Shown: positions 1 through 20,973 of the stretch, one piece after another
Position numbering within the stretch: the stretch's first letter is position 1
Layout of the letters: the number at the start of each line of letters is the position of its first letter
Origin: a virus
Lineage: Duplodnaviria > Heunggongvirae > Uroviricota > Caudoviricetes
IMG/VR virus record: IMGVR_UViG_2778261696_000009
Span: 1 to 20,973 of that record
Reading direction: 5' to 3' (one strand)
DNA: 20,973 bases
Notes under the pieces: model-generated
Seen by the model: only the letters and a program-made list of their open reading frames with translations
Database searches by the model: none
Told to the model about the DNA's origin: nothing
Program-made: the position numbers and the translations under genes

Positions 1-411
1 ATGCCTGCCCCCGTCGTCCTGATCCTTGCGGCCGGGCGTGGAGAGCGCTTTCTCGCCTCCGGGGGAAATACCCATAAGTGTATCGGCTGGCGTCAGTCCC
101 CGGAGGTTGCGCCTTATCGCTGGCCATTTGAAGAAAACGGGAGAACTTTCGACCTTGCGATTGAACCGCAGATTACGACTAATGATCTGCGTCTGATGTT
201 GAGGCTGGCTCTTGCCGGCGGAGGAATAACAATTGCCACTCAGGAAACTTTCAGGCCATATATTGAAAGCGGTAAGCTTGTATCGCTGCTTGATGACTTT
301 CTTCCACAATTTCCGGGCTTCTATCTGTATTTCCCACAGCGTCGCAATATTGCACCAAAGCTCCGCGCCCTGATTGACTACGTCAAAGAATGGCGGCAGC
401 AATTGGTTTAA
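1..411 (+). CDS. LysR-family transcriptional regulator, C-terminal fragment (5' end lies outside the window)
   Basis: ORF open from the window edge to a stop at 409-411. The C-terminal stretch (ITIATQETFRPYIESGKLVSLLDDFLPQFPGFYLYFPQRRNIAPKLRALIDYV) looks like the tail of a LysR substrate-binding domain. The first ~40 codons may be frame artefact. Likely host chromosome flanking the inserted DNA. Confidence 0.55.
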   Translation: MPAPVVLILAAGRGERFLASGGNTHKCIGWRQSPEVAPYRWPFEENGRTFDLAIEPQITTNDLRLMLRLALAGGGITIATQETFRPYIESGKLVSLLDDFLPQFPGFYLYFPQRRNIAPKLRALIDYVKEWRQQLV

Positions 412-536
412 ATAGCTGCACCTGCACTGCCTGATGTCAGAACAGTATTTTGATGAATTGCCAAGGTTACAATGGCACAAATGCGGCACAGGAGGAAACG
501 TGGTGTATTTAAATATGGGGTAACTCTTTGATTTTA

Positions 537-553
537 ATGGTGCGATAATAGGA
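537..553. repeat. Candidate attL core: left copy of a 17/18-nt direct repeat (ATGGTGC-GATAATAGGA) flanking the P4-like element
   Basis: ATGGTGCGATAATAGGA at 537-553 recurs as ATGGTGCCGATAATAGGA at 8653-8670, with a single 1-nt indel. One copy lies just outside the crr end and the other just outside the integrase end, as expected for att sites of an integrated element. Confidence 0.4.
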
Positions 554-612
554 ATGAATATTAAAAGTTAAGACATTGATTTATAATAGATTATTATATT
601 CAAAAAATATAA

Positions 613-633
613 CTATACACATATCTATACACA
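613..633. promoter_or_regulatory. Tandem CTATACACA(T) motifs, candidate integrase arm-type binding sites (left end)
   Basis: CTATACACAT at 613-622 and CTATACACA at 625-633. The same 10-mer occurs at 8532-8541 and inverted at 8488-8497, next to the integrase start. Four copies sit inside the element ends, between the candidate att core and crr or int. Confidence 0.35.
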
Positions 634-670
634 CTGCGCGCATCGCTTGTTTTTTACACAATTAAAAGTA

Positions 671-977
671 AGAAAAAAGTTTTTTTTCGAAAGAACTGTT
701 CACACTGTTCACCTTTCTTTTGTCTCCTTTTATTTCAGAGTGATAGGTGGTGAATAATGGGTGAAGGGTGAACATTCGATTCTTCACCTCCGGCATTCTG
801 CCGGTGTGACTCATACCGGTGATTAATCCCCCATACTGAAATCACACAGGGAGAAAAAAAAGTTTTTTTTGATTTGATTGTTCACACTGTTCACCTTTCG
901 TTTTTCTCTTTTAATTTCAGTGTGATAACGGGTGAATACACGGTGAAGGGTGAACAGTGGATTGTTCACCTTCGGGG
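671..977. repeat. crr-like cis replication region: two ~125-bp direct repeats (671-800 and 851-977), each with TGTTCACC-type iterons in both orientations
   Basis: Both units start with an A-run/T-run (AGAAAAAAGTTTTTTTT) and share near-identical sequence. Exact TGTTCACC octamers at 706-713, 888-895 and 963-970; reverse complement GGTGAACA at 767-774 and 949-956; near-iterons TGTTCACA at 697-704 and 879-886. Located directly downstream of the alpha gene, as recalled for P4 crr. Confidence 0.75.
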
Positions 978-986
978 AATTCAGGG

Positions 987-1013
987 ATAAAAAAAGACCG
1001 GCAGATGCCGGTC
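987..1013 (-). terminator. Rho-independent terminator downstream of alpha
   Basis: On the minus strand: GC-rich hairpin GACCGGC-(4-nt loop)-GCCGGTC at 996-1013, immediately followed by a run of 7 T (plus-strand A-run 989-995). It sits 17 nt after the alpha stop. Confidence 0.6.
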
Positions 1014-1029
1014 AGATGAGTCATGATGG

Positions 1030-3363
1030 TCAGGTTGTCGCAGGGTCGTCACATTTTGGCAGCCAGTCGCCGTAGCTTTCCTCTTTCAGCGTCAGGTTGG
1101 TCTGTATCCCCTGTTTGGTATGGCGCTTCTCGTAATTCAGTCCGTATTCCTTCAGCATCACCGGCAGCCCCAGCCCGAACATTTTCAGACTGAGTACATT
1201 CCGGTAGCCGTTTGCCTCCATGTAGGCCAGATAGGCGTGATAGAGGTATTTACGGTAATTGCGCGGGATGATACTGGCGTTCCCCATATACATGCCGCTG
1301 GTCTGCGGCAGGGTTTCCAGATAGCCGATAAAATCAAACGTCGGGTCGGCATCCCGTTTGATGTTCAGCGCCTCGTATGAGTTCTGCTGGGACTGAAGCA
1401 GTGACCGGGCGAGCATCGGGTCGCTGAACTTCTGCATCAGGTGACGCACGATGACCGCCAGCTCGCGGGTGATTTTGTCCTTAAGCTGCGGGTCGCGCTC
1501 CTGCGGGGCTATCTGTTCCGGGAAGTGAATAATCACCCGCCGGCGTGACACGCCGCCGCTGCGGTCGGTGAAGCGCATCGGGTTATTGTTCACGGCCAGA
1601 ATTACCGCCGGGATATGCGTGGAGTATGCATCCCGGTATTTCGGGTCAACGGACACCGCATCGCCGCCGGTGATGGCCTTGAGTCCGGCACCGTCGCCGC
1701 TCCATTTTTCCTGGTCCGGCAGGCGTATCAGTGAGAAGCCAGTTAACGCGGCACGTTCACGCGGGGATTCCAGCGTCTCGATGGTGGCCGACGTGGCGTT
1801 ATCCTCCCCGGCCAGCAGGGTGGCTATTTCGGCCATGATACTTTTGCCGCTGCCGCCGGGACCGGTCACCTCCAGAAAGAGCTGCCAGTCGTAGCGGTTT
1901 GCCAGCACCATAAACAGTGCGGCCAGAATCACGTCGCGTTTTTCCGCACGACCACCGGCGGCACGGTCAAGCCAGCGCCAGAACGCGGGGGCGTGGGTTT
2001 CCAGCGTTTCCCCTTCCACCGGCGGGGTGAAATCCACATCGCACAGGGTGCGCATCCAGTGTGACGGACTGTGCGGGTGGAACGTGCCGCTCTGCGTGTC
2101 GAGCACGCCGTTACGAAAGCCAATCAGGCGGCGGGAGGGGGCTTCCTGCTGCGGAATAATCAGCTTCAGGGTGTCCACCACGGAGGCCACCTTCCCGGAG
2201 GAGAACGGCGCGCGCAGACGCTGAAACAGCCCGGCCACATCCCGGGCAAAGTCCTGTGGCGGCAGCACCTTCCAGACACCATTTTCATAGCGGGACAGAA
2301 GCTGGCCGTTGGCATCGACCGCGAGCGCCTCGCCGTAATGCTCATAGATACGCATGGCCTTTTCGCTGGTACTCATGGCGGAAAACTCCGCTTCGCTCAT
2401 GGTGTCGAACGGGCTTTCAGCCGGTGGCCGGATGGCATCATAAATGGCCTTACGGGTGGCTTCCCCGCCGTACTGCGTGAAGGCATCATTCCAGTCACCG
2501 AAGACCGGCGGCAGGGCAACAACACCTTCACACGCATCTGCGGCTGCGGCGGCTTTTGTCTGGCCGTCACCGCTGAGGTCACGGTCAGCAGCAAGGACAA
2601 TCTGACAGGCCGGATGCTTCTGCCGGGCAAGGCTGGCCAGAGAAAGGAGGTTCACGGAAGAAAGCGCCACCATCACCGTTTCACCGGTCAGGTGATGCAC
2701 GGTAAGTGCGGTCGCGTATCCCTCCGCTATCCACAGACGTTTTCCGGCCTGATTCTGTCCTTCAAGGGTGTGACAGGTGCCCCTGACCTGTCCGCCTTTC
2801 AGGGTGCGCTTACGGCCGTCAGCGCTGATTAACTGAAGGTTAACCAGTTCGCCGCTGTCGTCATACAGTGGCACCACAAGGTCACCGGCGCACCAGCTCA
2901 CGCCACCGGCTCTGTGTGTGCCGGTCAGCATCCGGCATTCCCGGCCGGGAAAACCCTTGCGGGTCAGGTAGGCGTTACCGGTTCCGGGACGGGTTTTCGC
3001 CATCAGGGTTTGTGCCAGTGCGGCGGCGTTCTTCCGGGCAGCGTCTGTTTCAGCACCGGCGGCGGCCGTCACTGCCGGGTCAGCCGGGGGCAGACAGCCG
3101 GTCACGGCAGCCACCTTTGCGGCCGCGTCGGACGGGGAAACACCAAACACCTTTTCAACCAGTTTCAGGCCGTCACCGGCACCACACTGATTGCAGTACC
3201 AGGTGCCGCGCCCCTCCCTGTCATCAAAACGGAAGCGGTCACTCCCGCCACAGACCGGACAGGGCTGATGACGGTTTTTCAGCACCTGAATCCCCAGCGC
3301 CGGGAGAATACGCGGCCAGTGGCCGAGCGCATGGCTGACGGTGGCGGTTACGTTCATTTTCAT
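1030..3363 (-). CDS. alpha: P4-type alpha protein: bifunctional DNA primase / helicase / origin-binding replication protein
   Basis: 777-aa ORF, the length recalled for P4 alpha. N-terminal zinc-binding motif (CPVCGG...CNQCG), Walker A P-loop (GPGGSGKS) mid-protein, and a C-terminal domain upstream of the TGTTCACC iterons it would bind. AAGGAG RBS 8 nt upstream of the ATG. GC-rich. Confidence 0.9.
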   Translation of the reverse strand: MKMNVTATVSHALGHWPRILPALGIQVLKNRHQPCPVCGGSDRFRFDDREGRGTWYCNQCGAGDGLKLVEKVFGVSPSDAAAKVAAVTGCLPPADPAVTAAAGAETDAARKNAAALAQTLMAKTRPGTGNAYLTRKGFPGRECRMLTGTHRAGGVSWCAGDLVVPLYDDSGELVNLQLISADGRKRTLKGGQVRGTCHTLEGQNQAGKRLWIAEGYATALTVHHLTGETVMVALSSVNLLSLASLARQKHPACQIVLAADRDLSGDGQTKAAAAADACEGVVALPPVFGDWNDAFTQYGGEATRKAIYDAIRPPAESPFDTMSEAEFSAMSTSEKAMRIYEHYGEALAVDANGQLLSRYENGVWKVLPPQDFARDVAGLFQRLRAPFSSGKVASVVDTLKLIIPQQEAPSRRLIGFRNGVLDTQSGTFHPHSPSHWMRTLCDVDFTPPVEGETLETHAPAFWRWLDRAAGGRAEKRDVILAALFMVLANRYDWQLFLEVTGPGGSGKSIMAEIATLLAGEDNATSATIETLESPRERAALTGFSLIRLPDQEKWSGDGAGLKAITGGDAVSVDPKYRDAYSTHIPAVILAVNNNPMRFTDRSGGVSRRRVIIHFPEQIAPQERDPQLKDKITRELAVIVRHLMQKFSDPMLARSLLQSQQNSYEALNIKRDADPTFDFIGYLETLPQTSGMYMGNASIIPRNYRKYLYHAYLAYMEANGYRNVLSLKMFGLGLPVMLKEYGLNYEKRHTKQGIQTNLTLKEESYGDWLPKCDDPATT

Positions 3364-3377
3364 GGTGTTGTTCTCCT

Positions 3378-3626
3378 TCAGTGCAGTACCGGCGCTTTTA
3401 TGTGACGGGCACAGAGTTCATCCATCACAACCAGCCCGAGAAAGGACAGCGACGGCGCGGCCTTCAGGGGGCCGGATTCCATTAAATCTTCCAGCAGGGC
3501 ACAGGCTATCTGACGCCCTTTTTCCTCACCGTGCTGGCGCAGATAAAAGCCCTCCAGCTCAGCGGCGATGGCCGCCTCCAGTGACTCAAGGGTGAGATGC
3601 GGGTAGCGGTGCTGACGTTCGCACAC
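3378..3626 (-). CDS. Small protein in the epsilon position, directly upstream of and co-oriented with alpha; identity unverified
   Basis: Stop lies 14 nt upstream of the alpha ATG and overlaps the alpha RBS, suggesting co-transcription. The start is uncertain: GTG at 3626 has no obvious RBS and internal ATGs exist. Called by position only. Confidence 0.35.
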
Positions 3627-3716
3627 GGTCAGCCAGGCACAGGCGACAGCGCGACGGTAAAGGGCAGCGCGTAAGACGGGCGGTACCGCGATTCACTGAC
3701 GTCAGCCTCCGGCAGT

Positions 3717-3998
3717 ATGAAACGCCCGAAAAGAATGCTTGTTACCGGATATTGTTGTCGGAGATGTAAAGGCCTTGCACTGTCAAGAACATCGCGGCGT
3801 CTGTCTCAGGAAGTCACCGAGCGTTTTTATGTGTGCACGGATCCGGGCTGTGGTCTGGTGTTTAAAACGCTTCAGACCATCAACCGCTTCATTGTCCGCC
3901 CGGTCACGCCGGACGAACTGGCAGAAAGCCTGCATGAAAAACAGGAACTGCCGCCAGTACGCTTAAAAACACAATCATATTCGCTGCGTCTGGAATGA
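3717..3998 (+). CDS. delta: Ogr/Delta-family zinc-finger late-gene transcriptional activator (single-domain)
   Basis: Cys4 pattern CRRC...(x22)...CTDPGC, with SRTSR and RFIVRP segments that align by eye with phage P2 Ogr (C..C...ARTSR...KERY.QC....C...RYIVKP). 93 aa as called; an alternative start is the ATG at 3735. Confidence 0.8.
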   Translation: MKRPKRMLVTGYCCRRCKGLALSRTSRRLSQEVTERFYVCTDPGCGLVFKTLQTINRFIVRPVTPDELAESLHEKQELPPVRLKTQSYSLRLE

Positions 3999-4071
3999 GG
4001 GCTGCCGGTTAACACCGGCCGTCGCCGCACACCGTATTTTTATTCTTCAGCATGATGAGAAAGAGATAACG

Positions 4072-4644
4072 ATGGAAAGCACAGCCTTACAGCAGGCCTT
4101 TGACACCTGTCAGAATAACAAAGCAGCATGGCTGCAACGCAAAAATGAGCTGGCAGCGGCCGAACAGGAATATCTGCGGCTTCTGTCAGGAGAAGGCAGA
4201 AACGTCAGCCGCCTGGACGAATTACGCAATATTATCGAAGTCAGAAAATGGCAGGTGAATCAGGCCGCCGGTCGTTATATTCGTTCGCATGAAGCCGTTC
4301 AGCACATCAGCATCCGCGACCGGCTGAATGATTTTATGCAGCAGCACGGCACAGCACTGGCGGCGGCACTGGCACCGGAGCTGATGGGCTACAGTGAGCT
4401 GACGGCCATTGCCCGAAACTGTGCCATACAGCGTGCCACAGATGCCCTGCGTGAAGCCCTTCTGTCCTGGCTTGCGAAGGGGGAAAAAATTAATTATTCC
4501 GCACAGGATAGCGACATTTTAACGACCATCGGATTCAGGCCTGACGCGGCTTCGGTGGATGACAGCCGTGAAAAATTCACCCCTGCGCAGAACATGATTT
4601 TTTCGCGTAAAAGTGCGCAACTGGCATCACGTCAGTCTGTGTAA
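4072..4644 (+). CDS. psu: Psu (polarity suppression protein; capsid decoration / Rho antagonist) of P4-like satellites
   Basis: 190-aa ORF, the length recalled for P4 Psu. Directly downstream of the delta-like gene as in the P4 sid-delta-psu operon (no sid here). GC-rich, helical-looking sequence. Confidence 0.8.
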   Translation: MESTALQQAFDTCQNNKAAWLQRKNELAAAEQEYLRLLSGEGRNVSRLDELRNIIEVRKWQVNQAAGRYIRSHEAVQHISIRDRLNDFMQQHGTALAAALAPELMGYSELTAIARNCAIQRATDALREALLSWLAKGEKINYSAQDSDILTTIGFRPDAASVDDSREKFTPAQNMIFSRKSAQLASRQSV

Positions 4645-4680
4645 AATTCCCCGAAAATCCGCCCGTTTTTACTGAAAAAA

Positions 4681-4710
4681 GCCATGCATCGATAAGGTGC
4701 ATGGCTTTGC
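4681..4710 (+). terminator. Possible terminator hairpin after psu
   Basis: Inverted repeat GCCATGCA-(9-nt loop)-TGCATGGC at 4681-4705, followed by TTT. Modest intrinsic-terminator features. Confidence 0.35.
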
Positions 4711-4735
4711 ATGCGTTTCCCTGCCTCATTTTCTG

Positions 4736-4763
4736 CAGACCGCGCCATTCCCGGCGCGGTCTG
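4736..4763. other. Perfect 11-bp GC-rich inverted repeat (CAGACCGCGCC / GGCGCGGTCTG) with a 6-nt loop
   Basis: Seen directly at 4736-4746 and 4753-4763. Not followed by a T-run, so not a classical terminator. Lies in the psu-cos interval, so it could be a packaging- or protein-binding element. Confidence 0.4.
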
Positions 4764-4808
4764 AGCGTGTCAGTGCAACTGCATTAAAACCGCCCCGCAA
4801 AGCGGGCG

Positions 4809-4827
4809 GGCGTGGCGGGGGGAGCAT
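4809..4827. other. Degenerate cos-like site (P2/P4 cohesive-end-like)
   Basis: GGCGTGGCGGGGGGAGCAT matches the recalled P2/P4 cohesive end GGCGAGGCGGGGAAAGCAC at most positions. It sits where cos lies in P4 (after psu) and coincides with the sharp GC-rich to AT-rich transition. Confidence 0.4.
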
Positions 4828-4902
4828 TGCGCGCTAAGGCTGATATTATAATTTTCTTTAATTCTATTTGGTATTTTGGCTTTATTCGTCAGAAGGAACG
4901 TT

Positions 4903-4937
4903 TAGAAATAGACCACTACAATGGATTGTAGCGGTCT
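4903..4937 (-). terminator. Terminator-like hairpin downstream of the int-RT-partner gene string
   Basis: 12-bp stem AGACCACTACAA / TTGTAGCGGTCT (one mismatch) with loop TGGA at 4910-4937. On the minus strand it is followed by ATTTCTAAA and begins about 10 nt after the partner-gene stop. Confidence 0.45.
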
Positions 4938-4946
4938 GCATGATAT

Positions 4947-5687
4947 CTAGCGTTGCATTTCAGTTACTATGAAATTTTCTTCTGTAATAGAATTCATTAT
5001 CTCAAAGTACAATTCTTCAGGTTGAATAAACGCCAACTCTTTGCAAAGGTTGACAATGGTATCACTATAAGTGATACCCATCCGAGGATTGAAAAGCTCA
5101 AATCTCTTGATGTTTCTTTTGTTTTTTGAGTAAAAGTTTAAAGTGAAATATATTAGCACCTGTCTAAGATCGTAAACACTAAACTTCCTATCTCCTGATT
5201 TTATTTCCACAAGAACATTTGAATAATAAATATCGCCATATGAATTATTTATTACTCCGCATCCATCGAATTGTGGAGACACTTCAATTTGGTTTTCCAT
5301 TCCATATCGAGACAAAATGTTTCTTGCTATTTCCCTTATGGCATTGTACTCAACCATGCTTAAGGGTAGCTTGAAGTTAGAACCGTAAGCGAACCGCTGT
5401 AGATATTCTTTTGTTTTTTCAAAAACAACCTGAAAATCAGCATTATGGAAGATATCATGTGCTGAAAGAATATTTCTGTCTAACGAATCATTCTGTATTG
5501 CCCTATATAAATTAAATGCGCACTCATTAACAAAGACGTTATTTGACCTATTAGCGCAGTCATCTAGAGGAGGATAAACGTCCTCGATGAGACTGCCGTT
5601 AATGATGCGTATGAAATTATTAGCATTTGGAAGCAATTGATTCCAAAATGAAGTGAATTTTCGAGAAAACGTTAATTCAGATATCAT
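4947..5687 (-). CDS. Partner protein of the reverse transcriptase (246 aa, unknown family; possible nuclease-like effector)
   Basis: AT-rich ORF whose ATG overlaps the RT stop as ATGA (5684-5687). No family recognised by eye. Contains GDIYYSNVLVEIKSG, i.e. D-x9-E-x-K in a hydrophobic beta-like context, weakly reminiscent of a PD-(D/E)xK nuclease core. Confidence 0.7.
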   Translation of the reverse strand: MISELTFSRKFTSFWNQLLPNANNFIRIINGSLIEDVYPPLDDCANRSNNVFVNECAFNLYRAIQNDSLDRNILSAHDIFHNADFQVVFEKTKEYLQRFAYGSNFKLPLSMVEYNAIREIARNILSRYGMENQIEVSPQFDGCGVINNSYGDIYYSNVLVEIKSGDRKFSVYDLRQVLIYFTLNFYSKNKRNIKRFELFNPRMGITYSDTIVNLCKELAFIQPEELYFEIMNSITEENFIVTEMQR

Positions 5688-7312
5688 AGCGCATCCTCAA
5701 GATTTCTTGCGGTATGCCTTTTACTTGCCCAATCCCTGTAAATCACCTCTACAAAGTTGAATGTTTTCTTATTATGCTCTCTCCAGTGCCGTCCTTCATC
5801 ACCTAAGATGTAACTGGAAACGATCAATAGTCTTCTCTGCAACGGATGCATTGCAGAGAAATTTTTTTTGATATCAGAAAGCCATGCGTAAGAATTAATT
5901 TTTGCCATTGACTGTGTAACTATGTTCTTGACTAAGATGCTTTCTGGATTGTTATTGTATATTTCACTAAGGATTAGGGTGGATTTTTCTGAATTTTCTT
6001 TTGAGAGCATTCGGGCTACATAGGCTAAGTTGAGCTCAGTACTCAAAATATATGAATCTTGTTTAATTAGTGCAGTTATTTTATCAAGAATAATATCTTT
6101 GGTTTCTGTGCTTAATTTTTGCCAGTTGGAGTTAGCTACTTGAATTATAGTTGTAAATATTGGATATAACTCATGCAAGTTATTAAACATTACTTTGAAA
6201 GCACTACTTATTATTTCATCTGATGTTGCTGAGAATGCCTTTATCAAATGCTTGCTAAAAGATTGGTTAATTTTTGATTTTTGTAACTCACTACTCAGCA
6301 TAGCTAACAAGTCAAAATCTTTTAAAGATTCCTTTATCTCTTCATATTCCTCTATCGCATTTGCTGAGTAAGGATCGAATCTTATAGGAAGACTCATAAA
6401 TTTAGCCTTCATAGGAGATTCTTCATCTTCATCATTACCATGCAACTTAGCTTTAGTTACTGAAAGGAACTCTTCTTTAGTAACAATATTGGTTTTTTGT
6501 TTCTGTAAAGTTAGCCCTTCATTTTCCATCAGTTTTTTACTAAGCAAAGTTAAAATCTTATGAGCATCCTCTCTAGAGTTACAAAAAATAACAAAGTCGT
6601 CGACATAACGCTTATAGTTGATTCTATTCATAGACAATAATTTATCAATAGAATCTAGAGCTAGTTCTGCTAATATTCTAGAGGCAGGACATCCAACTGG
6701 TACTCCATATGATTTTGTTTCACTAAATGTCTGTAGTAATTTCTTGATTTTCCCAGAGTAATCTTTATTGGGGTCGACTCTATCTAACGCATTTTCTAAA
6801 CGGTGGTGATAAATACGCGGATAGAAATCTGCTATATCGCATGTAAGTACATACTTTATTTCATCGTTAGAACATTCAGAGATACTGTCTTCTTGATATT
6901 TTCTCCAAGAGATCTCTTTATCAAAAAGAGAACCATCAGCAAGGTTTGGTTTAAAGCGATATGAATAAACCTGCGTTTTAGTAGATCTATTCCTTTCAAT
7001 ATCATCAGCGATTTTTAAAACTAACCCAAGAAAAAAAGCATTCCAGAATGGATCAATTTGGGTCGCCCACCTGTAACCATAATAACCAATACTTGAAAAG
7101 CTATTAATTATGTTTGGTGGAATCTCGATCCTTTTATTTTCAAAGTCATTAAATGTTTGCATTAATGCAGTTTTTACTTTCTCCTTATCATCTTCAAATA
7201 ACCGACTTTCAAATGGGTAAGGGAAAATATCTGTATCGCCGTGCTTTATAATATTTTCCAATGCAAGCTCAAAGCAATTTTCTAGTTTACTACTATCAAA
7301 CTCGTTACTCAT
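5684..7312 (-). CDS. Reverse transcriptase (Abi/DRT-like defence-associated RT: N-terminal RT domain plus ~250-aa C-terminal helical domain)
   Basis: RT palm motifs in canonical order: LTCDIADFYPRI (motif A-like), GVPVGCPASRILAELAL (motif B-like), YKRYVDDFVIF (motif C, YxDD box). The C-terminal half has no RT motifs and contains GRHWREH (R-x4-H). The ATG overlaps the integrase stop (AATGAGTAA) with AAGGAG 7 nt upstream. AT-rich. Confidence 0.85.
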   Translation of the reverse strand: MSNEFDSSKLENCFELALENIIKHGDTDIFPYPFESRLFEDDKEKVKTALMQTFNDFENKRIEIPPNIINSFSSIGYYGYRWATQIDPFWNAFFLGLVLKIADDIERNRSTKTQVYSYRFKPNLADGSLFDKEISWRKYQEDSISECSNDEIKYVLTCDIADFYPRIYHHRLENALDRVDPNKDYSGKIKKLLQTFSETKSYGVPVGCPASRILAELALDSIDKLLSMNRINYKRYVDDFVIFCNSREDAHKILTLLSKKLMENEGLTLQKQKTNIVTKEEFLSVTKAKLHGNDEDEESPMKAKFMSLPIRFDPYSANAIEEYEEIKESLKDFDLLAMLSSELQKSKINQSFSKHLIKAFSATSDEIISSAFKVMFNNLHELYPIFTTIIQVANSNWQKLSTETKDIILDKITALIKQDSYILSTELNLAYVARMLSKENSEKSTLILSEIYNNNPESILVKNIVTQSMAKINSYAWLSDIKKNFSAMHPLQRRLLIVSSYILGDEGRHWREHNKKTFNFVEVIYRDWASKRHTARNLEDAL

Positions 7313-8489
7313 TCACATTCTCCTTAATAAAAATATAATCTGAATACCACTGCATCATATCACGGCGTTTATCAATATATTGAGCATGATTATACGTACC
7401 TCTAATATTATTCTTATCTATATGAGCAAGCTGTATTTCTATCCAAGCCGAATCATATCCTTTTTCGTGGAGGATAGTAGATAAGGAATGTCGAAATCCA
7501 TGACCAGTAAGTTTTCCACCATAACCAATACGCTTGATAACTTGGTTAATACTCGCCTCACTCATAGGCTTGTTCGGATCGTTCCGCCCCGGAAAAACAT
7601 AACTATACTTCCCTGTCATCATCTTGAGTTCATTTAGCAAATCTAACGCTTGAGTCGACAAAGGCACAAGGTGTGATCTGCGCATTTTCATCCTTTCAGC
7701 AGGAATTTCCCAAATAGCGTTATCTAAATCAAATTCTGACCATAATGCCGCACGTAATTCGATGGTTCTAACACCTGTAATCATGAGCAATTTCGTGGCA
7801 ATCAGGACAAGCCGACTTCCGGTATATCCGTTTAAGGCGCGAAGAAAATCAGGTATCTCATTAGCCTTTAAGAACGGGAAATGATTTGATTGGTGTACAT
7901 TGAGGGCGCTTGAAAGATCCGCAGCAGGGTTAAACTCAGCCCTTCCAGTAGCAATGGCATAGCGGAAAACTTCTGAGCATCGCTGCCGAACTTTGCGCAT
8001 TTTTTCTAATGCACCGCGCTTTTCGATTTTACGCAGCACATTAAGCAGTTCTAGCGGTTTAATCTCTCCCACTGGCCTTGTTCCCACATAAGGAAAAATG
8101 TCGTTCTTAAACGCTTCCATGATGTCTGATGCATATCCCGCCGACCATTTGGTAGACTTCTGTTGATGCCACTCTCTGGCTATCTTTTCGAAGGCGTTCT
8201 CTGACTCTGTTTGCAGAGCCAGCTTTTGCTCTTTTCGAACCTCACTAGGGTTCTTTCCTTCTGCCACAAGTTTTCGAGCTTCATCACGACGGGAACGAGC
8301 ATCAGCAAGAGTGATCGTTGGGTAAACACCAAGCGAGATCATTTTGGGTTTACCGGCATAGCGATAACGAAATCGCCAGCTTTTACTTCCATTTGGCTCT
8401 ACAAGTAAAGACAACCCTTGCCCATCCCCAAGTGTATAGGCTTTAGCTTCAGGTTTAGCACGGCGAATCTGCATATCATTTAGGGGCAT
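7305..8489 (-). CDS. int: P4-type tyrosine integrase (site-specific recombinase)
   Basis: 394 aa. N-terminal arm-binding-like region, then a tyrosine-recombinase catalytic region with R (LMITGVRTIELRA), HGFRHSLST (H-x-x-R) and a C-terminal RGTYNHAQY tyrosine region. Located at the element edge next to the candidate attR. Confidence 0.9.
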   Translation of the reverse strand: MPLNDMQIRRAKPEAKAYTLGDGQGLSLLVEPNGSKSWRFRYRYAGKPKMISLGVYPTITLADARSRRDEARKLVAEGKNPSEVRKEQKLALQTESENAFEKIAREWHQQKSTKWSAGYASDIMEAFKNDIFPYVGTRPVGEIKPLELLNVLRKIEKRGALEKMRKVRQRCSEVFRYAIATGRAEFNPAADLSSALNVHQSNHFPFLKANEIPDFLRALNGYTGSRLVLIATKLLMITGVRTIELRAALWSEFDLDNAIWEIPAERMKMRRSHLVPLSTQALDLLNELKMMTGKYSYVFPGRNDPNKPMSEASINQVIKRIGYGGKLTGHGFRHSLSTILHEKGYDSAWIEIQLAHIDKNNIRGTYNHAQYIDKRRDMMQWYSDYIFIKENVNE

Positions 8490-8541
8490 GTGTATAGAAT
8501 TCCAAAATCGAACAGGAACATATACATAATCCTATACACAT
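8488..8541. promoter_or_regulatory. Int-proximal CTATACACAT motifs (one inverted copy overlapping the int start, one direct copy), candidate arm-type sites and int promoter region
   Basis: ATGTGTATAG at 8488-8497 is the reverse complement of CTATACACAT; a direct copy is at 8532-8541 and a related ACATATACATA at 8519-8529. Same motif as at 613-633. Confidence 0.35.
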
Positions 8542-8652
8542 TTAGTACTGGATTCTACTGGAAAGTTATGGACTAATACGAACAGTAAAAACAAAAAATC
8601 TTTTATAAAACAGTGCGGTTATGGATAAATACGGATGTTTGAAGAAGTGGAG

Positions 8653-8670
8653 ATGGTGCCGATAATAGGA
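8653..8670. repeat. Candidate attR core: right copy of the 17/18-nt direct repeat
   Basis: ATGGTGCCGATAATAGGA at 8653-8670 versus ATGGTGCGATAATAGGA at 537-553. It lies ~165 bp beyond the int start. Confidence 0.4.
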
Positions 8671-8727
8671 GTAAAACACTCGATTAATCTCGTGTTAATG
8701 CCATCACCTACGACCATTACTAATTGA

Positions 8728-10092
8728 TTGAATCTTATAGAAAAATCATCATTTTCTATGCGTCACAATCAATTTTCACATTACAAACGCTCCGACACTT
8801 TAGCCGGAGATTTTATGAGATACAAGCCTAACCAATACTTAATCTGTGATTCTTACGGTAACTACTATTTAAGGATCACGCTGCCTGTGTATATGCAGCC
8901 CTTTTTTGAAGGAAAAAGGACGTTTGTCAGAAGTCTACACACAAGTAATCTTCGTGTTGCACGTAGAAAGCGTGATCAGATTGCAGATGAATACCATTGC
9001 TTACGGGAGAGTGTTGCCCCTGTAAACAGCACAATAGAAAACACGCTGGAACTGTTACGCAGTAAGGCTAAATACGCCAAAACAGCTACCAGAGTGCAAG
9101 ATACAGCGTCTTCGTGTCCGTCATTGCTTAAAATTCTTGAAATCTACCTGACAATTAACAGCACGAAGAAGAAGCCAGCCACTTTAGCTAAGGCAAGAAA
9201 AGCGGTAGAGATGTTTCTCTCCTACCGTAAAAAGCCTGATATTGCATTGCAAGATGTAAGCCGCACCACTGTTACAGGCTGGATTGAACACATGCAAAAA
9301 ACTCTTTCACAACAATCAATTGCAAATTATATCAGTCCAATGGCCCAGCTATGGGAATTAGCTTCATCACGTTACCACGATGCGCCAGAAAGGGCGCTCT
9401 CCCCCTGGCGAGGGCATAGGCTTGATGTGGCACAAAGTAGAGAGAGCTACGAGGCATTTTCTAACAAAGAGCTATTGCAGGTGTTGCAAGTATTTTCCGG
9501 TAATTCAGCAGAAAACAAAGAAATGACGGCTTTGTGTCTTATCGGTTTATATACAGGTATGCGGATCAATGAGATAGCAAGTCTCACAATAGACGATGTG
9601 AAAGAGATCGAAGGTGTGCTGTGTTTTGAAATCACACAGGGAAAGACGAAAGCTGCGGCACGTGTTGTGCCTGTGCATAACCTTATCACTCCGTTGGTGT
9701 TGTCGCTGCGTGAAAAGCCTCACAATGGCTTTTTGTTCTATCACGCCAGCATTACAGAACGTGCTGACGGTAAACGCTCTACGTGGCATACACAACGATT
9801 TACAAGAGCTAAACGAAAGGCTTTAGGGGAAAAGGGAACAGAAAGGAAAGTGTTTCATTCTCTGAGACACGGAGTAGCACAGCTTCTTGATCGAAATCAA
9901 ATTCCAGAAGACAGGATCGCCCTTCTCCTGGGCCATACACGCGGCAATACAGAAACATTCCGCACATATAGCAAAAATGCAGCTTCTCCAATAGAGCTTA
10001 AAAAATATATTGAGCTTTTACGCTACCCTGAAATAGAGAAAGGCTTATCAATCAATAAAAAATCAAATTTAAGGCGTAAAACAACGCTATAG
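8728..10092 (+). CDS. Second tyrosine recombinase / phage-type integrase (likely true start at ATG 8815)
   Basis: C-terminal catalytic signatures: YTGMRINEIASL (R), HSLRHGVAQLL (H-x-x-R), LLGHTRG and FRTYSK (Tyr). The in-frame ATG at 8815 has a GGAG RBS 5 nt upstream. Divergent from the P4-type int. Confidence 0.8.
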   Translation: MNLIEKSSFSMRHNQFSHYKRSDTLAGDFMRYKPNQYLICDSYGNYYLRITLPVYMQPFFEGKRTFVRSLHTSNLRVARRKRDQIADEYHCLRESVAPVNSTIENTLELLRSKAKYAKTATRVQDTASSCPSLLKILEIYLTINSTKKKPATLAKARKAVEMFLSYRKKPDIALQDVSRTTVTGWIEHMQKTLSQQSIANYISPMAQLWELASSRYHDAPERALSPWRGHRLDVAQSRESYEAFSNKELLQVLQVFSGNSAENKEMTALCLIGLYTGMRINEIASLTIDDVKEIEGVLCFEITQGKTKAAARVVPVHNLITPLVLSLREKPHNGFLFYHASITERADGKRSTWHTQRFTRAKRKALGEKGTERKVFHSLRHGVAQLLDRNQIPEDRIALLLGHTRGNTETFRTYSKNAASPIELKKYIELLRYPEIEKGLSINKKSNLRRKTTL

Positions 10093-10172
10093 ACGTAATA
10101 AAGAGGCTTCAATATAGACTGATGCCTCTTTTATGATTATCTCGTTACAGAGCGTTTCATAGGCGTTTAAGG

Positions 10173-10850
10173 CTATTGTTTAAATACTGGCGTTACAACG
10201 TCTTGCCCTGGGCTTTTTTGATTTTTCTGTTCTGTTGTATTTACCTGCATTTTAACCTGGCCTCCTACAGATTTATTTGGTGCTGTTTTTACCGCAATTG
10301 CGCTTGTAGTTGCTTTAGAGACAAGACGGATTTGCTCAAAATCAAGAGTAAACAATAGGCTTTCGCTTGCTTCTTCTTCGTAAGACATGCCAACTAACAC
10401 AACGTTGTCATAATTTTTTAACTCAGTGACAAGTAGGAAAGGTTGGCGACTGTCCATCAACTGATTTAGGTATTCAAGCATAAGCATACGTCGATTGCCG
10501 TTAATTCCAGCATTCTTAATCATATCAGGATTGAGCTTCAATACGGTTTCAGAGATACGCCCTTGTAATGTGAACTTGTTATTCCGTATTTGAACATGAT
10601 CACTAACTTCTGATCCTGATTCGACGGCATAGCTTGTAACGTCCGCATTTCTGCTAACTTTCGTCGATTCCACGCTATCAAATGATAATGCCTGGTAGTC
10701 ATTGTAAGCAGCATTTGCACCACTGCCGAGATTAGAGGTAATGATCGCAAAGCCGTTACCCCCTTTGGTTGTTCTACCGTTGCTATCGTTGCTTGTGCTG
10801 TTGATTTTCGCCTCAGTCGGGCGACCAATGGTTAACGGACCCATTGCCAT
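10173..10850 (-). CDS. Hypothetical protein (225 aa), last gene of the structural-looking operon
   Basis: ORF with AAGGA RBS upstream of the ATG at 10850; Ser/Thr/Asn/Gly-rich N-terminus. Follows the 613-aa gene on the same strand. Function not recognisable by eye. Confidence 0.5.
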   Translation of the reverse strand: MAMGPLTIGRPTEAKINSTSNDSNGRTTKGGNGFAIITSNLGSGANAAYNDYQALSFDSVESTKVSRNADVTSYAVESGSEVSDHVQIRNNKFTLQGRISETVLKLNPDMIKNAGINGNRRMLMLEYLNQLMDSRQPFLLVTELKNYDNVVLVGMSYEEEASESLLFTLDFEQIRLVSKATTSAIAVKTAPNKSVGGQVKMQVNTTEQKNQKSPGQDVVTPVFKQ

Positions 10851-10897
10851 AATTTGTAATCCTTATTTAAGGGGGCTAAACAGCCCCACAGTGATGA

Positions 10898-12739
10898 TTA
10901 ATAGGTTGACCCGCCTGACATAACACCCAGCGTTAATAGCTTGCTAAACTCAGCGGAGGATGCCTTTGATTTGAAGTCGATAAATTCGCTCAATCGTCCG
11001 GTGTCTGATTCGATAGTTAGCGGCACTTCTGCATTTACTTGTAATTCTGGATTGAAGTTAATAACAGGTGCAAAGGTGTAAGAAGGAGCCTTGAAAGCTT
11101 GTTGTGCTGCACTCTGTTTCAGATTTGCAATGTTTTGTCCTTCGAGACTGTATTGATTTACAGCCTGCGCCCCACCTACCGTTTCTTCTGGCATAAACCA
11201 GCTTTTAATAGTGTTAACCAGGGAATTGCTGTTATCTGGCTTAGTTGTTCCGGTGCCAGCGCCTTTATATTGATCAGGAGTGAGATTAGAAAGATTCTGC
11301 TTCATTCCTTCGTTAGATAGTGGCGGTGCATCCCCTAAATTCTTCTGAATAGCTTCCGTCTTCTCGTCGTTTTTCATCAGCCAGTTGATTGTTTTCATTA
11401 CGGCGTTAACCAATCCGCCGATAGCCTCGCCTAATTTGGTAAACATTGGCAGCATTGCAACCATGCTCTTTTTAAACTCTTCAATCACTTTCGGATCAAG
11501 AGATTTCATAAAGCCATCAACAAAGGCGATCCCTTGTGAGTCAGAAAGCCCACTAAGTGCATTATTCAGTTCACGGAATTTAATAACGCTTTCCTGTTGT
11601 GCCTGTGTTACCCAGCGCCCTGATTCTCGTTGTTCTCGTGCTGATTGTTCCACTTCTTTAGCGGAGCGTGTCCAGTATTTAGAGGTGAGCATCAAATCAT
11701 CAGCCAGATCTTCCAGACGACTACCGATTTGTGCATCTGAATAGCCTTTCTTCACCATTCCCTGAACTGCTTTACTAACCAGACCAGCCGGATTATCAGC
11801 AAAGTCTTTTAGATCCTTTTTAGTTAAGAATCCTTCATTCATTAAAGTATTGATGCCGCTATCGCCGCCCTTCCATTCACCTTTGCCTGTTTTTTTATCG
11901 ACTACATATTCAGCCTCATCATAGCTTTTGGTTGCACGCTCACGCACATCTTTCATCTGATCGAGATACTTACGTTTACCTTGATCCCCCATCATTGAAT
12001 CAACGCCGTTTTTGTAGGCCCATTGCTCAATATTGTTCATCTGGTTAACGTCTACACCGCCCAGCTTCGCACGGCTATACAATTCACCCAGCGTTTCAGC
12101 ATTCGCAAAGCTGTTAGTAACAAATTCAGAGGCTTTGCTCATAGCCATATACGTAGCGCCAGCGCCTAAGCCACCCAGCATAACAGCCGCAGCACCGCCG
12201 CCAATACTCCCGCTACCCTTAACAGGTGCATAGGCTTTAGCGTGAGCGTTACGATTGCCATTAATCTTACGTTGTTGCTGTTGTAGGCGTTTCATTTGGC
12301 TATTCATACGTGCCAGACTAATAGCTCCTCTTTCATATTGGAGGGCAATTTCTCTAGCCTGTGCAATAGCTTTATATTGTTCCGCTACAGAAAGGCGGTG
12401 CAATGCACTAATGCTTGATCCAACGTCTAACAGTTTTAAGTCTGCCTTCTCTTTGCGTGCTGCCAGGGCTTTTTGTTCTCTTGCAACTACACGTTGAGCG
12501 GCTAATTGTGCTTTAGCATTGGCTTTATCTGCCTGTGCTTGCTTTTTAGCAATATCGTCTACGTCTTTTTTTGCTTTAGAAGTTGATTGTTTATGTGTCT
12601 TAACACGCAATTCTATATCTTTCACCGCCGCCATTTGTTTACGAAGTTTTTCTACTTCTGCTTTTGCTTTCTCTAATGATGGTCGATCAACCTGGAAGGT
12701 GACAACGTTTGATAAGCGGCTGACGTTAAGTTCTAACAT
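10898..12739 (-). CDS. Large coiled-coil / glycine-rich protein (613 aa), tape-measure-like or scaffold-like
   Basis: N-terminal ~150 aa strongly charged Lys/Ala/Gln-rich heptad-like sequence, then a Gly-rich hydrophobic segment (GSGSIGGGAAAVMLGGLGAGATYMAMS). This architecture is typical of phage tape-measure or internal virion proteins; the assignment is tentative. Confidence 0.6.
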   Translation of the reverse strand: MLELNVSRLSNVVTFQVDRPSLEKAKAEVEKLRKQMAAVKDIELRVKTHKQSTSKAKKDVDDIAKKQAQADKANAKAQLAAQRVVAREQKALAARKEKADLKLLDVGSSISALHRLSVAEQYKAIAQAREIALQYERGAISLARMNSQMKRLQQQQRKINGNRNAHAKAYAPVKGSGSIGGGAAAVMLGGLGAGATYMAMSKASEFVTNSFANAETLGELYSRAKLGGVDVNQMNNIEQWAYKNGVDSMMGDQGKRKYLDQMKDVRERATKSYDEAEYVVDKKTGKGEWKGGDSGINTLMNEGFLTKKDLKDFADNPAGLVSKAVQGMVKKGYSDAQIGSRLEDLADDLMLTSKYWTRSAKEVEQSAREQRESGRWVTQAQQESVIKFRELNNALSGLSDSQGIAFVDGFMKSLDPKVIEEFKKSMVAMLPMFTKLGEAIGGLVNAVMKTINWLMKNDEKTEAIQKNLGDAPPLSNEGMKQNLSNLTPDQYKGAGTGTTKPDNSNSLVNTIKSWFMPEETVGGAQAVNQYSLEGQNIANLKQSAAQQAFKAPSYTFAPVINFNPELQVNAEVPLTIESDTGRLSEFIDFKSKASSAEFSKLLTLGVMSGGSTY

Positions 12740-12773
12740 GCTAATTGTTTCCCTGTATTATGATTGTTGTTTA

Positions 12774-12971
12774 TTATTGTTTTTTAGAGCAATAGTATTG
12801 AATTGCTTCGAAAGTGCTGCACCCAGTCTGAAAGACACGCTGGCGCACATTATTTGCATCAATTTCTAAAAGGCGGCAAAGCGCCGATGTGTTTATAACT
12901 GATTCCTCGCTAATAGCTGCCAGTTCTTTTACAGCCTTAAGAATAAAGGATTGTGAGTTTTCTGTATTCAT
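12774..12971 (-). CDS. Small hypothetical protein (65 aa)
   Basis: ORF between the capsid-like and 613-aa genes on the same strand; weak RBS; no recognisable motif. Confidence 0.35.
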   Translation of the reverse strand: MNTENSQSFILKAVKELAAISEESVINTSALCRLLEIDANNVRQRVFQTGCSTFEAIQYYCSKKQ

Positions 12972-13122
12972 TGGTTTTCTCTCACATATATATTTTTATT
13001 TGGGTTTGTAGACAGTAGAAAAACAAAAAGGGCAAAGAGATTCGTTACTGTATTTGCGCCTACAGGTTAGTTAATCCCTTTACCCTTATTGCCCCGATGG
13101 GGAATCGTCTATTAACGCTTTA

Positions 13123-14154
13123 TTACGCAGCAGATCCGAAGATGATAGCTTGCGGAATGTTGTTTACTGGCAGATAAGATGTCTCAGTAACCACAGATGG
13201 GAATTGGAATTCATCCTTGATTAGATATTGGTGATGCAACACGGCATCTTGACCTAACTCAGCATGACGCACACCAACGCCGCTATGAAGCTGGTAACAC
13301 TGTGCCGCTTTATCCATTACCGGAACAATTGCGAAACCGTTCTCTCCGATGTGAGCAACAATCTCAGGAAACATTGACACATCAATAACAGTGATCCCAC
13401 CAATCTGGAAAGAGTCATAGGCTGGGTTAGAATCAACCATACGGGTAAACAGGGCCGTAGCACTCGCATCGCCTGCATATTTCACCATGTCACTGATCAG
13501 CGGGTTAGATGACAAACCATCAGCAGCAGTGCCAGCAGCAAAGATAATTACACCAGTTCGCTTTGCAGCAAGACCAGACCCCAGCTTTTCACTCTGTAAG
13601 CGCACCGCTTTACGAATAGCAAGGAACGGGTTAACAGTAGTCGATGCAAAGTCGATAGCGGGTACCGTGGTTTTAGCCTGACCGTCGAGGAAGTCGAGAT
13701 CACCTTGTCCGGCATATTCAGATTCAACTTTCAGGCCCAGCAGCGCGGTAATCAGATCCACTTCAACACGGTTTGCGTGTGAACGGTAATGAGCCTCAGA
13801 GAAATCATTAACCGCTACCAGCATAGCATCAGAACGGTTTGGATATTGGCGGCTGTATTGTTCCAGGTCACGAGAAGTAACAGCGTTAATACTGCCGACG
13901 TGTTTCATCTGGAAAAGTTTGTTTGACCATTCCTGACGTTTAGAGGCGTTCCAGTCGCTTTGAGCGTAAGGCGAGGTTTCCCCAGCTACCTGCACAAACT
14001 GATCAATCAGGTCGGTAAGAAGAATGCTGTTTTCTGTATGATATTGCACATCGAACAGATCGAGATTAGTAATCAGGGTATTAAGTGCATTCTCATAAGC
14101 AAATGGAGTTACTACCGCAGTATTAACGCCAAAATATGTTGATAAATCATTCAT
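13123..14154 (-). CDS. Putative major capsid-like protein (343 aa); identity tentative
   Basis: Strong RBS (AAGGAAA, 8-nt spacer). Size and position immediately after a ~127-aa decoration-like gene mirror the lambda-type D-E (decoration, major capsid) arrangement. No direct sequence match could be verified by eye. Confidence 0.55.
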   Translation of the reverse strand: MNDLSTYFGVNTAVVTPFAYENALNTLITNLDLFDVQYHTENSILLTDLIDQFVQVAGETSPYAQSDWNASKRQEWSNKLFQMKHVGSINAVTSRDLEQYSRQYPNRSDAMLVAVNDFSEAHYRSHANRVEVDLITALLGLKVESEYAGQGDLDFLDGQAKTTVPAIDFASTTVNPFLAIRKAVRLQSEKLGSGLAAKRTGVIIFAAGTAADGLSSNPLISDMVKYAGDASATALFTRMVDSNPAYDSFQIGGITVIDVSMFPEIVAHIGENGFAIVPVMDKAAQCYQLHSGVGVRHAELGQDAVLHHQYLIKDEFQFPSVVTETSYLPVNNIPQAIIFGSAA

Positions 14155-14168
14155 TATTATTTTCCTTG

Positions 14169-14552
14169 TTAAGTCGTAGGGATCGCAAGTTCTTCATAAC
14201 CAGCAATTACAAAGCCGAGAGATTGCAGTTTTGCAATAACACTTGCCTTTTCCATGCTGTTAAATTCAATCCCATCTTCAGCCAGAATAACGAAAGTAGG
14301 ATGTGCAACCACTACGCTTTCCTGTCCTTCATAAGCCGGTTCAACTACTACGTGAGCAATATCAGATGCGGTTGTTGCTTTGGTGCCATCGGCTTTCAGC
14401 AAAGCCCCGACAATAAGATCGTCAGTGAGAGGTGAAGCCAGTTTGACGAGGCGATCTTGCAGCACTGGATCAGCAGCGTAAGCTACTACCTTACAGCGTG
14501 AACGGGAGTTATCCGCATTCACTGCTTTTAATTTTCCATATGGGTTAGCCAT
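14169..14552 (-). CDS. Putative head-decoration-like / small structural protein (127 aa); identity tentative
   Basis: RBS AAAGGAAAA embedded in the end of the upstream small gene (tight coupling). Ala/Val/Gly-rich beta-looking sequence; size and position are consistent with a capsid decoration protein. Confidence 0.5.
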   Translation of the reverse strand: MANPYGKLKAVNADNSRSRCKVVAYAADPVLQDRLVKLASPLTDDLIVGALLKADGTKATTASDIAHVVVEPAYEGQESVVVAHPTFVILAEDGIEFNSMEKASVIAKLQSLGFVIAGYEELAIPTT

Positions 14553-14556
14553 AAGA

Positions 14557-14754
14557 TTATTTTCCTTTCAGTTGTTTAATTTTAGATTTAAGGGCATCAG
14601 CAAGACTAACCGCATCAGCCGATTTAAATAATTGAGCAGTGGTAGAACGAAGACTTTCGGGAGTAACTCCCAACAGTGCGGCAACCTTAATGAGGTTTTC
14701 ATCACTAACAATCATCGTTTCCCCGTCTTTGCTGATAATCATTTCTTGTTTCAT
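14557..14754 (-). CDS. Small protein (66 aa from ATG 14754; the track calls a TTG start at 14796), first gene of the structural-looking operon
   Basis: ATG at 14754 is preceded by AGGAAC. Its stop overlaps the RBS of the next gene. Confidence 0.45.
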   Translation of the reverse strand: MKQEMIISKDGETMIVSDENLIKVAALLGVTPESLRSTTAQLFKSADAVSLADALKSKIKQLKGK

Positions 14755-15738
14755 AAATAATGTTCCTGTTAGTGCCAGACAAATAAAAAGCCCCAATGCC
14801 GTAAGAGGTTAATTCTGACCAGCAAAGGGGCTTTAACGTGCGGGCAATTACATAATTGATAAGTTAAACTATAAGAGGATTAAACATATCAGCAAATACA
14901 CTTTTTAAATATACTTGATGATATGCTTAAAGGGTGAATAGATACTCCTGAAAACATGCTCTTAGGAAAACATGCGGAATCAATCAGGAATATCTATTCG
15001 GGGCGCGGTGGCCAACCGCTATCTTTCATGGTGTGGATGCACCAGTCAGATTTTAAGGAATCACTATTCCAATCTACTCACAGATTAAATTTTTAATAAT
15101 GATTAACTACACCAACAGTAATCTACCGTTTCAGAAAATCGTTTTTACAACCAAAGCTTATAGATCCGCATTCTATAAAACCCGTTTTGCTATCAATATT
15201 TCCAAAGTTTATTGCACCATTCTTAGCTAAACTCTCTCTGCTTGCGGCTAACGCTATGCAGATGATTGTTTTTGACAACAACTTAATAGATTATTCTGTT
15301 ACTAACTTCTGTCATTAAATAATAGTTTAATGATGTTAGTAAATAGTTATAAAATATAACTATCAGTGTAAGGCTCTTTAATGTTTTCTGACAAAATAAG
15401 GAGCTTTAGGATAAGCATAGATGAAAAATAATAGCGGGAAGGGCAAGGAGATAACACCTACCCGCTTTTATCAAAATTAAGCACAATGCCTAACAACATT
15501 CATCAACACAACGTAGAAACAATCAACAATCAAAGAGGGAGTTATGATTATTCTAAAACTTCTTGAGAGATGGAAGGTAATATTTGTTAGAGGTTAATGC
15601 CACTCAACCTTTGAGGCTATCACCTTCCATATGCAGGGATTTATGACAGTAGAAGGATTAACACCAACTAAAATCTTTTTATCTACCCCTAAAATTATTA
15701 TATAACAAAATCATTATAAATGCAAATAATTTTCATTA

Positions 15739-16038
15739 TCATTTAGAGAAAATAGCACTTTTTGCTAAATCATCTACTAATTGCTGAATCTCTTCACTTG
15801 CAACCTTTAACGTGGTGGCGATGTCTGTGATGATTTGATTACACTGTTTTGCATCGTCCTCTGATACGCTCACCAGAGAGATAAAATCGTCAAGGCTTAC
15901 ATTCACCTTCATTAAGCTAATAACGCATTGAGAGAGCGTGTAATCGCATAAATCTGAATAGGCTTGATTTATTCTTGTTTGTAGTGAGATAGTCAGATCT
16001 AAAAGTTGTTCCATTGCATTGCTAATATCTTCTTCCAT
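15739..16038 (-). CDS. Small hypothetical acidic protein (99 aa)
   Basis: ATG overlaps the stop of the upstream gene (TAATG); AAGGAG RBS 9 nt upstream. Last gene of a minus-strand string of small ORFs. Confidence 0.5.
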   Translation of the reverse strand: MEEDISNAMEQLLDLTISLQTRINQAYSDLCDYTLSQCVISLMKVNVSLDDFISLVSVSEDDAKQCNQIITDIATTLKVASEEIQQLVDDLAKSAIFSK

Positions 16039-16240
16039 TATGCGTATTCTCCTTGTAATGCATCATTAATCATATTCAATACGATGTTAAAAGGTGTCTT
16101 GAGCGTCAGCACTTCATCACGGTAACGCTCTAATGCTTCGTAGTCTTCTGTTTCTTTTGCCAGCCGAATTAACTCTGCATAGTTTTTTGCATCAGACAGG
16201 ATCATCTGAAATAATTGTGTTTCTTGAATATAGCCAATCA
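16038..16240 (-). CDS. Small hypothetical protein (67 aa from ATG 16240; the track extends to 16283)
   Basis: ATG at 16240 has an AGGA-containing RBS (AAAAAAGGAAAAATAATG); the upstream ATG at 16283 has none. Stop overlaps the next start. Confidence 0.5.
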
Positions 16241-16298
16241 TTATTTTTCCTTTTTTGAATATTTTCATTGGGCGCTTATACATACACCCATCATTTTA

Positions 16299-16682
16299 TT
16301 AGTTAGAACGTTTGTTAGAAGCTAATGTATCTTCTAAATGAGCCATCAGATCGACTTCCGATGCACCACCTACACAATTATTGAAAGCGTTAAATCCCAA
16401 AAAATGATGATAGGAGCTAAACCCTAAAAGCTGCCAACGTTTCAGAGTGCCATCAGAAATGATAGTTTGTTTTCTTGTTCTTGGGCGAAAGTAAACGCCT
16501 GGCATTGATTGGATTATTTCTAATTCTTCATCACTTAATTCAGGGGATTCTGTTTCAAGAATAAAGATTATCTCTTCCCCTGGAATTTCGTTATTGGTGT
16601 GTGTCGGTGGACGTTGTCTTTTTGAATTGAAATTACTGTTTTTTTCAATACGTTTTAAGTTGTTCTTTTTCTTTCTTCCCAT
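16299..16682 (-). CDS. Hypothetical protein (127 aa) with a highly basic N-terminus
   Basis: RBS AGAGGGA upstream of the ATG. N-terminus MGRKKKNNLKRIEKNSNFNSKRQRP is Lys/Arg-rich, suggesting a nucleic-acid-binding tail. Confidence 0.5.
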   Translation of the reverse strand: MGRKKKNNLKRIEKNSNFNSKRQRPPTHTNNEIPGEEIIFILETESPELSDEELEIIQSMPGVYFRPRTRKQTIISDGTLKRWQLLGFSSYHHFLGFNAFNNCVGGASEVDLMAHLEDTLASNKRSN

Positions 16683-16779
16683 TTTTCCCTCTTTTTATGT
16701 GGATTATAAAAACTGGACGCCATTGTTACGATGAATATCGCCATAAATGCATTTGCCATATGTATTGCCCGATCTGTTG

Positions 16780-17049
16780 TTATTGATTGTTTGTGAGAAA
16801 CAATTCAAAATCTTTGTTTAATTTCAAAAGACGAAATGTAGTGCTGTTAATCCCTTCATAATCCAGCACACCGAACGATGTAAAATGATTTAACCAATGA
16901 TTTACGTGTTGTGCGCTGTAGCCGCCTAAACTACAAAAGCTAACCACTGTCGGTGGTGAAAACTCTATGTCCAAAATAGCTTTTAAAATGTTGTATCCGC
17001 TTTCAGTTATTTCAATAGTTTTGTTTCCTATAGTGATGTTATAAGTCAT
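16780..17049 (-). CDS. Small hypothetical protein (89 aa)
   Basis: AAGGAG RBS 7 nt upstream of the ATG; immediately downstream of the winged-helix gene. Confidence 0.5.
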   Translation of the reverse strand: MTYNITIGNKTIEITESGYNILKAILDIEFSPPTVVSFCSLGGYSAQHVNHWLNHFTSFGVLDYEGINSTTFRLLKLNKDFELFLTNNQ

Positions 17050-17058
17050 TTATTCTCC

Positions 17059-17727
17059 TTAGAAGGGTAGTGAATCATATATTGTGCTCTCACTTTTGAG
17101 ATCAATTATCAAAGAGTCAAAATCATTTTCACAAAGATAGATATTCTTTGAATCTAATGCTCGTTTTACAAAATCTTCTGTTTCTTCGTGCGGTGGTTTC
17201 TTCTTATCAAGGGAAAGAAGCCAAGTAAAAATTTCGGGCCGCTCAGGGAACTCTGGCTCTTGTGTTTCTTCTTCAACGATGATTTCGGAAACATTCAATA
17301 TTTCATTAGATTCGTCTTCTTTCTCAGAAGGATCAGGTAGTGATGACTCTCCAGGGGGAGTAATATGTGCATCTGTGAATGGTAATGCTTTATAGAGTGA
17401 TGTTTGCCCGTCCCGAGCCTCTACAGAAAGAACTCCCATATCAACAAACATATTTATAATATTGCGAACCTGGCGATCACTAACCATTCCAATATTAGAT
17501 AATGTTTTTTGAGTGGCGTAACATTCTTGCCCTTGTTCATTGAATCCAGCTATATAGCTATAGATTTCAACGGCTGGCAGTGTAGCGGTGTATTCATTAC
17601 CTGACGGTGAGAACCACTTTTTAAACATCTTCAACCACTGCTCAACGACTACATATTTTTGTTTACCATCTTTCTGATTTAGACATTTGGCTTTCGCTTC
17701 GGCAATTGTTTTGATATTTTTGATCAT
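17059..17727 (-). CDS. Winged-helix DNA-binding protein, replication-initiator / replisome-organiser-like (222 aa)
   Basis: AAGGAGG RBS 6 nt upstream of the ATG. Central segment QKTLSNIGMVSDRQVRNIINMFVDMGVLSVEARDG looks like a winged HTH of Rep/DnaD-type initiators, followed by an acidic C-terminal tail. Confidence 0.6.
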   Translation of the reverse strand: MIKNIKTIAEAKAKCLNQKDGKQKYVVVEQWLKMFKKWFSPSGNEYTATLPAVEIYSYIAGFNEQGQECYATQKTLSNIGMVSDRQVRNIINMFVDMGVLSVEARDGQTSLYKALPFTDAHITPPGESSLPDPSEKEDESNEILNVSEIIVEEETQEPEFPERPEIFTWLLSLDKKKPPHEETEDFVKRALDSKNIYLCENDFDSLIIDLKSESTIYDSLPF

Positions 17728-17851
17728 TTAGTTCCTCCTTTGTAAGGACTGTAATTAGTAATTCATTAACAAGTTTTGGAATTGATTTCCCTTCTGCCTT
17801 TGCACGATTTAACAACGCGTTATAAGTTGCAGAATCAAAATTAATATTCAT
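17663..17851 (-). CDS. Ribbon-helix-helix (CopG/Arc/ParG-like) DNA-binding protein
   Basis: N-terminal SATYNALLNRAKAEGKSIPKLVNELL fits a beta-strand plus two helices RHH signature. GGAGAAGGAG RBS upstream. The 3' 65 nt overlap the start of the downstream gene. Confidence 0.55.
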   Translation of the reverse strand: MNINFDSATYNALLNRAKAEGKSIPKLVNELLITVLTKEELNDQKYQNNCRSESQMSKSERW

Positions 17852-17874
17852 TTGGTTTTCTCCTTCTCCTGTTA

Positions 17875-18057
17875 TTATTCTTTCTCTGCTCCTGCCTTAC
17901 GCAGTTCATCAATAATTTTTAGTGCATCGTCAAAACATTTTTCACGCTCTGGATAACCACAGCGTCGCGCTGTGTTCCTATTCATTCTTACCCTAAAGCG
18001 GTTGATCTCACCACGTTTCCAGGCTTCAACTACATCTTGAGAAGTGAAATACTTCAC
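17875..18057 (-). CDS. Small protein (60 aa), first gene of the regulatory operon (GTG start)
   Basis: GGAGG RBS 7 nt upstream of the GTG at 18057; candidate sigma70 promoter ~115 nt upstream. Confidence 0.45.
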   Translation of the reverse strand: MKYFTSQDVVEAWKRGEINRFRVRMNRNTARRCGYPEREKCFDDALKIIDELRKAGAEKE

Positions 18058-18180
18058 TAATTAACCTCCTATTCTATTTGGTTAAAAGAAAAAGACACCT
18101 TGCAAGCCTCTTGGGCTTCAAAGTGCGGTGCATTGGTTTAATTATTTAGAGGATAGGAATGTTTTCCTGTCCCTAATATT

Positions 18181-18209
18181 ACTTTACCATAACTAAAGGC
18201 TTTTGTCAA
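18181..18209 (-). promoter_or_regulatory. Candidate sigma70 promoter for the minus-strand regulatory operon (TTGACA-N17-TAAAGT)
   Basis: On the minus strand: -35 TTGACA (plus 18204-18209), 17-nt spacer, -10 TAAAGT (plus 18181-18186). A dyad AGGAA-N4-TTCCT at 18155-18168 lies just downstream and could be an operator. Confidence 0.35.
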
Positions 18210-18542
18210 CCCCCGCCCATAAAATATTGATCATTTTTCAGTATGTTATGATTTTGCTTAGCAATTCGTGCTCTTCTGTGTGATGCTATTCTTCCTTATT
18301 CTCTAAAACGCGTTCTAACGAGGTTTTGATAAAAACAATACATTCCCTTATGTAATGACAGTTTAGCTCGCCAGAGGTTTATTTAAGGGGCTTATTTTGT
18401 ATTTGTTAGGTATATGAAAAGGAGATGATAGATAAACTCTAATTTCAGACACCTTATAAAATACCTGTAAAGCTCCTCAGAAGCTCTATAATGAGCTAAT
18501 CTATTACCGCTAAGGTTTCCCTGCCTTATATACGTTTAGCTC

Positions 18543-18809
18543 GCCTACGGCTTGATTTAAGCGGTAGAAACTTATTTAACCTTCAACTACTAAAACCATT
18601 CTTTCTTTTTTGTTTGTTGTTGGTTGTTGTCTGTGTCTATGTGCTAACATCGCTAACGCGTAGCACACAAGGTTATTGCACTCGTCAGAGTATTGCACAA
18701 TAGATTTTCTCTTAAATAGATTGATGATCGTTAGATTGGCGTAAGCCTCATCAATGGAACTATTGAAGCGCACAGCGCAAGACTATTTAGCCTTACGCAA
18801 GCCGTAGGC
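18543..18809. repeat. Perfect 12-bp inverted repeat pair (GCCTACGGCTTG / CAAGCCGTAGGC) flanking ~240 bp
   Basis: GCCTACGGCTTG at 18543-18554 and its exact reverse complement at 18798-18809; flanking bases extend the match imperfectly. A related direct repeat GTTTAGCTCGCC occurs at 18361-18372 and 18534-18545. Confidence 0.5.
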
Positions 18810-18893
18810 TATTTGCACATAGTAGATTACATATTCGTTGTGAGCGGCATTAGCGAACATAGATCTACTAACTAACATCAACAAACAAAAACT
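18607..18893. repeat. Imperfect ~55-bp inverted repeat pair (TTTTTGTTTGTTG... arms)
   Basis: 18607-18660 versus the reverse complement of 18836-18893: the first 13 nt are identical (TTTTTGTTTGTTG), then partial identity including CTATGT and CGCTAA. Confidence 0.4.
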
Positions 18894-19040
18894 ATGTGTT
18901 ATGACAAGCAGTCTAACGACTAACACTCTAACTTGTGCAAGGTTCTGGCGAATGCCAATAGATTAAGGGTATAATTATTCTTATAAAGATAAAAAAGAAT
19001 TATATTATATAGTTTAATTGTAGTTTAATTATAGTATTGT

Positions 19041-19140
19041 CGGAAATCATTTCCTAGGTGATAGGAACTCATTTCCTAGGTAGGTAGGAAACCACTTCCA
19101 CGGTTATTTCCTAAATAGATCGGAACTCATTTCCCAGGTG
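19041..19140. repeat. Iteron array: 4-5 tandem ~22-bp repeats with a palindromic core GGAAATCATTTCC
   Basis: Units at 19041-19060 (cGGAAATCATTTCCtaggtg), 19063-19082 (aGGAACTCATTTCCtaggta), 19086-19105 (aGGAAACCACTTCCacggtt), a partial unit at 19106-19118, and 19121-19140 (cGGAACTCATTTCCcaggtg). Each carries the dyad GGAA-N5-TTCC. Confidence 0.6.
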
Positions 19141-19646
19141 TTATTTATACTTATCGGGTATCAGACTTGATAGGGGTAGCTCACAGTGACCTACCGTTAC
19201 ATCCAATCATCACATAGCATCTGTGCAATGATCTTCTAAAAGTGTTTCTTGCTACCAAAATTAAACATCTAAAACAGGCTTAAATTCAATGTAATTGATG
19301 ATTAATCCCTGTGTAATTCCTACGTAAAAATCCAATGAAAAGTAGCTTAAAAAGTGCAATGTTAGCTTTCTTCACTTTTACATCACTTTCGCAAAGCCTT
19401 GTGTAATACGGCTTACAGAGCACTATCAGAAATTGTTGATTAAAAATCAATCTATTATTTGTCGAACAAGTTTCCTTTAATGCAACAAAAAATTATTTTT
19501 TCAAAATAAACACACTATTTAATAGCTTGCTAATTTTACCAAAATGTAACTACATGATTCTCATGCAAGACGTGTAGTGATAAAGCAGGCTAAATCACCA
19601 CACTAAAAACCTTCGAATTTCGTAGTGAAAAAAGTCCTTTACACAC

Positions 19647-19689
19647 CTAATCAACACGATCAATAATCACTACACACAAATCAACACAG
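19647..19689 (+). promoter_or_regulatory. Direct AATCAACAC repeats immediately upstream of the serine recombinase gene
   Basis: AATCAACAC at 19649-19657 and 19679-19687, with ATCAATAATCAC between. Position suggests a promoter/operator or recombinase binding site. Confidence 0.3.
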
Positions 19690-19696
19690 AAGGAAA

Positions 19697-20254
19697 ATGA
19701 AAATGGCTAATATTGGATACATTAGGGTATCGACTGTGCAACAAAACACAGACCGTCAATTAGCTGGAGTAACTCTTGATAAAGTCTTTGAAGATAAAGC
19801 GTCAGGCAAGAACACTCAGCGCCCACAGTTTGAGGCAATGATGAACTATGTGCGGGAGGGTGACGTGTTACACGTCCATAGTATTGATCGCCTTTGTCGT
19901 AATACAGCCGACCTTCTGGCAACGGTTGAGCAATTAACAGAGCGCGGCGTGTCTGTGCATTTCCATAAAGAAGACTTTAAGACAGGGAAGAACTCTCCCG
20001 CAGGGAATATGATGCTCACAGTGCTTGCAGCAGTGGCACAAATGGAACGTGAAATGATGCTTGAGCGGCAGCGTGAGGGGATCGCCGCAGCTAAGGCCGC
20101 TGGACGTATAGCAAAACGTGGTAATGGAAAAGCAATTGATCGAGCGGGAATTGTTGCCGCTCTCGCGAATGGTGGATCAATTCGGAGCGTAGCAAAAGAT
20201 TTCAGTGTCAGCACACAGACGGTGCAACGTATCAAGAAAGAGCAGGAAGCGTAA
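19697..20254 (+). CDS. Serine recombinase (resolvase / DNA invertase family)
   Basis: N-terminal IGYIRVSTVQQNTDRQ contains the catalytic Ser in the Y-x-R-V-S-T context typical of resolvase/invertases. C-terminal GGSIRSVAKDFSVSTQTVQRIKK is an HTH. ~185 aa. The more likely start is the second ATG at 19703 (AGGA RBS). Confidence 0.85.
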   Translation: MKMANIGYIRVSTVQQNTDRQLAGVTLDKVFEDKASGKNTQRPQFEAMMNYVREGDVLHVHSIDRLCRNTADLLATVEQLTERGVSVHFHKEDFKTGKNSPAGNMMLTVLAAVAQMEREMMLERQREGIAAAKAAGRIAKRGNGKAIDRAGIVAALANGGSIRSVAKDFSVSTQTVQRIKKEQEA

Positions 20255-20490
20255 TGCCTCCTGATATTTGAGAATTGTCGCTGCGTGGACCTGACGCCGC
20301 TGATCTTCGCGTTAAACATTGATCACGTCTGCGCCGATTTCAGAGAAAAAGACAGTAACTGAACTCACTATGAAGGCTAAACGTATCTTTACACTTGATG
20401 AAAACGTTCAAAAAACAACCTAACCCCAAAATTCAACAAATTGCAACACATTGTTTTTTAAAAGAAAATTAAATCTACATCAAATATTGG

Positions 20491-20519
20491 TTGACGTAGA
20501 TTGAGGTGAATAGTAGACT
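20491..20519 (+). promoter_or_regulatory. Candidate sigma70 promoter (TTGACG-N17-TAGACT)
   Basis: -35 TTGACG at 20491-20496, 17-nt spacer, -10 TAGACT at 20514-20519; ~75 nt upstream of the small ORF at 20596. Confidence 0.35.
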
Positions 20520-20595
20520 ATTAGGGTAAATTACCATCCTTGTAACATCATTTAATGCATGTTCTAATCTTCCTATCGTAAAACCGGAGGAAGTT

Positions 20596-20754
20596 ATGCA
20601 TTTACTTTCAAAACATCTTCACACTATTCACTTTCTCGTTATTGATGTATTCGTTGTGGCTATTAGTTACCGCATTTGCATCGCTTCCAGTGAAGAGATG
20701 GACGCTGTTGCAATTATTGCTCAAGCAATGGCGATGTTAACTAAACGACTTTAA
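20596..20754 (+). CDS. Small hydrophobic protein (52 aa), below the ORF-track size cutoff
   Basis: ATG preceded by GGAGG at a 6-nt spacer. Product MHLLSKHLHTIHFLVIDVFVVAISYRICIASSEEMDAVAIIAQAMAMLTKRL has a hydrophobic, possibly membrane-spanning core. Confidence 0.4.
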   Translation: MHLLSKHLHTIHFLVIDVFVVAISYRICIASSEEMDAVAIIAQAMAMLTKRL

Positions 20755-20820
20755 TAATTTCACTATCAGGTGCATAAACACATCTTTGATCGCTGGATGT
20801 GTTATGCGCCTACTGGTGGT

Positions 20821-20973
20821 TCAATCCTTAAGCCATTTCAACTCACTAAGGAGTTTTCTTTCTTCGTTCTCTCGCTGTTTACGCTCTAGCCAGGCTTTTC
20901 CTTCTGGCGTAGACAGGAACTTACGAGCGTGAATCTTGCGGTTATTACGTTTGATAGCTGCAATGTTTTTCAT
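20821..20973 (-). CDS. Small basic protein (at least 50 aa); ATG at the window edge, may extend beyond the window
   Basis: Minus-strand ORF: MKNIAAIKRNNRKIHARKFLSTPEGKAWLERKQRENEERKLLSELKWLKD, stop at 20821-20823. Upstream context is not visible. Confidence 0.3.
   Translation of the reverse strand: MKNIAAIKRNNRKIHARKFLSTPEGKAWLERKQRENEERKLLSELKWLKD

Follow-up and report, generated by a model that had tools for sequence, protein, structure and literature searches.

The window analysed here, a stretch of 20,973 nt that is 100% identical to the chromosome of E. coli EC12, opens in host DNA, with a block of P4-like genes running from crr to int between two short direct repeats, and a second, unrelated island following from 8673. 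This second island (island 2) extends beyond the end of the window up to the tRNA gene thrW, and is found without the satellite in other genomes. The features of the locus are as follows.

1-22: end of paoD, host DNA.
73-411, plus strand: yagP-like LysR fragment (pseudogene) in the host flank, as annotated by RefSeq for the same sequence in strain EC12.
537-553: distal att junction (host flank, core, P' arm), a copy of the thrW 3' end minus one C, ATGGTGC-GATAATAGGA.
537-543, repeated at 8653-8659: probable crossover (overlap) segment ATGGTGC, corresponding on the opposite strand to the tRNA GCACCA plus 1 nt.
611-634, plus strand: candidate P' arm, two tandem 12-nt repeats, AACTATACACAT and ATCTATACACAC, matching the P4 arm repeats at 4151-4174.
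673-975, plus strand: crr, with two 121-nt direct repeats (673-793 and 855-975), from a repeat search and the P4 crr annotation.
1030-3363, minus strand: alpha primase-helicase, 777 aa (Pfam Zn_Ribbon_Prim, Toprim, D5_N, and Pox_D5; 98% nucleotide identity to P4 alpha).
3378-3692, minus strand: orf106 homologue (Pfam DUF5375).
3681-3998, plus strand: delta fragment, N-terminus lost (Pfam Ogr_Delta; RefSeq pseudogene).
4072-4644, plus strand: psu (Pfam Psu, E = 1e-88; P4 10500-11624 at 99%, blastn).
4947-7312, minus strand: hotspot cargo, a DRT type 8 system, with a PD-(D/E)XK partner at 4947-5687 and the Drt8 reverse transcriptase at 5684-7312.
7305-8489, minus strand: P4-type tyrosine integrase of a thrW-specific lineage, 394 aa (Pfam Arm-DNA-bind_3, Phage_int_M, and Phage_integrase).
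8488-8499, minus strand: candidate P arm, inverted repeat TTCTATACACAT, overlapping the int start codon (8487-8489), kept in relatives, with a P4 counterpart at 3915-3926.
8518-8541, plus strand: candidate P arm, tandem 12-nt repeats ACATATACATAA (degenerate) and TCCTATACACAT, with a P4 counterpart at 3942-3965.
8653-8672: proximal att junction (P arm, core, next element), an intact 20-nt copy, ATGGTGCCGATAATAGGAGT.
8815-10092, plus strand: integrase of island 2, DUF6538 type, outside the satellite (Pfam, RefSeq annotation).

Homology to P4 (NC_001609) begins at window position 674, at 98% identity from P4 4291 onward (blastn), and covers crr, alpha, and orf106, with delta', psu, and cos following at 99% up to 4808, which equals the right cos end of P4. 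An internal deletion junction at 3684/3685 joins P4 7291 to P4 10500 (blastn), and the 3.2 kb lost (P4 7292-10499) held orf151, epsilon, cI, vis, ori, sid, and the N-terminus of delta. Int, psu, alpha, and the delta fragment are retained in P4 order; no Vis excisionase is encoded, the vis region (P4 8764-9030) lying inside the deletion, and a vis homologue is present in a full-length relative, strain 2013C-4974. In the passages of Moura de Sousa and Rocha 2021 (PMC8628076) covered here, the core set of P4-like satellites comprises int, psu, delta, sid, alpA/vis, epsilon, and alpha. By its 98–99% identity to P4, the element is a degraded P4-like satellite by descent and not a complete one; on the same comparison it is P4 itself with an exchanged integration module, a DRT8 cargo (PADLOC: Drt8, E = 5e-166; RTasPDDEXK, E = 6e-69) in place of gop, beta, and cII, and the 3.2-kb deletion. 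The copy in the window is probably fixed in place, because vis, cI, ori, sid, and epsilon are absent.

The integrase is a tyrosine recombinase with an N-terminal arm-type DNA-binding domain (Arm-DNA-bind_3, E = 9e-28) and a full-length homologue of P4 Int (39% identity, E = 4e-105), sharing its domain architecture. The 10-mer CTATACACAT occurs exactly at 613-622 (plus), 8488-8497 (minus), and 8532-8541 (plus), with one mismatch allowed giving 5 matches in the window against 1.0 expected, a number reached in 0 of 100 shuffles. The first-pass annotation had counted four CTATACACA motifs inside the ends, in a pattern expected of integrase arm-type sites, a view which holds in its layout, offset, and covariation, with the correction that the second left copy (625-634, CTATACACAC) is only a 9/10 match. 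A fifth, degenerate copy absent from that annotation, ACATATACATAA at 8518-8529, stands in tandem 12 nt ahead of the copy at 8530-8541. A sixth, weak match at 8430-8439 (CTATACACTT) was set aside as an arm site; it encodes the conserved integrase residues AYTL, and varies by synonymous or conservative codons in relatives.

The arrangement on the P and P' arms is that of P4, whose GenBank record annotates two tandem attP arm repeats per arm and one inverted repeat at the int start, equal in number, relative orientation, and spacing to those found here, with the P-arm tandem pair ending 111 nt from the core compared with 112 nt in P4. The P' tandem pair keeps exactly the same offset in each of the 20 viral-contig loci with this motif, though the flanking sequence diverges. 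Motif type follows integrase lineage (87–93% identity to the window integrase for one type, 64% for the other), and in complete elements the types on the two arms always agree (5 A-A, 3 B-B, 0 mixed). As P4 homology begins only at 674, right past the P' arm, it is int that the motifs accompany, and not the replication module. We infer that the CTATACACA 12-mers, a tandem pair on each arm plus an inverted copy where int starts, are arm-type sites which the N-terminal domain of the integrase would bind.

There is some chance, albeit a small one, that the repeats instead serve another protein, be it alpha, Vis, or some factor of the host, or are promoter elements, with the copy overlapping the int start codon conceivably purely regulatory, and the match at 8430-8439 explained by coding constraint. 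However, the layout and spacing reproduce the annotated arm repeats of P4, the motif differs from that of P4 (TTGGGGGCAT, with P4 repeats also reading GGGGGCAT) despite the 98% P4 identity of crr and alpha, the motif type covaries with the integrase and agrees between both arms, and the integrase carries an arm-binding domain. Promoter and terminator scans around either junction revealed no int promoter above shuffle background, and the only terminator was that of alpha (996-1013). P4 Int represses its own gene, and by analogy the inverted repeat at the int start may allow the integrase studied here to do the same.

The repeats at the two ends read ATGGTGCGATAATAGGA (537-553) and ATGGTGCCGATAATAGGA (8653-8670), the sole difference being one C absent from the former, and the 10-mer they share, GATAATAGGA, occurs exactly twice in the window compared with 0.02 expected from shuffles. 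Read on the opposite strand, the 18-nt repeat equals the last 17 nt of thrW plus one base. Extended to 8672, the second copy comprises the last 19 nt of thrW plus 1 nt, and is identical to the real 3' end of thrW (TGGTGCCGATAATAGGAGT; 35579-35598 of locus L001).

The one-base gap is not peculiar to the window, with the gapped core adjoining the P' arm in 7 distal copies from several genera (the window, H3, L005, L012, L014, L023, and L064), drawn from annotated genomes and genome-scan loci with differing host flanks. One further locus (L011) also lacks the base and carries an additional substitution. The same gapped core lies beside the P' arm in 55 viral-contig loci representing two integrase lineages, and marks the mutual junction of the tandem satellites of L097, yet in these annotated genomes, genome-scan loci, and viral-contig loci it was never found beside an intact tRNA body. 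A counter-search recovered 10 viral-contig loci with an intact, ungapped core beside the P' arm, of which at least 3 could stem from repair by later integration of island 2; a universal gap in attP was consequently dropped as a proposal, the gap being common (~85%) and predominant in P'-arm copies, not obligatory. In L016, a gapped copy sits beside a degenerate tRNA 3' half, with no P' arm there.

No free, plasmid, or identical-tandem attP was found, with a synthetic P arm-core-P' arm query matching only the P4 crr part in the phage collection, and no E. coli genome reaching coverage of at least 80%. The attP is therefore reconstructed, not observed, and is predicted to read ...GGAGATGGTGC-GATAATAGGAATG... 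The base missing from the distal copy was probably inherited from this attP. Strand exchange most likely falls within the 7 bp ATGGTGC, because attP usually has a 1-nt gap just inside this segment, a gap that after integration is found in the distal copy alone.

The missing C might alternatively be a random mutation acquired after integration, and so uninformative as to the crossover point. The 10 ungapped copies, the different, 22-nt deletion at the same junction in 2013C-4974, and the gapped copy within the decaying tRNA half of L016 all lend this some weight, however we regard it as improbable, with the identical single-base gap recurring beside P' arms across genera with different flanks and diverged arms, in 55 viral-contig loci of two integrase lineages, and at tandem-satellite junctions, which must previously have held an intact tRNA end. 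Beyond inheritance from attP, it is conceivable, if somewhat doubtful, that the gap is being preserved among thrW-targeting P4-type satellites instead of being a neutral founder variant, and that it confines strand exchange to the 7 bp GCACCA+1. The gap is common to two integrase lineages with different arm motifs. If maintained, it would shift the distal core half-site by one base and could bias the reaction, for example against excision, or against later arrivals using the distal copy again.

To locate the ends of the satellite, synthetic junctions were compared with natural E. coli genomes, a match counting as exact when one unbroken alignment covered 800 nt at 100%. Deletion of the satellite in silico (554-8670) produced a junction with at least 8 exact matches (277 genomes at coverage of at least 80%), removal of both elements, leaving the flank and intact thrW, at least 12 (948 genomes), and the int end of the satellite joined straight to thrW at least 15 (120 genomes). 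Left host DNA extends through 536, and in empty-site genomes this flank runs straight into thrW. The first-pass annotation had proposed the two repeats as att junctions delimiting the crr-to-int block and had named an empty-site comparison as the check; occupied and empty sites indeed place both junctions exactly at the repeats. In H3 and 2013C-4974, both without island 2, thrW itself borders the satellite on the int side, with an identical gapped copy bordering the crr side in H3. In 2013C-4974 (NZ_CP027587), a full-length 11.3-kb version of the satellite lies immediately at thrW, and the deletion at its crr-side copy removes ATGGTGC.

That the repeats belong to island 2 alone, or are its relic, with the satellite ending elsewhere and bracketed by coincidence, is very unlikely. 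The copy at 8653-8672 doubles as the distal att of island 2, and where island 2 occurs alone, an intact copy stands in place of the first repeat, however the satellites of H3 and 2013C-4974 are bounded by thrW with no island 2 present, and in silico loss of 554-8670 reproduces natural genomes base for base.

The window contains no tRNA gene (ARAGORN), and to this extent the first-pass annotation was right to see none at either junction, whilst an intact thrW, tRNA-Thr(CGT) on the minus strand, lies 607 bp past the right end of the window in EC12. No tRNA stands beside the satellite because island 2, which uses the same site, lies between it and thrW. The core is the 3' end of this tRNA gene and the tRNA is regenerated, with intact tRNA-Thr adjoining int in H3, 2013C-4974, and 17 other species. 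Among loci with an integrase at least 84% identical, 17 of 23 have a tRNA-Thr(CGT) ending ~163 nt upstream of int (relatives in Klebsiella, Enterobacter, Citrobacter, Cedecea, Serratia, Erwinia, and others), while the integrase clade at ~60% identity is located at tRNA-Sec, Gly, Phe, and Arg, largely tRNA-Sec. A non-tRNA chromosomal target, and hence an unusual P4-type specificity, as originally suggested, has next to no chance of being correct: the tRNA-free window and the LysR pseudogene abutting the left junction invite it, however the repeat is the last 17–19 nt of thrW plus 1 nt, empty-site genomes show an intact thrW exactly at the junction, and the same integrase end adjoins thrW in up to 120 E. 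coli genomes as well as in the other species.

The satellite and island 2 form a tandem array at thrW. The sequence is compatible with either of them arriving first, and arrays with the opposite order exist as well. We consider it highly probable that 537-8670 is a P4-type satellite which entered the 3' end of thrW by means of its own tyrosine integrase, acting through arm sites and a crossover in ATGGTGC. The two repeats are the scars of recombination: the copy beside int (proximal) is the intact one and that beside crr (distal) the displaced one, and island 2 with its own integrase lies between the satellite and thrW. Integration here is of the ordinary tRNA-targeted kind, with modest new detail.

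As in P4, the att core is a tRNA 3' end and int adjoins the tRNA-proximal junction. In contrast to P4, the target is thrW and not leuX, the arm motif is CTATACACAT and not TTGGGGGCAT, and a 1-nt gapped attP core replaces the 20-bp perfect core. The cryptic prophage CP4-6 of E. coli K-12 (integrase IntF) occupies the same site between thrW and yagP/paoD, and its distal att is likewise a partial thrW copy beside the same flank, however its repeat of 47–48 nt reaches the anticodon loop, pointing to a crossover at another place. IntF is unrelated to the satellite integrase, and identification of island 2 with CP4-6 was rejected, the two integrases being 24% identical in the catalytic domain only, with repeats of 20 nt versus 47–48 nt. 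A literature search on thrW with P4-like satellites found only general mentions of CP4-6.

The retronphage phiR73 differs from the satellite in its tRNA target, selC, and in its reverse transcriptase, a retron and not DRT8. The integrase clade at ~60% identity found here lies largely at tRNA-Sec. The passages covered of the surveys by Rousset et al. 2022 (PMC9122126), where phiR73 is cited, and Moura de Sousa and Rocha 2021 (PMC8628076) describe P4-like satellites with variable defence cargo between psu/cos and int, as seen here, whose integrases are often swapped, which are spread over chromosomal sites, and which can lie in tandem. Nothing in the present satellite departs from the picture given in those passages, which delimit elements by their genes and do not describe the att core or arm sites at thrW.

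The main value of these results is one of correction, with the apparent non-tRNA target of a P4-type integrase vanishing in genomic context. A tRNA hotspot can hold several tandem elements, in which case an att scar can be a piece of a tRNA although its vicinity lacks a tRNA gene. For a common thrW-specific P4 module with defence cargo (DRT8), the core, candidate arm sites, and ends to the exact base are now given, and these help to delimit similar satellites in genomes and to design excision and integration experiments.

The two repeats thought to bracket the crr-to-int block of the degraded P4-type satellite are present where the first-pass annotation placed them, with copy 1 (ATGGTGCGATAATAGGA) at 537–553 and copy 2 (ATGGTGCCGATAATAGGA) beside int at 8653–8670, the sole difference being one C absent from copy 1. 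The 10-mer common to both, GATAATAGGA, is present at just these two places in the window, where 0.02 occurrences would be expected. E. coli EC12 and four further strains carry the window in their chromosome at 100% identity, and the EC12 locus extended by 14 kb of flank (L001) is annotated in the order paoABCD, a LysR pseudogene (yagP-like), the satellite, a second integrase and behind it ~12 kb of phage-like genes that are mostly hypothetical, tRNA-Thr, proA, and proB. ARAGORN detects no tRNA gene within the window, where the earlier remark that none is visible at either junction holds; on L001 it places thrW, in agreement with the annotation, 607 bp past the right end of the window:

L001 35580–35655, minus strand: thrW, tRNA-Thr(CGT)

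Read on the plus strand, the 3′ end of thrW is TGGTGCCGATAATAGGAGTCGAACC, and copy 2 matches it, together with the A after the tRNA, over 20 nt (ATGGTGCCGATAATAGGAGT); the repeat is therefore the reverse complement of the tRNA 3′ end, ...TCCTATTATCGGCACCA.

The satellite integrase possesses Arm-DNA-bind_3, Phage_int_M, and Phage_integrase domains, and is 39% identical to P4 Int over its whole length. Relatives of the integrase were scanned in one genome per species, yielding 80 loci, and in 17 of the 23 with an integrase ≥84% identical to that of the window a tRNA-Thr(CGT) gene ends ~163 nt upstream of the int start, equal to the distance of copy 2 from int. In five of the 23 an incomplete thrW copy takes that position, placing these satellites in tandem arrays like that of the window, and the remaining locus, on a short contig ending within the gene, has the tRNA 3′ part. 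Relatives with ~60% identity are located at tRNA-Sec, Gly(CCC), Phe, or Arg. Because the relatives sit at tRNA genes, mostly tRNA-Thr(CGT) at ≥84% identity, and the repeat is itself the thrW 3′ end, the earlier suggestion that the target is not a tRNA 3′ end is refuted, as is the unusual specificity attributed to the enzyme, tRNA targeting being typical of P4-type integrases.

The empty-site comparison proposed with the repeats was run in silico, with three 800-nt junctions assembled and searched against 5,426 complete E. coli genomes; island 2 denotes the second, unrelated element between the satellite and thrW.

Junctions at thrW: exact single-piece matches (100% over 800 nt); genomes at ≥80% coverage
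Satellite removed (left flank, copy 2, island 2): at least 8; 277
Both elements removed (left flank, intact thrW, proA): at least 12; 948
Island 2 removed (satellite int end, thrW directly): at least 15; 120

The exact single-piece matches form the firm evidence, because coverage counts can take in sites with small insertions. All four occupancy states of the thrW site are found in nature with junctions exactly at the repeat, and these natural junctions lend good support to the repeats as att ends delimiting the satellite. In strain H3 the satellite lies between an identical copy 1, lacking the same C (hereafter gapped), and thrW itself, and strain 2013C-4974 (L003) carries a full-length 11.3-kb version directly at thrW.

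Island 2 extends from 8673 to thrW (L001 35579), ~12.9 kb, and is bounded by the 20-nt thrW repeat; up to 277 E. coli genomes contain it and lack the satellite. Its recognisable genes are:

8815–10092: DUF6538-type integrase, beside copy 2
10173–10850: Dit-like tail protein
19697–20254: serine resolvase

Several of its ORFs (100–613 aa) have no Pfam or PADLOC match, and PADLOC returned no hits in island 2. Identity with CP4-6 was rejected, with K-12 IntF 24% identical in the catalytic domain only, and the CP4-6 distal repeat comprising 47–48 nt of thrW versus 20 nt. The satellite Int, the island 2 integrase, and IntF differ, so that no fewer than three integrase types target thrW in E. coli. 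Other elements at this site are bordered by partial thrW copies of 45–48 nt that span the anticodon loop to the 3′ end (L019, L020, L023, and L024 upstream of int; L085 4720–4770, K-12 CP4-6); a further integrase class evidently crosses over in the thrW anticodon loop.

Two copies of a 10-mer, CTATACACAT, had been reported inside each end of the satellite. Exact copies lie at 613–622 (+), 8488–8497 (−), and 8532–8541 (+), as reported, whereas the second left-hand copy (625–634, CTATACACAC) is inexact, and the right arm holds an additional degenerate copy (ACATATACATAA) at 8518–8529, 12 nt ahead of that at 8530–8541, giving each arm a tandem pair with a 12-nt period. With ≤1 mismatch allowed, the motif has five matches compared with 1.0 expected, a number reached by no shuffle. 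Relative to the core, the shared thrW 3′-end segment, the sites are:

8488–8499: inverted arm-type repeat, P arm (int side), overlapping the int ATG
8518–8541: tandem arm-type pair, P arm, ending 111 nt from the core
611–634: tandem arm-type pair, P′ arm (crr side), starting ~58–60 nt from the core

P4 shares this layout but not the motif: of the 12-nt ‘attP arm sequence repeats’ annotated in its GenBank record (NC_001609), one lies at the int start, the P arm has a tandem pair whose end is 112 nt from the core, and the P′ arm has a tandem pair starting 54 nt from the core. In the P′ arms of relatives the sequence from core to motif has diverged freely and the tandem pair is retained, starting at exactly one offset in 20/20 viral-contig loci with the window's motif. 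A second motif family, GATACCCCCAAAAGTACCCCCA, close to GGGGGCAT of P4, occupies the same position in other thrW satellites, and complete elements agree in motif type between both arms (five A–A, three B–B, none mixed). Elements with CTATACACA have integrases 87–93% identical to that of the window, compared with ~64% for the other type; arm motif and integrase lineage go together. P4 homology picks up again at 674, right after the P′ arm, so the motifs move together with int and separately from the replication module. Their role as integrase arm-type sites is well supported by the P4-like plan, the fixed offset, the agreement between arms, the covariation with lineage, and the separation from the replication module, from which we infer binding by Int. 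According to the account in PMC2951348, P4 Int binds near the int transcription start and represses its own gene (Piazzolla et al. 2006); by analogy, the repeat overlapping the int start codon may mediate self-repression here. A second thrW-targeting P4-type lineage (L086, L089, L090, L092, and ~30 other viral-contig loci), with an integrase ~64% identical to the window's, uses GATACCCCCAAAAGTACCCCCA in tandem, and the thrW core, usually gapped, is common to both lineages.

The base missing from copy 1 is also absent from the distal copy in H3 and in satellites of Enterobacter, Cedecea, Citrobacter, and others, which differ in host flanks and have diverged arms. A viral-contig scan found the gapped core followed by A at 60 loci, ~55 of them adjoining a P′ arm of either motif type, and copies adjoining a real tRNA body are all ungapped. 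Where two satellites stand in tandem (L097), their mutual junction (P arm, core, P′ arm) is gapped and the thrW copy intact. On the simplest reading, attP is usually gapped and both strand exchanges would fall on the tRNA-terminal side of the gap, placing the presumed crossover within ATGGTGC, with the GATAATAGGA segment as a putative core-type half-site. These 7 bp equal the usual overlap-region size for tyrosine recombinases. A counter-search found an ungapped core adjoining the P′ arm at 10 loci, three of which have the thrW-proximal end of island 2 on the other side and the satellite beside thrW, the order opposite to the window; recombination of island 2 could have restored the base in those three. 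The reverse-order arrays, in which the satellite adjoins thrW and its P′ arm follows the island 2 end and core, are L149, L154, L155, and L092, with the junction core ungapped in 3/4. In Buttiauxella brennerae (L016 9780–9835), the int-proximal copy extends back to the anticodon loop as a degenerate 3′ half of thrW that shows the 1-nt gap as well as three substitutions, and no intact tRNA lies within 10 kb; this gapped copy beside a decayed tRNA 3′ half is a misfit with a simple rule of the gap always at the P′ arm. No free attP was found in the phage collection or the E. coli genomes, and the distribution of gapped cores suggests that the 1-nt gap predominates in attP. At the distal junction of the full-length satellite of 2013C-4974 (L003 3085–3111), 22 nt are gone (AACTCTTTGATTTTAATGGTGC); the loss apparently took place between two short repeats, ATGGGGT and ATGGTGC, takes out the inferred crossover segment, and is another route to disabling a distal att. 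At L010, +5021 to +5180 relative to int, there is another P arm and int start, ~5 kb further downstream than the first and with an aberrant core (GTTTTATCGGCACCA) before it; the arrangement resembles two satellites, in tandem or rearranged, whose junction has been damaged.

By blastn, P4 (NC_001609) 4291–7291 (crr, alpha, orf106) is 98% identical to 674–3685 of the window, and 10500–11624 (the C-terminal part of delta, psu, right cos end) is 99% identical to 3684–4808. P4 7292–10499, encompassing orf151, epsilon, cI, vis, ori, sid, and the delta N-terminus, is absent, a 3.2-kb internal deletion with its junction at 3684/3685, and this copy has probably lost the ability to excise and to replicate. 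The non-P4 parts are:

554–673: P′ arm
4809–8652: cargo, int, and P arm
4947–7312, minus strand: DRT type 8 defence cargo (PADLOC Drt8 5e-166, RTasPDDEXK 6e-69)

The DRT8 system, a Drt8 reverse transcriptase of 542 aa and a PD-(D/E)XK partner of 246 aa, replaces gop, beta, and cII of P4, and lies in the psu/cos-to-int interval, a known hotspot of P4-like satellites (PMC9122126).

The satellite derives from P4 and is degraded, its integration module has been swapped for a thrW-specific one, and it forms part of a tandem array at a tRNA gene well known as a hotspot. This fits the published picture of P4-like satellites, whose integrases are often exchanged, which stand in tandem, and which carry a defence hotspot beside cos (PMC8628076; PMC9122126). 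The new elements are modest: the base-precise core and arm sites of the thrW module, an arm motif that covaries with the integrase lineage, and the apparently predominant 1-nt gap of attP.

Follow-up and report, generated by a model that had tools for sequence, protein, structure and literature searches.

A pair of direct repeats at positions 674–975 of the DNA analysed here is, judged by its sequence, the authentic crr (cis replication region) of a P4-type satellite, and as such an already known feature. The window, meaning the whole stretch of 20,973 nucleotides, contains this crr directly behind an intact alpha gene and lacks the partner cluster ori1. The reading that we favor, at a probability of roughly 0.88, is that crr was orphaned by a deletion that removed ori1 and is now functionally silent in a defective satellite.

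The crr consists of two 120-bp direct repeats on the plus strand, repeat 1 at 674–793 and repeat 2 at 856–975, and a 62-bp spacer at 794–855. With their starts placed at 673/674 and 855/856, the repeats measure 120–121 nt each, are 81% identical and lie 182 bp apart from start to start. The preliminary description had recognized the repeats and given them a length of about 125 bp at a spacing of 180 bp; both sizes were slightly off, the actual values being 120 nt and 182 bp, and its span of 661–1013 also takes in the alpha terminator (989–1013) and the A/T tract with which repeat 1 begins. Each repeat carries a set of short iterons. In repeat 1, TGTTCACA (697–704) and TGTTCACC (706–713) lie on the plus strand and correspond to P4 4314–4321 and 4323–4330, annotated as 'ori type 1 repeat'; TATTCACC (749–756) and TGTTCACC (767–774) lie on the minus strand and correspond to P4 4366–4373 and 4384–4391; and TCTTCACC (781–788) lies again on the plus strand, at the equivalent of P4 4398–4405. 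Repeat 2 has TGTTCACA (879–886) and TGTTCACC (888–895) on the plus strand, TATTCACC (931–938) and TGTTCACC (949–956) on the minus strand, and TGTTCACC (963–970) on the plus strand. Searching for the core hexamer TTCACC adds one degenerate iteron CCTTCACC per repeat, on the minus strand at 760–767 and 942–949, without counterpart in the P4 annotation. This sixth, degenerate iteron abuts an exact GGTGAACA and is kept across the family alignment, while going unannotated in the P4 GenBank records. A/T tracts accompany the iterons, with A6GT8 at 673–687 opening repeat 1 and A8GT8 at 854–870.

The clustering of the octamer is far from random. Exact TGTTCACC occurs five times in the window, always within 706–970, three times on the plus strand and twice on the minus strand, which bears out the earlier observation of octamers in both orientations; dinucleotide-preserving shuffles contain 0.51 ± 0.78 copies, and none of 100 shuffles reached five. 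When one mismatch is allowed, the window has 28 sites, ten of them packed into 274 bp (697–970; Poisson P ~1e-11), and the remaining 18, all outside the repeat block, stay at background level (z = 1.2 versus shuffles). The concern that the octamers might simply lie at background frequency throughout the window can thus be set aside, and the shuffles together with the clustering statistics rule out a chance or low-complexity origin of the block. A coding or RNA explanation was also considered and rejected, as the block contains only mechanical open reading frames of at most 50 aa and matches no Rfam family.

Comparison with phage records identifies the block directly. By blastn, window 674–1023 aligns with P4 (X51522) 4291–4638 at 94.9% identity over 350 nt (E = 2e-153), and the X51522 annotation at the match reads 'crr (cis required region for replication)', with two 120-bp direct repeats, ten 'ori type 1 repeats' and talpha. 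Within this match, the P4 crr proper occupies X51522 4291–4590, the counterpart of window 674–975. The P4 record of the original depositors, X05623, is annotated alike (crr 2733–3032). All ten annotated iterons are identical between the window and P4 in sequence, order and strand. Relative to P4, repeat 1 has three substitutions and repeat 2 a single one; the spacer is the most diverged part of crr, with six substitutions and a 2-bp insertion of two extra A's that lengthens it from 60 to 62 bp; the repeats of P4 are spaced 180 bp. The features that define a crr are present: paired repeats of about 120 bp with a gap of about 60 bp, five type-1 iterons in each unit, pointing in both directions, homology with the P4 crr, a position directly 3' of alpha past its terminator (55 nt separate the end of repeat 2 from the stop codon of alpha) and, in cis, a cognate alpha with a C-terminal origin-binding domain. 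The partner ori1 cluster in cis is the one component absent, having been deleted, and its absence is a defect of the element and no ground to doubt the homology of crr. What had been called crr-like and downstream of alpha is accordingly the orthologue of the P4 crr.

The role of these sequences in P4 is well established. P4 replication starts at ori1, an array of six iterons beside an AT-rich stretch, located several kb from crr. The C-terminal domain of alpha binds the type-1 iterons in both ori1 and crr, and alpha is then loaded to serve as both helicase and primase. The crr, annotated in P4 since the 1980s, is needed in cis and tolerates changes in distance and orientation; its cooperation with ori1 is thought to work by alpha-mediated looping, whereupon ori1 opens. 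The literature on P4 replication includes Flensburg and Calendar (1987), Ziegelin et al. (1993, 1995), Yeo et al. (2002) and Tocchetti et al. (1998, 1999).

In the window, a pattern search with the exact octamer and its one-mismatch variants finds the crr cluster only, in agreement with the preliminary description: outside the block, no 300-bp interval contains more than two one-mismatch octamers, and a scan with TTCACC likewise reveals no second iteron cluster. To judge what this means, we turned to relatives. Among 80 loci with alpha relatives in other Enterobacterales, 32 were usable (alpha identity of 79% or more, with sufficient flanking sequence to either side). An ori1-like cluster of 5–7 sites in about 100 bp lies 1.6–2.5 kb upstream of alpha in 31 of these 32 loci. 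Behind alpha, crr is found in 23 of the 31 ori1-bearing loci, beginning 39–69 nt past the stop codon with the exception of L010 (732 nt). A crr without an upstream cluster was seen at one locus only, and its alpha is truncated. Since the two-cluster layout is the norm among relatives, the one-cluster state of the window is to be regarded as a defect.

The relatives also indicate which part of crr matters. When 87 distinct crr units are aligned, agreement with the window reaches a frequency of 0.88 in iteron columns compared to 0.57 elsewhere (Mann-Whitney p = 5e-8, a value that overstates independence because the aligned sequences are related), supporting the notion that the iterons are the functional part of crr and under selection. 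The duplication itself is not conserved, as relatives with one unit and with two units are equally common (18 vs 18, roughly half each). In a survey of 5,426 E. coli genomes, crr was found in 1,077 (1,317 places) and ori1 in 1,005 (1,204 places); throughout the matches listed, RefSeq assigns to these places the feature 'none' or 'hypothetical protein', leaving crr and ori1 unannotated.

Several P4-type elements of other genera have a single crr unit after alpha and a second iteron cluster 1.3–2.1 kb further on, with genes between the two (L029:5760-7254, L028:5525-7817, L031:12385-14515, L034:12382-14300 and L056:3462-5481). In L029 the intervening genes encode a DUF1883 protein (Pfam E = 2.5e-30) and a small membrane protein, and in L031 a protein of 401 aa that matches PD-T7-1 weakly (PADLOC E = 5e-4). 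The region between the crr repeats of such elements looks like a second hotspot for cargo insertion.

The absence of a second cluster in the window is explained by a 3.2-kb deletion that removed ori1. Alignment to P4 yields two collinear blocks, window 674–3685 matching P4 4291–7291 (97.8%) and window 3684–4808 matching P4 10500–11624 (99.0%). The blocks meet at a junction at 3684–3685, where P4 7291 is joined to P4 10500 through a 2-bp TA microhomology. The lost interval, P4 7292–10499, comprises the first four codons of ORF106, ORF151, epsilon, cI, ORF88, ori1, sid and the first 62 codons of delta. The P4 rep_origin (9086–9809), with its six exact TGTTCACC iterons (9310–9413), lies inside it.

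E. coli AH25 (NZ_CP055256.1 3936158-3951170) has an undeleted sister of the element at the same chromosomal position, thrW, flanked by paoD/yagP' on one side and a second integrase on the other. It is 99.8–99.9% identical on both sides of the junction, and the RefSeq protein accessions of both its DRT8 proteins and its integrase are identical to those of the window element. At this locus (L083), a segment of 3,207 bp (4794–8000) is absent from the window and has six exact iterons at 6811–6914. Of the three fates that the preliminary description had considered for the primary origin, namely that it was missing, diverged or located within a gene, the first holds, with ori1 in the 3.2 kb kept by AH25, and the other two fail; an origin that diverged instead of being lost is ruled out by the almost identical, undeleted sister. 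The junction is present in 30 of the 5,426 complete E. coli genomes, which excludes an assembly artefact, while the two halves are apart in 1,060 genomes. Copies that bear the deletion are 99.9–100% identical. The deletion therefore appears real but rare, and the near-identity of the copies that carry it makes it look recent. The psu gene of AH25 is split by an IS21-family (ISEc12) insertion (L083:8389-11548), and that of the window is intact; with psu disrupted in AH25 and the 3.2-kb deletion in the window element, both known versions of the thrW-site satellite are damaged, in different ways.

The same comparison bears on the idea that the repeat block is itself the origin, or that a diverged origin resides in another part of the element or within a gene. 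The AT-rich tracts A6GT8 and A8GT8 next to the iterons could be taken as an origin-like arrangement. The element is, however, collinear with P4 and AH25 at 98–99.9% identity apart from one clean deletion, so that no diverged part remains as a candidate for a new ori; the homologous ori1 lies inside the deleted segment, and no other iteron cluster exists in the element. We consider this idea barely credible. With ori1 gone, the canonical P4 replicon cannot fire, and we infer that canonical ori1 replication has been lost in the window element.

What the deletion left untouched is the protein that recognizes crr. The alpha gene (1030–3363, minus strand) encodes an intact 777-aa primase-helicase/origin-binding protein with the Pfam domains Zn_Ribbon_Prim, Toprim, D5_N and Pox_D5. 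It shares 98.4% nucleotide identity with P4 alpha, with 12 amino acid differences and at most four differing bases in every 36-nt stretch. Residues 671–770 are 100% identical to PDB 1KA8, the sole solved part of the P4 protein, which we take to be the origin-binding winged-helix domain of P4 alpha. The gene is followed by a rho-independent terminator, GACCGGCATCTGCCGGTC followed by T7 (989–1013, minus strand), found in a terminator scan and corresponding to P4 4604–4628, 'talpha'. Because both the iterons and the DNA-binding domain are unchanged, the predicted binding of alpha to the window crr should probably remain possible, if any alpha is made.

Whether alpha is made is a different matter. 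ORF106 (DUF5375; 3378–3685, minus strand) lacks its first four codons, start codon and ribosome-binding site, the position of the latter being taken from X05623, and the native promoters of alpha went with the deleted operon upstream of it. A consensus promoter scan upstream of alpha found four promoter-like sites compared to 2.6 ± 1.9 expected; a new alpha promoter acquired after the deletion was considered on this basis and rejected, such sites being no commoner than chance. On the minus strand, terminator-like sites at 4809–4790 and 4135–4123 lie between the integrase/DRT8 genes and alpha. Nor is there a closely related second alpha in EC12, the strain whose chromosome carries this locus: a 5.2-kb probe matches one place only, so that no such alpha is available in trans. 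From these features we infer that alpha is not expressed in the remnant.

These findings weigh on the possibility that the alpha-crr module is still a working replicon. Tocchetti and colleagues reportedly described, in 1998 and 1999, a second P4 replicon, oriII, composed of crr and an ori2 inside alpha; ori2 is said to be a 36-bp site within alpha that alpha does not bind. A module of this type could amplify after excision without ori1, and the retained crr and full-length alpha are exactly the components attributed to oriII. At 98.4% identity, with no more than four differences in any 36-nt stretch, alpha may have preserved ori2, and both the DNA-binding domain and the iterons are those of P4. 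Excision is conceivable, as integrase and att sites are present. Against such activity stand the loss of the genes upstream of ORF106 with the native alpha promoters, an ORF106 devoid of start codon and ribosome-binding site, promoter-like sites at chance level, terminator-like sites that insulate alpha from the int/DRT8 unit, and the lack of a closely related alpha in trans in EC12. Because alpha has lost its promoters, residual oriII-type activity is unlikely.

A further possibility is that the orphan array is retained as an anti-satellite determinant, acting alongside DRT8 by titration or handcuffing of incoming alpha. The array offers ten to twelve predicted alpha sites, and P4-type elements that share these iterons are widespread, to judge by the 1,077 of 5,426 E. 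coli genomes with crr; as a matter of general knowledge, distal iteron clusters are determinants of copy number and incompatibility in iteron plasmids. Yet there is no sign of selection, the deletion lineage being rare (30 genomes) and 99.9–100% identical; the P4 crr is a positive cis element, a single chromosomal copy would titrate little alpha, and the proposal is purely speculative, which makes it very unlikely in our estimation. The full-length alpha and the unmutated crr could be held against the view of an inert relic, but deleted and undeleted copies are 99.8–99.9% identical and have had too little time for decay, so that intact sequences are uninformative on selection. Taking the two possibilities together, that the alpha-crr pair is alive either as an ori1-independent oriII-type replicon or as an anti-satellite iteron decoy appears quite unlikely. 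If it were alive, the DRT8 island could amplify, or exclude P4-type satellites, without hijacking or immunity genes.

The orphaned crr resides in an island of about 8.1 kb. The window and the thrW/CP4-6 locus of the E. coli EC12 chromosome are 100% identical, and the element is bracketed by imperfect copies of the thrW 3' end, GGTGC(C)GATAATAGGA: the left att copy GGTGCGATAATAGGA at 539–553 and the right att copy GGTGCCGATAATAGGA at 8655–8670. A tandem 12-bp repeat, ATAACTATACAC/ATATCTATACAC (609–632, plus strand), lies between the att core and crr, and probably represents integrase arm sites; P4 has tandem 12-bp attP arm repeats in an equivalent place. From left to right the element comprises att, arm repeats, crr, alpha, the ORF106 fragment, the junction, a delta remnant, psu, the cos end, DRT8, the integrase and att. 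The delta remnant (3684–3998, plus strand; a RefSeq pseudogene) is the 3' part of the gene and retains the second Ogr-like zinc-finger half. Within it lies a 93-aa open reading frame with its own ATG (3717–3998; Pfam Ogr_Delta E = 3.5e-11), single-domain and without the Psid promoter. The psu gene (4072–4644, plus strand; Pfam Psu E = 1e-88) is intact and differs from P4 Psu at one of the aligned positions. Homology to P4 stops at the right genome end, the cos end (4790–4808), where P4 11624 aligns to window 4808. Beyond it, on the minus strand, lies a DRT type 8 defence pair (4947–7312; PADLOC E = 5.5e-69 and 4.9e-166), composed of a 246-aa RT-associated PD-(D/E)XK protein and the 542-aa Drt8 reverse transcriptase. 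The pair sits between the cos end and the integrase of the P4 remnant, in a cargo hotspot that has been described for P4-like satellites (PMC9122126). The integrase (7305–8489, minus strand) is a tyrosine recombinase of thrW type and not of the P4 leuX type, with the Pfam domains Arm-DNA-bind_3, Phage_int_M and Phage_integrase. As P4 homology begins at the left edge of crr, the att/int module differs in type from the leuX-type module of P4.

The core set of P4-like satellites consists of int, psu, delta, sid, alpA, epsilon and alpha (Moura de Sousa and Rocha, PMC8628076). Of these seven components, the window element has int, psu and alpha; delta is truncated, and sid, epsilon and an ORF88/alpA-type regulator are absent. 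By descent, the element is a degraded P4-type satellite that forms a chromosomal island of about 8.1 kb with DRT8.

A second, unrelated integrative element stands in tandem at thrW and extends from 8728 to the window end at 20973; it encodes a tyrosine recombinase of 454 aa with DUF6538, a serine recombinase (19697–20254) and a Dit-like baseplate protein, along with a protein of 613 aa and some ten small ones that have no Pfam match. No tRNA genes were found in the window; thrW itself lies about 600 bp past the window end in EC12. At the left edge, a 136-aa open reading frame at 1–411 is a chimaera and not a real gene: it begins with the 3' end of paoD, which in EC12 extends to window position 22, and continues with part of the yagP pseudogene, the C-terminal LysR substrate-binding domain.

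The history of the locus can be sketched as follows. A P4-type satellite with a crr would have integrated at the thrW (CP4-6) site of E. coli. A single 3.2-kb deletion would then have taken out ORF151, epsilon, cI, ORF88, ori1, sid and the front of delta, along with any upstream sequence able to drive alpha transcription, leaving crr as the recently orphaned half of a two-part origin. In the remnant, crr would probably have kept its ability to bind alpha, if alpha were made, and would be unable to sustain replication in the usual manner of P4. What persists would be a defective satellite of about 8.1 kb, a chromosomal island that carries DRT8.

As a discovery the crr matters little, being nearly identical to the long-annotated crr of P4. 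It goes unmentioned in the papers on P4-like satellites PMC8628076 and PMC9122126. Because annotation pipelines mark neither crr nor ori1, these repeats will keep being rediscovered. Scoring the presence of both iteron clusters provides a cheap test of the replication capacity of a P4-type satellite, which is missing from protein-based satellite detection. The window locus and its AH25 sister, furthermore, constitute a natural before/after pair for residual alpha-crr activity in replication or interference.

The crr of P4 is the closest known system. It resembles the window crr in its two 120-bp repeats, the five annotated iterons in each and the position after talpha, and the repeats are 97.5–99% identical between the two; the spacer is 60 bp in P4 and 62 bp, and more diverged, in the window. 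The left flank in P4 is the leuX-type attP, whereas that of the window crr is a thrW-type att/arm region, and the P4 crr has its partner ori1 on the same element, which the window element lacks. The P4 ori1 uses the same octamer as crr, in the form of six exact iterons closely and regularly spaced in about 100 bp; it differs from crr in having no 120-bp duplication and in lying between ORF88 and sid, where the counterpart DNA has been deleted in the window. The AH25 sister shares with the window element the chromosomal site, crr, alpha, the DRT8 cargo and the integrase, and differs in retaining the 3,207 bp that contain ori1, sid and the immunity region. More distant parallels are the auxiliary iteron clusters of iteron plasmids (R6K, P1 incA, F incC), distal initiator-binding repeats that loop to the origin-bound initiator. 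Like crr, these clusters are initiator-binding repeats located away from the initiation site. Their effect is mostly negative, through handcuffing and copy control, in contrast to the positive requirement for crr in cis in P4; they bear no sequence relationship to crr, and the initiator in the P4 system is a primase-helicase fusion.

Follow-up and report, generated by a model that had tools for sequence, protein, structure and literature searches.

An apparently compact P4-like regulatory region that is almost certainly the scar of a single 3.2-kb deletion in a thrW prophage carrying DRT8

The region around positions 3378 to 4072 of a 20,973-nt stretch of viral DNA (IMG/VR record IMGVR_UViG_2778261696_000009; the whole stretch is called the window here) raises the question of whether a P4-like satellite can be built around a shortened regulatory region or whether part of a conventional element has been removed. 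A first-pass annotation described a reduced P4-like regulatory architecture with no sid, a single-domain delta, and only about 90 bp between the divergent gene sets, in which immunity and capsid-size determination were either organized differently or lost. Its coordinates agreed with the open reading frame (ORF) list and Pfam. A minus-strand ORF at 3378 to 3626 and an Ogr/Delta-type ORF at 3717 to 3998 are divergent and separated by a 90-bp gap (3627 to 3716), and psu follows at 4072 to 4644.

BLAST comparison with P4 (NC_001609) resolved this part of the window into two collinear arms. The left arm (window 674 to 3685) corresponded to P4 4291 to 7291 with 97.8% identity over 3,012 nt, and the right arm (window 3684 to 4808) corresponded to P4 10500 to 11624 with 99.0% identity over 1,125 nt; no further matching sequence lay between both arms. 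In base-by-base alignment, the left arm gave way cleanly to the right arm at a shared TA (3684/3685). Relative to P4, 3,210 bp (P4 7292 to 10501) are missing, and relative to an intact sibling element (E. coli JNE141411), 3,209 bp; the breakpoints were identical whichever of the two was used for alignment. Both breakpoints fall inside ORFs, with ORF106 codon 4/5 joined to delta codon 62/63. The features of the interval are the following.

3378 to 3685, minus strand: ORF106 remnant (DUF5375), codons 5 to 106; start codon and upstream sequence deleted; longest ORF with a canonical start at 3378 to 3626
3684 to 3685, no strand: deletion junction, a 2-bp TA microhomology at which P4 7291 is joined to P4 10500 (BLAST and base-by-base alignment)
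3686 to 3998, plus strand: delta remnant, codons about 63 to 166; second Ogr/Delta zinc-finger domain only; the ATG ORF at 3717 to 3998 is residues 74 to 166
4072 to 4644, plus strand: psu, intact, 190 aa; 99.5% identical to P4 Psu; Pfam Psu, E = 1.3e-88

The earliest sign of a cut gene was the match of the 82-aa minus-strand ORF to Pfam DUF5375, in which only profile positions 25 to 106 of 106 aligned. This ORF had been labeled as lying in the epsilon position; by Pfam and tblastn it is P4 ORF106 (DUF5375) without its start codon, and P4 ORF106 residues 5 to 106 mapped to 3686 to 3381 at 99% (tblastn). The delta remnant was 97% identical to P4 delta residues 62 to 166 (tblastn), and the ORF at 3717 to 3998 was 100% identical to residues 74 to 166 of the sibling's 166-aa delta. 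Pfam placed two Ogr_Delta stretches in P4 delta and one in the window ORF; the "single-domain delta" does contain one Ogr_Delta domain, but it corresponds to the C-terminal half of a delta that has two and is not a genuine single-domain gene. Similarly, the distance of about 90 bp was right as a length and mistaken as an intergenic spacer, the sequence being coding leftovers of ORF106 (3627 to 3685, codons 5 to 24) and of delta (3686 to 3716, codons about 63 to 73).

In the RefSeq/PGAP annotation, delta is a pseudogene ("incomplete; missing N-terminus"), and the DUF5375 coding sequence is given as 104 aa at window 3378 to 3692 on the minus strand, with an ATC at 3690 to 3692 as its start. That ATC lies in delta-derived DNA across the junction, and the PGAP extension of DUF5375 is therefore an annotation artifact that hides the truncation; the ATC is a homology-driven start call.

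A full-length copy of the element was found at the same site in E. coli JNE141411 (NZ_AP027256.1) and 19451123 (NZ_CP191548.1). The insertion site is flanked by the paoD/yagP' pseudogene and thrW, and the order in JNE141411 is paoD-yagP'-alpha...int-thrW. Accessions for Psu, Drt8, its partner protein, and Int were identical between the intact sibling and the window's strain. The window aligned to JNE141411 over 1 to 3685 and 3684 to 8672. Apart from the 3,209-bp gap, the 8,672 nt differ by 4 substitutions, of which one, D663Y in alpha, is nonsynonymous. The prophage of JNE141411 and 19451123 has the same site, psu, DRT8, and int as the window and, unlike the window, also has the 3,209 bp that carry all the immunity, origin, sid, and delta functions together with the C4/isrK RNAs. 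Within this segment, the sibling's ORF88 homologue matched Pfam Phage_AlpA and its epsilon matched Pfam Derepression. The deletion is recent.

The corresponding segment of the P4 record (7292 to 10501) contains, besides ORF106 codons 1 to 4 and delta codons 1 to 62, ORF151, the gene for the helper derepression protein epsilon, ORF88 (an excisionase and transcriptional regulator by its annotation), and sid, as well as the cI region and a rep_origin at 9086 to 9809. The comparison with P4 and P4-like prophages that the first-pass annotation had called for thus shows immunity, ori, sid, and half of delta removed by one deletion. The interval is almost certainly the scar of a single 3,209- to 3,210-bp deletion by illegitimate recombination in a canonical P4-type thrW prophage with DRT8 cargo, and no observation spoke against the deletion as such. 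A distinct reduced regulatory architecture is not supported, in view of the breakpoints inside ORFs, the 90 bp of coding debris with no promoter-like site, and a sibling that is 99.95% identical, canonical, and full length. Of the two outcomes that had been offered for immunity and capsid-size determination, the 3.2-kb deletion directly demonstrates the second: they are lost, not reorganized. The element is a decayed, defective P4 remnant and no new design.

Around the breakpoints, direct and inverted repeats were sought and only chance words of 7 and 6 nt were found; the longest common direct word within 60 bp was 7 nt. An origin of the deletion by homologous recombination, whether between delta's two domains or between any other repeats, was rejected on this ground. 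Because there is no breakpoint repeat beyond the TA, the mechanism is illegitimate, microhomology-type joining. Exact matches to an 81-nt probe across the junction were present in 30 genomes among 5,426 complete E. coli genomes, with varied hosts and serotypes (sources were humans, pigs, chickens, cats, and water). That the junction is an assembly or sequencing artifact collapsing 3.2 kb has next to no chance of being correct, given an identical junction in 30 independently assembled complete genomes and no collapse-prone repeat at the breakpoints.

Functions carried by the missing segment were sought in the window. All P4 proteins were compared with the whole window by tblastn, and Sid, epsilon, ORF151, the cI-ORF, and ORF88 were not found; the best E-values were 0.31 for Sid, bearing out the absence of a sid-sized ORF, 1.8 for epsilon, and 8.4 for ORF88. 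Rfam (immunity RNA families RF01695, RF03163, and RF01394) gave no RNA family match in the whole window at the gathering threshold and, at E ≤ 10 over 3300 to 4900, only chance matches far below threshold. As a positive control, the sibling's extra segment gave C4 at 77.9 bits, isrK at 74.7 bits, and c4-a1b1 at 51.5 bits, and C4 antisense RNA matches fell within the P4 cI (immunity) region. On these searches, the window has neither a C4-type RNA nor its target repeats in the left-operon leader, the components of antisense-RNA immunity of the P4 CI/C4 type. A cI-like RNA hidden in the interval was rejected on the Rfam null result, which held even at E ≤ 10. The first-pass annotation had held that a Sid homologue or a cI-like RNA in the interval would overturn its reading; tblastn and Rfam, with the Rfam control positive in the sibling, detected neither.

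The promoter and RNA structure that it had proposed looking for were likewise absent from the interval in the promoter scan of 3300 to 4900 and in Rfam. The promoter and terminator scan of 3300 to 4900 returned no promoter-like site in or near 3627 to 3716, and a compact divergent promoter region in the 90 bp was rejected for this reason. Only two promoter consensus matches occurred in 3300 to 4900, both on the minus strand inside psu (4522 to 4493 and 4259 to 4231) and both weak (9 of 12).

These results bear on whether the interval could be a minimal but working P4-like design of a truly different kind, with a short divergent promoter region driving psu and a single-domain delta and with immunity or size control located elsewhere. 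Some P4-like elements of E. coli do naturally have a single-domain delta, of 81 aa (6 of 60 sampled rows; e1-39 is an example), and they resemble the window in having one Ogr/Delta zinc-finger domain upstream of psu. In contrast to the window, however, the short delta of these elements is whole and sits directly downstream of sid, and the elements have the full set of core genes. The window ORF is only 38% identical to the 81-aa deltas but 100% identical to the latter half of a delta with two domains, and it is not a complete gene of about 81 aa with its own start after sid. Moreover, both breakpoints cut ORFs, the 90 bp are coding debris with no promoter-like site, and neither Sid nor C4 RNA occurs anywhere in the 21-kb window. 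The full-length sibling, 99.95% identical and at the same site, in effect refutes a minimal architecture, and we give this reading hardly any credence.

The natural 81-aa delta lineage, presumably of the phiR73 type, consists of complete P4-like elements with delta directly after sid. Such elements made up about 10% of sampled sid-delta-psu matches, covering 69% of the P4 sid-delta-psu query, and the 81-aa delta gene of e1-39 (selC) lies at 5732 to 5977 of sequence L011. The sid-delta-psu matches came to 1,289 places in all.

Outside the interval, the remainder of the prophage was delimited and annotated as follows.

538 to 553, no strand: distal att repeat, TGGTGCGATAATAGGA, an imperfect copy of the tRNA-Thr (thrW) 3' end; k-mer match of 543 to 553 to 8660 to 8670
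673 to 975, no strand: crr, the P4 cis replication region, retained; direct repeats of about 120 bp at 673 to 793 and 855 to 975; aligns to P4 crr 4291 to 4590
1030 to 3363, minus strand: alpha primase-helicase, full length, 777 aa; 98.6% identical to P4 alpha; Pfam primase zinc-ribbon, Toprim, and D5
4790 to 4827, no strand: cos region, with the P4 right end (P4 11624) at 4808 and then a cos-like 19-mer, GGCGTGGCGGGGGGAGCAT, at 4809 to 4827
4947 to 5687, minus strand: PD-(D/E)XK-type DRT8 partner; PADLOC RTasPDDEXK, E = 5.5e-69; cargo in the psu-int hotspot
5684 to 7312, minus strand: Drt8 reverse transcriptase; PADLOC Drt8, E = 4.9e-166; Pfam RVT_1; defense cargo
7305 to 8489, minus strand: tyrosine integrase, thrW specific; Pfam Arm-DNA-bind_3, Phage_int_M, and Phage_integrase; 39% identical to P4 Int (tblastn)
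8654 to 8672, no strand: proximal att, the 3'-terminal 19 nt of tRNA-Thr, where identity with the single-prophage sibling stops and a second island starts

By DNA identity, the element belongs to the P4 lineage, with a near-identical backbone on both sides of the junction. It is 97.8 to 99.0% identical to P4 (NC_001609/X51522) over crr, alpha, ORF106, the C-terminal half of delta, psu, and the right cos end, and gene order and orientation are the same. It differs from P4 in lacking P4 7292 to 10501, in having a thrW-specific integrase that is 39% identical, and in its hotspot cargo, which is DRT8 in the window and gop/beta/cII in P4. Backbone identity to P4 halts exactly at the P4 right end, which fits an exchange of the hotspot module from cos onward. 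Between the cos-like 19-mer GGCGTGGCGGGGGGAGCAT and GGCGAGGCGGGGAAAGCAC of P4 (positions 1 to 19) there are 4 mismatches. In the cargo, the predicted Drt8 reverse transcriptase gene overlaps the adjacent gene for its PD-(D/E)XK partner, as expected for DRT type 8, and the integrase-DRT8 region was present at ≥80% coverage in about 105 complete E. coli genomes.

The att repeat is imperfect and was missed at a repeat seed of 12 and detected by an 11-mer search; the distal att flank is also present in the intact JNE141411 sibling. On the proximal side, the window matched JNE141411 up to its position 15588, within tRNA-Thr (15570 to 15645). The tRNA search found no tRNA gene within the window, the intact thrW lying beyond its end. 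The ORF that begins at base 1 (window 1 to 411) encodes part of a LysR-family substrate-binding protein; it adjoins paoD, and the annotation gives it as a pseudogene without its N terminus. Its first approximately 23 residues lie outside the LysR domain. At this point the thrW island region, where CP4-6 lies in K-12, has its distal limit.

A second island (8673 to 20973) lies between the att of the P4-type prophage and the intact thrW. It encodes a 454-aa tyrosine integrase (DUF6538) at its thrW-distal end, a Dit-like tail protein, an HTH protein, a serine resolvase, and several family-less proteins, and PADLOC gave no matches in it. Some carriers of the deletion allele are without the second island: the integrase directly abuts thrW in KSC9, EC21, and I2. 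In EC12, a second island lies between the integrase and thrW. As the junction allele occurs both with and without the second island, it has outlasted one or more further insertions, and its persistence would fit neutrality and benefit alike.

P4-like satellites have been defined by seven components (int, psu, delta, sid, alpA, epsilon, and alpha), of which at most two may be missing (de Sousa & Rocha, PMC8628076). The window contains an integrase, psu, and alpha; sid, an alpA-type regulator (ORF88/vis), epsilon, and a complete delta are absent, although the truncated delta would still register as an Ogr_Delta match in a profile search. With sid, alpA/ORF88, and epsilon absent and delta truncated, the element falls outside this definition.

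The consequences of the deletion can be read from established P4 biology. The event removed ORF151, epsilon, ORF88 (vis/alpA), ori, and sid, together with the start of ORF106, the first of delta's two zinc-finger domains, and the kil/cI region with the CI (C4-type) immunity RNA and its targets. Both att sites are still there, as are alpha, crr, psu, cos, DRT8, and int. From gene order, the left-operon and sid-delta-psu promoters must have lain between the deleted genes and would have been removed as well, which would leave alpha, the delta remnant, and psu transcriptionally orphaned. Absence of the CI RNA would mean no P4 immunity, absence of ori no replication from ori, absence of epsilon no derepression of a P2 helper, and absence of Sid no redirection of capsid size and no small capsids. 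Excision would be poor in the absence of Vis, and the element is probably unable to excise efficiently. It would survive as an immobilized remnant in which DRT8 may be the sole module with an evident present-day role. Some transcription of the ORF106 remnant and alpha might arise from the weak minus-strand promoter-like sites inside psu, and residual activity of the delta remnant, whose Ogr_Delta domain is complete and which has an ATG in frame, is conceivable.

Other decayed P4-type prophages of E. coli show a similar structure. In ZYB62 (selC), WL164 (leuX), and ETEC4088 and E6474/774 (thrW), as in the window, internal deletions have removed central functions, and truncated delta and/or psu stand beside an integrase and defense cargo. 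Their breakpoints and left partners differ from those of the window and mark independent events. Internal deletion is a common decay mode of P4-type prophages, for which the cryptic CP4 prophages of K-12 are the textbook analogue. WL164 (sequence L009), with three clean internal deletions relative to P4 (5191 to 6820 inside alpha, 7212 to 8882, and 9624 to 10522), shows the same decay further along.

Four independent deletion alleles had right breakpoints at P4 10500, ~10521, ~10557, and ~10559, within 60 bp of one another and just upstream of the second zinc-finger domain of delta. Their left partners were all different (ORF106, the ori region, ORF151, and the chromosomal ykgR flank). The delta breakpoints are located as follows.

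Delta-breakpoint positions: window 3684 to 3760; L004, ~9262; L008, ~6001; L009, ~7050; L010, ~5001

Other sampled alleles ended inside psu (P4 10917, 11008, 11270, and 11279), and no right breakpoint among the sampled alleles, a small sample, fell inside sid or delta domain 1. The clustering could reflect a hot spot, selection, or chance. That P4-type deletions repeatedly stop upstream of delta domain 2, through a recombination hot spot or through selection keeping half-delta, psu, and the defense cargo, is a long shot. A delta breakpoint hot spot was kept as a weak lead only, since wider sampling gave psu-internal ends and E6474 and 774 carry the same allele. If the variant with selection were true, half-delta (phiR73-like) would potentially be an activator or sensor of P2 late promoters, and such remnants would be helper-responsive modules and not junk.

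Selection enters more broadly in adaptive domestication, by which loss of kil, epsilon, ori, sid, and vis would immobilize and detoxify the satellite and the host would keep the int-linked DRT8 and perhaps psu. Several independent P4-type deletion alleles retain int, defense cargo, and psu (the window allele, ETEC4088, E6474/774, ZYB62, and WL164), but some others remove psu sequence. The window allele is common to the 30 junction carriers, of human, pig, chicken, cat, and water origin, and predates or has survived the second-island insertion; these carriers, however, may be one clone, and intact copies of the same element persist too. With only 4 substitutions since the split from the sibling, there has been no time for neutral decay, and intact alpha and psu are uninformative. 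The psu-int hotspot of P4-like satellites is a known reservoir of anti-phage systems (PMC9122126; PMC8628076), and its cargo is known to give anti-phage defense (PMC9122126). We consider domestication rather unlikely as the explanation of the window allele.

A plain deletion scar is an ordinary explanation. In itself the finding matters little, beyond providing a clean, datable example of the decay of a P4 satellite prophage, in which one microhomology-mediated deletion strips the immunity, origin, helper-manipulation, and capsid-size genes and the integrase-linked defense system stays. It also carries two cautions: scars read at the level of ORFs mimic new compact architectures, and automated annotation can extend a truncated gene across a junction, as PGAP did with DUF5375. 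For satellite censuses, such elements lie below the core-gene threshold, yet they still supply defense genes.

Follow-up and report, generated by a model that had tools for sequence, protein, structure and literature searches.

Organization of the locus

The window considered here is a viral contig of 20,973 nucleotides (IMGVR_UViG_2778261696_000009:1-20973), which is E. coli chromosome with a P4-like satellite in its left part. From the left, it encodes the primase-helicase alpha (777 aa; 1030-3363, minus strand), which was taken from the ORF list and is annotated as a primase-helicase in Escherichia coli ECCRA-119; a C-terminal remnant of the ogr/Delta-like zinc-finger activator delta (3717-3998, plus strand), annotated as incomplete ogr/Delta-like in E. 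coli O177:H21, which has the same deletion; and an intact psu gene (190 aa; 4072-4644, plus strand), with Psu 95-100% identical in 73 viral contigs. The cargo lies on the minus strand at 4947-7312 in the cos-adjacent hotspot and is a DRT8 pair, composed of a PD-(D/E)XK-type DRT8 partner (4947-5687, minus strand; PADLOC RTasPDDEXK, E = 5.5e-69) and the Drt8 reverse transcriptase (5684-7312, minus strand; PADLOC Drt8, E = 4.9e-166; Pfam RVT_1). The cassette overlaps by 8 nt the gene for a thrW-specific tyrosine integrase of 394 aa (7305-8489, minus strand; Pfam Arm-DNA-bind_3, Phage_int_M, and Phage_integrase). The order psu, cos, cargo, int, with cos at the junction of the mature genome ends, agrees with the psu-cos-hotspot-int order of P4-like satellites in PMC9122126, which also gives the hotspot context of the cargo. 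A defence hotspot adjoining cos is described in PMC9122126, PMC8628076, and PMC13586616.

The right end of the satellite is marked by an approximate att core, a copy of the thrW 3' end, at 8654-8672. Window positions 1-8672 align to positions 12468-21136 of the O177:H21 locus (L398), and the alignment ends inside the tRNA-Thr gene at 21118-21193 of that locus; in other genomes, the satellite integrase gene directly adjoins tRNA-Thr. No tRNA was found in the window with ARAGORN, and the absence of a whole tRNA gene is explained by another island that follows the att core. This island (8673-20973), a second integrative element, separates the satellite from thrW. Among its products are an integrase of 454 aa, a resolvase, a Dit-like tail protein, a 613-aa tape-measure-like protein, an HTH protein resembling replication initiators, and a 343-aa protein that weakly matches a major head protein; many small ORFs have no match. 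In 131 genomes, 80% or more of the island is present. The element is not P2-like and is therefore not an obvious helper. A different island of 12.7 kb comes right after the satellite int gene in ECCRA-119 (L002 22033-34724; also in L397) and encodes DUF4062, HTH, recombinase, and TIGR04141 proteins, a second protein with a reverse-transcriptase domain, and a large integrase. The occurrence of different islands after int indicates that several elements are stacked in tandem at thrW.

Identification of the cos site

The 19-nt segment GGCGTGGCGGGGGGAGCAT is located at 4809-4827 on the plus strand and occurs once in the window. The first-pass annotation had described it as resembling, without being identical to, the P2/P4 cohesive end, and had placed it between psu and the cargo. 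Both statements are borne out. The segment lies between the end of psu at 4644 and the start of the cargo at 4947, and alignment with P2, P4, and their relatives, which had been recommended as a check, showed it to be collinear with the P4 ends. Position 11624, where the P4 record ends on the right, falls on window position 4808, with 98.8% identity over the last 249 bp, and a longer P4 alignment of 1,125 bp that ends at the same position has 99.0% identity (blastn). The first bases of the P4 record, which form the cohesive end, are GGCGAGGCGGGGAAAGCAC. Since the ends of the P4 record meet at 4808|4809, window 4809-4827 is the positional homologue of the 19-nt cohesive-end segment of P4 and P2. 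The two 19-mers are equal at 15 of 19 positions, and the window differs at position 5 (A>T; 4813), at positions 13 and 14 (AA>GG; 4821-4822), and at position 19 (C>T; 4827). The allele is thus T5-G13G14-T19.

The sequences at the two nicks are those of a cos site. The left heptamer GCGGGCG (4802-4808; consensus GCGGGCR) is near-invariant in 78 P2-like and 75 P4-like cos sites, and the right heptamer TGCGCGC (4828-4834) is invariant or almost so across the natural cos sites sampled. The reverse complement of the right heptamer, GCGCGCA, mirrors the left heptamer, which suggests a symmetric arrangement around the cut, and the left nick itself is placed, from the ends of the P4 record, presumably between 4808 and 4809. 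Both heptamers belong to a core common to P2-like helper phages (4769-4834), which was delimited with blastn (85-91% identity to Peduoviridae) and with a column profile of 78 sites. A '55-bp core' common to P2 and P4, with 19-nt ends, is mentioned in PMC5694545, PMC9594776, and PMC2231350, which cite Ziermann and Calendar (1990), and the window core is its counterpart.

A mismatch scan of the window with the P2/P4 allele and with the GGCGTGGCGGGGGGAGCAT allele, each with up to 3 mismatches, gave no second cos-like sequence. The scan thus found no 'true' cos elsewhere in the window, which the first-pass annotation had named as grounds for abandoning its proposal. The resemblance could in principle be fortuitous and have no role in packaging, for which only the four mismatches to the P2/P4 19-mer speak. 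The collinearity with the P4 ends, with 99% identity on the left, the conservation of a 57-bp core across hundreds of elements, and the chance expectation of 0.01 for a 19-mer with up to 3 mismatches refute this reading, whose probability is practically negligible. It is nearly certain that the site at 4809-4827 is the cos of the P4-like satellite. The kind of element is already known, and this is the expected packaging site, at the expected place beside a known defence hotspot.

Natural variation of the cohesive-end segment

Cos sites were sampled in three ways. A pattern scan of viral contigs, in which positions 5, 13, 14, and 19 were left open, recovered ten alleles, with A, T, or G at position 5, C or T at position 19, and AA, AT, AG, TA, or GG at positions 13-14. 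A second sample was anchored on Psu, without bias on the cos sequence itself, and yielded 75 satellite sites, of which 60 were canonical, 10 had the allele GGCGTGGCGGGGAGAGCAT (T-AG-T at positions 5, 13-14, and 19), a few were mosaics, and one had GG; the last is on the contig that gave the only exact viral match to the 19-mer. Variation in these 75 sites was restricted to positions 5, 13, 14, and 19. The third sample took the 186-type portal protein gpQ as its anchor and provided 78 helper sites, which were nearly evenly divided at position 5 (A/T, 40:38), position 14 (A/T, 41:37), and position 19 (T/C, 41:37).

Positions 5, 14, and 19 are thus common natural polymorphisms, and only G13 (4821) is unusual. 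All 78 helper sites anchored on the portal have A at position 13, as do 74 of the 75 satellite sites anchored on Psu, and the only other departure seen was a T in a P2-like locus (L062). In the 57-bp core (4778-4834), almost every remaining column was invariant in the 78 helper sites and equal to the window, which has the consensus base or a common variant in all core columns other than 13. The near-invariant columns of the approximately 55-bp core are all matched by the window with the exceptions of 4821 and of 4808, where the window has G, the P2/P4-type base, and the flanking heptamers GCGGGCR and TGCGCGC are present at 4802-4808 and 4828-4834, respectively.

The overhang as a whole is not identical to a known working allele, and the exact 19-mer is restricted to this satellite lineage. 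Its distance is one nucleotide (A13>G) to GGCGTGGCGGGGAGAGCAT, two to the 186 type, and four to P2/P4, and T5 together with T19 is the state of phage 186. The allele GGCGTGGCGGGGAGAGCAT is found beside portal/terminase genes in at least 15 P2-like loci and beside psu in more than 80 P4-like loci. It is dominant in a P4-like clade with Psu about 62% identical and occurs in some P2-like phages; it has A13 and occurs with a variety of cargos and backbones, against one for the GG allele. At thrW of E. coli strain 1444, this A13 form is present with an identical left arm and another cargo. An initial impression that G14 is confined to satellites, which came from the first 120 viral-contig matches (0 of about 92 P2-like loci), was discarded when a targeted scan found the at least 15 P2-like loci.

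The first-pass annotation had called the site degenerate. With positions 5, 14, and 19 varying naturally, the 57-bp core and both heptamers intact, and GGCGTGGCGGGGAGAGCAT one base away, that description is not supported, and the 19-mer is best read from these comparisons as a rare allele, a natural allele plus A13>G, rather than as a decayed site. Position 13 is near-fixed, so G13 could reduce nicking. An alternative reading is therefore that A13>G weakened or abolished cleavage, leaving the cos effectively dead and the DRT8 island chromosomally fixed, with its spread vertical or by host recombination. The near-invariance of position 13 is in its favour, but the cos of phiRSA1, a more distant member of the P2 family, is GGTGAGGCGGGGTCCAAC and differs strongly across positions 13-19 (PMC5694545), which indicates that this part of the overhang is not universally constrained. 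The dead-cos reading is considered unlikely, though it deserves some weight; we favour, with modest assurance, the reading that the G13 allele would still be cleaved by ordinary helpers.

Mosaic overhangs were also observed, namely T-AA-C (L133), A-AG-T (L128, L136, and L400), A-AA-T (L189), and T-AG-C (L235 and L242), and these resemble recombinants within the 19 nt. They could have arisen through annealing of cohesive ends from two different elements and repair of the mismatches. In O177:H21 (L398 17300-17320), the run of six G residues in the 19-mer is shortened to five, so that the overhang would be 18 nt long; either a sequencing error in the homopolymer or true slippage may account for this, and the same assembly is also frameshifted in yagP and in the RT gene.

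Inverted repeats and a possible extended cos architecture

A perfect 11-bp inverted repeat, CAGACCGCGCC and GGCGCGGTCTG, is located at 4736-4746 and 4753-4763 with the 6-nt loop ATTCCC. It begins 92 nt past the psu stop codon, lies 46-73 bp upstream of the 19-mer, and has its centre about 59 bp left of the cut. The first-pass annotation had reported this repeat, and its presence was confirmed; a perfect inverted repeat of at least 11 bp arose in 1/2000 dinucleotide shuffles of the 302-nt spacer between psu and the cargo. A 171-nt region folds better than 200/200 shuffles (z = -3.56). Two further structures flank the repeat. The first is another 11-bp palindrome at 4678-4708 (AAAGCCATGCA, a 9-nt loop, and TGCATGGCTTT), centred about 115 bp left of the cut, with an A-run upstream and a T-rich stretch downstream; a role as a bidirectional terminator, as an outer cos element, or as both is possible. 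The second is an imperfect GC hairpin at 4790-4809 (CCGCCCCGC-AAA-GCGGGCGG), which abuts the left nick and is conserved in the cos profiles. It is terminator-like on the minus strand, where it runs from 4809 to 4790 and has the tail TTTTAATGCA, and it could stop transcription of the cargo/int operon from entering psu.

Cos regions of 147 unique P4-like and 156 unique P2-like elements were aligned in register with the cut. The cross-clade alignment was too shifted for clean pair counts, and position-registered profiles were used for the palindromes. The palindrome GCGCC(AG)...(CT)GGCGC is present about 59 bp left of the cut in both the P4-like and the P2-like consensus, and the window repeat is the local form of it. 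Perfect inverted repeats of at least 5 bp with the centre 66 to 55 bp left of the cut, corresponding to window 4736-4763, were found in 73% + 17% of P4-like and 35% + 26% of P2-like regions. For a centre 120 to 103 bp left (window 4678-4708), the values were 92-97% for P4-like and 28-37% for P2-like regions, and for a centre 36 to 31 bp left, which corresponds to TGCA-AC-TGCA at window 4774-4783, they were 33% and 69%. In addition, window 4675-4817 is 72-75% identical to P2-like Salmonella and Escherichia phages (blastn). The homology of the spacer and the in-register palindromes in helpers suggest that the 4736-4763 repeat is part of an extended cos architecture. We would place this palindrome in the packaging signal only tentatively, at slightly less than even odds.

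Within the repeat, the right arm GGCGCGGYCTGAG is the best-conserved part, and in close relatives, the outer stem has changed on one side only, without compensation, so the hairpin as such is not clearly selected. An unlikely alternative is that the repeat acts in RNA, ending or stabilising the sid-delta-psu late transcript, and is unrelated to packaging. The strong GC-rich 11-bp stem and its position 92 nt past psu would suit such a role. A T-run after the stem is absent on both strands, however, and the terminator scan reports only the 4809-4790 site on the minus strand, so that a Rho-independent terminator at 4736-4763 was rejected; the 4678-4708 hairpin, with its A-run and T-rich flanks, is the better terminator candidate, and P2-like phages with other neighbouring genes or orientation have the palindrome at an equal distance from the cut. 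No Rfam family matched anywhere in the window at the gathering threshold. The 4736-4763 palindrome is accordingly described here as a putative protein-recognition palindrome, rather than an RNA hairpin or terminator, that might be bound by the small terminase subunit or a host factor.

Comparison with other cos sites

The cos of P4 (X51522 / NC_001609, junction 11624/1) likewise lies downstream of psu and has two upstream palindromes and the left heptamer GCGGGCG, as in the window. Apart from the four overhang positions, it differs from the window to the right of the overhang (CGCGCGC in P4, TGCGCGC in the window), in the inverted repeat, which has one mismatch in P4 (CAAACC...) and is perfect in the window, and in the cargo, which is gop-beta-cII in P4 and DRT8 in the window. 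The cos of 186-type P2-like phages (Eganvirus; vB_YpM_MDG94-186 and vB_EcoM-613R3) is GGCGTGGCGGGGAAAGCAT. It shares T5, T19, and the TGCGCGC at the right with the window, with 90.9% identity over 4769-4834, but has AA at positions 13-14 in place of GG, the left heptamer GCGGGCA, and an upstream palindrome of another form (TCTGGC...GCCAGA or GCGCC...GGCGC). P2/P4 DNA is packaged from monomeric circles (PMC2231350), and a cos fragment alone renders a plasmid packageable by P2 (PMC9942202, PMC2231350).

The window also invites comparison with a more remote system. Lambda-type cos sites consist of a nicking site, cosN, and an adjacent terminase-binding region, cosB. The resemblance lies in the staggered-nick site, the symmetric flanks, and the one-sided conserved repeats or palindromes, whereas the lambda-type overhang is 12 nt and that of the window 19 nt. 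The analogy is functional and implies no homology, and the window palindromes would be putative binding elements in its terms.

State of the satellite copy

A 3.2-kb internal deletion has its junction at 3684/3685, where P4 7292-10499 is missing, as determined with blastn against P4 and against the intact copy in ECCRA-119 (L002). To the left of the junction, window 673-3685 is 97.9% identical to P4 4291-7291, and TA microhomology is present at the junction itself. Lost with this segment are the first part of orf106, orf151, epsilon, cI, vis/orf88, ori, sid, and the N-terminal half of delta. The core set of a complete P4-like satellite is int, alpha, epsilon/ash, alpA/vis, sid, delta, and psu (PMC8628076), of which the window keeps int, alpha, and psu; intact sister copies carry the P4-like core genes. 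With ori, cI, epsilon, vis, sid, and half of delta lost, this copy cannot excise, replicate, or activate a helper alone, and its cos is stranded beside the retained DRT8 cassette and integrase gene.

The same deletion junction was found in 31/5426 complete E. coli genomes, while about two thirds of the GG copies are without it. In four inspected copies (ECCRA-119, 19451123, JNE141411, and NCCP 15734), the satellite genes are all annotated without pseudogene flags. Independent deletions were seen in strain H3 (L402 8775-9592), from which the N-terminal part of alpha through epsilon is gone, and in strain OHT76-1 (L404 9290-10184), where the region from chromosomal paoA to ash is gone and the deletion crosses the left end of the satellite. 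At least three independent deletions in which psu-cos-DRT8-int is kept indicate that the lineage is being eroded in several hosts.

These data bear in two ways on the dead-cos reading introduced above. The recurrence of independent deletions (the window type in 31 genomes, H3, and OHT76-1) would be expected from it, and also fits a resident, domesticated element; the four copies annotated as intact and the two thirds of GG copies without the window deletion argue against it. The first-pass annotation had raised the possibility that the satellite is decaying and no longer packageable. The decay is real, in that the 3.2-kb deletion is shared by 31 genomes, but it has not proceeded through cos, the core of which is intact.

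Distribution of the allele and search for a matching helper

The exact sequence of window 4760-4834 is present in 100/5,426 complete E. coli genomes, 98 of which also carry the sequence that continues into the cargo. Every G13 copy examined is beside the DRT8 defence cassette and a thrW-type integrase gene, and this restriction of GG to one cargo/integrase lineage at one chromosomal site is a further point in favour of the dead-cos reading. The DRT8 genes are identical in all GG copies inspected except O177:H21 (L398), in which a shorter RT is annotated. Of 60 GG genomes, 32 hold one or more additional cos-like sites.

It had been proposed in the first-pass annotation that the substitutions match a helper of diverged terminase specificity. 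The grounds for an allele matched to a correspondingly shifted helper are that cos alleles track clades, that T-AG-T dominates a divergent P4-like clade and is also found in a P2-like subset with terminase 81-87% identical to the 186 type, and that co-resident helpers may exist in the 32/60 genomes with a further site. However, the viral-contig collection yielded no P2-like locus that has GG at 13-14, and the exact 19-mer occurs there on one contig only, that of the same satellite. A scan of one genome per species across 185,579 species gave no helper with GG; its only match was a 25-nt cos-pattern match in Planobispora takensis (L207 2489-2513), which has no cos flanks and was judged to be chance in GC-rich DNA, for which about 0.6 chance matches are expected by estimate. 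A search for a cultured phage record at least 95% identical to a T-AG-T helper core found none. The absence of G13 from P2-like viral contigs, together with a chance-only match across species, leaves the proposal without evidence for a helper with a matching diverged cos, and such a helper is considered very improbable. Phage P4, with A5 and C19, is packaged by phage 186, with T5 and T19. The use of 186 as a helper for P4 implies that differences in the overhang need not confer specificity.

A broader reading is that cos alleles may split helpers and satellites into compatibility groups, that the G13 lineage is cut preferentially by an unsampled helper terminase variant or escapes competition, and that the two palindromes left of the cut, at about 59 and 115 bp, are shared cosB-like elements that capture the helper terminase. 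As a whole, this combination is speculative and distinctly unlikely. A related possibility is that the mosaic 19-mers are footprints of exchange between elements by mismatched cohesive-end annealing, which, if true, would be a mechanism behind the cos-adjacent defence hotspot.

Probable mobility and proposed recombination at cos

No difference separates strains JNE141411 and NCCP 15734 over approximately 4.2 kb, a block that extends from the psu-cos spacer across cos, DRT8, and int up to and including tRNA-Thr. The left part of the satellite is 1.5-4.5% diverged between them, their chromosomes are about 1% apart on the pao side and 2.6% apart in proA, and divergence resumes about 140 bp past thrW. 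In a comparison of L401 (NCCP 15734; 6038-12876) with L403, the crossover was located in the 3' part of psu or in the spacer. The block ends on the right at the attachment site and on the left shortly before cos, which is as expected if an incoming satellite integrated at thrW and then recombined homologously with a resident one. G13 is present in both copies, so the transfer is later than the mutation, and the identical block in diverged flanks points to horizontal transfer after G13 arose. Transfer by conjugation or generalised transduction, with the recombination endpoint at thrW by chance, would be another route to the same pattern.

The identical block, with thrW at its right, in backgrounds whose flanks are 1-4.5% diverged stands against the dead-cos reading, but ECCRA-119 and O177:H21, which are nearly alike in the 3-kb flank beside the satellite (flank 0.35% diverged, 1 SNP in the adjacent 3 kb), are compatible with vertical descent. 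Circumstantially, the cos(GG)-DRT8-int-thrW block shared by two diverged E. coli backgrounds supports a cos that would still work, and speaks against the remaining part of the first-pass suggestion, namely that the element is no longer packageable.

Among close P4 relatives, a single 60-nt left arm occurs with five 19-mer alleles. Such a switch of allele at the cos boundary with the left arm unchanged fits the import of an allele with the adjacent cargo by recombination at cos. Cos has been proposed as a breakpoint for exchange of the adjacent defence hotspot (PMC9122126).

Proposed function and significance

The reading that we prefer, with a probability of about 0.7, is that a P4-like E. coli satellite integrated at thrW has its complete cos at window 4675-4834, with a rare and probably functional allele, in a copy that is otherwise decaying. 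The T-AG-T allele would have been imported with the adjacent cargo by recombination at cos, and A13>G would have followed. Once the satellite has excised and replicated, its conserved core would be recognised by the gpM/gpP terminase of a P2-like helper, as is established for P2/P4 and presumed for this element. The enzyme would then nick the top strand at 4808/4809 and, in a staggered fashion, the bottom strand at 4827/4828, leaving 19-nt 5' cohesive ends, and the DNA would be packaged into helper-derived capsids.

The significance of the site is modest, as it is mostly an expected cos of a P4-like satellite. For users of DRT8 as a mobile system, it is relevant that one third of the copies, including that of the window, are without genes for replication, immunity, and helper exploitation. 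With positions 5, 14, and 19 free and position 13 almost fixed, G13 is a natural test case for the tolerance of the P2-family terminase. The switches at the cos boundary and the identical block in diverged backbones fit the published idea that cos is a breakpoint for the swapping of defence cargo.

Follow-up and report, generated by a model that had tools for sequence, protein, structure and literature searches.

The locus described here raises the question of why base composition changes so abruptly in the middle of a P4-like satellite, and what the change records of the history of the element. The stretch of DNA that was analysed, referred to here as the window, is 20,973 nucleotides long (IMG/VR record IMGVR_UViG_2778261696_000009). 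The original prediction, made from the sequence, placed a compositional boundary between a GC-rich P4 core and an AT-rich module of integrase (int) plus cargo, and took that module to have been exchanged as a unit from a low-GC source.

The window is a piece of the Escherichia coli chromosome – it is 100% identical to strain EC12 and to many other strains over 8.4 kb – and is flanked by a yagP-like LysR pseudogene/paoD on one side and by thrW-proA on the other. A P4-like satellite occupies positions 538–8672 and is integrated at thrW (Table 1); P4 attaches at leuX. Two segments of the satellite align with P4: window 674–3685 (crr, alpha, orf106) is 97.8% identical at the DNA level to P4 nt 4291–7291, and window 3684–4837 (the 3’ part of delta, psu, cos) is 98.5% identical to P4 from nt 10500 through the right end to nt 29 at the left end. 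The cos shared with P2 and P4 was recognised by alignment over the joined P4 ends, and a Pfam search of the window found alpha, DUF5375, Ogr/Delta, Psu and tyrosine integrase domains.

Between these two segments, 3.2 kb has been deleted relative to P4. P4 nt 7291 is fused to nt 10500 at window 3684–3685, with the loss of orf151, epsilon, cI, orf88, ori, sid and the 5’ part of delta; the P4 CI RNA region also falls within the deleted segment. Intact relatives of the satellite are 3,208 bp longer, and both forms circulate in E. coli (intact: L085, L102). The features that place the element among the P4-like satellites – alpha, psu, cos, and a tyrosine integrase and att at the end of the element – are all present. 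Core genes for helper subversion and regulation (sid, a complete delta, epsilon/ash and alpA/orf88) are missing, so the satellite is a degraded member of the P4-like family. Judging from its gene content it is probably defective, while still retaining alpha, psu, cos, the DRT8 cassette and int.

Several further observations concern the satellite and its setting. Insertion sequences split the same satellite in some strains, with IS3 lying within the cassette/int region, while int is hit by IS1 and the core by ISEc12. A tRNA scan found no tRNA in the window; the att there is just a 19-nt fragment of tRNA-Thr, recognised by comparison with a related element (L003). An Rfam search at gathering thresholds gave zero matches anywhere in the window and tied no non-coding RNA to the cassette. 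Alpha sequences 98–99% identical to that of the window are found on short contigs in metagenome-assembled genomes labelled Clostridiales, Ferruginibacter, ‘bacterium’ and Ruminococcus (L005, L006, L007, L041), which are almost certainly mis-binned enterobacterial contigs.

Beyond attL a second island (window 8654–20300, GC 0.35–0.46) lies in tandem at the same tRNA-Thr site, and a complete thrW is found ~13 kb further on in strain EC12. This island has its own integrase (8728–10092, DUF6538) and a DNA invertase (19697–20254). Others of its proteins match a Dit-like tail/baseplate protein and a tape-measure-like protein, with weak matches to a major head protein and a replication initiator. The island could be a further satellite or what is left of a phage.

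Table 1. Features of the P4-like satellite in the window
Feature	Position	Strand	Basis and remarks
attR, left end of satellite	538–555		Imperfect copy (TGGTGCGATAATAGGAAT) of the tRNA-Thr 3’ end; direct repeat of 8654–8672; homology to elements with the same int type starts at 527–538
crr-like region	673–975		Two 121-nt direct repeats (673–793 and 855–975), 81% identical to each other; aligns to P4 crr 4291–4590
alpha primase-helicase, 777 aa, GC 0.611	1030–3363	-	Pfam Zn_Ribbon_Prim, Toprim_3, D5_N, Pox_D5; 99% aa identity to P4 alpha
orf106 / DUF5375	3378–3692	-	Pfam DUF5375 E=2e-47; RefSeq annotation in L002
Deletion junction	3684–3685		Two P4 alignment segments abut (P4 nt 7291 / nt 10500)
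delta remnant, C-terminal 105 of 166 aa	3681–3998	+	Pfam Ogr_Delta; tblastn 97% to P4 delta residues 62–166; RefSeq pseudogene
psu, 190 aa, GC 0.532	4072–4644	+	Pfam Psu E=1.3e-88; 99% identity to P4 Psu
cos region, conserved, GC-rich	4740–4838		Alignment to both P4 ends; last stretch common to P4 and the relatives examined
Cohesive-end equivalent	4809–4827		GGCGTGGCGGGGGGAGCAT; 15 of 19 nt as in P4
Maximum-likelihood GC changepoint	4843		GC 0.588 left, 0.366 right
Predicted DRT8-associated PD-(D/E)XK nuclease, 246 aa, GC 0.339	4947–5687	-	PADLOC RTasPDDEXK E=5.5e-69
Predicted DRT8 reverse transcriptase, 542 aa, GC 0.333	5684–7312	-	PADLOC Drt8 E=4.9e-166, full length; Pfam RVT_1
Tyrosine integrase, 394 aa, GC 0.431, tRNA-Thr (thrW)-specific	7305–8489	-	Pfam Arm-DNA-bind_3, Phage_int_M, Phage_integrase; tRNA-Thr adjoins homologous integrases
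attL, right end and junction with second island	8654–8672	-	3’-terminal 19 nt of tRNA-Thr (TGGTGCCGATAATAGGAGT on the + strand); aligns to the annotated tRNA-Thr 3’ end in L003; homology to all relatives stops at 8672

Sliding-window GC and codon usage both gave a step. GC is 0.588 between 1030 and 4842 and 0.366 between 4843 and 8489, and the changepoint was placed at 4843 under each of three surrounding intervals, with log-likelihood ratios (LLR) of 187, 120 and 39 (the maximum in 200 shuffles was 7.8). In 50-bp windows, GC drops from 0.64 (4800–4849) to 0.28 (4850–4899). The difference between the kilobases on either side of 4842/4843 is 0.19, compared to a largest adjacent-kilobase difference of 0.143 in ~35 kb of flanking host DNA. 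Third-position GC is 0.71 in alpha and 0.56 in psu, 0.38 in int, and 0.33 and 0.29 in the PD-(D/E)XK gene and the reverse transcriptase (RT) gene of the cargo; the mean of 12 flanking host genes is 0.575. The LLR of 187, the 50-bp windows and the flank comparison thus bear out the GC-rich core and the abrupt boundary of the original prediction. Its further statement, that the sequence is strongly AT-rich through the integrase, held for the cargo only. A second changepoint at 7443 (LLR 17.4) separates the cargo (4839–7442, GC 0.332) from int and its upstream sequence (7443–8700, GC 0.430), which is moderately AT-rich. At the opposite edge of the core there is an equal-sized step at ~1000–1260 (changepoint 998, GC 0.431 left and 0.588 right), where the 3’ end of alpha meets the AT-rich crr/attR region.

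The switch had been said to coincide with a cos-like site, and with the site located by alignment to the P4 ends, the coincidence is exact. The changepoint is 16 bp beyond the cohesive-end equivalent, 5–11 bp beyond the end of homology (4832–4838) and 202 bp past the psu stop codon. Similarity to P4 ends at window 4837–4838 (P4 nt 29 corresponds to window 4837), and homology to nine other elements, from at least six genera, stops at 4832–4838 where cos-side similarity is detectable. A GC-rich hairpin, CCGCCCGCTTTGCGGGGCGG, is found at 4790–4809, right before the cohesive end, followed by TTTTAATGCA on the minus strand, and is conserved in P4; it could be a terminator for transcription coming from the int-cargo side, or part of cos recognition. 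A promoter and terminator scan of 4600–5000 found no promoter-like site and a single terminator-like hairpin, at cos, with no excess over shuffled sequence.

The same step was looked for in other P4-like elements. With alpha as bait, 80 loci were collected from a set of Enterobacterales with one genome per species. Sixty elements with an integrase upstream of alpha were compared, counting P4, two E. coli relatives and the window. The step is present in all 60, P4 included, with a size of 0.125–0.268, and is therefore an ordinary property of the P4-like family that calls for no special event. Cargo GC is 0.29–0.41 (median 0.332, standard deviation 0.021), whatever the cassette or the host. Core GC is 0.44–0.61 (median 0.543, with an alpha median of 0.597) and int GC is 0.43–0.52 (median 0.464). 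In 56 of the 60 elements int is intermediate between cargo and core, and int is a compositional class of its own. The genes of P4 itself follow this series – psu 0.527, gop 0.373, beta 0.369, cII 0.337 and int 0.462. In most of the loci in which psu was detected, the changepoint is ~200 bp past the psu stop codon. Core GC and host-flank GC are correlated (r = 0.48–0.53), in contrast to the GC of cargo (r = 0.17) and of int (r = 0.10). There is next to no chance that the step is ordinary regional heterogeneity of the E. coli genome or an assembly chimera, which has nothing behind it beyond the general compositional patchiness of bacterial genomes: the LLR far exceeds that of any shuffle, the step is larger than any in the host flank, the identical arrangement is present in 105 complete E. 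coli genomes, and the step recurs in every related element, so that chance and assembly artefact are ruled out as its cause.

The cargo, from 4839 to ~7340 with a GC of 0.33, is predicted to be a DRT8 defence system consisting of a reverse transcriptase and a PD-(D/E)XK nuclease. Full-length PADLOC matches were obtained for both DRT8 models, so that a recognised anti-phage system appears to occupy the position. DRT8 is characterised by a PD-(D/E)XK domain (PMC12596737); both components match here and nothing about them is distinctive, the system in the window being known from its sequence. The three genes are co-directional and overlapping, the end of int sharing 8 nt with the start of the RT gene (7305–7312) and the end of the RT gene 4 nt with the start of the nuclease gene (5684–5687), which suggests a single operon. 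A co-directional cargo ORF is present in 42 of 59 related elements; it starts no more than 20 nt from the int stop in 18 of the 42 and overlaps it in 12. From this arrangement, cargo is likely to be co-transcribed with int often across P4-like elements.

Comparison of core, cargo and integrase showed that the element is a mosaic. The identities of alpha and of int are uncorrelated (Mantel r = 0.047, with 190 of 2000 permutations at or above the observed value; 59 elements, 1,711 pairs), as the original prediction of a mosaic satellite implied. In pairs of elements with an alpha identity of 95% or more, the integrases are often just 35–39% identical. The window and P4 are such a pair, with alpha 99% identical and integrase proteins 39% identical, despite a core that is 98% identical in DNA.

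Cargo and integrase are also mostly separable from each other. Shared cargo was found in just 5 of the 158 element pairs with integrases at least 85% identical, and at least eight further cargos accompany the int type of the window. The same core (98–99%) is found at the same site in E. coli RM11911 and PRO_A-1429, whose integrases are 95% and 87–89% identical to that of the window, respectively; the first carries an HNH endonuclease and an AAA ATPase, and the second an ORC/CDC6-type ATPase. Unrelated cargos on cores that are 98–99% identical (L003, L004) are what is seen in a hotspot. Conversely, DRT8 is found beside integrases just 40–41% identical to that of the window, in Citrobacter portucalensis (L016) and in viral or metagenomic contigs (L088, L098–L101, L104). 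In a set of 5,426 complete E. coli genomes, 105 have an int allele at least 99% identical to that of the window and 105 have the DRT8 cassette, which looks like one clonal lineage of the element. Integrases 95–99% identical are found in 6 others and those 80–90% identical in 410. As DRT8 is present in 107 genomes in total, most of these other int carriers cannot have it, and the one genome of the 95–99% class that was examined (RM11911) has unrelated cargo.

There are also cases in which the two have stayed together. DRT8 (RT 91–97% identical) occurs with the int type of the window (93%) on cores with alpha 84%, 68% and 61% identical (L087, L096, L097, respectively). In L087, identity to the window rises at cos from 0.72–0.79 to 0.87–0.93 and remains at 0.88 through int. 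The recurrence of the DRT8-int pair on divergent cores means that cargo and integrase are not fully independent and are sometimes co-inherited.

The breakpoint on the integrase side is within the gene. Homology to elements with other cargo resumes at 7335–7373, within the 3’ end of int, so that the breakpoint falls in the last 10–22 codons (7305–~7373), whose sequence varies with the cargo. In protein alignments the body of the integrase is conserved, while elements that carry different cargos also have different C-terminal tails, in both sequence and length. The variable tail begins after a conserved WY[S/A] motif, itself after the catalytic RGTYNHA motif. Since the tail differs with the cargo, cassette exchange rewrites the end of int.

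These results bear directly on the proposal that a low-GC organism or element was the source of int and cargo, with attP, imported as one block in a single event that replaced a P4 segment. The whole of a contiguous P4 segment, nt 29–4291 (gop-beta-cII-int-attP), has been replaced in the window, and both the DRT8-int pairs on divergent cores and the identity jump of L087, kept up from cos through int, are in keeping with transfer of the two together. Against this, cargo and int differ in GC (0.332 and 0.430), with a changepoint between them. Unrelated cargos accompany integrases 87–95% identical to that of the window, the breakpoint being inside the 3’ end of int, and DRT8 adjoins integrases of only 40–41% identity. 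The step is also found in all 60 elements including P4, and no low-GC donor was found. A single import of this kind is improbable. Exchange of int and hotspot as a unit, as originally proposed, fits the three divergent-core elements; it does not fit the GC difference, the rarity of shared cargo or the breakpoint in int. The best description is of three modules (core, cargo, and int-attP) with partial linkage of physical neighbours, rather than of a single int-plus-cargo unit.

The boundary at 4838–4843 is thus very probably the cos-proximal edge of a P4-like defence hotspot, in an element whose three modules assort on different timescales. The positions of the breakpoints suggest that cassettes would be replaced by recombination between co-resident P4-like elements, with homology on one flank in the conserved cos/psu side and on the other in the body of int. 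A DNA end made by terminase at cos may assist, as proposed by Rousset et al. (2022), for whom that end is one substrate and homologous recombination provides the second crossover (PMC9122126). A packageable recombinant must keep cos, which would pin the breakpoint to a few bases beyond it and make the step abrupt; the catalytic core of int must also be kept, which would give the looser breakpoint in the 3’ tail of the gene.

Much of this is established for P4-like satellites. A hotspot between psu and int, adjacent to cos, has been published (PMC9122126), and the locus described here is like it in its cos-adjacent position, its recognised anti-phage system and the differing cargos on near-identical cores (L003, L004, window). 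The integrase tree differs from those of other core genes, indicating integrase exchange (Moura de Sousa & Rocha 2021; PMC8628076); the present set does not differ in this respect and is an independent replication on a small scale. Rapid swapping of defence loci has been described for elements whose cores are identical (Moura de Sousa et al. 2026; PMC13586616). Text searches of these three papers for base-composition terms gave no match, the term ‘AT-rich’ having been checked in PMC13586616 only. Compared to P4 (NC_001609), the satellite has the same gene order, cos position and GC step, and differs in the 3.2-kb deletion, in having DRT8 in place of gop-beta-cII, in its 394-aa integrase and in its tRNA-Thr (thrW) site.

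The origin of the low GC was approached through relatives of the cargo. DRT8 GC is 0.31–0.34 in relatives with RT 76–100% identical and 0.27–0.29 in a 63%-identical fragment. Scans of viral and metagenome collections with the RT detected DRT8 in P4-like contexts only. All of the DRT8 relatives with enough context, those from genome collections included, are directly downstream of a P4-type integrase, and psu, sid or alpha adjoin where the contig reaches. In a tblastn search of plasmids for a possible donor, the RT had no close match; RTs 25–31% identical were found in high-GC Paraburkholderia, Rhizobium and Sphingobium, together with weak RT-domain matches in Enterococcus, and these matches are uninformative on origin. 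The low-GC source of the original prediction gained no support from this comparison – low-GC cargo is shared by all 60 elements, no donor was found, and the relatives of DRT8 with enough context are in P4-like hotspots. Low GC that is common to unrelated cassettes and shows no amelioration cannot be taken to point to one recent import. It seems to characterise the circulating pool of defence cassettes as a whole rather than any one donor.

An explanation that fares better than a single import, while still rather unlikely, is that the step is kept by selection. Cassettes, and to a lesser extent int, would stay AT-rich for silencing of the H-NS type, which would keep potentially toxic immunity genes and the co-transcribed integrase quiet, while the core drifts with its host. 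The narrow, host-independent GC of unrelated cassettes beside a core that tracks the host is what such selection would produce, as is the lack of amelioration of DRT8 from 100% down to 63% RT identity. The abstract of a 2026 bioRxiv preprint reports binding and silencing of AT-rich immunity loci by H-NS in Escherichia. The same pattern would be given, without any compositional selection, by fast turnover from a common AT-rich pool, and AT-richness is general among horizontally moving accessory genes.

A more specific form of this idea is more doubtful still: that the AT-richness of the cassettes is actively maintained as a regulatory feature, with H-NS-type silencing spread over the int-cargo operon and the cos edge insulating the core. 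The numbers behind it are the GC of 0.33 with a standard deviation of 0.02 across ~59 mostly unrelated cassettes, and the unchanged composition of DRT8 over as much as 37% protein divergence. If it is true, defence and integrase expression would be derepressed jointly, on infection or on induction of the helper.

For the P4-like satellites as a group, the biology behind the GC step that defines the cos-proximal edge of the hotspot is already known. The understanding of these elements is unchanged, and the finding is mainly a sanity check. The additions are small – the step is universal in the 60 elements, cargo GC is independent of the host, the breakpoint on the integrase side is in the last 10–22 codons of the gene, and int has a GC class of its own. 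In practical terms, a strong GC step is enough to recognise ‘P4 core / cos / defence cassette’ in an enterobacterial island, and its changepoint gives the position of cos and of the hotspot edge to ~10 bp.

What the first reader, a model, noticed from the sequence alone, without database searches (positions are those of the whole stretch)
4903..8489. Integrase, RT and partner form one tightly coupled minus-strand gene string
The int stop and RT start overlap (AATGAGTAA, with AAGGAG inside the int 3' end), the RT stop and partner start overlap (ATGA), and the only terminator-like hairpin is after the partner (4910-4937). The cargo therefore looks co-transcribed with, or read through from, the integrase gene. 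That would tie defence expression to the prophage integrase promoter.
Basis: seen in the sequence. Interest (0 to 1): 0.6.

Follow-up and report, generated by a model that had tools for sequence, protein, structure and literature searches.

The report
Integrase-coupled DRT8 defence cassette, P4-like satellite
The three genes are the integrase of a decayed P4-like phage satellite followed, with no gap, by a known anti-phage system (DRT8: a reverse transcriptase plus a nuclease) that has no promoter space of its own and so must be transcribed through the integrase gene. The system is already catalogued, but this tight docking behind the integrase recurs in many related satellites.

Summary
On the minus strand, int (7305-8489), the RT (5684-7312) and its partner (4947-5687) overlap by 8 and 4 nt. 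AAGGAG lies inside the int tail. A strong hairpin (4910-4937, -17.3 kcal/mol) follows the partner.

The cargo is DRT type 8: a UG7 reverse transcriptase plus a PD-(D/E)XK nuclease. These exact proteins are the second most frequent system in the published catalogue of the P4 satellite hotspot.

Five related loci represent four different upstream contexts. In all of them, similarity between cassettes starts at the Shine-Dalgarno site. The DRT8 unit therefore seems to move without a promoter or a flanking ncRNA gene. Here the last six int codons and the int stop are written in the cassette's leader.

Cargo that abuts int is common but not universal:
- this thrW-type int lineage: 15 of 17 co-oriented cargo types;
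- a second lineage: 14 of 23;
- the canonical P4 lineage: 0 of 21.

No conserved internal promoter was found. Transcription entering from upstream of int is therefore the most likely driver, but no transcript data exist. P4-type int promoters are also known to be self-repressed. The system itself is already known, so interest is moderate.

The parts
7305..8489 (-). int: P4-type tyrosine integrase of the thrW-associated lineage. The last six codons (K-E-N-V-N-E) and the stop are encoded by the DRT8 cassette leader and the first RT codons.
   Evidence: Pfam hits Arm-DNA-bind_3, Phage_int_M and Phage_integrase. The protein aligns with other alleles up to ...MMQWYSD.I, after which the tail differs with each cargo. 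The catalytic RGTYNH motif is at codon 366.
8490..8653 (-). Region upstream of int, the presumed int promoter and Int-binding region. The proximal ~100 nt are almost invariant among alleles.
   Evidence: Alignment of 7 distinct upstream sequences. The first 20 int codons have the lowest synonymous diversity of the gene. No promoter was called here at the scan thresholds.
8654..8672 (-). att core: a 19-nt copy of the 3' end of tRNA-Thr (thrW), marking the left end of the P4-like element.
   Evidence: In most genomes the tRNA-Thr gene itself lies here.
7320..7325 (-). Shine-Dalgarno site AAGGAG of the RT, lying inside the int reading frame. It marks the 5' limit of the mobile DRT8 cassette.
   Evidence: Similarity to the cassette copies L006, L008 and L009 begins here.
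7305..7312 (-). 8-nt overlap of the RT start codon with the int stop codon (ATGAGTAA).
5684..7312 (-). Drt8 reverse transcriptase (UG7 group, class 1 UG/Abi). The YVDD motif is at residue 236 (window 6596-6607).
   Evidence: PADLOC Drt8 E = 4.9e-166. Pfam RVT_1. YVDD located. The nearest solved relatives are UG15/DRT4 and AbiK reverse transcriptases.
5684..5687 (-). ATGA overlap of the RT stop with the partner start.
   Evidence: The same 4-nt overlap of the two ORFs (1934-1937) is seen in a Bacteroidota homologue, L010.
4947..5687 (-). RT-associated PD-(D/E)XK nuclease, the DRT8 effector. Candidate motif D...E-I-K, with the EIK at residue 161.
   Evidence: PADLOC RTasPDDEXK E = 5.5e-69. Motif located. 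There is no Pfam hit and no sequence match to a solved structure.
4903..4937 (-). Intrinsic terminator-like hairpin (stem 4937-4910) plus a U-rich tract. It marks the 3' limit of the cassette.
   Evidence: Fold at -17.3 kcal/mol, z = -6.2. The hairpin is kept in L006 and L007 with substitutions that preserve the stem, and L009 has a different hairpin at the same place.
4790..4830 (-). cos-flanking DNA with a second minus-strand GC hairpin followed by TTTT (4809-4790), and the cos-like sequence GGCGTGGCGGGGGGAGCAT. This is the far edge of the hotspot.
   Evidence: Terminator scan. The region up to 4808 is about 99% identical to the right end of P4. The cos 19-mer differs from P4's at 4 positions, so a search allowing 3 mismatches found nothing.
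4072..4644 (+). psu, the conserved satellite gene that bounds the hotspot on the other side. It is convergent with the int-DRT8 string.
   Evidence: Pfam Psu E = 1.3e-88.

Best explanation
The string is the integrase of a degraded P4-like satellite at the thrW site, fused to a promoterless DRT type 8 defence cassette (UG7 reverse transcriptase plus PD-(D/E)XK nuclease).

The cassette, as it moves between genomes, runs only from its own Shine-Dalgarno site (7325-7320) to its hairpin terminator (4937-4910). Here it is joined so closely to int that the int reading frame runs into the cassette leader and stops inside the third RT codon.

Because no non-coding DNA lies between the genes, RNA polymerase has to arrive through int. 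It most likely starts in the strongly conserved region just upstream of int. That would give one int-RT-nuclease mRNA ending at the hairpin, with the cos-side hairpin as a backstop.

The RT is translated from its own strong Shine-Dalgarno site. Ribosomes finishing int 5 nt downstream may help. The nuclease is coupled to the RT by the ATGA overlap.

Shown: the gene geometry, the cassette limits, the terminator, the absence of an internal terminator, and the recurrence of this docking across unrelated cargo.

Inferred: which promoter is used, the existence of the tricistronic transcript, and any translational coupling.

Once expressed, the cargo is expected to act as published for DRT8. It protects against phage T5 and needs both the RT and the nuclease active sites. 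Its molecular mechanism is still unknown.
For: - Overlaps and the Shine-Dalgarno site inside int.
- Cargo identity and its literature record.
- Cassette limits: the 84%-identical E. coli copy matches window 4907-7325 only. Among five loci representing four upstream contexts, similarity starts at AAGGAG and ends at the hairpin.
- No minus-strand terminator between the int start and the partner stop. The hairpin after the partner is strong and conserved. In representative loci of 15 cargo types, no hairpin of -15 kcal/mol or stronger with a T-run lies inside the int-cargo block, and in 7 of them such a hairpin lies 39-184 nt after it.
- Lineage pattern: 17 of 20 cargo types are co-oriented with int and 15 of 17 are docked within -38 to +22 nt, with the Shine-Dalgarno site in or overlapping the int tail. 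In a second lineage 14 of 23 are docked. In canonical P4 the figure is 0 of 21.
- No conserved internal promoter. Synonymous diversity is highest in the last 80 int codons. The only perfect -10 in the int 3' end is the TATAAT made by the catalytic Tyr-Asn codons. It drifts freely to TATAAC, TACAAT and TACAAC even in docked alleles. Promoter scans find nothing above background there.
- The ~100 nt upstream of int are nearly invariant among alleles.
Against: - There are no transcript data of any kind.
- No convincing sigma-70 promoter is predicted upstream of int either.
- P4-type int promoters are reported to be repressed by Int and Vis. Related island int promoters are almost silent, with rare bright cells (PMC7286903). 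That would give very low or patchy defence expression.
- The int 3' third is AT-rich (33% GC), a composition in which weak intragenic starts are common (general knowledge).
- The RT has a strong independent Shine-Dalgarno site, so translational coupling is not required.
- Start codons in the survey were chosen by an ORF and Shine-Dalgarno heuristic, not by a gene finder.
Confidence: 0.6

Rival explanations
1. A promoter inside the AT-rich 3' third of int (roughly 7330-7750) is the main driver of the cassette. In that case defence expression is independent of the int promoter and of Int self-repression. The tight junction merely places the cassette behind that internal start.
For: - Weak sigma-70-like candidates exist on the minus strand: ATAAGA-17-TATAAT (7417-7389), TTGTGC-18-TAGATT (7669-7640) and TTGATT-17-GAAATT (7732-7704). 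The 7669-7640 site recurs at the same position in many alleles.
- For co-oriented systems from this hotspot, Rousset et al. cloned ~100-130 nt of the int 3' end as the 'native promoter', and one such construct was active. That construct also carried a 62-nt spacer.
- A constitutive internal start would avoid the problem of Int self-repression.
Against: - All candidates score about 7 bits, no better than 15 other sites in 3.2 kb. None passes the scan in the last 150 nt of int.
- Synonymous sites are least constrained in this part of int.
- The perfect -10 is lost in many docked alleles.
Confidence: 0.3
2. The tight junction has no role in expression. It is a by-product of how cargo is swapped, or of pressure to keep a satellite of about 11 kb small. 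In this decayed element the cassette may be barely expressed.
For: - The element is degraded: no sid, a truncated delta and no immunity region.
- The int tail changes length by simple stop-codon mutations without apparent cost (L002 against L018).
- The cassette is nearly clonal in E. coli, with 106 of 107 copies at 99% identity or more. Conservation therefore says little about selection.
Against: - Canonical P4-lineage satellites face the same size limit, yet none of 21 co-oriented cargo types is docked.
- In this lineage 85% of cargo types point the same way as int, against 47% in the other two lineages (p = 0.006 against the P4 lineage).
- Each docked cargo keeps a Shine-Dalgarno site at the right distance.
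- This system is the second most frequent in the hotspot catalogue.
Confidence: 0.1
3. In ordinary single-occupancy lysogens the string is driven largely by read-through from the thrW tRNA promoter. The tRNA gene lies directly upstream in the same orientation, and integration displaces its own terminator.
For: tRNA-Thr, int and cargo are co-oriented and adjacent in L002, L004 and L006. No terminator-like site was called between the att core and the int start.
Against: - In this window a second element with a divergently oriented integrase separates thrW from int.
- The canonical P4 lineage has the same tRNA-int orientation but no docking.
Confidence: 0.1

Closest known systems
DRT type 8 (UG7 reverse transcriptase + PD-(D/E)XK nuclease; Mestre et al. 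2022, PMC9226505)
   Same: Both proteins match the PADLOC models (E = 4.9e-166 and 5.5e-69). The order is RT then nuclease, with an ATGA overlap. The published system protects against T5 and needs both active sites.
   Different: Nothing differs at the protein level. The source of the tested system and the promoter fragment used could not be checked, because the supplement is not held. The mechanism was still unresolved in 2026 reviews.
Defence hotspot of P4-like satellites between int and psu/cos (Rousset et al. 2022, PMC9122126)
   Same: The position is the same. The very accessions WP_000064054 + WP_000622599 are listed there as system rank 2 (RVT_1, count column 294), noted as UG7 with a nuclease-like second protein.
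   Different: That paper says systems occur in either orientation and were cloned with native promoters. It does not describe cargo docked on the int stop, nor the difference between int lineages found here.
Phage P4 int-cII arrangement (NC_001609)
   Same: cII lies downstream of int on the same strand, followed by an annotated putative terminator.
   Different: P4 has a 66-nt gap rather than an overlap, a different int lineage (leuX type), and the remaining cargo (gop, beta) on the other strand.
Integron expression platform (promoter Pc in or next to intI serving promoterless cassettes). From general knowledge, not tested here.
   Same: Variable cassettes without promoters sit at a fixed site next to a tyrosine recombinase gene and depend on signals supplied by that gene region.
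   Different: Here the cargo lies downstream of int and is co-directional with it. The integrase carries a P4-type arm-binding domain and serves integration of the whole element at a tRNA gene. There is no evidence of cassette-level site-specific recombination.
Phage 'morons' (autonomous promoter-gene-terminator units). From general knowledge.
   Same: Accessory, AT-rich cargo (33% GC against 46-53% for the flanking satellite genes) with its own terminator.
   Different: No promoter of its own travels with the unit.

Membership tests
DRT type 8 | Reverse transcriptase of the UG7 group | tested here: met
   PADLOC Drt8 model, E = 4.9e-166 over residues 11-532. The next best model, UG21, scores 1e-37.
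DRT type 8 | Intact RT catalytic motif (YxDD) | tested here: met
   YVDD at residue 236. Pfam RVT_1 E = 1.2e-18.
DRT type 8 | PD-(D/E)XK nuclease gene directly downstream of the RT | tested here: met
   PADLOC RTasPDDEXK E = 5.5e-69 over the full length. A D...EIK motif is present. The fold was not checked by structure prediction.
DRT type 8 | Protects against phage, dependent on the RT and nuclease active sites | not testable with these tools
   Reported for a UG7 system in PMC9226505. Not measured for this copy.
P4-like satellite | P4-type integrase next to a tRNA att site | tested here: met
   Pfam domains. The att core is the 3' end of tRNA-Thr.
P4-like satellite | psu, delta and sid helper-exploitation genes | tested here: not met
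   psu is intact. delta is truncated and annotated as a pseudogene. No sid ORF lies between 3626 and 3717. The element is a degraded member.
P4-like satellite | alpha primase and cos site | tested here: met
   A 777-aa primase, PHROG 2249 E = 9e-241. The cos flank is about 99% identical to P4. The cos 19-mer has 4 mismatches.
Single transcription unit (operon) int-RT-nuclease | Same strand, with overlapping or abutting ORFs | tested here: met
   Overlaps of 8 nt and 4 nt.
Single transcription unit (operon) int-RT-nuclease | No terminator inside the unit and a terminator after the last gene | tested here: met
Single transcription unit (operon) int-RT-nuclease | No internal promoter feeding the distal genes | tested here: inconclusive
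   Only background-level sigma-70-like sites were found, and no conserved candidate. Weak starts cannot be excluded.
Single transcription unit (operon) int-RT-nuclease | One mRNA spanning all three genes | not testable with these tools
   No RNA data are available.
Integron (considered only as an analogy) | IntI-type integrase with attI and attC cassette sites | tested here: not met
   Int has the P4-type Arm-DNA-bind_3 and Phage_int_M domains, and its att site is a tRNA 3' end. attC-like sites were not searched for.

The most novel reading that the evidence does not exclude
In at least two lineages of P4-like satellites, the 3' end of int serves as a fixed docking and expression site for promoterless defence cassettes, in an integron-like logic. 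The level of immunity would then be set by the self-regulated int promoter and would rise when the satellite is induced. Cassettes such as DRT8 would circulate as bare units running from Shine-Dalgarno site to terminator. Canonical P4 and its close relatives, whose cargo carries its own promoters, would be the exception.
Probability: 0.35. Interest if true: 0.6.

Novelty: already known. Interest (0 to 1): 0.35.

Why it matters
The locus itself adds nothing new. It is DRT8 in the P4-like hotspot, and these exact proteins are already catalogued.

Three practical consequences follow from the organisation:
- **Cloning and screens.** Cargo of this kind has no promoter of its own. Clones made 'with the native promoter' may carry little or none of the real one. 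Negative results in defence screens could then be expression artefacts.
- **Regulation.** If the int promoter drives the cassette, immunity is tied to Int self-repression and to satellite induction. This is directly testable.
- **DRT8 mechanism.** The DRT8 unit travels without flanking non-coding DNA. This argues that, unlike DRT2, DRT3 and DRT9, it needs no separately encoded ncRNA, which narrows the search for its still unknown mechanism.

The contrast between int lineages also gives a simple sequence rule for telling int-dependent cargo from self-sufficient cargo.

Tried and rejected
- **Catalytic-tyrosine TATAAT as a built-in cargo promoter.** Rejected as a conserved device. Among 31 alleles it reads TATAAT 15 times, TATAAC 10, TACAAT 2 and TACAAC 2, and 2 rows fell out of register. 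There is no link to cargo orientation, and its -35 is poor.
- **Constraint on synonymous sites in the int 3' end.** None was found. Diversity is highest there.
- **A structured RNA in or beside the cassette.** Rfam gave only a chance miRNA hit at E = 0.93. The perfect 10-bp palindrome plus T8 at 5833-5860 is not kept in L006 or L009. The flanks share nothing beyond the Shine-Dalgarno site and the hairpin.
- **An RNA fold hiding the RT ribosome-binding site, which would force true coupling.** The predicted stem is not better than shuffles, z = -1.1.
- **The 316-nt spacer of the L006 copy as the cassette's 'native' promoter.** It has no strong site and is unrelated to the Brenneria spacer.
- **Cargo shared between the thrW and P4 lineages, to compare leaders.** No first-gene cargo is shared.
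- **Literature.** Ghisotti 1990 on P4 transcription is not held. The Mestre 2022 supplement is not held. No paper mentioning int-cargo co-transcription in P4-like elements was found.
- **cos 19-mer search.** It failed at up to 3 mismatches. Alignment to P4 settled the position instead.
Full report
**What is there.** The window is E. coli DNA from the thrW-proA region and is 100% identical to strain EC12. Three ORFs lie head to tail on the minus strand: int 7305-8489, a 542-aa protein at 5684-7312, and a 246-aa protein at 4947-5687.

- The sequence shows the int stop and RT start overlap (ATGAGTAA).
- AAGGAG lies 7 nt before the RT ATG and inside the int frame.
- The RT and its partner share an ATGA overlap.
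- A 12-bp hairpin follows the partner at 4937-4910. It folds at -17.3 kcal/mol, with z = -6.2 against shuffles.
- No minus-strand terminator-like site lies inside the three genes.
- A second GC hairpin with TTTT lies at 4809-4790, in cos-flanking DNA that is about 99% identical to P4.

**Identity of the parts.** Int has the three domains of P4-type integrases. The middle protein matches the PADLOC Drt8 model (UG7 group) at E = 4.9e-166 and carries YVDD. The last protein matches the RT-associated PD-(D/E)XK model at E = 5.5e-69.

On the far side lie a P4-like cos flank, psu, a truncated delta and the alpha primase. There is no sid and no immunity region, so the element is a decayed P4-like satellite. 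Its left end is a 19-nt copy of the tRNA-Thr 3' end at 8654-8672. In most genomes thrW itself sits there. Here a second integrase-bearing phage remnant lies between the satellite and thrW.

**What is already known.** The accessions of the two cargo proteins (WP_000064054 and WP_000622599) appear in Rousset et al. 2022, Table S1. There they are the second-ranked system of the P4 hotspot and are noted as UG7 with a nuclease-like partner.

Mestre et al. 2022 named UG7 plus the PD-(D/E)XK protein DRT type 8. They showed protection against T5 that needs both active sites. Reviews from 2026 still list its mechanism as unknown. The cargo and its location are therefore known.

**Limits of the mobile unit.** In E. 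coli the cassette is nearly clonal: 106 of 107 genomes carry it at 99% identity or more, always behind int. One 84%-identical copy (L006) sits in another thrW satellite, 316 nt from the int stop. Its similarity to the window spans only 4907-7325, from the Shine-Dalgarno site to the hairpin.

Three more copies were found:
- a Citrobacter copy with the same junction as the window (L007);
- a C. portucalensis copy behind a different integrase (41% identical) with a 2-nt gap (L009);
- a degraded Brenneria copy behind a 185-nt spacer (L008).

When aligned, the five sequences share nothing upstream of AAGGAG, and each has a hairpin right after the partner gene. The DRT8 unit thus travels without a promoter and without flanking non-coding RNA genes.

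In the window, the last six int codons (K-E-N-V-N-E) and the int stop are encoded by the cassette's leader and first codons. In L009 the int tail likewise reads through the cassette's AGGAG.

**Is docking on the int stop general?** I collected loci for three int lineages from IMG/VR, E. coli and other genomes. For each locus I took the first ORF of at least 90 aa after int, and grouped cargo by that protein.

| Int lineage | Cargo types | Co-oriented with int | Docked on the int stop |
|---|---|---|---|
| thrW type (this window; 83% aa identity or more) | 20 | 17 | 15 of 17 (-38 to +22 nt) |
| L009 type | 49 | 23 | 14 of 23 (25 nt or less) |
| Canonical P4 (leuX type) | 45 | 21 | 0 of 21 (closest 30, 31 and 43 nt) |

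- In the thrW lineage the Shine-Dalgarno site (AAGGA, AAGGAG or GGAG) sits in or across the last int codons.
- In the thrW lineage the int protein is conserved up to ...WYS..I, and a tail of 3-15 residues then differs with each cargo.
- The same cargo can have different junctions. Simple stop-codon changes lengthen or shorten the int tail.
- P4's own cII lies 66 nt from int.
- The thrW lineage differs from the P4 lineage at p = 9e-9 for docking and p = 0.006 for orientation.

**Where does transcription start?** There is no non-coding DNA between the genes, so the promoter must lie in or upstream of int. I looked for a promoter embedded in int.

- The consensus scan finds none on the minus strand in the last 150 nt.
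- A position-weight scan gives only background-level sites.
- Synonymous diversity is highest, not lowest, in the last 80 codons.
- The one perfect -10, made by the catalytic Tyr-Asn codons, drifts freely among alleles, including docked ones.

By contrast, the ~100 nt upstream of int are almost invariant, and the first 20 codons are the least variable. This fits a regulatory region. In representative loci, hairpins of -15 kcal/mol or stronger with a T-run appear only after the last co-oriented cargo gene, never inside the int-cargo block.

The simplest reading is an int-RT-nuclease transcript starting upstream of int.

Several points count against certainty:
- No good sigma-70 site is predicted upstream of int either.
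- No RNA data exist.
- P4-type int promoters are reported to be repressed by Int and Vis, and promoters of related islands are nearly silent.
- Weak starts in the AT-rich int 3' third (33% GC) therefore remain a serious rival.

**Translation.** The RT has a strong Shine-Dalgarno site at ideal spacing, and the same site is used where the cassette is not docked. Coupling to int is therefore possible but not needed. The predicted local RNA fold is not significant. The 4-nt RT-partner overlap is also seen in a Bacteroidota homologue.

**Verdict.** Co-transcription through int is forced by the geometry and backed by a lineage-wide pattern, but the dependence on the int promoter itself is inferred.

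The most useful by-products are:
- the promoterless limits of the DRT8 unit, from Shine-Dalgarno site to terminator;
- the contrast between int lineages in how cargo is attached.

I found neither described in the papers available to me.

Noticed in passing
window 7312-7339 (+ strand): A near-consensus sigma-70-like site, TTCACA-16-TATAAT (11 of 12 matches), points antisense into int. It is built from the DRT8 leader (-35) and the int D-Y-I codons (-10). In the Citrobacter copy the -10 reads TATAAC. It could make an antisense RNA against the int 3' end.
   Followed up: partly
window 8654-10092 and 10173-20254: thrW is occupied in tandem. A 19-nt tRNA-Thr 3'-end copy at 8654-8672 separates the P4-like element from a second element. 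That element carries its own integrase (8815-10092, +), tail-like genes (10173-12739) and a DNA invertase (19697-20254). The two integrase genes are divergent across a 325-nt spacer.
   Followed up: partly
window 3378-3998: The P4-like satellite is degraded. Only ~90 nt separate the DUF5375 gene from a delta fragment lacking its N-terminus. sid and the immunity region are absent. Some other genomes with the same cassette have also lost psu (hits H22-H27).
   Followed up: partly
E. coli genomes H7, H28-H30 and H37: In several genomes an IS element (IS3, IS1 or IS21) is annotated under the match alongside integrase fragments, which suggests int is interrupted while the RT and partner stay intact. 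These are natural tests of whether the cassette needs the int promoter.
   Followed up: no
L006 8660-8723 (E. coli strain 700462): Where DRT8 lies 316 nt from int, the docking position is still used. An ORF of roughly 60 codons, read by eye, starts 12 nt after the int stop, with AAGGGG in the int tail. It may be a remnant of earlier cargo.
   Followed up: no
window 5833-5860 (+ strand, inside the RT gene): A perfect 10-bp palindrome followed by T8, flagged as a terminator-like site antisense to the RT. It is not conserved in the 84% and 78% copies, so it is probably chance.
   Followed up: yes
loci L067-L087 (IMG/VR): A distant integrase family (27-29% identity) also shows a downstream gene at -4 or +7 nt from the int stop in many loci. 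The nature of these elements was not examined.
   Followed up: no
thrW-lineage loci against P4-lineage loci: No first-gene cargo protein is shared between the thrW-type and canonical P4-type int lineages in the sampled loci. This hints that the two lineages draw on different cargo pools.
   Followed up: partly

Follow-up and report, generated by a model that had tools for sequence, protein, structure and literature searches.

Does the two-gene reverse transcriptase (RT) module that lies between psu and the integrase gene (int) of a P4-like satellite represent a new antiphage system, and how might its two proteins work together? We approached these questions in a window of 20,973 nucleotides, which is the whole stretch of viral DNA that was analysed. 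An earlier interpretation made from the letters alone, referred to here as the sequence-only reading, had proposed an undescribed RT-based antiphage system whose RT could not be placed in any known DRT/UG class and whose partner was unexplained and of no recognisable family. As a general reading, a two-gene RT-based antiphage module proved correct, but the system is not undescribed. The element is very probably a P4-like satellite prophage of E. coli that carries, in its variable cos/psu-int hotspot, a defense-associated cassette of DRT type 8 (PADLOC; Mestre et al. 2022), made up of a UG7 RT and a PD-(D/E)XK nuclease effector, and the pair is already known as P4-hotspot system no. 2.

Both open reading frames, of 542 and 246 aa on the minus strand, are present as had been proposed, and Pfam bears out their position between psu and a tyrosine integrase gene (Table 1). 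A chance pair of open reading frames is excluded: the longer one matches RVT_1 (E 1.2e-18), and the module occurs at an identity of at least 99% in 106 of 5,426 complete E. coli genomes (~2%), chromosomal every time. The two genes are ATGA-coupled through letters common to the RT stop and the partner start (GCGCTATGATATC, minus strand). At the other end of the module, the RT start overlaps the int stop, with the RT ATG at 7312-7310, the int TAA at 7307-7305 and 8 nt shared between the genes. The AAGGAG upstream of the RT (7325-7320) is a strong Shine-Dalgarno sequence. A promoter search upstream of the RT returned 14 sites against 13.5 expected, none of them better than chance. Folding of the minus-strand RNA of 4830-4950 gave a hairpin 3' of the nuclease gene, with a 12-bp stem and a 4-nt loop followed by UAUUUCU (z = -2.4 versus shuffles), and this is plausibly the terminator of the cassette.

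Table 1. Features of the DRT8 cassette and its surroundings, in window coordinates.
Feature	Coordinates	Strand	Details
Drt8 reverse transcriptase (UG7, Class 1 UG/Abi)	5684..7312	-	542 aa; PADLOC Drt8, Pfam RVT_1
DRT8 effector, RT-associated PD-(D/E)XK nuclease, RecB/Cas4 type (predicted)	4947..5687	-	246 aa; ATGA-coupled to RT
Probable cassette terminator (function inferred)	4910..4937	-	12-bp hairpin, 10 nt past nuclease stop
Shine-Dalgarno AAGGAG of RT gene	7320..7325	-	Inside last int codons; read from sequence
cos-like sequence GGCGTGGCGGGGGGAGCAT	4809..4827	+	4 mismatches to P4 left cohesive end; psu-side hotspot boundary
Tyrosine integrase, P4-like element	7305..8489	-	Pfam Arm-DNA-bind_3, Phage_int_M, Phage_integrase
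psu (polarity suppression / capsid decoration)	4072..4644	+	Pfam Psu E 1.3e-88; 99% identical to P4 psu region

Profile searches assigned both proteins over their full length. The RT matched the PADLOC model Drt8 with an E-value of 4.9e-166 (552 bits; residues 11-532 on profile positions 4-492 of 493), and the runner-up among PADLOC models was RT_UG21 at 128 bits (E 1.2e-37). The partner is covered full-length by the PADLOC model RTasPDDEXK (E 5.5e-69, 230 bits; residues 1-239 on profile positions 1-224 of 226), though Pfam is silent on it. For the RT, Pfam reported RVT_1 alone, and every NCBIfam DRT and retron model scored below its cutoff. By themselves, Pfam and NCBIfam would therefore leave the RT unclassified and the partner hypothetical, and it was the defense-specific PADLOC library that resolved both. 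The RT can thus be placed in a known class after all, and the partner is explained as the cluster-17 PD-(D/E)XK effector of DRT type 8 (PADLOC; PMC9226505). The sequence-only reading had considered that the RT might fall into an already characterised single-gene family; it does belong to a characterised family, but that family is a two-gene one.

The RT has an intact active site and a domain organization typical of its class. Motifs A, B and C were all located, at residues 156, 203 and 233. The catalytic residues comprise D159 of motif A and Y236-V-D238-D239 of motif C (YVDD, 236-239), and none of D159, D238 and D239 varies across 57 aligned RT homologs that are 44-96% identical to the window protein. 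Two tyrosines, Y118 (S117-Y118-R119) and Y315 (D313-P314-Y315-S316), are invariant in the same alignment. Structure prediction gave confident models of both the RT and the partner. In the AF2 model of the RT (pLDDT 89.1), a palm and fingers region (~60-290) is followed by a flexible linker (~293-317), of low confidence at 293-298 and 314-317, and by a C-terminal alphaRep domain (~319-541), with residues 319-541 modelled as an all-helical repeat domain of about 13 helices. Foldseek against the PDB returned full-length matches to UG15/DRT4 (E 6e-12), DRT6 (TM 0.59), Abi-P2, AbiA and AbiK, in alignments spanning ~540 columns. These enzymes, the Class 1 UG/Abi members with an alphaRep domain and a solved structure, are the best full-length fold matches of the RT. 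A sequence search of the PDB yielded neither a DRT8 structure nor any match to the partner, and AbiK aligned over the RT core only (E 2e-7). Together, the profile and fold matches make the protein a Class 1 UG/Abi RT, and the resemblance to Abi-type RTs remarked on from the letters is borne out.

Within this class, the closest structural relatives are nevertheless different systems. DRT4 (UG15) and DRT6 (UG12) are the best structural matches over RT and alphaRep domain combined, both act against T5, and protein-primed, untemplated ssDNA chemistry is probably common to them and the window RT. DRT4, however, is a different sequence family, and we rejected it as the identity of the RT: the NCBIfam Drt4 model scored 76 bits against an equivalog cutoff of 450, and, whereas DRT4 and DRT6 are single-gene systems that lack a dedicated nuclease and depend on ExoI of the host, the window holds a two-gene operon. 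AbiK, AbiA and Abi-P2 have the same Class 1 UG/Abi architecture and no ncRNA, and none was found for the window RT in Rfam or in the flanks of four loci, but they are single-gene systems, and AbiA has a fused HEPN domain. An assignment to this group was also rejected, with the PADLOC AbiP2 model reaching just E 7e-24 against 4.9e-166 for Drt8.

The partner has a RecB/Cas4/MGME1-like fold according to fold searches of its model. Its best matches are MGME1, Dna2 and Cas4, all of them processors of ssDNA ends, and further matches include Exo5, RecE, RecB, AddA, Cas4 and lambda exonuclease. Because of these matches, the partner is predicted to be a RecB/Cas4-type nuclease that processes DNA ends. 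D152, E161-x-K163 and a QxxxY motif are invariant among its homologs, as is the N-terminus, M-I-S-E. Since only one of its four cysteines (C143) is conserved, a Cas4-like Fe-S cluster is unlikely.

The genomic setting is that of a psu-int cargo hotspot in a P4-like satellite, as confirmed by alignment to P4, by the variability of the cargo and by Tables S1A and S1B of Rousset et al. Window positions 673-3685 and 3684-4808 correspond to P4 4291-7291 and 10500-11624, respectively, at 98-99% identity. This homology stops at window position 4808, equivalent to the P4 right end at 11624 and exactly at the right cohesive end. The 19 nt that follow (4809-4827, GGCGTGGCGGGGGGAGCAT) resemble the P4 left end, GGCGAGGCGGGGAAAGCAC, with 4 mismatches; a scan with the P4 cos 19-mer at up to 3 mismatches found no site, and it was the P4 alignment that located this one. 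The carrier satellite is a deletion derivative from which 3.2 kb of backbone is gone, comprising the 5' end of ORF106, ORF151, epsilon, cI, ORF88, ori, sid and the 5' half of delta. On the opposite side of the cargo, the integrase is 90% identical to that of a related O157:H7 element, the two proteins can be aligned as far as residue 387 of 394, and at the DNA level similarity falls away only over the final few codons. This decay past residue 387 puts the AAGGAG stretch on the cargo side of the junction and, taken together with the end of P4 homology, delimits a variable segment of about 4835-7328. The overlap between int and the RT gene thus exists because the cargo junction sits within the last int codons. 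G+C makes up ~33% of the cargo interval and 54-62% of the P4 backbone that lies left of it. In the O157:H7 element, the same interval holds an 'ABC-three-component' cargo, and in E. coli the int gene is found at an identity of at least 99% in 460 records versus 106 for the DRT8 cassette. The interval behaves as a hotspot, which confirms the findings of Rousset et al.

This exact allele has been tabulated before. The RT, partner and integrase are 100% identical to WP_000064054, WP_000622599 and WP_001130497 (strain ECCRA-119), and the entry 'RVT_1 + hypothetical: WP_000064054 + WP_000622599' is repeated in Table S1A, which covers P4-encoded loci (Rousset et al. 2022, Cell Host Microbe, PMC9122126). 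In Table S1B of the same study, the pair is system no. 2, with 294 occurrences among 5,251 P4 hotspot loci, and is annotated 'UG7; protein 2 weak homology to nucleases' (PMC9122126). The allele is therefore the second most frequent P4-hotspot system, with identical proteins in the same psu/cos-int position; what differs is the window's carrier satellite, with its 3.2 kb backbone loss. Among the supplements of that study, the RT and partner sequences occur in supplementary file 2 only and are absent from file 3, which lists the tested systems (Table S2) (PMC9122126). The main text of a September 2026 NAR paper on P2/P4 hotspots names neither DRT nor retron (PMC13586616).

The class itself was defined by Mestre et al. 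(2022, NAR, PMC9226505). UG7 falls among the Class 1 UG/Abi RTs, and one of its phylogenetic variants is linked to 'cluster 17', a protein with remote homology to PD-(D/E)XK. When a UG7 system was rebuilt in E. coli K-12 with its native promoter, it gave robust protection against T5, and defense was abolished by mutation of the RT catalytic site and by mutation of the PD-(D/E)XK active site (PMC9226505). The combination of UG7 with the cluster-17 PD-(D/E)XK protein was named DRT type 8, and UG7 was noted within P2/P4 variable regions (PMC9226505). We detected no difference between this system and the window cassette: both proteins fit the family profiles full-length, the two-gene layout and the Class 1 alphaRep RT are the same, the catalytic residues of RT and nuclease are intact, and both are found in P2/P4 variable regions. 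Given the class of Mestre et al. and the listing of the identical pair by Rousset et al., the DRT8 cassette, its class name, the defense phenotype of the class and the location in the P4 hotspot are all already published. Roughly one in two UG7 RTs comes without the nuclease (PMC9226505), and in some of the UG7 family it may therefore have an accessory role.

How the RT and nuclease cooperate is a separate matter. A literature search for DRT8/UG7 found no dedicated mechanistic paper, and a May 2026 review states of DRT8 'dedicated mechanism not yet established' (PMC13213688). AbiK, AbiA, Abi-P2, DRT4 and DRT7 synthesize ssDNA without a template and prime it on the protein itself, at a tyrosine located in a flexible loop (PMC12783706; DRT7 preprint). 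Like these Class 1 UG/Abi RTs studied so far, the DRT8 RT would make untemplated, protein-primed ssDNA that is attached to its own tyrosine, with Y118 and, in the flexible RT-alphaRep linker, Y315, both of them invariant, as candidates. The RT-DNA conjugate would control or feed the RecB/Cas4-like, DNA-end-dependent nuclease. A trigger during infection, for example a phage protein that alters ssDNA turnover, would license the nuclease, and the licensed nuclease would destroy phage DNA, host DNA or both, resulting in abortive infection or direct interference. An ncRNA template would play no part. We offer this only tentatively: that the covalently attached, untemplated ssDNA of the DRT8 RT gates or feeds an end-dependent effector nuclease is possible, somewhat short of probable. 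A further reading is rather doubtful, namely that the partner acts on the RT's own protein-primed, untemplated ssDNA, either processing or releasing this product or responding to it as a gate, with priming from Y315 or Y118 and with the invariant M-I-S-E N-terminus of the nuclease as part of the coupling.

Priming residues in related enzymes offer a point of comparison for the two tyrosines. The priming residue of DRT4 is Y125, and that of AbiA sits in the RT-alphaRep linker (PMC12783706; DRT7 preprint). Y118 is near Y125 of DRT4 in linear position, and Y315 falls in the low-confidence RT-alphaRep linker, the same place as the priming residue of AbiA.

The roles of DNA and nuclease could also be reversed, such that DRT8 resembles DRT4 in its mode of action. 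The product of DRT4 is normally trimmed by host ExoI and accumulates to toxic effect once T5 ORF55 caps its 3' end (PMC12783706). In a DRT8 of this kind, the untemplated ssDNA would itself be the toxic effector, and the nuclease would trim or release it while sparing phage and host DNA, acting either as a built-in ExoI equivalent or as a processor that frees the ssDNA from the priming tyrosine. The fold matches are consistent with such an arrangement, as DRT4 and DRT6 are the best ones for the RT and the ssDNA-end processors MGME1, Dna2 and Cas4 are the best ones for the partner. So are two observations on the published family, namely that DRT8 also targets T5 and that half of UG7 RTs lack the nuclease (PMC9226505). 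Immunity is lost in nuclease active-site mutants, however (PMC9226505), whereas mutation of a nuclease that served purely as an antitoxin-like trimmer should bring autotoxicity or stronger defense, and we consider a DRT4-like toxic ssDNA unlikely here. The argument from the nuclease mutants leaves standing the version in which the nuclease releases or processes the ssDNA.

Conservation of the operon bears on whether the two genes form one system. The RT-to-nuclease order and the same 4-nt overlap are also found in Thalassospira (Alphaproteobacteria), in Snodgrassella, where the copy adjoins a relaxase/MobC module, and on a metagenome contig, with unrelated neighbours in each case. The arrangement thus spans alpha-, beta- and gammaproteobacterial loci. 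It might be argued that the satellite simply carries two independent cargo genes, a single-gene Abi-type RT defense and an unrelated nuclease adjacent by chance, given that AbiK, AbiA, Abi-P2, DRT4 and DRT6 are single-gene systems and that one UG7 variant lacks the nuclease; the recurring coupled pair, the dedicated RT-associated PADLOC model for the partner and the requirement of defense for both active sites (PMC9226505) essentially refute this, and we regard it as extremely improbable.

Equally hard to credit is a retron-like or Class 2 DRT whose RT would use an unrecognised ncRNA, encoded within the genes or next to them, as its template. ncRNAs are needed by DRT2, DRT3, DRT9 and retrons, and an RNA that lies within a coding region, for instance in the 3' end of int, would escape searches of intergenic DNA. 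Against this, an Rfam search of the window at gathering thresholds gave no match, and the upstream and downstream flanks of four unrelated loci, a small sample, share no conserved sequence. Just 85-165 nt lie 5' of the RT in the Thalassospira, Snodgrassella and metagenome-contig loci, and in the window the overlap with int leaves zero intergenic space and hence no room upstream for a retron-style ncRNA, as the sequence-only reading had pointed out. The alphaRep domain and the best fold matches are those of Class 1 enzymes, all untemplated so far, and the retron, Drt2, Drt3 and Drt9 profiles scored far below Drt8. The missing ncRNA signal fits the Class 1 UG/Abi systems, none of which is known to use an ncRNA.

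Retrons with nuclease effectors do share with the window cassette the logic of an RT and a co-encoded nuclease effector, and they too are carried in P2/P4 hotspots. The window cassette, in contrast, gave no sign of an msr/msd ncRNA in the Rfam search, and its RT belongs to another RT lineage and is larger, with 542 aa and an alphaRep domain versus the compact ~300-350 aa of retron RTs. The retron_St85_RT profile scored 56 bits on it versus a cutoff of 235. With no retron RNA in Rfam, no intergenic space upstream and unconserved flanks in the four unrelated loci, we rejected a retron.

As a discovery, the cassette adds little, for the system, its name, its phenotype and its hotspot are all in print. 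Its interest is that DRT8 is among those DRT types for which a mechanism has yet to be worked out. The window allele is abundant and both of its predicted structures are confident, making it a convenient native E. coli model for the interplay between a Class 1 RT and the RecB/Cas4-like nuclease dedicated to it. If the partner does act on the RT's own protein-primed ssDNA, DRT8 would link an enzyme that writes DNA with a nuclease dedicated to DNA ends, a coupling so far undescribed for any DRT, and this novelty would belong to the whole DRT8 family rather than to this locus.

Comparison with related elements indicates that the P4-like satellite in the window is a deletion derivative. Alignment to the reference satellite P4 (NC_001609 7292-10499) and to the corresponding locus of E. 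coli ECCRA-119 (L001 9578-12784) places approximately 3.2 kb of missing sequence at the window junction 3684-3685. This segment is retained in P4 and also in the ECCRA-119 element, which is otherwise 99.9% identical to the window's satellite. The lost material comprises the 5' end of ORF106, ORF151, epsilon, cI, ORF88, ori, sid and the 5' half of delta, leaving two truncated reading frames at the junction. The satellite is probably immobile, although its DRT8 cassette and its int, alpha and psu genes are all intact.

Features at the deletion junction and at the edges of the satellite
Feature	Position	Strand	Remark
LysR-type regulator, C-terminal part	1..411		LysR_substrate
DUF5375 remnant, 82 aa	3378..3626		left by the ~3.2-kb deletion
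delta remnant, 93 aa	3717..3998		left by the ~3.2-kb deletion
Second tyrosine integrase	8728..10092	+	Phage_integrase, DUF6538
Dit-like tail protein	10173..10850		in low-GC phage-like block

On the right, homology to ECCRA-119 and other genomes stops at 8672, and a second tyrosine integrase gene lies directly past this point. It is followed, within 8728-20973, by a low-GC phage-like block that encodes a Dit-like tail protein together with ORFs of 613 aa and 343 aa that lack a Pfam or PADLOC match. In strains H3 and ZH48, a tRNA-Thr sits at the point matching window 8672, and ARAGORN found no tRNA in the whole window. The sequence past 8672 appears to be a second element that integrated in tandem, using the same att site. 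On the left, the truncated LysR-type gene at the window's edge also flanks the satellite in ECCRA-119. Positions 1-553 additionally match the end of a phage record, OP434518 (phi458), at 99.1%, where they are annotated as 'tail assembly protein'; this match probably reflects host DNA, or a wrong annotation, in the phage record.

Within the DRT8 cassette, two tyrosine motifs are invariant in the RT, and both are candidate protein-priming sites. S117-Y118-R119, in the motif at residues 116-119 (about 6956-6967, minus strand), is close in linear position to Y125 of DRT4. The second, D313-P314-Y315-S316 (about 6365-6376, minus strand), falls in the linker joining the RT and alphaRep domains (pLDDT <50), which is where the priming residue of AbiA lies. 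In the nuclease partner, the first four residues, M-I-S-E (5676-5687, minus strand), are invariant in 95/95 homologs, down to 33% identity. The ATGA overlap puts no constraint on the partner's coding sequence beyond the first base of codon 2, so S3 and E4 are conserved for another reason, with RT contact, an active-site role and translational coupling as possibilities.

The ECCRA-119 island beside the P4-like int, which is not present in the window, encodes a second, different RT (WP_032195564, 568 aa, 'reverse transcriptase domain-containing protein'; L001 20846-22552) near a DUF4062 protein and a recombinase. In one genome, E. coli EN-1077 (NZ_CP159209.1 902968-906649), an IS3-family insertion splits the DRT8 cassette into two matching pieces spread over 3.7 kb rather than 2.4 kb, an arrangement that marks this copy as naturally disrupted. 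Finally, an 896-aa protein from an ENA metagenome (P0180) joins a DRT8-like RT, 56% identical across 99% of the query, to protein-kinase Pfam domains (PF07714/PF00069), and this architecture may represent an alternative effector or sensor fusion of the UG7 family.

Follow-up and report, generated by a model that had tools for sequence, protein, structure and literature searches.

What is the function of the 246-residue protein that is encoded directly behind a reverse transcriptase (RT) in the window, as we call the whole stretch of 20,973 nucleotides that was analysed? The original prediction described this protein as unassignable, noticed in it a weak PD-(D/E)xK-like signature and proposed a restriction-endonuclease-like nuclease core. 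We argue here that the open reading frame very probably encodes the nuclease, of the PD-(D/E)XK type, in an anti-phage system with a type 8 defence-associated reverse transcriptase (DRT8; the nuclease is 'RTasPDDEXK' in PADLOC and cluster 17 in Mestre et al., 2022), and that a P4-like satellite prophage of an E. coli-like host has this system as cargo in its psu-int hotspot. About the identity of the system as DRT8 and the requirement for both of its proteins we have little doubt.

Identity of the RT partner protein

The open reading frame is present as predicted on the minus strand at 4947..5687, in the list of open reading frames as well as in the sequence, and direct sequence reading places its start codon ATG at 5687..5685 and its stop codon TAG at 4949..4947. 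A chance open reading frame was ruled out by the number of homologues, a near-invariant motif and low GC content; the region has 31–36% GC and long open reading frames are rare there. The protein can be assigned after all, as the dedicated PADLOC model PDLC03797 'RTasPDDEXK' (DRT) matches it with an E-value of 5.5e-69, residues 1–239 aligning with positions 1–224 of the 226 positions of the profile. The RT (542 residues, 5684..7312, minus strand) is matched by PADLOC PDLC03783 'Drt8' at an E-value of 4.9e-166 and 552 bits (residues 11–532 on profile positions 4–492 of 493), the next best PADLOC model being RT_UG21 at 128 bits.

DRT type 8 was defined as an RT of the UG7 group with a co-located 'cluster 17' protein that has remote similarity to PD-(D/E)XK nucleases (Mestre et al., 2022, NAR; PMC9226505). 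One such system, consisting of a UG7 RT and its nuclease, conferred robust protection against T5 in E. coli, and this immunity was abolished by mutation of the active site of either the RT or the PD-(D/E)XK protein (PMC9226505).

More general libraries do not reveal this identity. The sole line that Pfam returned for the 246-residue protein is CPDase at an E-value of 0.18, which is noise, with no match to any PD-(D/E)XK family; NCBIfam and PHROGs gave nothing meaningful, and a sequence search of the PDB with two profiles of the nuclease family yielded chance matches only (interferon gamma, obelin). Scanning 60 diverse members of the family against Pfam did not bring up a consistent family either, a single protein out of the 60 matching PDDEXK_3 at an E-value of 0.099. 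In PADLOC, RTasPDDEXK matched all of 60 diverse members, and Cas4a2 weakly matched 15 of the 60 (best E-value 0.002). In practice, then, such an open reading frame is resolved immediately by HMMs made for defence systems, while sequence searches of Pfam, NCBIfam, PHROGs and the PDB return nothing.

A predicted RecB/Cas4-type nuclease core

Is the partner protein equipped to cleave DNA? Homologues are numerous, with 96 found in one search and 1022 cluster representatives in a library-wide profile search, nearly all of them 225–260 residues long. The motif that had been pointed out, an Asp followed nine residues later by Glu-x-Lys, is found in the peptide GDIYYSNVLVEIKSG (residues 151–165, codons read from the sequence), which contains D152 (5234..5232), E161 (5207..5205) and K163 (5201..5199), all on the minus strand. 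Far from being a weak signature, this motif surpasses all other features of the family in conservation, and a QxxxY motif comes after it. D152, E161, K163, Q176 and Y180 are invariant among 35 homologues at 33–89% identity, and in 143 distant representatives with a median identity to the query of 29% D152, K163, Q176, Y180, G142 and N200 are conserved to 100% and E161, W15, P138 and P201 to 99%. The order GD...ExK and then QxxxY is the arrangement of the RecB/Cas4 family, and based on conservation and the structural model the catalytic core would comprise the codons for G151-D152...E161-x-K163...Q176-x-x-x-Y180 (5148..5237, minus strand).

The AlphaFold2 model of the protein (pLDDT 91, pTM 0.88) has the alpha-beta-beta-beta-alpha-beta core of restriction-endonuclease-like enzymes, in which D152 lies just before strand 153–155, E161 and K163 go with strand 158–162, and Q176 and Y180 are located inside helix 171–185. 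A fold search with the predicted structure, which had been suggested as a check, was run and gave a nuclease-like fold with RecB/Cas4-type neighbours: the top structural matches are MGME1, Dna2, Cas4/ACE1 and the nuclease domains of AdnAB, RecB and AddA, and Foldseek on the same model found the same families with weaker scores. The proposal of a restriction-endonuclease-like core thus agrees with the modelled fold, the invariant motif and the PADLOC family. Taken together, the protein is predicted from its residues and its model to have an intact, invariant active site of the RecB/Cas4 type (GD, ExK, QxxxY), and its assignment to the superfamily draws on fold, motifs and the weak Cas4 HMM signal, that is on sequence and modelling.

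Two other readings were rejected. The protein is not Cas4 proper, as it does not have the four conserved cysteines of the Fe-S cluster; the only conserved cysteine is C143 (93%), and the next column, with 69% Cys, is occupied by Ser149 in the window protein. A reading as a Holliday-junction-resolvase-like enzyme was discarded since the top structural matches belong to the RecB/Cas4 exonuclease clade and not to resolvases.

The N-terminal half, in which the original prediction recognized no motif, is helical in the model and does carry invariant residues, which are specific to this family and include its first four. The invariant motifs of the family's own are the N-terminal M-I-S-E, W15, PxFxGCG (138–144) and NPR (200–202). 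The M-I-S-E element (residues 1–4, 5676–5687) is invariant in close homologues and conserved to 81–93% in distant ones, and the synonymous codon variation at these positions indicates that selection acts on the protein and not on the DNA. Such conservation is unusual for an N-terminus, and the element could be part of the active site or a contact to the RT. One family member of 328 residues (P0205, locus L028:2770-3756) has an acidic insertion of about 85 residues in the N-terminal helical half and retains the N-terminus and the catalytic core despite this insertion.

RT and nuclease form one unit

The original prediction took the translational coupling of the two genes as a sign that the proteins act together. 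The coupling is confirmed, as the stop codon TGA of the RT overlaps with the ATG of the partner in an ATGA at 5684..5687 on the minus strand (plus-strand bases 'tcat'). Behind the nuclease gene, 10 nucleotides past its stop codon, an inverted repeat (I1, 92% complementary) could form a hairpin with arms of 13 nucleotides (4910..4937), possibly a weak terminator of the cassette; this hairpin is absent from the calls of a consensus terminator scan.

How general is this arrangement? Co-occurrence of homologues with RT genes had been proposed as a further check, and in every related locus that was recovered an RVT_1 gene encoding 534–550 residues lies upstream and ends exactly at the nuclease start. 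Genome contigs were scanned with a profile from a narrower nuclease alignment, the broad alignment being too divergent. The loci were found in Citrobacter, Brenneria, Oceanimonas, Aeromonas, Pseudoalteromonas, Marinobacter, Vreelandella, Thalassospira, Leptothrix and Snodgrassella, in Lysobacteraceae, Moraxellaceae, Planctomycetales and Alphaproteobacteria MAGs, in a contig labelled Oscillospiraceae and in several metagenomes, and the pairing with the RT holds down to 27% nuclease identity across Alpha-, Beta- and Gammaproteobacteria, Planctomycetales and other MAGs. All 20 junctions that were inspected besides that of the window have a 4-nucleotide overlap, ATGA or GTGA, and in most of these 20 loci a GAGGA-like Shine-Dalgarno sequence lies within the codons for the conserved RT C-terminus LE(D/E)AL. 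In addition, the identities of RT and nuclease to the respective window proteins co-vary (Spearman 0.86, n = 20). RT and nuclease are one translationally coupled, co-inherited unit. Neither of the two observations that had been named as grounds to abandon a nuclease partner of the RT, namely a predicted structure devoid of a nuclease-like fold and homologues occurring widely away from an RT, was made.

A variation on this unit is seen in two loci (L029:967-4397 and L030:903-4333), where a Ser/Thr protein kinase domain is fused N-terminally to a Drt8-type RT, giving a protein of 896 residues that is 56% identical to the window RT. The fusion is followed, with the same 4-nucleotide overlap, by a nuclease homologue of 247 residues (43% identity), and an integrase adjoins.

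The core of the PADLOC candidate PDC-S61, which going by its PDC-S naming we take to be a model of the single-gene candidate series of PADLOC, is matched by 58 of the 60 diverse family members (best E-value 1e-10) over about residues 145–217 in the C-terminal part of the nuclease. It may be, then, that another candidate defence system uses a related nuclease core, possibly one that operates without an RT. Could the window protein itself be a restriction-like or recombination nuclease that serves the satellite on its own and only happens to adjoin the RT? Mobile elements often encode PD-(D/E)XK proteins, and the PDC-S61 match would suit such a nuclease; yet all homologues examined, down to 27% identity, have the RT upstream with the 4-nucleotide overlap, and the published RT mutants lose defence (PMC9226505). 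We see next to no likelihood for an RT-independent nuclease, which the neighbourhood data effectively refute.

The reverse transcriptase

The Drt8 RT belongs to UG7 within Class 1 of the UG/Abi RTs and is also recognized by Pfam RVT_1 (E-value 1.2e-18). Its active-site motif Y236-V-D238-D239 is encoded at 6596..6607 on the minus strand, and R235, V237, D238 and D239 are, like other residues of the palm, invariant in both RT alignments, so that the enzyme appears catalytically intact as judged by its residues. The closest solved sequences are UG15/DRT4, followed by group II intron RTs and AbiK. In the AlphaFold2 model (pLDDT 89) an RT domain extending to about residue 290 is connected by a linker of low confidence (293–317) to an all-helical domain (319–542), and Foldseek with the full-length model returned UG15/DRT4, DRT6, Abi-P2, AbiA and AbiK with E-values of 2e-11 to 2e-8. 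As modelled, the partner RT is of the Class 1 UG/Abi architecture, consisting of a thumb-less RT and a helical-repeat domain.

All Class 1 UG/Abi RTs studied so far synthesize single-stranded DNA in a protein-primed, template-independent manner, and the priming tyrosines are situated in flexible loops. AbiA, for example, primes from Tyr298 or Tyr303 in the linker between RT and helical repeats (PMC12783706). The corresponding disordered linker of the window RT contains the sequence D313-P-Y315-S316 (6365..6376, minus strand), which is kept in both RT alignments including sequences of only 35% identity and for which the model has a pLDDT below 50 at residues 314–317. Because of this invariant DPYS in the linker and by analogy with AbiA, Y315 might be proposed as a candidate for the protein-priming tyrosine.

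A mechanism templated by a non-coding RNA, as in Class 2, was considered and rejected. In the entire window no match attains the gathering score of an Rfam family, the non-coding sequence before the RT and after the nuclease is conserved only between near-identical elements, and there is no upstream spacer: the start of the RT gene abuts the stop of the integrase gene in the window, leaving no room for an upstream non-coding RNA.

The satellite and its surroundings

What kind of element carries the cassette? In P4-like satellites the interval between psu and int constitutes a defence hotspot (Rousset et al., 2022; PMC9122126), and UG7 systems were found in variable regions of P2 phages and P4 satellites (PMC9226505). 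In the window one border of this hotspot is formed by psu, encoding the polarity suppression protein (4072..4644, plus strand; annotated in identical E. coli loci), and the other by a P4-type tyrosine integrase (7305..8489, minus strand; identified from its open reading frame, PHROG integrase matches and RefSeq annotation); a P4 alpha primase is encoded at 1030..3363. The cassette has a GC content of 31–36% as compared to 54–63% in the neighbouring satellite backbone. Of 5426 complete E. coli genomes, 105 contain at least 80% of the 2.8-kb stretch, with the partner annotated there as 'hypothetical protein'.

The stop of int overlaps the start codon of the RT (7305–7312), and since the cassette is not separated from int by an intergenic spacer it may be co-transcribed with int. 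The GC content falls from about 0.45 to 0.33 over the last roughly 300 bp of int, suggesting that the cargo was joined by recombination within this gene or right at its end. On the other side, between psu and the cassette, there is a GC-rich segment, GGGCGGGCGTGGCGGGGGGAGCAT, at 4790–4830. Rousset et al. placed the cos site between psu and the cargo (PMC9122126); a search with an approximate P2/P4 cos sequence gave no match within 3 mismatches.

Further to the left two genes are incomplete. An open reading frame for 82 residues (3378..3626, minus strand) covers only positions 25–106 of its PHROG, and a delta-like one for 93 residues (3717..3998, plus strand) covers only the C-terminal positions 141–227 out of 227. 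The counterparts of these two genes in E. coli ECCRA-119 are about 3.3 kb apart, and this interval holds an icd-like gene, an HTH regulator, a hypothetical open reading frame for 244 residues, which is probably sid, and the 5' part of an ogr/Delta-like gene. The P4-like satellite in the window seems to carry an internal deletion at 3378–3998, and it is probably defective. The open reading frame at the left edge (1–411) corresponds to a truncated pseudogene of a LysR substrate-binding domain that lies beside paoD in a reference genome; here the satellite meets the chromosome.

Past the P4 integrase a second, divergent tyrosine integrase is encoded (8728..10092, plus strand), after which phage-like genes of low GC content, located on the minus strand, encode tail-fibre-like, tape-measure-like, major-head-like and replication-initiator-like proteins. 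This neighbour differs from the one found beyond the P4 integrase in E. coli ECCRA-119. The region 8728–17727 may represent another mobile element inserted in tandem at this attachment site; a search of the window for tRNA genes found none.

How could the nuclease act?

For DRT8 a 2026 review calls the dedicated mechanism 'not yet established', placing it among the DRT types for which none has been published, and our literature search on DRT8 and UG7 did not find a biochemical mechanism study. The residual interest of the locus lies solely in this biochemistry, and experiments on it are sharpened by the placement of the putative effector in the ssDNA-handling RecB/Cas4 clade without an Fe-S cluster, by the Class 1 architecture of the RT with its invariant DPYS loop, and by the strict 1:1 coupling. 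Like all Class 1 UG/Abi RTs studied so far, the RT probably synthesizes protein-primed, template-independent ssDNA, possibly primed from Y315, and the nuclease, coming from a clade of enzymes that thread or trim ssDNA, would act as the downstream catalytic effector. Its cleavage of DNA during infection would depend on the RT or on its ssDNA product and would stop replication of the phage, probably by abortive infection; substrate, trigger and abortive outcome of DRT8 are what we infer here. Some DRT8 systems have a PNP ATP-nucleosidase that 'replaces the usual nuclease effector', as expected for a swappable downstream toxic module, and mainly for this reason we favour the effector reading. A point against our explanation is that about half of the UG7 RTs have no associated nuclease (PMC9226505), so the RT lineage apparently can work without one. 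That the nuclease is an RT-dependent toxic or antiviral effector, as opposed to an enzyme processing the product of the RT, is a view that we hold with about even confidence.

Alternatively, the nuclease may trim or size the protein-linked ssDNA made by its own RT or free it from the priming tyrosine, for which Y315 would be the candidate. Phage and host DNA would then not be attacked, and the processed ssDNA would itself be antiviral, for instance by tying up phage SSB or annealing proteins. The best structural neighbours of the nuclease are indeed enzymes that process ssDNA ends, the fate of the ssDNA made by related Class 1 RTs is set by exonucleases (DRT4, host ExoI), and a physical complex would fit the strict 1:1 coupling and the way in which the nuclease diverges together with the RT. 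However, the PNP substitute degrades ATP and cannot process DNA, which speaks for a generic toxic effector, and UG7 variants without a partner exist. We regard product processing as rather unlikely. If it were true, immunity would be conferred by processed RT-made ssDNA, a mode that has not been described for any DRT, and the M-I-S-E of the nuclease would be an element of the active site or for docking to the RT.

A role in self-protection, comparable to that of an antitoxin, has also to be weighed. The partner would degrade toxic ssDNA that the RT produces constitutively, and inhibition or saturation of the nuclease by a phage would let the ssDNA accumulate. This would resemble the model for DRT4, in which a host 3'-5' exonuclease keeps the RT-made ssDNA harmless until a T5 protein blocks the exonuclease; DRT8 likewise protects against T5, and the fold of the nuclease is that of an ssDNA exonuclease. 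On the other hand, active-site mutants were reported to lose immunity and not to turn toxic (toxicity was described neither way), and replacement by PNP does not suit an antitoxin, which makes self-protection a very unlikely function.

Comparison with known systems

RecB/Cas4-type nucleases include MGME1, Dna2, the nuclease domains of AdnAB, AddAB and RecB, Cas4, the Argonaute-associated ACE1, RecE and lambda exonuclease, to which the window nuclease has 7–13% identity. The window family differs from them in that it has no match to Pfam or PDB at the level of sequence and no conserved histidine, and in that its partner gene invariably encodes an RT, in place of a helicase, Cas1 or Argonaute. 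The RT shares its full-length architecture with DRT4 (UG15), DRT6 (UG12), AbiK, Abi-P2 and AbiA. These Class 1 systems consist of a single gene, in the case of AbiA with a fused HEPN domain, whereas this variant of DRT8 needs a separate nuclease. DRT4 and DRT6 are, like DRT9, triggered by ORF55 of T5.

With respect to its location the cassette resembles other cargo of the psu-int hotspot, as it is flanked by psu and int and is much poorer in GC than the satellite backbone. In contrast to such cargo it is fused to int without a promoter-bearing spacer upstream, and the satellite in the window itself seems to carry an internal deletion. As to DRT8, each of the two window proteins is matched along its full length by a dedicated HMM, the genes agree in order, strand and coupling, the residues of the RT (YVDD) and the catalytic residues of the nuclease are intact, and the P4-like hotspot is a setting already reported for UG7 systems. 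A difference to DRT8 is not detectable at the window locus, in a comparison that excludes the exact allele used in the T5 test. Since 2022 DRT8 has had a name, a PADLOC model and genetic validation, and UG7 systems had already been noted in P4 hotspots; the locus is an ordinary member of this named and genetically validated system and not new in kind.

Follow-up and report, generated by a model that had tools for sequence, protein, structure and literature searches.

Divergent integrase genes at the internal junction of a probable tandem array in the thrW tRNA gene of Escherichia coli

Integrase genes and attachment sites at the thrW locus

The window, i.e. the whole 20,973-nt stretch of DNA analysed, is the thrW/CP4-6 site of E. 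coli and is 100% identical to strain EC12, in which the locus is bounded by paoD-yagP on one side and thrW-proA on the other. The order is yagP, a degenerate att site (538-553), an 8.1-kb P4 derivative, a 19-nt att site, a 12.9-kb element (element 2) and the intact thrW gene. The latter forms the terminus of element 2 and lies ~600 bp past the window end (window-equivalent 21580-21655). The integrase genes, att copies and arms are as follows.

538-553, minus strand: distal att copy, TGGTGC-GATAATAGGA, the thrW 3′ end minus one C
554-672, strand not given: P′ arm of the P4 derivative, with two CTATACAC motifs (613-620 and 625-632)
7305-8489, minus strand: P4-type tyrosine integrase of the satellite, 394 aa; Arm-DNA-bind_3 (9e-28), Phage_int_M (2e-35), Phage_integrase (1.2e-25)
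8490-8653, strand not given: P arm of the P4 derivative, with CTATACAC at 8490 and 8532 and TTATGGAYWAATACGRA at 8566 and 8619
8654-8672, minus strand: central att core TGGTGCCGATAATAGGAGT, the exact last 19 nt of thrW
8673-8814, strand not given: integrase-side arm of element 2, with a palindrome and a displaced tRNA-like 10-mer
8815-10092 (or from 8728), plus strand: tyrosine integrase of element 2; DUF6538 (4e-9), Phage_int_SAM_5, Phage_integrase (1.5e-17)

The back-to-back arrangement of two divergent tyrosine integrases, noted in a preliminary description of this DNA, was borne out. The 5′ ends of the two genes point toward each other across the interval, and the domain set of the first is that of the P4-type architecture. 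The catalytic R..HxxR..H..Y residues are kept in both the P4-type enzyme (R241/H330/R333/H356/Y366) and that of element 2 (R250/H348/R351/H374/Y385). Judged by these features, both ORFs are real tyrosine recombinases. Direct comparison of the two proteins revealed no similarity outside the HxxR box. The satellite integrase appears to be thrW-specific and differs from P4's own leuX integrase. The integrase of element 2 is placed at the tRNA-distal end of its element and is 35% identical to the integrase at the same position in a Klebsiella relative (see below). The interval had been put at ~240 bp, a figure (238 bp) that requires the second gene to begin at TTG 8728; the start at ATG 8815, preferred because of the RefSeq annotation and the Klebsiella homologue, gives 325 bp.

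The thrW 3′ end is present as three direct copies: at 538-553 with one C missing, at 8654-8672 over the exact 19 nt, and in the intact gene. The distal copy adjoins the yagP-side flank and forms the outer limit of both the P4 derivative and the array as a whole; the identical C-less sequence is found in strain EC21, which carries the P4 derivative alone, and on the yagP side of Sp2 in O157 Sakai. TGGTGCCGATAATAGGAGT occurs once in the window (chance expectation, 0 matches). An att site with arm-type motifs had been proposed for the interval, in agreement with the exact 19-nt thrW end and the CTATACAC and TTATGGAYWAATACGRA sequences flanking it, both candidate arm-type motifs and both kept in the Sakai Sp2 arm. 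CTATACAC occurs five times in the window (613, 625, 8432, 8490 and 8532), only at the two ends of the P4 derivative, against 0.5 expected, and 0 of 100 shuffles reached 5. The copy at 8490 is inverted and touches the integrase start codon, and that at 8432 lies within the integrase gene. TTATGGAYWAATACGRA is a direct repeat. In the element-2 arm, the palindrome AACACTCGATTAAT/ATTAATCTCGTGTT lies at 8675-8696 and the displaced 10-mer ACCTACGACC at about 8706-8715.

At the central core, two junctions are combined into a hybrid. On the left, the flank is that of the P4 derivative at its tRNA-proximal junction, and on the right that of element 2 at its tRNA-distal one; joining the left half of the junction in EC21 to the right half of that in strain 503025 gives exactly this sequence.

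Gene content of the P4 derivative and of element 2

The remaining features of the P4 derivative are listed below.

673-975, strand not given: cis replication region (crr) of P4, a pair of direct repeats of ~120 nt each; matches P4 at 98% from P4 position 4291 on
1030-3363, minus strand: alpha primase-helicase, 777 aa, intact; Zn_Ribbon_Prim, Toprim_3, D5_N, Pox_D5
3378-3692, minus strand: homologue of P4 ORF106 (DUF5375), 5′ end at the deletion joint
3681-3998, plus strand: truncated delta, 3′ part only, annotated pseudogene
4072-4644, plus strand: psu (polarity suppression / capsid decoration), intact; Psu domain 1.3e-88
4809-4827, strand not given: cos-like site GGCGTGGCGGGGGGAGCAT, 15/19 nt of the P4 cohesive end
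4947-7312, minus strand: hotspot cargo, DRT8 defence system; Drt8 (4.9e-166), RTasPDDEXK (5.5e-69), RVT_1

Two colinear blocks (window 673-3685 and 3684-4808) match P4 4291-7291 and 10500-11624 at 98-99%, and the similarity ends exactly at P4 position 11624. The deletion joint at ~3684/3685 connects P4 position 7291 to 10500; the 3.2 kb lost comprise ORF151, epsilon, cI, vis (excisionase), ori, sid and the 5′ part of delta. Owing to the loss of ori, vis, cI, epsilon, sid and half of delta, the P4 part is unlikely to move by itself. The Drt8 reverse transcriptase (5684-7312) is accompanied by a PD-(D/E)xK partner (4947-5687, minus strand), with an 8-nt overlap between the start of the former and the integrase stop. 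What remains of the satellite is a decayed P4 derivative, mainly a carrier of the DRT8 anti-phage system; the psu-int hotspot of P4-like elements has been described (PMC8628076).

In element 2, a structural-like module on the minus strand spans 10173-14552.

10173-10850, minus strand: Dit/baseplate-like protein, 225 aa
10898-12739, minus strand: tape-measure-like protein, 613 aa
12774-12971, minus strand: small ORF, 65 aa
13123-14154, minus strand: major-capsid-like protein, 343 aa
14169-14552, minus strand: decoration-like protein, 127 aa
14557-20973, strand not given: rest of element 2 inside the window, small ORFs and the following features
17059-17727, minus strand: HTH/replication-initiator-like ORF, 222 aa
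19038-19139, strand not given: iteron-like repeats of 22-nt units
19697-20254, plus strand: serine recombinase/invertase

Domain and homology searches of element 2 found no portal, terminase, tube/sheath or lysis genes, and no excisionase was recognised in it. A syntenic ~12.8-kb relative is present at tRNA-Gly in Klebsiella, with integrase, capsid-like, decoration-like and tape-measure-like proteins 28-47% identical. Element 2 belongs to a conserved 12-13-kb family, and its capsid, tape-measure and baseplate-like genes are similar to those of virulent phages of the phi92/phAPEC8 type. This element is the more interesting by-product of the analysis.

Distribution of the two elements and order of insertion

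Junctions were predicted in silico and then found at 100% identity in other complete genomes. In 5,426 complete E. coli genomes, they were counted by megablast coverage of 800-nt synthetic junctions; the values are raw counts, uncorrected for clonality within the genome set. The site is empty in 948 genomes. The P4 derivative alone by thrW (integrase-P arm-core-thrW-proA junction) was found in 120, e.g. EC21, and element 2 alone by yagP (yagP flank-core-second integrase junction) in 277, e.g. strain 503025. Both elements, with contiguous integrases, are carried by 29. The two blocks are thus separate elements, as had been suspected, and not one inseparable unit.

A single composite island with two integrases, moving as one via the outermost att sites, would explain both the contiguity in the 29 genomes and the direct repeats that bracket the whole 21 kb. 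It is nevertheless very improbable: its halves occur solo at exactly the predicted junctions (120 and 277 genomes), their content is unrelated, the arms that either integrase would require are located at the internal junction and not at the outer ends, and the outer left core is degenerate. Divergent integrases also look, superficially, like insertion of one element into the integrase-proximal region of the other, which would be disrupted. This nested arrangement was rejected and is barely conceivable, as each element is full-length and colinear with its solo copy and the boundary is exactly the tRNA-derived core. Of the alternatives offered earlier, tandem or nested, only the former stands.

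The array is tandem, neither nested nor a single composite element. We put at about 0.9 the probability that the two integrase genes represent two unrelated mobile elements, sequentially inserted into one E. coli tRNA-Thr gene (thrW), and equally that the interval between them is the internal junction left by two successive site-specific integrations at one attB, the thrW 3′ end. Serial insertion at one tRNA gene is a well-known route by which genomic islands pile up. Since each element has its own att pair, each could in principle be excised separately, and the array does not form a single mobile unit. The suggestion that its members might be mobilised together was not upheld, as the elements assort independently and the P4 part is deleted as described above.

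EC12 and EC21 have identical flanks (4,284 nt on the left, 11,898 nt on the right) and a P4 derivative that is colinear over 8116/8116 nt with 1 SNP; the sole further difference is element 2 plus one 19-nt core. Element 2 of EC12 (12,909 nt) and that of 503025 align over 12,939 columns with 6 mismatches and 2 gap openings, whereas the chromosomal flanks of these strains diverge by 0.35-0.55%. A near-identical element in diverged chromosomes was counted as horizontal transfer, and these comparisons indicate that element 2 was recently mobile. Strain EN-1077 matches EC12 over 5,972/5,972 nt of the left flank and 99.97-100% of the P4 derivative, and its element-2 variant is 94-99% identical to that of EC12. 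Strain 4600 has EC12-like annotated flank and P4-derivative proteins, yet several of its element-2 proteins differ. In both strains element-2 genes are broken by IS elements.

These interrupted genes, and the missing portal, terminase, tube/sheath and lysis genes, would also fit inert fossils, in which element 2 is a deleted prophage remnant, the second integrase a relic, and the observed pattern a product of homologous recombination of large chromosomal segments. Sp1 and Sp2 of O157 Sakai, at the same locus, yielded no circular forms (PMC2669165). We consider this improbable, because presence or absence is exact to the 19-nt core between strains whose flanks are identical across 16 kb, element 2 is near-identical within diverged chromosomes, the Klebsiella relative at 28-47% protein identity argues for a maintained, functional design, and the catalytic residues are intact in both integrases.

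In the sequential insertions proposed here, the P4-type satellite would first have entered thrW by means of its own integrase, placing the integrase gene beside the regenerated thrW and leaving the tRNA 3′ end duplicated on the yagP side. The unrelated 12.9-kb element 2 would then have entered the regenerated thrW through its own DUF6538-type integrase. The 19-nt tRNA end bordering the satellite would thereby become the distal att of element 2, and the integrases would come to lie back to back over a hybrid junction (satellite P arm, 19-nt core, element-2 arm).

The final structure is identical for either order of arrival. Had element 2 come first, the satellite would have entered its distal 19-nt tRNA fragment, a secondary attB by yagP; this is close to what the preliminary description proposed. 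The distal fragment does retain the whole 16/17-nt segment common to the satellite att, and solo element 2 is commoner (277 genomes) than the solo satellite (120). There is a precedent in K-12, where integration of Sp10, beside Rac, into the attR of the resident prophage was shown experimentally (PMC2669165). But this order is unlikely. EC21 has no element 2 despite EC12-identical flanks and P4 derivative, and in EN-1077 and 4600 the same P4 derivative is accompanied by different variants of element 2, which is simplest with an older satellite. A P4 derivative devoid of ori, vis, epsilon, delta and sid would moreover be a poor recent arrival, unless the deletion came later. Identical flanks and P4 derivative with no element 2, or a variant one, point to the satellite as the first resident, and from these comparisons element 2 was most likely second to arrive, although precise excision of element 2 from an EC12-like ancestor could also, in principle, account for EC21. 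The earlier idea of a shared target was correct, but the actual order was probably the reverse of the one it implied.

Comparison with known elements

Identity of the window to P4 (NC_001609) is 98-99% across crr, alpha, ORF106, the remaining 3′ portion of delta and psu, as far as the cos end. The window keeps the prophage order of the P4 family (att-alpha...psu-cos-hotspot-int-att), with defence cargo in the psu-int hotspot. It differs from P4 in the 3.2-kb deletion, in its non-P4 integrase, arms and att (target thrW versus leuX), in the arm motif (CTATACAC versus P4's GGGGGCA-containing 12-mers), and in the cargo (DRT8 versus gop/beta/cII).

The cryptic prophage CP4-6 of K-12 shares the attB, and its integrase, IntF, is also tRNA-distal, by a tRNA fragment abutting yagP. 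However, IntF is 24% identical to the second integrase of the window in the catalytic domain only, and the repeated tRNA fragment is ~49 nt in CP4-6 versus 19 in the window. No homologues of element-2 proteins were found in the 12.5 kb of CP4-6 adjoining IntF.

In gene content, element 2 resembles capsid-forming PICIs and PLE-type satellites: it is an integrative element of 12-13 kb that carries, besides its integrase, a replication-initiator-like gene and some genes for virion proteins. Like them, it is too small for an autonomous tailed phage, and its virion-like genes resemble one particular phage group. Portal, protease, terminase small subunit, head-tail connectors, AlpA and primase were not found in element 2; it has instead a tape-measure-like and a Dit/baseplate-like gene.

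The closest parallel is the same site between thrW-proA and yagP in O157:H7 Sakai, with the order thrW / Sp1 / Sp2 (P4-like) / yagP. There too, a non-P4 element is on the tRNA side, the P4-like satellite is distal with its integrase facing an internal copy of the thrW 3′ end, and the yagP-side core is without the same C. The Sp2 integrase and P arm are 86% identical in nucleotides to those of the window, with identity extending through the att core and ending at these 19 nt. In contrast to element 2, Sp1 is a lambda-like remnant with its integrase beside thrW and a longer tRNA repeat, and Sp2 is a fuller P4-like element (sid, psu, a delta-like activator, repressor and alpha annotated) with different cargo. 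Because element 2, unlike Sp1, has its integrase distal to the tRNA, the two integrases of the window lie back to back. The same design at thrW in Sakai marks the mechanism as an ordinary one.

The two integrases and the core between them

The chromosome of EC12, an E. coli strain carrying both elements, matches the window at 100% identity, with paoABCD-yagP on one side and thrW-proA-proB on the other. The intact thrW lies on the minus strand ~600 bp past the window's right end (window-equivalent positions 21580-21655) and is the tRNA-Thr target occupied by the cryptic prophage CP4-6 in K-12. No tRNA gene was detected inside the window with ARAGORN, and an Rfam scan of the window gave no match at gathering thresholds.

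Features of the left block (the P4 derivative, 538-8672), its flank and the facing integrase of the right block (element 2).
1-411: yagP, LysR-type pseudogene
4809-4827: cos-like 19-mer GGCGTGGCGGGGGGAGCAT, with 4 of its 19 positions changed relative to the P4 cohesive end
4947-7312: DRT8 system (reverse transcriptase and PD-(D/E)xK partner), filling the psu-int hotspot
7305-8489, minus strand: first integrase
8815-10092, plus strand: second integrase

Both genes encode tyrosine (phage-type) integrases, as judged from the catalytic domain and the R...HxxR...H/W...Y residues. The first consists of Arm-DNA-bind_3 (PF13356, 9e-28), Phage_int_M (PF22022, 2e-35) and Phage_integrase (PF00589, 1.2e-25), a domain set that is the P4-type architecture, and it retains the catalytic set R241/H330/R333/H356/Y366. 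In 120 genomes this gene is found 164 bp from an intact thrW. The second carries DUF6538, a SAM-like domain and Phage_integrase (PF00589, 1.5e-17), with R250/H348/R351/H374/Y385 kept. The two proteins are otherwise unrelated to one another. The mechanical ORF of the second gene opens at TTG 8728, which gave the ~240-bp gap described previously. The start at ATG 8815 is favoured by the RefSeq annotation and by alignment with a Klebsiella homologue, and the intergenic interval is therefore 325 bp. Positions 8654-8672 within it read TGGTGCCGATAATAGGAGT, the reverse complement of the last 19 nt of thrW, CCA end included. Promoter and terminator sites scanned for in the interval were no more numerous than in shuffled sequence. 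Divergent integrases facing a shared, att-bearing interval, as proposed in the preliminary description, were thus confirmed: both genes are real and an exact 19-nt thrW end lies between them.

Each of the three boundaries has a direct copy of the thrW 3' end, and one of the outermost copies is that of the intact tRNA. A search with the 19-mer allowing <=3 mismatches found the central copy only; the outer copy, which has a 1-nt deletion, was recovered by reading and a regular expression. At this yagP-side boundary (538-553) the sequence is gattttaa-TGGTGC-GATAATAGGA-atgaat, the thrW end minus one C. The same C is absent from the yagP-side core (27516-27532) of Sp2, a prophage-like element of O157 Sakai, where it lies beside a differing arm sequence. 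This shared loss next to a different arm suggests that the satellite attP supplied the single-C version of the core. It also suggests that the strands are exchanged inside ATGGTGC, the 7 identical nt at the tip of the thrW 3' end.

The motif CTATACAC occurs five times in the window, at 613 and 625 in one arm, at 8490 and 8532 in the other and at 8432 just inside the integrase gene. All copies are at the two ends of the P4 derivative (5 seen against 0.5 expected; none of 100 shuffles reached 5), and their layout parallels that of P4, whose annotated arm repeats flank the core on either side and recur at the beginning of int. A second arm repeat, TTATGGAYWAATACGRA, is present at 8566 and 8619, and both motifs are kept in the Sakai Sp2 arm. 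No convincing arm-type repeats were found for the second integrase, the sole feature being a palindrome beside the core. Directly past the 19-nt core, element 2 begins with this 22-nt palindrome (8675-8696), followed by ACCTACGACC. In thrW the latter 10-mer is only 3 nt beyond the core, and a segment of ~33 nt seems to stand in for 'CGA' in a longer tRNA-like attP. This feature of 8673-8715 could be a protein-binding site or be due to chance.

Independent occupancy of thrW by the two elements

Junctions predicted for the absence of each element were built and then searched in 5,426 complete E. coli genomes. A genome was counted at >=80% coverage of the predicted junction.

Occupancy of thrW in complete E. 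coli genomes.
P4 derivative only (P4-type int, P arm, core, thrW, proA): 120 genomes, many at 100% identity
Element 2 only (yagP flank, core, second integrase): 277 genomes
Both integrases contiguous: 29 genomes
Neither, empty site (yagP flank, intact thrW): 948 genomes

The two blocks are not always found together, and their solo occurrence at the predicted junctions rules out a single island. On inspection, yagP is followed in EC21 by the P4 derivative with the same DRT8 and then thrW, and in strain 503025 by element 2, coding for the same proteins, and then thrW. The central junction of the window is composed of the left half of the EC21 tRNA junction and the right half of the yagP-side junction of 503025, and both elements are colinear with their own solo copies. 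The window thus shows two independent elements arrayed in tandem, each of which is also found alone at this attB in other genomes. Tandem and nested insertion had both been considered in the preliminary description; the tandem form with one shared thrW target holds, and nesting is ruled out by the colinearity of each element with its solo copy. When integrases stand back to back at a tRNA site, this signals successive insertions into a regenerated attB and not a special composite. With near-isogenic strains one element apart and all four occupancy states counted, the locus is an unusually clean natural example.

The four counted states account for no more than roughly one in four of the 5,426 genomes; in the rest, thrW has other occupants (e.g. 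CP4-6-like or Sp1/Sp2-like) or the flank on the yagP side is different. The site is a very busy integration hotspot.

The P4 derivative and the probable order of arrival

Window 673-3685 corresponds to P4 4291-7291 at 98% identity (crr, alpha, ORF106), and window 3684-4808 to P4 10500-11624 at 99% identity (3' part of delta, psu and the right cos end). P4 7292-10499 is thus absent. At the deletion joint (3684/3685), where the alignment blocks overlap by 2 nt, 3.2 kb has gone relative to P4, and with it ORF151, epsilon, cI, vis (excisionase), sid, the origin of replication and the 5' portion of delta. What is left of delta has a pseudogene annotation, and the same shortened layout is annotated in EC21 and in EN-1077 and strain 4600, two other E. 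coli with both elements. The similarity to P4 stops exactly at the P4 genome end, before the cos-like 19-mer, whose changes at both ends presumably resemble the phage 186 type. Neither the integrase nor the two att arms are those of P4; they are 86% identical to Sp2 of Sakai, which is P4-like, and the similarity to its integrase and arm breaks off exactly at the 19-nt core. P4finder uses seven core components (int, psu, alpha, delta, sid, alpA/vis, epsilon), of which >=5 are needed (PMC8628076). Int, psu and alpha are present in the left block and are its only 3 intact components of the 7. What remains is a decayed derivative of P4 and no complete satellite.

Its cargo is a DRT8 system, with a Drt8-class reverse transcriptase (4.9e-166, profile positions 4-492 of 493) and an adjacent PD-(D/E)xK partner (RTasPDDEXK, 5.5e-69), the two genes overlapping by 4 nt. 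An 8-nt overlap joins the start codon of the reverse transcriptase to the integrase stop, and int and the cargo may thus share a transcript. IS3 splits the reverse transcriptase gene in EN-1077.

When EC12 is compared with EC21, the left flank (4,284 nt) and the right flank (11,898 nt) are identical and there is 1 SNP in the 8,116-nt P4 derivative; otherwise the two differ only by element 2 and one 19-nt core. So precise a difference lends indirect support to excision of each element on its own. EN-1077 has the left flank and P4 derivative of EC12 at 99.97-100% identity, with an element 2 only 94-99% identical. In strain 4600 the annotated proteins of the flanks and the P4 derivative are the same and several element-2 proteins are different. 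Between 503025 and EC12, element 2 differs by 6 mismatches and two small indels over 12.9 kb, with chromosomal flanks 0.35-0.55% apart. On the simplest reading of these comparisons, the P4 derivative would have been the resident, and element 2, moving between lineages, would have entered the regenerated thrW later and more than once. The reverse order, element 2 before the satellite, would result in the same final structure, and integration into the attR of a resident prophage has been shown for Sp10 and Rac (PMC2669165); in view of EC21, EN-1077 and strain 4600 it appears improbable. Insertion of the satellite at the edge of, or into the same target as, the second element, as first suggested, is thus retained as regards the one shared target, with the order probably reversed. 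The locus also illustrates how a P4 satellite can shed its parasitic machinery yet persist as a fixed DRT8 carrier, probably pushed from the tRNA by newer arrivals.

In both EN-1077 and strain 4600, element 2 has IS insertions (IS3 and IS5) in its tape-measure-like and Dit-like genes, and so some copies are undergoing decay where they sit.

Mobilisation of the two members together had also been envisaged, but it finds no support. In the genome counts the two assort independently, the arms presumably needed by each integrase are at the internal junction and not at the outer ends, and the outer (yagP-side) core is degenerate. The P4 derivative lacks the excisionase, origin and helper-manipulation genes; Calì et al. 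in 2004 reportedly found that Vis is needed for excision of the P4 prophage.

Element 2, its phage relatives and known systems at thrW

Element 2 (8673 to thrW, 12.9 kb), in order from the junction to the tRNA.
second integrase
Dit-like baseplate protein, minus strand, first structural-like gene after the second integrase
613-aa protein, minus strand, matching a tape-measure PHROG
65-aa ORF, minus strand, between the tape-measure-like and capsid-like genes
capsid-like protein, 343 aa, minus strand
127-aa protein (decoration-like), minus strand
small ORFs
HTH/replication-initiator-like protein, 222 aa, weak match
ORF-poor stretch
serine invertase, on the tRNA side of the ORF-poor stretch

The scan of element 2 covered most ORFs of >=60 aa, including every RefSeq-annotated CDS of that size, and no portal, terminase, tail tube, sheath or lysis gene was found in it with Pfam and/or PHROGs. 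At 12.9 kb, it does not qualify as a functional tailed prophage. Capsid-forming PICIs have int, alpA, primase/rep and a small-capsid/packaging module (HK97-type capsid protein, protease, portal, connectors and TerS). Against this set, element 2 shows only the integrase, the weak replication-initiator/HTH match, a divergent Phage_cap_E-like capsid and the decoration-like protein, and it is not assigned to that class. ORF-poor stretches lie at 18060-19690 and 14800-15735. Within the former are an 11-nt tandem repeat (19008-19035) and iteron-like direct repeats of 22 nt (19038-19139), possible signs of an origin or operator region.

Of the 5,426 E. coli genomes, 759 (roughly one in seven) contain a member of the element-2 family, described as 12-13 kb long and covering ~11-14 kb in sampled records; the O104:H4 outbreak strain has one at 99.6% identity. 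A distant relative in Klebsiella pneumoniae lies between tRNA-Gly(ccc) and a distal integrase with the same gene order. Identity to element 2 is 42% for the decoration-like protein, 47% for the capsid-like protein, 35% for the integrase and 28-29% over the full length of the tape-measure-like protein. The Klebsiella relative has no Dit-like gene, and its 275-aa ORF in the rep-like position shows no detectable similarity to the element-2 rep-like gene. Conservation of synteny at such low identity argues for a maintained design and not for random prophage decay. Besides the Klebsiella locus, relatives were also noted in the phage inny.

Three separate features link element 2 to the ~150-kb virulent Stephanstirmvirinae (phi92/phAPEC8-like). 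First, window 17315-17865 (~550 bp), which covers the 5' part of the replication-initiator-like ORF and a 62-aa ORF, is 93-98% identical at the nucleotide level to genomes of Phapecoctavirus and Justusliebigvirus, members of this subfamily. The phage counterpart sits within genes for hypothetical proteins. Such identity implies that a chromosomal island and virulent phages have recently exchanged DNA. Second, the best phage homologues of the 613-aa protein, and most of its 134 phage matches, are Stephanstirmvirinae tape-measure proteins (~30% identity). Third, the Dit-like protein is 49-53% identical to the product of the gene directly 3' of the tape-measure gene in these phages. The capsid-like protein gave no match by tblastn against 50,697 phage records, and its homology to phage capsid proteins surfaces only through family members with PF03864 and profile comparison. 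By hhalign, this family aligns with the Stephanstirmvirinae Phage_cap_E capsid protein (80% probability, E = 1.4e-5, 235 colinear columns), which points to a distant relationship between the two. Virulent myophages of the phi92/phAPEC8 type have homologues of the decoration-like, capsid-like, tape-measure-like and Dit-like genes, and the gene order agrees. An IMG/VR scan with the capsid-like protein returned nine loci on contigs of 19.8-58 kb, which from their identifiers we take to be eight isolate genomes and one metagenome; among them there was no sign of packaged ~13-kb genomes.

The family design is that of a tRNA-integrating element with a tRNA-distal integrase, a replication-initiator-like gene, iteron-like repeats and a pared-down virion module. 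No published description of element 2 was found, which is weak evidence as subscription journals are thinly covered, and so a satellite or interference element aimed at phi92/phAPEC8-like phages would be a reasonable reading. Tentatively, and with the balance tilted against it, element 2 may belong to an undescribed family of Enterobacteriaceae phage satellites that may parasitise or interfere with Stephanstirmvirinae; the window would then hold two satellites at one tRNA, a P2-dependent P4 remnant and a virulent-phage-linked one. If so, E. coli and Klebsiella would share a new family of satellites. Virulent phages of the phi92/phAPEC8 type are used in phage-therapy collections. The larger potential value of the locus lies in element 2, the back-to-back integrase finding being mostly a clarification.

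Two links of element 2 to K-12 were rejected. The second integrase is not IntF (24% identity), and element 2 is not a form of CP4-6, since it has no protein in common with the IntF-proximal 12.5 kb of that prophage.

The survey of P4-like satellites (PMC8628076) mentions tandem elements beside them. At this very site, the O157 Sakai annotation shows the same design, with thrW, Sp1, Sp2 (P4-like) and yagP and an internal tRNA-derived core; the window differs from it in the partner element and in the position of the partner's integrase. As in CP4-6, the integrase of element 2 is at the tRNA-distal end, and this produces the back-to-back arrangement. Thus, the mechanism is an ordinary, known one, and the particular combination is a new instance of it.

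Follow-up and report, generated by a model that had tools for sequence, protein, structure and literature searches.

The PLEs of Vibrio cholerae build chimeric tails with a tape measure protein, a tail assembly chaperone and a baseplate hub of their own, which are 20, 20 and 41% identical to those of ICP1 (PMC12987554), while the capsid protein is hijacked from ICP1 and remodelled with an external scaffold, TcaP. ICP1 carries Odn, a T5orf172-type anti-PLE nuclease with a Rep DNA-binding domain captured by the phage (PMC8263062). The cf-PICIs, such as EcCIEDL933, build the shell with an HK97-fold capsid protein that they encode themselves, and take other virion parts from the helper. [quoted passage not shown] In SaPIbov5, Ccm, a homolog of the capsid protein of the helper phi12, takes over the pentamers, so that capsids become small and isometric (PMC8569155).

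Here, we analysed a window of 20,973 nt (virus record IMGVR_UViG_2778261696_000009), identical in sequence to the chromosome of Escherichia coli EC12. It contains an operon with which a 12.9-kb integrative phage satellite is likely to hijack the virions of the virulent E. coli myoviruses that it would parasitise. The island is best read as an apparently undescribed satellite family that would combine its own capsid, as in cf-PICIs and SaPIbov5 (Ccm), with PLE-like chimeric tails. The island resembles PLEs in design: like a PLE, it is an integrative element linked to large virulent myoviruses, both encode tape measure and baseplate-core proteins that diverge from their phage homologs (29% and 49-53% identity for the island, 20% and 41% for PLEs; PMC12987554), and both pair an iteron origin, a candidate one in the island, with a Rep whose DNA-binding domain was fused by a phage to a nuclease (PMC8263062). 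Different from PLEs, the island encodes its own capsid, has no recognisable tail assembly chaperone and resides in Enterobacterales. Compared to cf-PICIs, its head genes comprise just a capsid, a putative decoration and a small protein, and tail-core genes are added, which the cfPICI model forbids; the island would therefore probably not be called by SatelliteFinder. As with Ccm, a satellite-encoded homolog of a helper capsid protein lies inside a morphogenesis operon, and the 343-aa protein of the island could act comparably; however, host and helper are unrelated to those of SaPIbov5 (a Staphylococcus siphovirus helper), and the island capsid is paired with a co-evolving decoration-like partner, which suggests a whole shell rather than vertices only.

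The operon lies within a bounded integrative island

The operon (10173-14754) consists of six minus-strand genes encoding proteins of 65, 127, 343, 65, 613 and 225 aa, co-oriented as the initial annotation described, and RefSeq annotates the same six genes in the EC12 chromosome. Its upper limit had been placed at 14796, an upstream TTG (79 aa), while the ATG start lies at 14754 (65 aa). The intergenic gaps are 4, 14, 151, 34 and 47 nt in order; the tight coupling that was claimed thus holds only in part, and the 151-nt gap divides the operon into a head cassette and a tail cassette. The operon is half head, half tail.

The surrounding 12.9-kb integrative island is inserted at tRNA-Thr and bounded by exact 21-nt direct repeats (15053-15073 and 27979-27999 in L001). 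The distal att repeat (GATGGTGCCGATAATAGGAGT) is found at 8652..8672, and the other copy, the 3' end of tRNA-Thr(CGT), lies ~605 nt past the window end, at ~21578-21598 in window numbering. The tyrosine integrase (8728..10092, plus strand; Pfam Phage_integrase 1.5e-17, DUF6538 4e-9; phrog_1 4e-33) is composed of DUF6538, SAM-like and catalytic domains, and every family member ends with the same integrase type. RefSeq places its start at 8815. At the tRNA-proximal end, a serine recombinase of the resolvase/invertase family is encoded (19697..20254, plus strand; Pfam Resolvase 1.1e-38; phrog_125 2.3e-62), in place of which Klebsiella-type islands carry a 186-aa tyrosine recombinase. Next to the island, at a locus known to be an integration hotspot, lies another mobile element.

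The ORFs of the 12.9-kb island include no terminase, portal, sheath, tube or lysis gene. In agreement with the reported lack of terminase, portal or tail-fibre-sized genes, the only island ORFs longer than 343 aa are the integrase and the 613-aa protein, and a terminase, portal or fibre gene is therefore impossible. Neither a small terminase nor a proven pac site was found for the island. These data indicate that the island is a bounded mobile element unable to build a virion alone.

The head cassette encodes a divergent capsid protein

The operon order parallels that of the Stephanstirmvirinae, phi92/phAPEC8-like virulent myoviruses of ~150 kb, in which decoration and capsid genes and, further on, a small ORF, the tape measure gene and the tube initiator gene follow in the same relative order (phi92 gp124, gp134 and gp135; PHB05 gp115, gp116, gp126 and gp127). 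This lineage is the source of the operon; in the phages, ~20 additional head and tail genes separate and flank these, whereas the island retains only a subset, as divergent copies. The solved structures of phi92 include homologs of the 613-aa and 225-aa proteins.

The 343-aa protein (13123..14154), first singled out as capsid-like, falls in the lambda gpE (Phage_cap_E) lineage. Pfam PF03864 was matched by the capsid proteins of 10 of 15 family members (best 1.6e-8), and the 343-aa protein matched phrog_29 (5.5e-5). Structure prediction recovered a capsid fold and not the non-viral matches named initially as the alternative: the top 14 Foldseek PDB matches of the AF2 model (pLDDT 52) are all capsid proteins, the best being that of ICP1 (8g1r, 3.3e-7); the ICP1 and phi92-type capsid proteins are of one lineage. 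Moreover, hhalign aligned the protein with PHB05 gp116 over 235 collinear columns (81%, E 1.2e-5), and both contain the motifs LITNLDLFDVQYH and IDFASTTVNP; the identity between island and phage capsid proteins is only ~23%. These profile and model matches indicate that the 343-aa protein is an HK97-fold major capsid protein distantly homologous to that of phi92/PHB05.

The 127-aa protein (14169..14552) corresponds in position and size to the phage decoration protein gp115 (130 aa), whose gene is immediately upstream of the capsid gene. It weakly matched phrog_2680 (head decoration, 0.068) and phrog_4146 (0.018), and pairwise BLAST gave an E value of 0.003 across 23 aa; the hhalign probability was only 2%, and the AF2 model was unusable (pLDDT 43). 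Its gene is swapped between islands along with the capsid gene. The earlier label of decoration-like remains weak, and we only tentatively assign a putative head decoration function.

The remaining member of the head cassette, the 65-aa protein at the operon head (14557..14754), has homologs (64-74 aa) at the same position in six family members, with a common C-terminal L..(R/K)(I/L)K.L.(K/Q)GK that resembles the C-terminus of phage gp114. In L023, its gene diverges jointly with the capsid and 127-aa genes, and in the Yersinia member its place is taken by a 96-aa protein homologous to the N-terminal part of gp114 (E 7e-13). Speculatively, it may be a small scaffold-like factor.

The tail cassette encodes tape measure and tube initiator proteins

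The 613-aa protein (10898..12739) matched phrog_16051 (tape measure protein, 3.4e-34) and Phi92_gp134 (1.5e-22), with 42% identity to PHB05 gp126 in the N-terminal 33 aa and 29% in residues 84-455. A tblastn search of 50,697 phage records returned only ~150-kb Stephanstirmvirinae-type records (n=134). These homologies identify it as a tape measure protein. The Gly-rich hydrophobic segment reported previously is present (GSGSIGGGAAAVMLGGLGAGATYMAM), and the part then taken for a coiled coil is the Lys/Ala/Gln-rich N-terminal region. The phage proteins have 659-660 aa; the island protein is just 46-47 aa shorter, so that shortening brings no evident advantage.

The 225-aa protein (10173..10850) matched Pfam Dit_like (PF21821, 1.2e-27) and, in the PDB, Phi92_gp135 (7.4e-54) and the tube initiators of PhiTE (3.5e-10) and Pam3. 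It is a homolog of phi92 gp135 and PHB05 gp127, the phage gene directly following the tape measure gene, and shares 49-53% identity with Stephanstirmvirinae proteins, with nucleotide patches of 82-88%, indicating that it is a tail-tube initiator, a Dit-like baseplate protein. Overall, identity of the tube initiator to the phage protein ranges from 49 to 76%; Klebsiella-type islands are without the tube initiator, which is therefore non-essential to the family.

Just 5' of the tape measure gene, a second 65-aa protein (12774..12971), left without an assigned role, is conserved in position (L002, L006 and L011-L018). It had no match in family, PDB or defence-library searches and no similarity to gp125 (57 aa) at the equivalent position in the phage.

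Head and tail cassettes are exchanged between islands of a family present across Enterobacterales

The same architecture was found in Escherichia, Klebsiella, Citrobacter, Buttiauxella, Phytobacter, Kluyvera, Scandinavium, Raoultella and Yersinia, with a Kosakonia member seen only as a short contig and capsid homologs additionally named from Cronobacter, Pluralibacter and Enterobacter. Because the operon genes are full-length across Enterobacterales (at least 12 genera in all) and under purifying selection (dN/dS 0.09-0.21, comparisons with unsaturated dS only), they are real genes. The operon was matched in 572 of 5,426 complete E. coli genomes (~10%), in up to three copies per genome, and family members occupy two integration sites, tRNA-Thr or tRNA-Gly. 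Between L023 and this island, the tail cassette is 98-100% identical and the capsid only 21%; L021 shows the reverse. Head and tail cassettes thus behave as co-adapted, exchangeable units. Matches among viral contigs were mostly UViGs with isolate-genome-style ids, plus one long metagenome contig; we take the former to be prophage-style predictions, and none appears to resemble a virome particle.

The island exchanges DNA with Stephanstirmvirinae-type phages

A Rep-like winged-helix DNA-binding protein (17059..17727, minus strand; phrog_270 replication initiation 3.6e-6; DnaD-like 2.6e-5) is annotated at 222 aa but may start at Met34, giving 189 aa, and matched Pfam HTH_36 below the cut-off (5.5e-5). 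Elsewhere in the family, its slot holds a helicase or a different wHTH protein. Four 22-nt iterons of the GATAGGAACTCATTTCCTAGGT type (19038..19139) may serve as an origin or be bound by Rep. Where the Rep DNA-binding allele differs between islands, so does the iteron array at the equivalent place; the iteron core of L021/L022 is ACAGAAAACTGTTA, and L002 carries other arrays. The sub-threshold domain matches and this co-variation point to a putative Rep function.

Two stretches of the island (17315-17632 and 17699-17865) share 93-98% nucleotide identity with Stephanstirmvirinae-type phages, indicating recent DNA exchange. A 62-aa ORF absent from the RefSeq annotation (17663..17851, minus strand), with a weak ribbon-helix-helix-like signal (phrog_36888 1.8e-4), recurs almost unchanged in the virulent phage PaulScherrer (Bas60), where bas60_0101 matches it at 52/53 aa. 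Its region is 98% identical in nucleotides to PaulScherrer and VEcB, and homologs occur in Citrobacter and Raoultella islands.

Furthermore, four Stephanstirmvirinae-type phages encode a chimeric protein in which a putative nuclease domain is joined to DNA-binding domains from two Rep alleles of the islands. In phage Mt1B1_P17, the chimera is 328 aa long and divides into three: residues 1-105 share 99% identity with Rep allele P0102, which sister islands carry, residues 119-210 share 88% with the Rep of this island, and residues 230-326 form the putative nuclease (phrog_681 2.4e-18; MUG113 4.4e-4 and T5orf172 0.037, Pfam scores below the Pfam cut-offs). Conversely, residues 30-122 of this island's Rep are 88-90% identical to domain 2 of the phage chimeric nuclease. 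By analogy with Odn, which has one Rep DNA-binding domain at 42% whereas the chimera has two at 88-99%, this protein looks like a nuclease aimed back at the island.

Proposed life cycle and alternative explanations

Beyond what was initially annotated, the tape measure and tube initiator identities and the virulent Stephanstirmvirinae as source, and as probable helper, have now been added. We propose that the tyrosine integrase inserts the island at tRNA-Thr or tRNA-Gly, where it would stay silent until infection by a Stephanstirmvirinae-type phage (Phapecoctavirus, Justusliebigvirus or phi92-like) and would then replicate from its own iteron origin via the Rep-like protein. The head cassette (65-aa, 127-aa and 343-aa proteins) would supply a satellite-specific shell, presumably sized for ~13 kb, assembling on the helper's portal, scaffold/protease and terminase, all missing from the island; the ~23%-identical capsid is assumed to fit the portal and scaffold of the helper. 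The tail cassette (65-aa protein, tape measure and tube initiator) would stand in for the helper's own core of the contractile tail, and the helper would contribute sheath, tube, remaining baseplate and fibres, giving chimeric tails as in V. cholerae PLEs. The island may be induced by phage, packaged and transduced, and may interfere with its helper.

Alternatively, the island could be mainly an anti-phage defence element, not itself packaged, whose capsid, tape measure and tube initiator homologs act as dominant-negative decoys that assemble into the virions of the invading phage and poison them. Blocking virion assembly is an established defence strategy, as in tail-assembly blockers and Rta of PLE11 (PMC12987554); the divergent homologs retain short motifs identical to phage proteins, and a phage-encoded counter-nuclease implies that the island harms the phage. 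Pure defence is nevertheless unlikely, leaving unexplained the co-adapted, exchangeable sets for a shell (capsid and co-evolving 127-aa partner) and a tail core, as well as the replicon, integrase, att sites and spread over genera and two tRNA sites. Moreover, PLEs combine defence with transduction, so this explanation overlaps with a virion-hijacking satellite.

It is less probable still that the island is a cf-PICI variant exploiting temperate phages, its similarity to Stephanstirmvirinae reflecting only shared ancestry of structural genes. An own HK97-fold capsid protein would fit, and the legend of Extended Data Fig. 10 in PMC12987554 reports putative tmp genes in some cf-PICIs; however, the core that defines cf-PICIs (portal, head-tail adaptor/connector, terminase, HNH and prohead protease; PMC10085698) is missing, the tape-measure search of the 50,697 phage records matched only virulent myoviruses of ~150 kb, and the 93-98% DNA patches, like the chimeric nuclease, link the island directly to Stephanstirmvirinae-type phages. 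A decayed prophage remnant with functionless structural genes, which the absence of the rest of the virion module and the neighbouring mobile element at an integration hotspot might suggest, is hardly credible given the identical reduced gene set in many genera, six intact ORFs under purifying selection, intact att repeats, presence in ~10% of complete E. coli genomes at up to three copies each, and exchange of head and tail alleles between intact islands. Between the satellite and the small atypical prophage first proposed, the bounded island and the reduced gene set kept across genera favour the satellite, and prophage decay is disfavoured.

For a packaged satellite, a candidate packaging signal would be an 85-nt noncoding stretch (20258..20340) common to Phapecoctavirus genomes (81% identity, 25-nt exact core). 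In KKP 3954, this stretch spans the inner edge of the 309-bp terminal duplication, and in WPEC4 it is located 273-357 nt from the record start.

A bounded island at tRNA-Thr carries the structural operon

All six ORFs that the initial annotation had described as co-oriented genes were found, and all are on the minus strand: a first ORF of 65 aa (14557-14754, counted from its ATG), followed by ORFs of 127 aa (14169-14552), 343 aa (13123-14154), 65 aa (12774-12971), 613 aa (10898-12739) and 225 aa (10173-10850). The end coordinate of 14796 earlier assigned to the first gene is that of an upstream TTG; the ORF itself stands, and its extent has to be shortened to the 65 aa given by the ATG. The genome of Escherichia coli EC12 (NZ_CP060933) is identical to the window and carries the same six genes in its RefSeq annotation, where five are named hypothetical proteins and one a phage baseplate protein. 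The intergenic gaps measure 4, 14, 151, 34 and 47 nt, and the operon was therefore divided into two halves, one for the head and one for the tail.

A 21-nt direct repeat, GATGGTGCCGATAATAGGAGT, lies at 8652-8672, and its second copy forms the 3' end of tRNA-Thr(CGT) just past the window. These two copies delimit a 12.9-kb island, which opens with a tyrosine integrase and the six-gene operon; a gap of 940 nt, five small genes and a Rep-like winged-helix protein follow, then a 62-aa ORF, a 60-aa gene, a second gap of 1.6 kb that holds four 22-nt iterons and, last, a serine recombinase. The 21-bp repeats at the tRNA-Thr 3' end, together with the tyrosine integrase, make it a bounded element, as a phage satellite should be. 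In agreement with the earlier impression that terminase and portal are missing, the island has no ORF big enough for a portal or large terminase and gave no profile matches to either, and neither the island nor any surveyed family member contains a terminase, portal, protease, sheath, tube or lysis gene. Since these essential virion and packaging genes are absent, a helper would be needed.

No Pfam or PHROGs assignment was obtained for the 99-, 81-, 127b-, 89- and 60-aa proteins or for either 65-aa protein, and the PADLOC defence library gave no match for any small island protein. Two long gaps lack convincing ORFs and stay in the same place in those relatives, from E. coli and Klebsiella, that were checked. 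One (18058-19696, 1.6 kb) lies upstream of the early genes, and the other (14755-15738, about 0.94 kb) lies upstream of the structural operon, its sequence not being conserved between E. coli variants. The latter is a candidate site for a late promoter, an RNA or another role; a promoter and terminator scan performed no better than on shuffled sequence, a T4-type late promoter motif was not enriched, and an Rfam scan of the window found no RNA family.

The 62-aa ORF (17663-17851, minus strand) is absent from the RefSeq annotation but conserved in Citrobacter and Raoultella islands, and it overlaps the annotated start of the Rep-like gene. The true start of the latter may be Met34, giving 189 aa as in P0102, a Rep allele of sister islands.

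The operon encodes an HK97-fold capsid protein and two predicted tail proteins

The 343-aa protein, earlier called capsid-like from its size and position, has no Pfam match of its own. However, 10 of its 15 aligned relatives (42-83% identical) match PF03864 Phage_cap_E, with a best E value of 1.6e-8, and the protein itself matches the PHROGs major head protein family phrog_29 (5.5e-5). Phage_cap_E is the family of lambda gpE. Structure prediction, which had been proposed as a check, gave an AlphaFold2 model of low confidence (pLDDT 52; 70-84 in the A-domain region), yet phage capsid proteins make up all of its top 14 Foldseek matches in the PDB (E 3e-7 to 2e-3, TM about 0.4-0.47), from ICP1, PhiTE, Bas63, Sf14, P1 and Chi. 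Because every top match is a capsid protein, the weak model was used. Moreover, hhalign aligned the protein collinearly over 235 columns with the capsid protein of the Justusliebigvirus phage PHB05 (81% probability, E 1.2e-5), and two nearly identical motifs, LITNLDLFDVQYH and IDFASTTVNP, are common to both. The PHB05-type capsid protein falls in the phi92/PhiTE/ICP1 lineage. Together, the Foldseek and hhalign results identify the 343-aa protein as an HK97-fold capsid protein.

By homology, the 613-aa protein is a predicted tape measure protein. It matches phrog_16051 (3.4e-34) and Phi92_gp134, a tail protein of solved structure (PDB entry 21vq; 1.5e-22), and is also homologous to the annotated tape measure proteins of PHB05, Eryne and other phages. 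A tape measure gene would be expected downstream of a tail assembly chaperone pair and upstream of baseplate hub or tube-initiator genes. Here, a tube-initiator gene lies downstream, and upstream is only the 65-aa ORF, which has no similarity to chaperones. The 225-aa protein is, in turn, a Dit-like tail-tube initiator: it matches PF21821 Dit_like at 1.2e-27, with 97 bits against a curated cut-off of 24.2, as well as the structurally defined tube initiators, with values of 7.4e-54 for Phi92_gp135, 3.5e-10 for that of PhiTE and 6.6e-4 for Pam3 gp17.

For the 127-aa protein, the description as decoration-like held in part. The position and size of its gene agree with a phage decoration gene, but its sequence matches are weak (phrog_2680 at 0.068, a BLAST E value of 0.003 over 23 aa and an hhalign probability of 2%), and its predicted structure (pLDDT 43) was too poor for a fold search. 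A profile search against the PDB returned SPOP matches only, which were discarded as spurious. As for the first gene, a 96-aa ORF replaces the roughly 70-aa version in the Yersinia massiliensis island (L020:9148-9438). This ORF shares 40% identity with the 91 N-terminal residues of gp114, a scaffold-like protein of the phages, a hint that the head cassette took its first gene from the helper scaffold, or that the gene product interacts like that scaffold. A C-terminal motif is also common to gp114 and the small 64-74-aa island proteins.

Operon and other island DNA are related to virulent Stephanstirmvirinae

Of 50,697 phage records searched with the tape measure protein, 134 match, and among those listed, all are of the ~150-kb Phapecoctavirus/Justusliebigvirus type; a Klebsiella island tape measure protein reaches 1e-80 against phage records. 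Identity to the phage protein is 49-53% for the tube initiator of this island and 61-76% for those of other islands, and the gene shares nucleotide patches of 82-88% identity with the phages. In PHB05, the genes are ordered decoration (130 aa), capsid (333 aa), then, after others, a 57-aa gene, tape measure (660 aa) and tube initiator (238 aa). The operon keeps this order, minus all the genes lying between.

Elsewhere in the island, DNA has been exchanged recently with these phages. The segment 17315-17632 shares 93.6% identity with phages Mt1B1_P17, muut, inny and BI-EHEC, and the segment 17699-17865 shares 98% with PaulScherrer (Bas60) and VEcB. The 62-aa ORF shares 52 of 53 aa with bas60_0101 of the virulent phage PaulScherrer, whose copy may be a captured satellite regulator. 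In addition, an 85-nt noncoding stretch at 20258-20340 resembles noncoding Phapecoctavirus sequence (81% identity, including a 25-nt exact core). In the KKP 3954 record, the phage sequence straddles one edge of a 309-bp terminal duplication, and in the WPEC4 record it is found some 270 nt from the start. The island stretch is a possible candidate for a packaging-signal mimic.

The islands form a conserved family with exchangeable head and tail cassettes

Contig lookups, together with a scan of a single genome for each species, showed islands of the same architecture in Escherichia, Klebsiella, Citrobacter, Buttiauxella, Phytobacter, Kluyvera, Scandinavium, Raoultella and Yersinia, integrated at tRNA-Thr or, as in the sister islands, at tRNA-Gly. 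Kosakonia, represented by one 5.2-kb contig only, is kept outside this list, and capsid homologs were also named from Cronobacter, Pluralibacter and Enterobacter. The family core consists of a recombinase, a gap with iterons, small regulators, a replication slot holding either a wHTH protein or an SF2 helicase, small genes, the ~70-aa, 125-128-aa, capsid, ~62-aa and tape measure proteins, and an integrase; the tube initiator occurs in the E. coli and Phytobacter versions only. Given this spread and dN/dS values of 0.09-0.21 where dS is unsaturated, the islands are a conserved family and not a remnant. The matches in IMG/VR, which are not evidence of encapsidation, consist of isolate-genome-style identifiers, which we take to be prophage-style predictions, and one metagenome contig.

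Among 5,426 complete E. coli genomes, the operon is matched in 572, and in 141 of these the match covers 80% or more of its length; the remaining matching genomes hold one half only, with breakpoints around the 65-aa gene that separates capsid and tape measure genes (12725-13040 region). Compared to the window island, one relative (L023) has a tape measure protein and tube initiator that are 98-100% identical and a capsid protein that is only 21% identical, while in another (L021) the capsid protein is 99% and the tape measure protein 28% identical. Therefore, the head and tail cassettes are swapped independently, as co-adapted units.

A phage protein combines the DNA-binding domains of two satellite Rep alleles with a predicted nuclease domain

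The match of phage Mt1B1_P17 to the island falls within the gene for a three-part chimeric protein of 328 aa (QNJ49226.1, L009:2634-3620). Residues 1-105 share 99% identity with the N-terminal domain of P0102, the 189-aa Rep allele from sister islands of the same architecture, and residues 119-210 share 88% with the Rep of the window island, in its DNA-binding domain. Residues 230-326 match the endonuclease family phrog_681 (2.4e-18), with Pfam matches to MUG113 (4.4e-4) and T5orf172 (0.037) that are both below cut-off. In sequence, the protein is a satellite Rep DNA-binding domain fused to a putative nuclease domain of the T5orf172/GIY-YIG type. Only four distinct phages (six records) carry it, namely Mt1B1_P17, muut, inny and BI-EHEC, a patchy distribution that would fit a counter-defence gene.

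In ICP1, the anti-satellite nuclease Odn combines a domain similar to the RepA of the PLE satellite (42% identity) with a T5orf172 nuclease and cuts the PLE origin (PMC8263062). The design of QNJ49226.1 is the same, a satellite Rep DNA-binding domain plus a nuclease domain, but it has two such DNA-binding domains, and it looks like a dual-specificity analogue of Odn.

Iteron arrays occupy the same position in the long noncoding gap of four islands (19038-19139 in the window, L021:8302-8440, L022:8589-8731 and L002:5080-5292), and their sequence varies with the Rep DNA-binding allele, two of the arrays being of the GGAACTCATTTCC and ACAGAAAACTGTTA types. This co-variation is as expected for cognate origins. 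Different arrays accompany the two Rep alleles, supporting the iterons as putative Rep targets.

Proposed life cycle and comparison with known satellites

The HK97-fold capsid protein, the bounded island, the lack of virion-completing genes and the conserved family support the earlier reading of a capsid-encoding satellite and, more broadly, of the element as one of a family of phage satellites. From here we infer the life cycle of the island as a whole. The island shell would be assembled on the portal and scaffold of the helper, presumed to be a Stephanstirmvirinae phage, and the tail core of the helper would be replaced by that of the island, while portal, terminase, sheath, tube, baseplate and fibres would be stolen from the helper. 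For induction by such a helper, and for packaging and transfer with it, the recent DNA exchange and the chimeric phage protein would be indirect evidence only. Contact points could be the motifs common to the island and phage capsid proteins and, speculatively, the C-terminal motif that the 64-74-aa proteins have in common with gp114. In its full form, the proposal is of an undescribed Enterobacterales satellite family, a counterpart of PLE-ICP1, that exchanges the capsid shell and tail core of virulent Stephanstirmvirinae, is countered by a nuclease of the helpers with two Rep domains, and shuffles its cassettes in the resulting arms race; we judge it equally likely to be right or wrong. A literature search found no description of the family, which is an absence from the searched literature and not proof of novelty.

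For the tail half, the closest demonstrated mechanism is that of the PLEs, which encode their own tape measure, chaperone and baseplate hub proteins (20, 20 and 41% identical to those of ICP1), selectively built into chimeric tails (PMC12987554). The same study knows of no other satellite reported with a tape measure protein, and lists putative tmp genes in other elements. Since the host and helper of the island differ from those of PLE, only a functional analogy is claimed. For the head half, the closest precedents are Ccm of SaPIbov5, which is homologous to a capsid protein and occupies the pentamers in small capsids (PMC8569155), and the cf-PICIs, which carry a full head and packaging set (PMC10085698).

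Assignment to an established satellite class was considered and rejected, as the markers of P4 and PICI members are absent. None of the cf-PICI core components (portal, head-tail adaptor and connector, terminase, protease and HNH; PMC10085698) is in the island, and the Psu-Delta-Sid operon, alpha primase and P4-type integrase that would indicate a P4-like satellite are those of the adjacent element (1030-8489). With no sheath or tube, a reading as tailocin or gene transfer agent was rejected as well. Tail genes are forbidden components in the SatelliteFinder cfPICI model, so such tools may miss the family that we propose.

Detailed knowledge of satellites of strictly virulent phages comes mainly from PLE-ICP1 in Vibrio cholerae, although there are also reports of PICMIs in marine vibrios and of Streptococcus thermophilus satellites. 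If the proposal is true, about one in ten sequenced E. coli genomes holds an analogous element against phAPEC8- and phi92-like phages, which are popular phage-therapy candidates and include members of the BASEL collection growing on K-12. The islands would then allow satellite-encoded capsids and chimeric tails to be studied in a tractable model organism and could account for strain-specific resistance to these therapeutic phages, and origin-directed-nuclease counter-defence would have evolved independently, here with dual specificity.

The neighbouring P4-like satellite (1030-8489), to the left of the island and in tandem with it at the same tRNA-Thr site, is unrelated and truncated, and carries an alpha primase, Psu and a P4-type integrase. 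Its hotspot holds a DRT8-type defence pair, consisting of a reverse transcriptase (5684-7312; PADLOC Drt8, 4.9e-166) and a 246-aa PDDEXK protein (4947-5687; PADLOC, 5.5e-69), and GC content drops sharply, the primase having about 60% and the defence genes about 33%.
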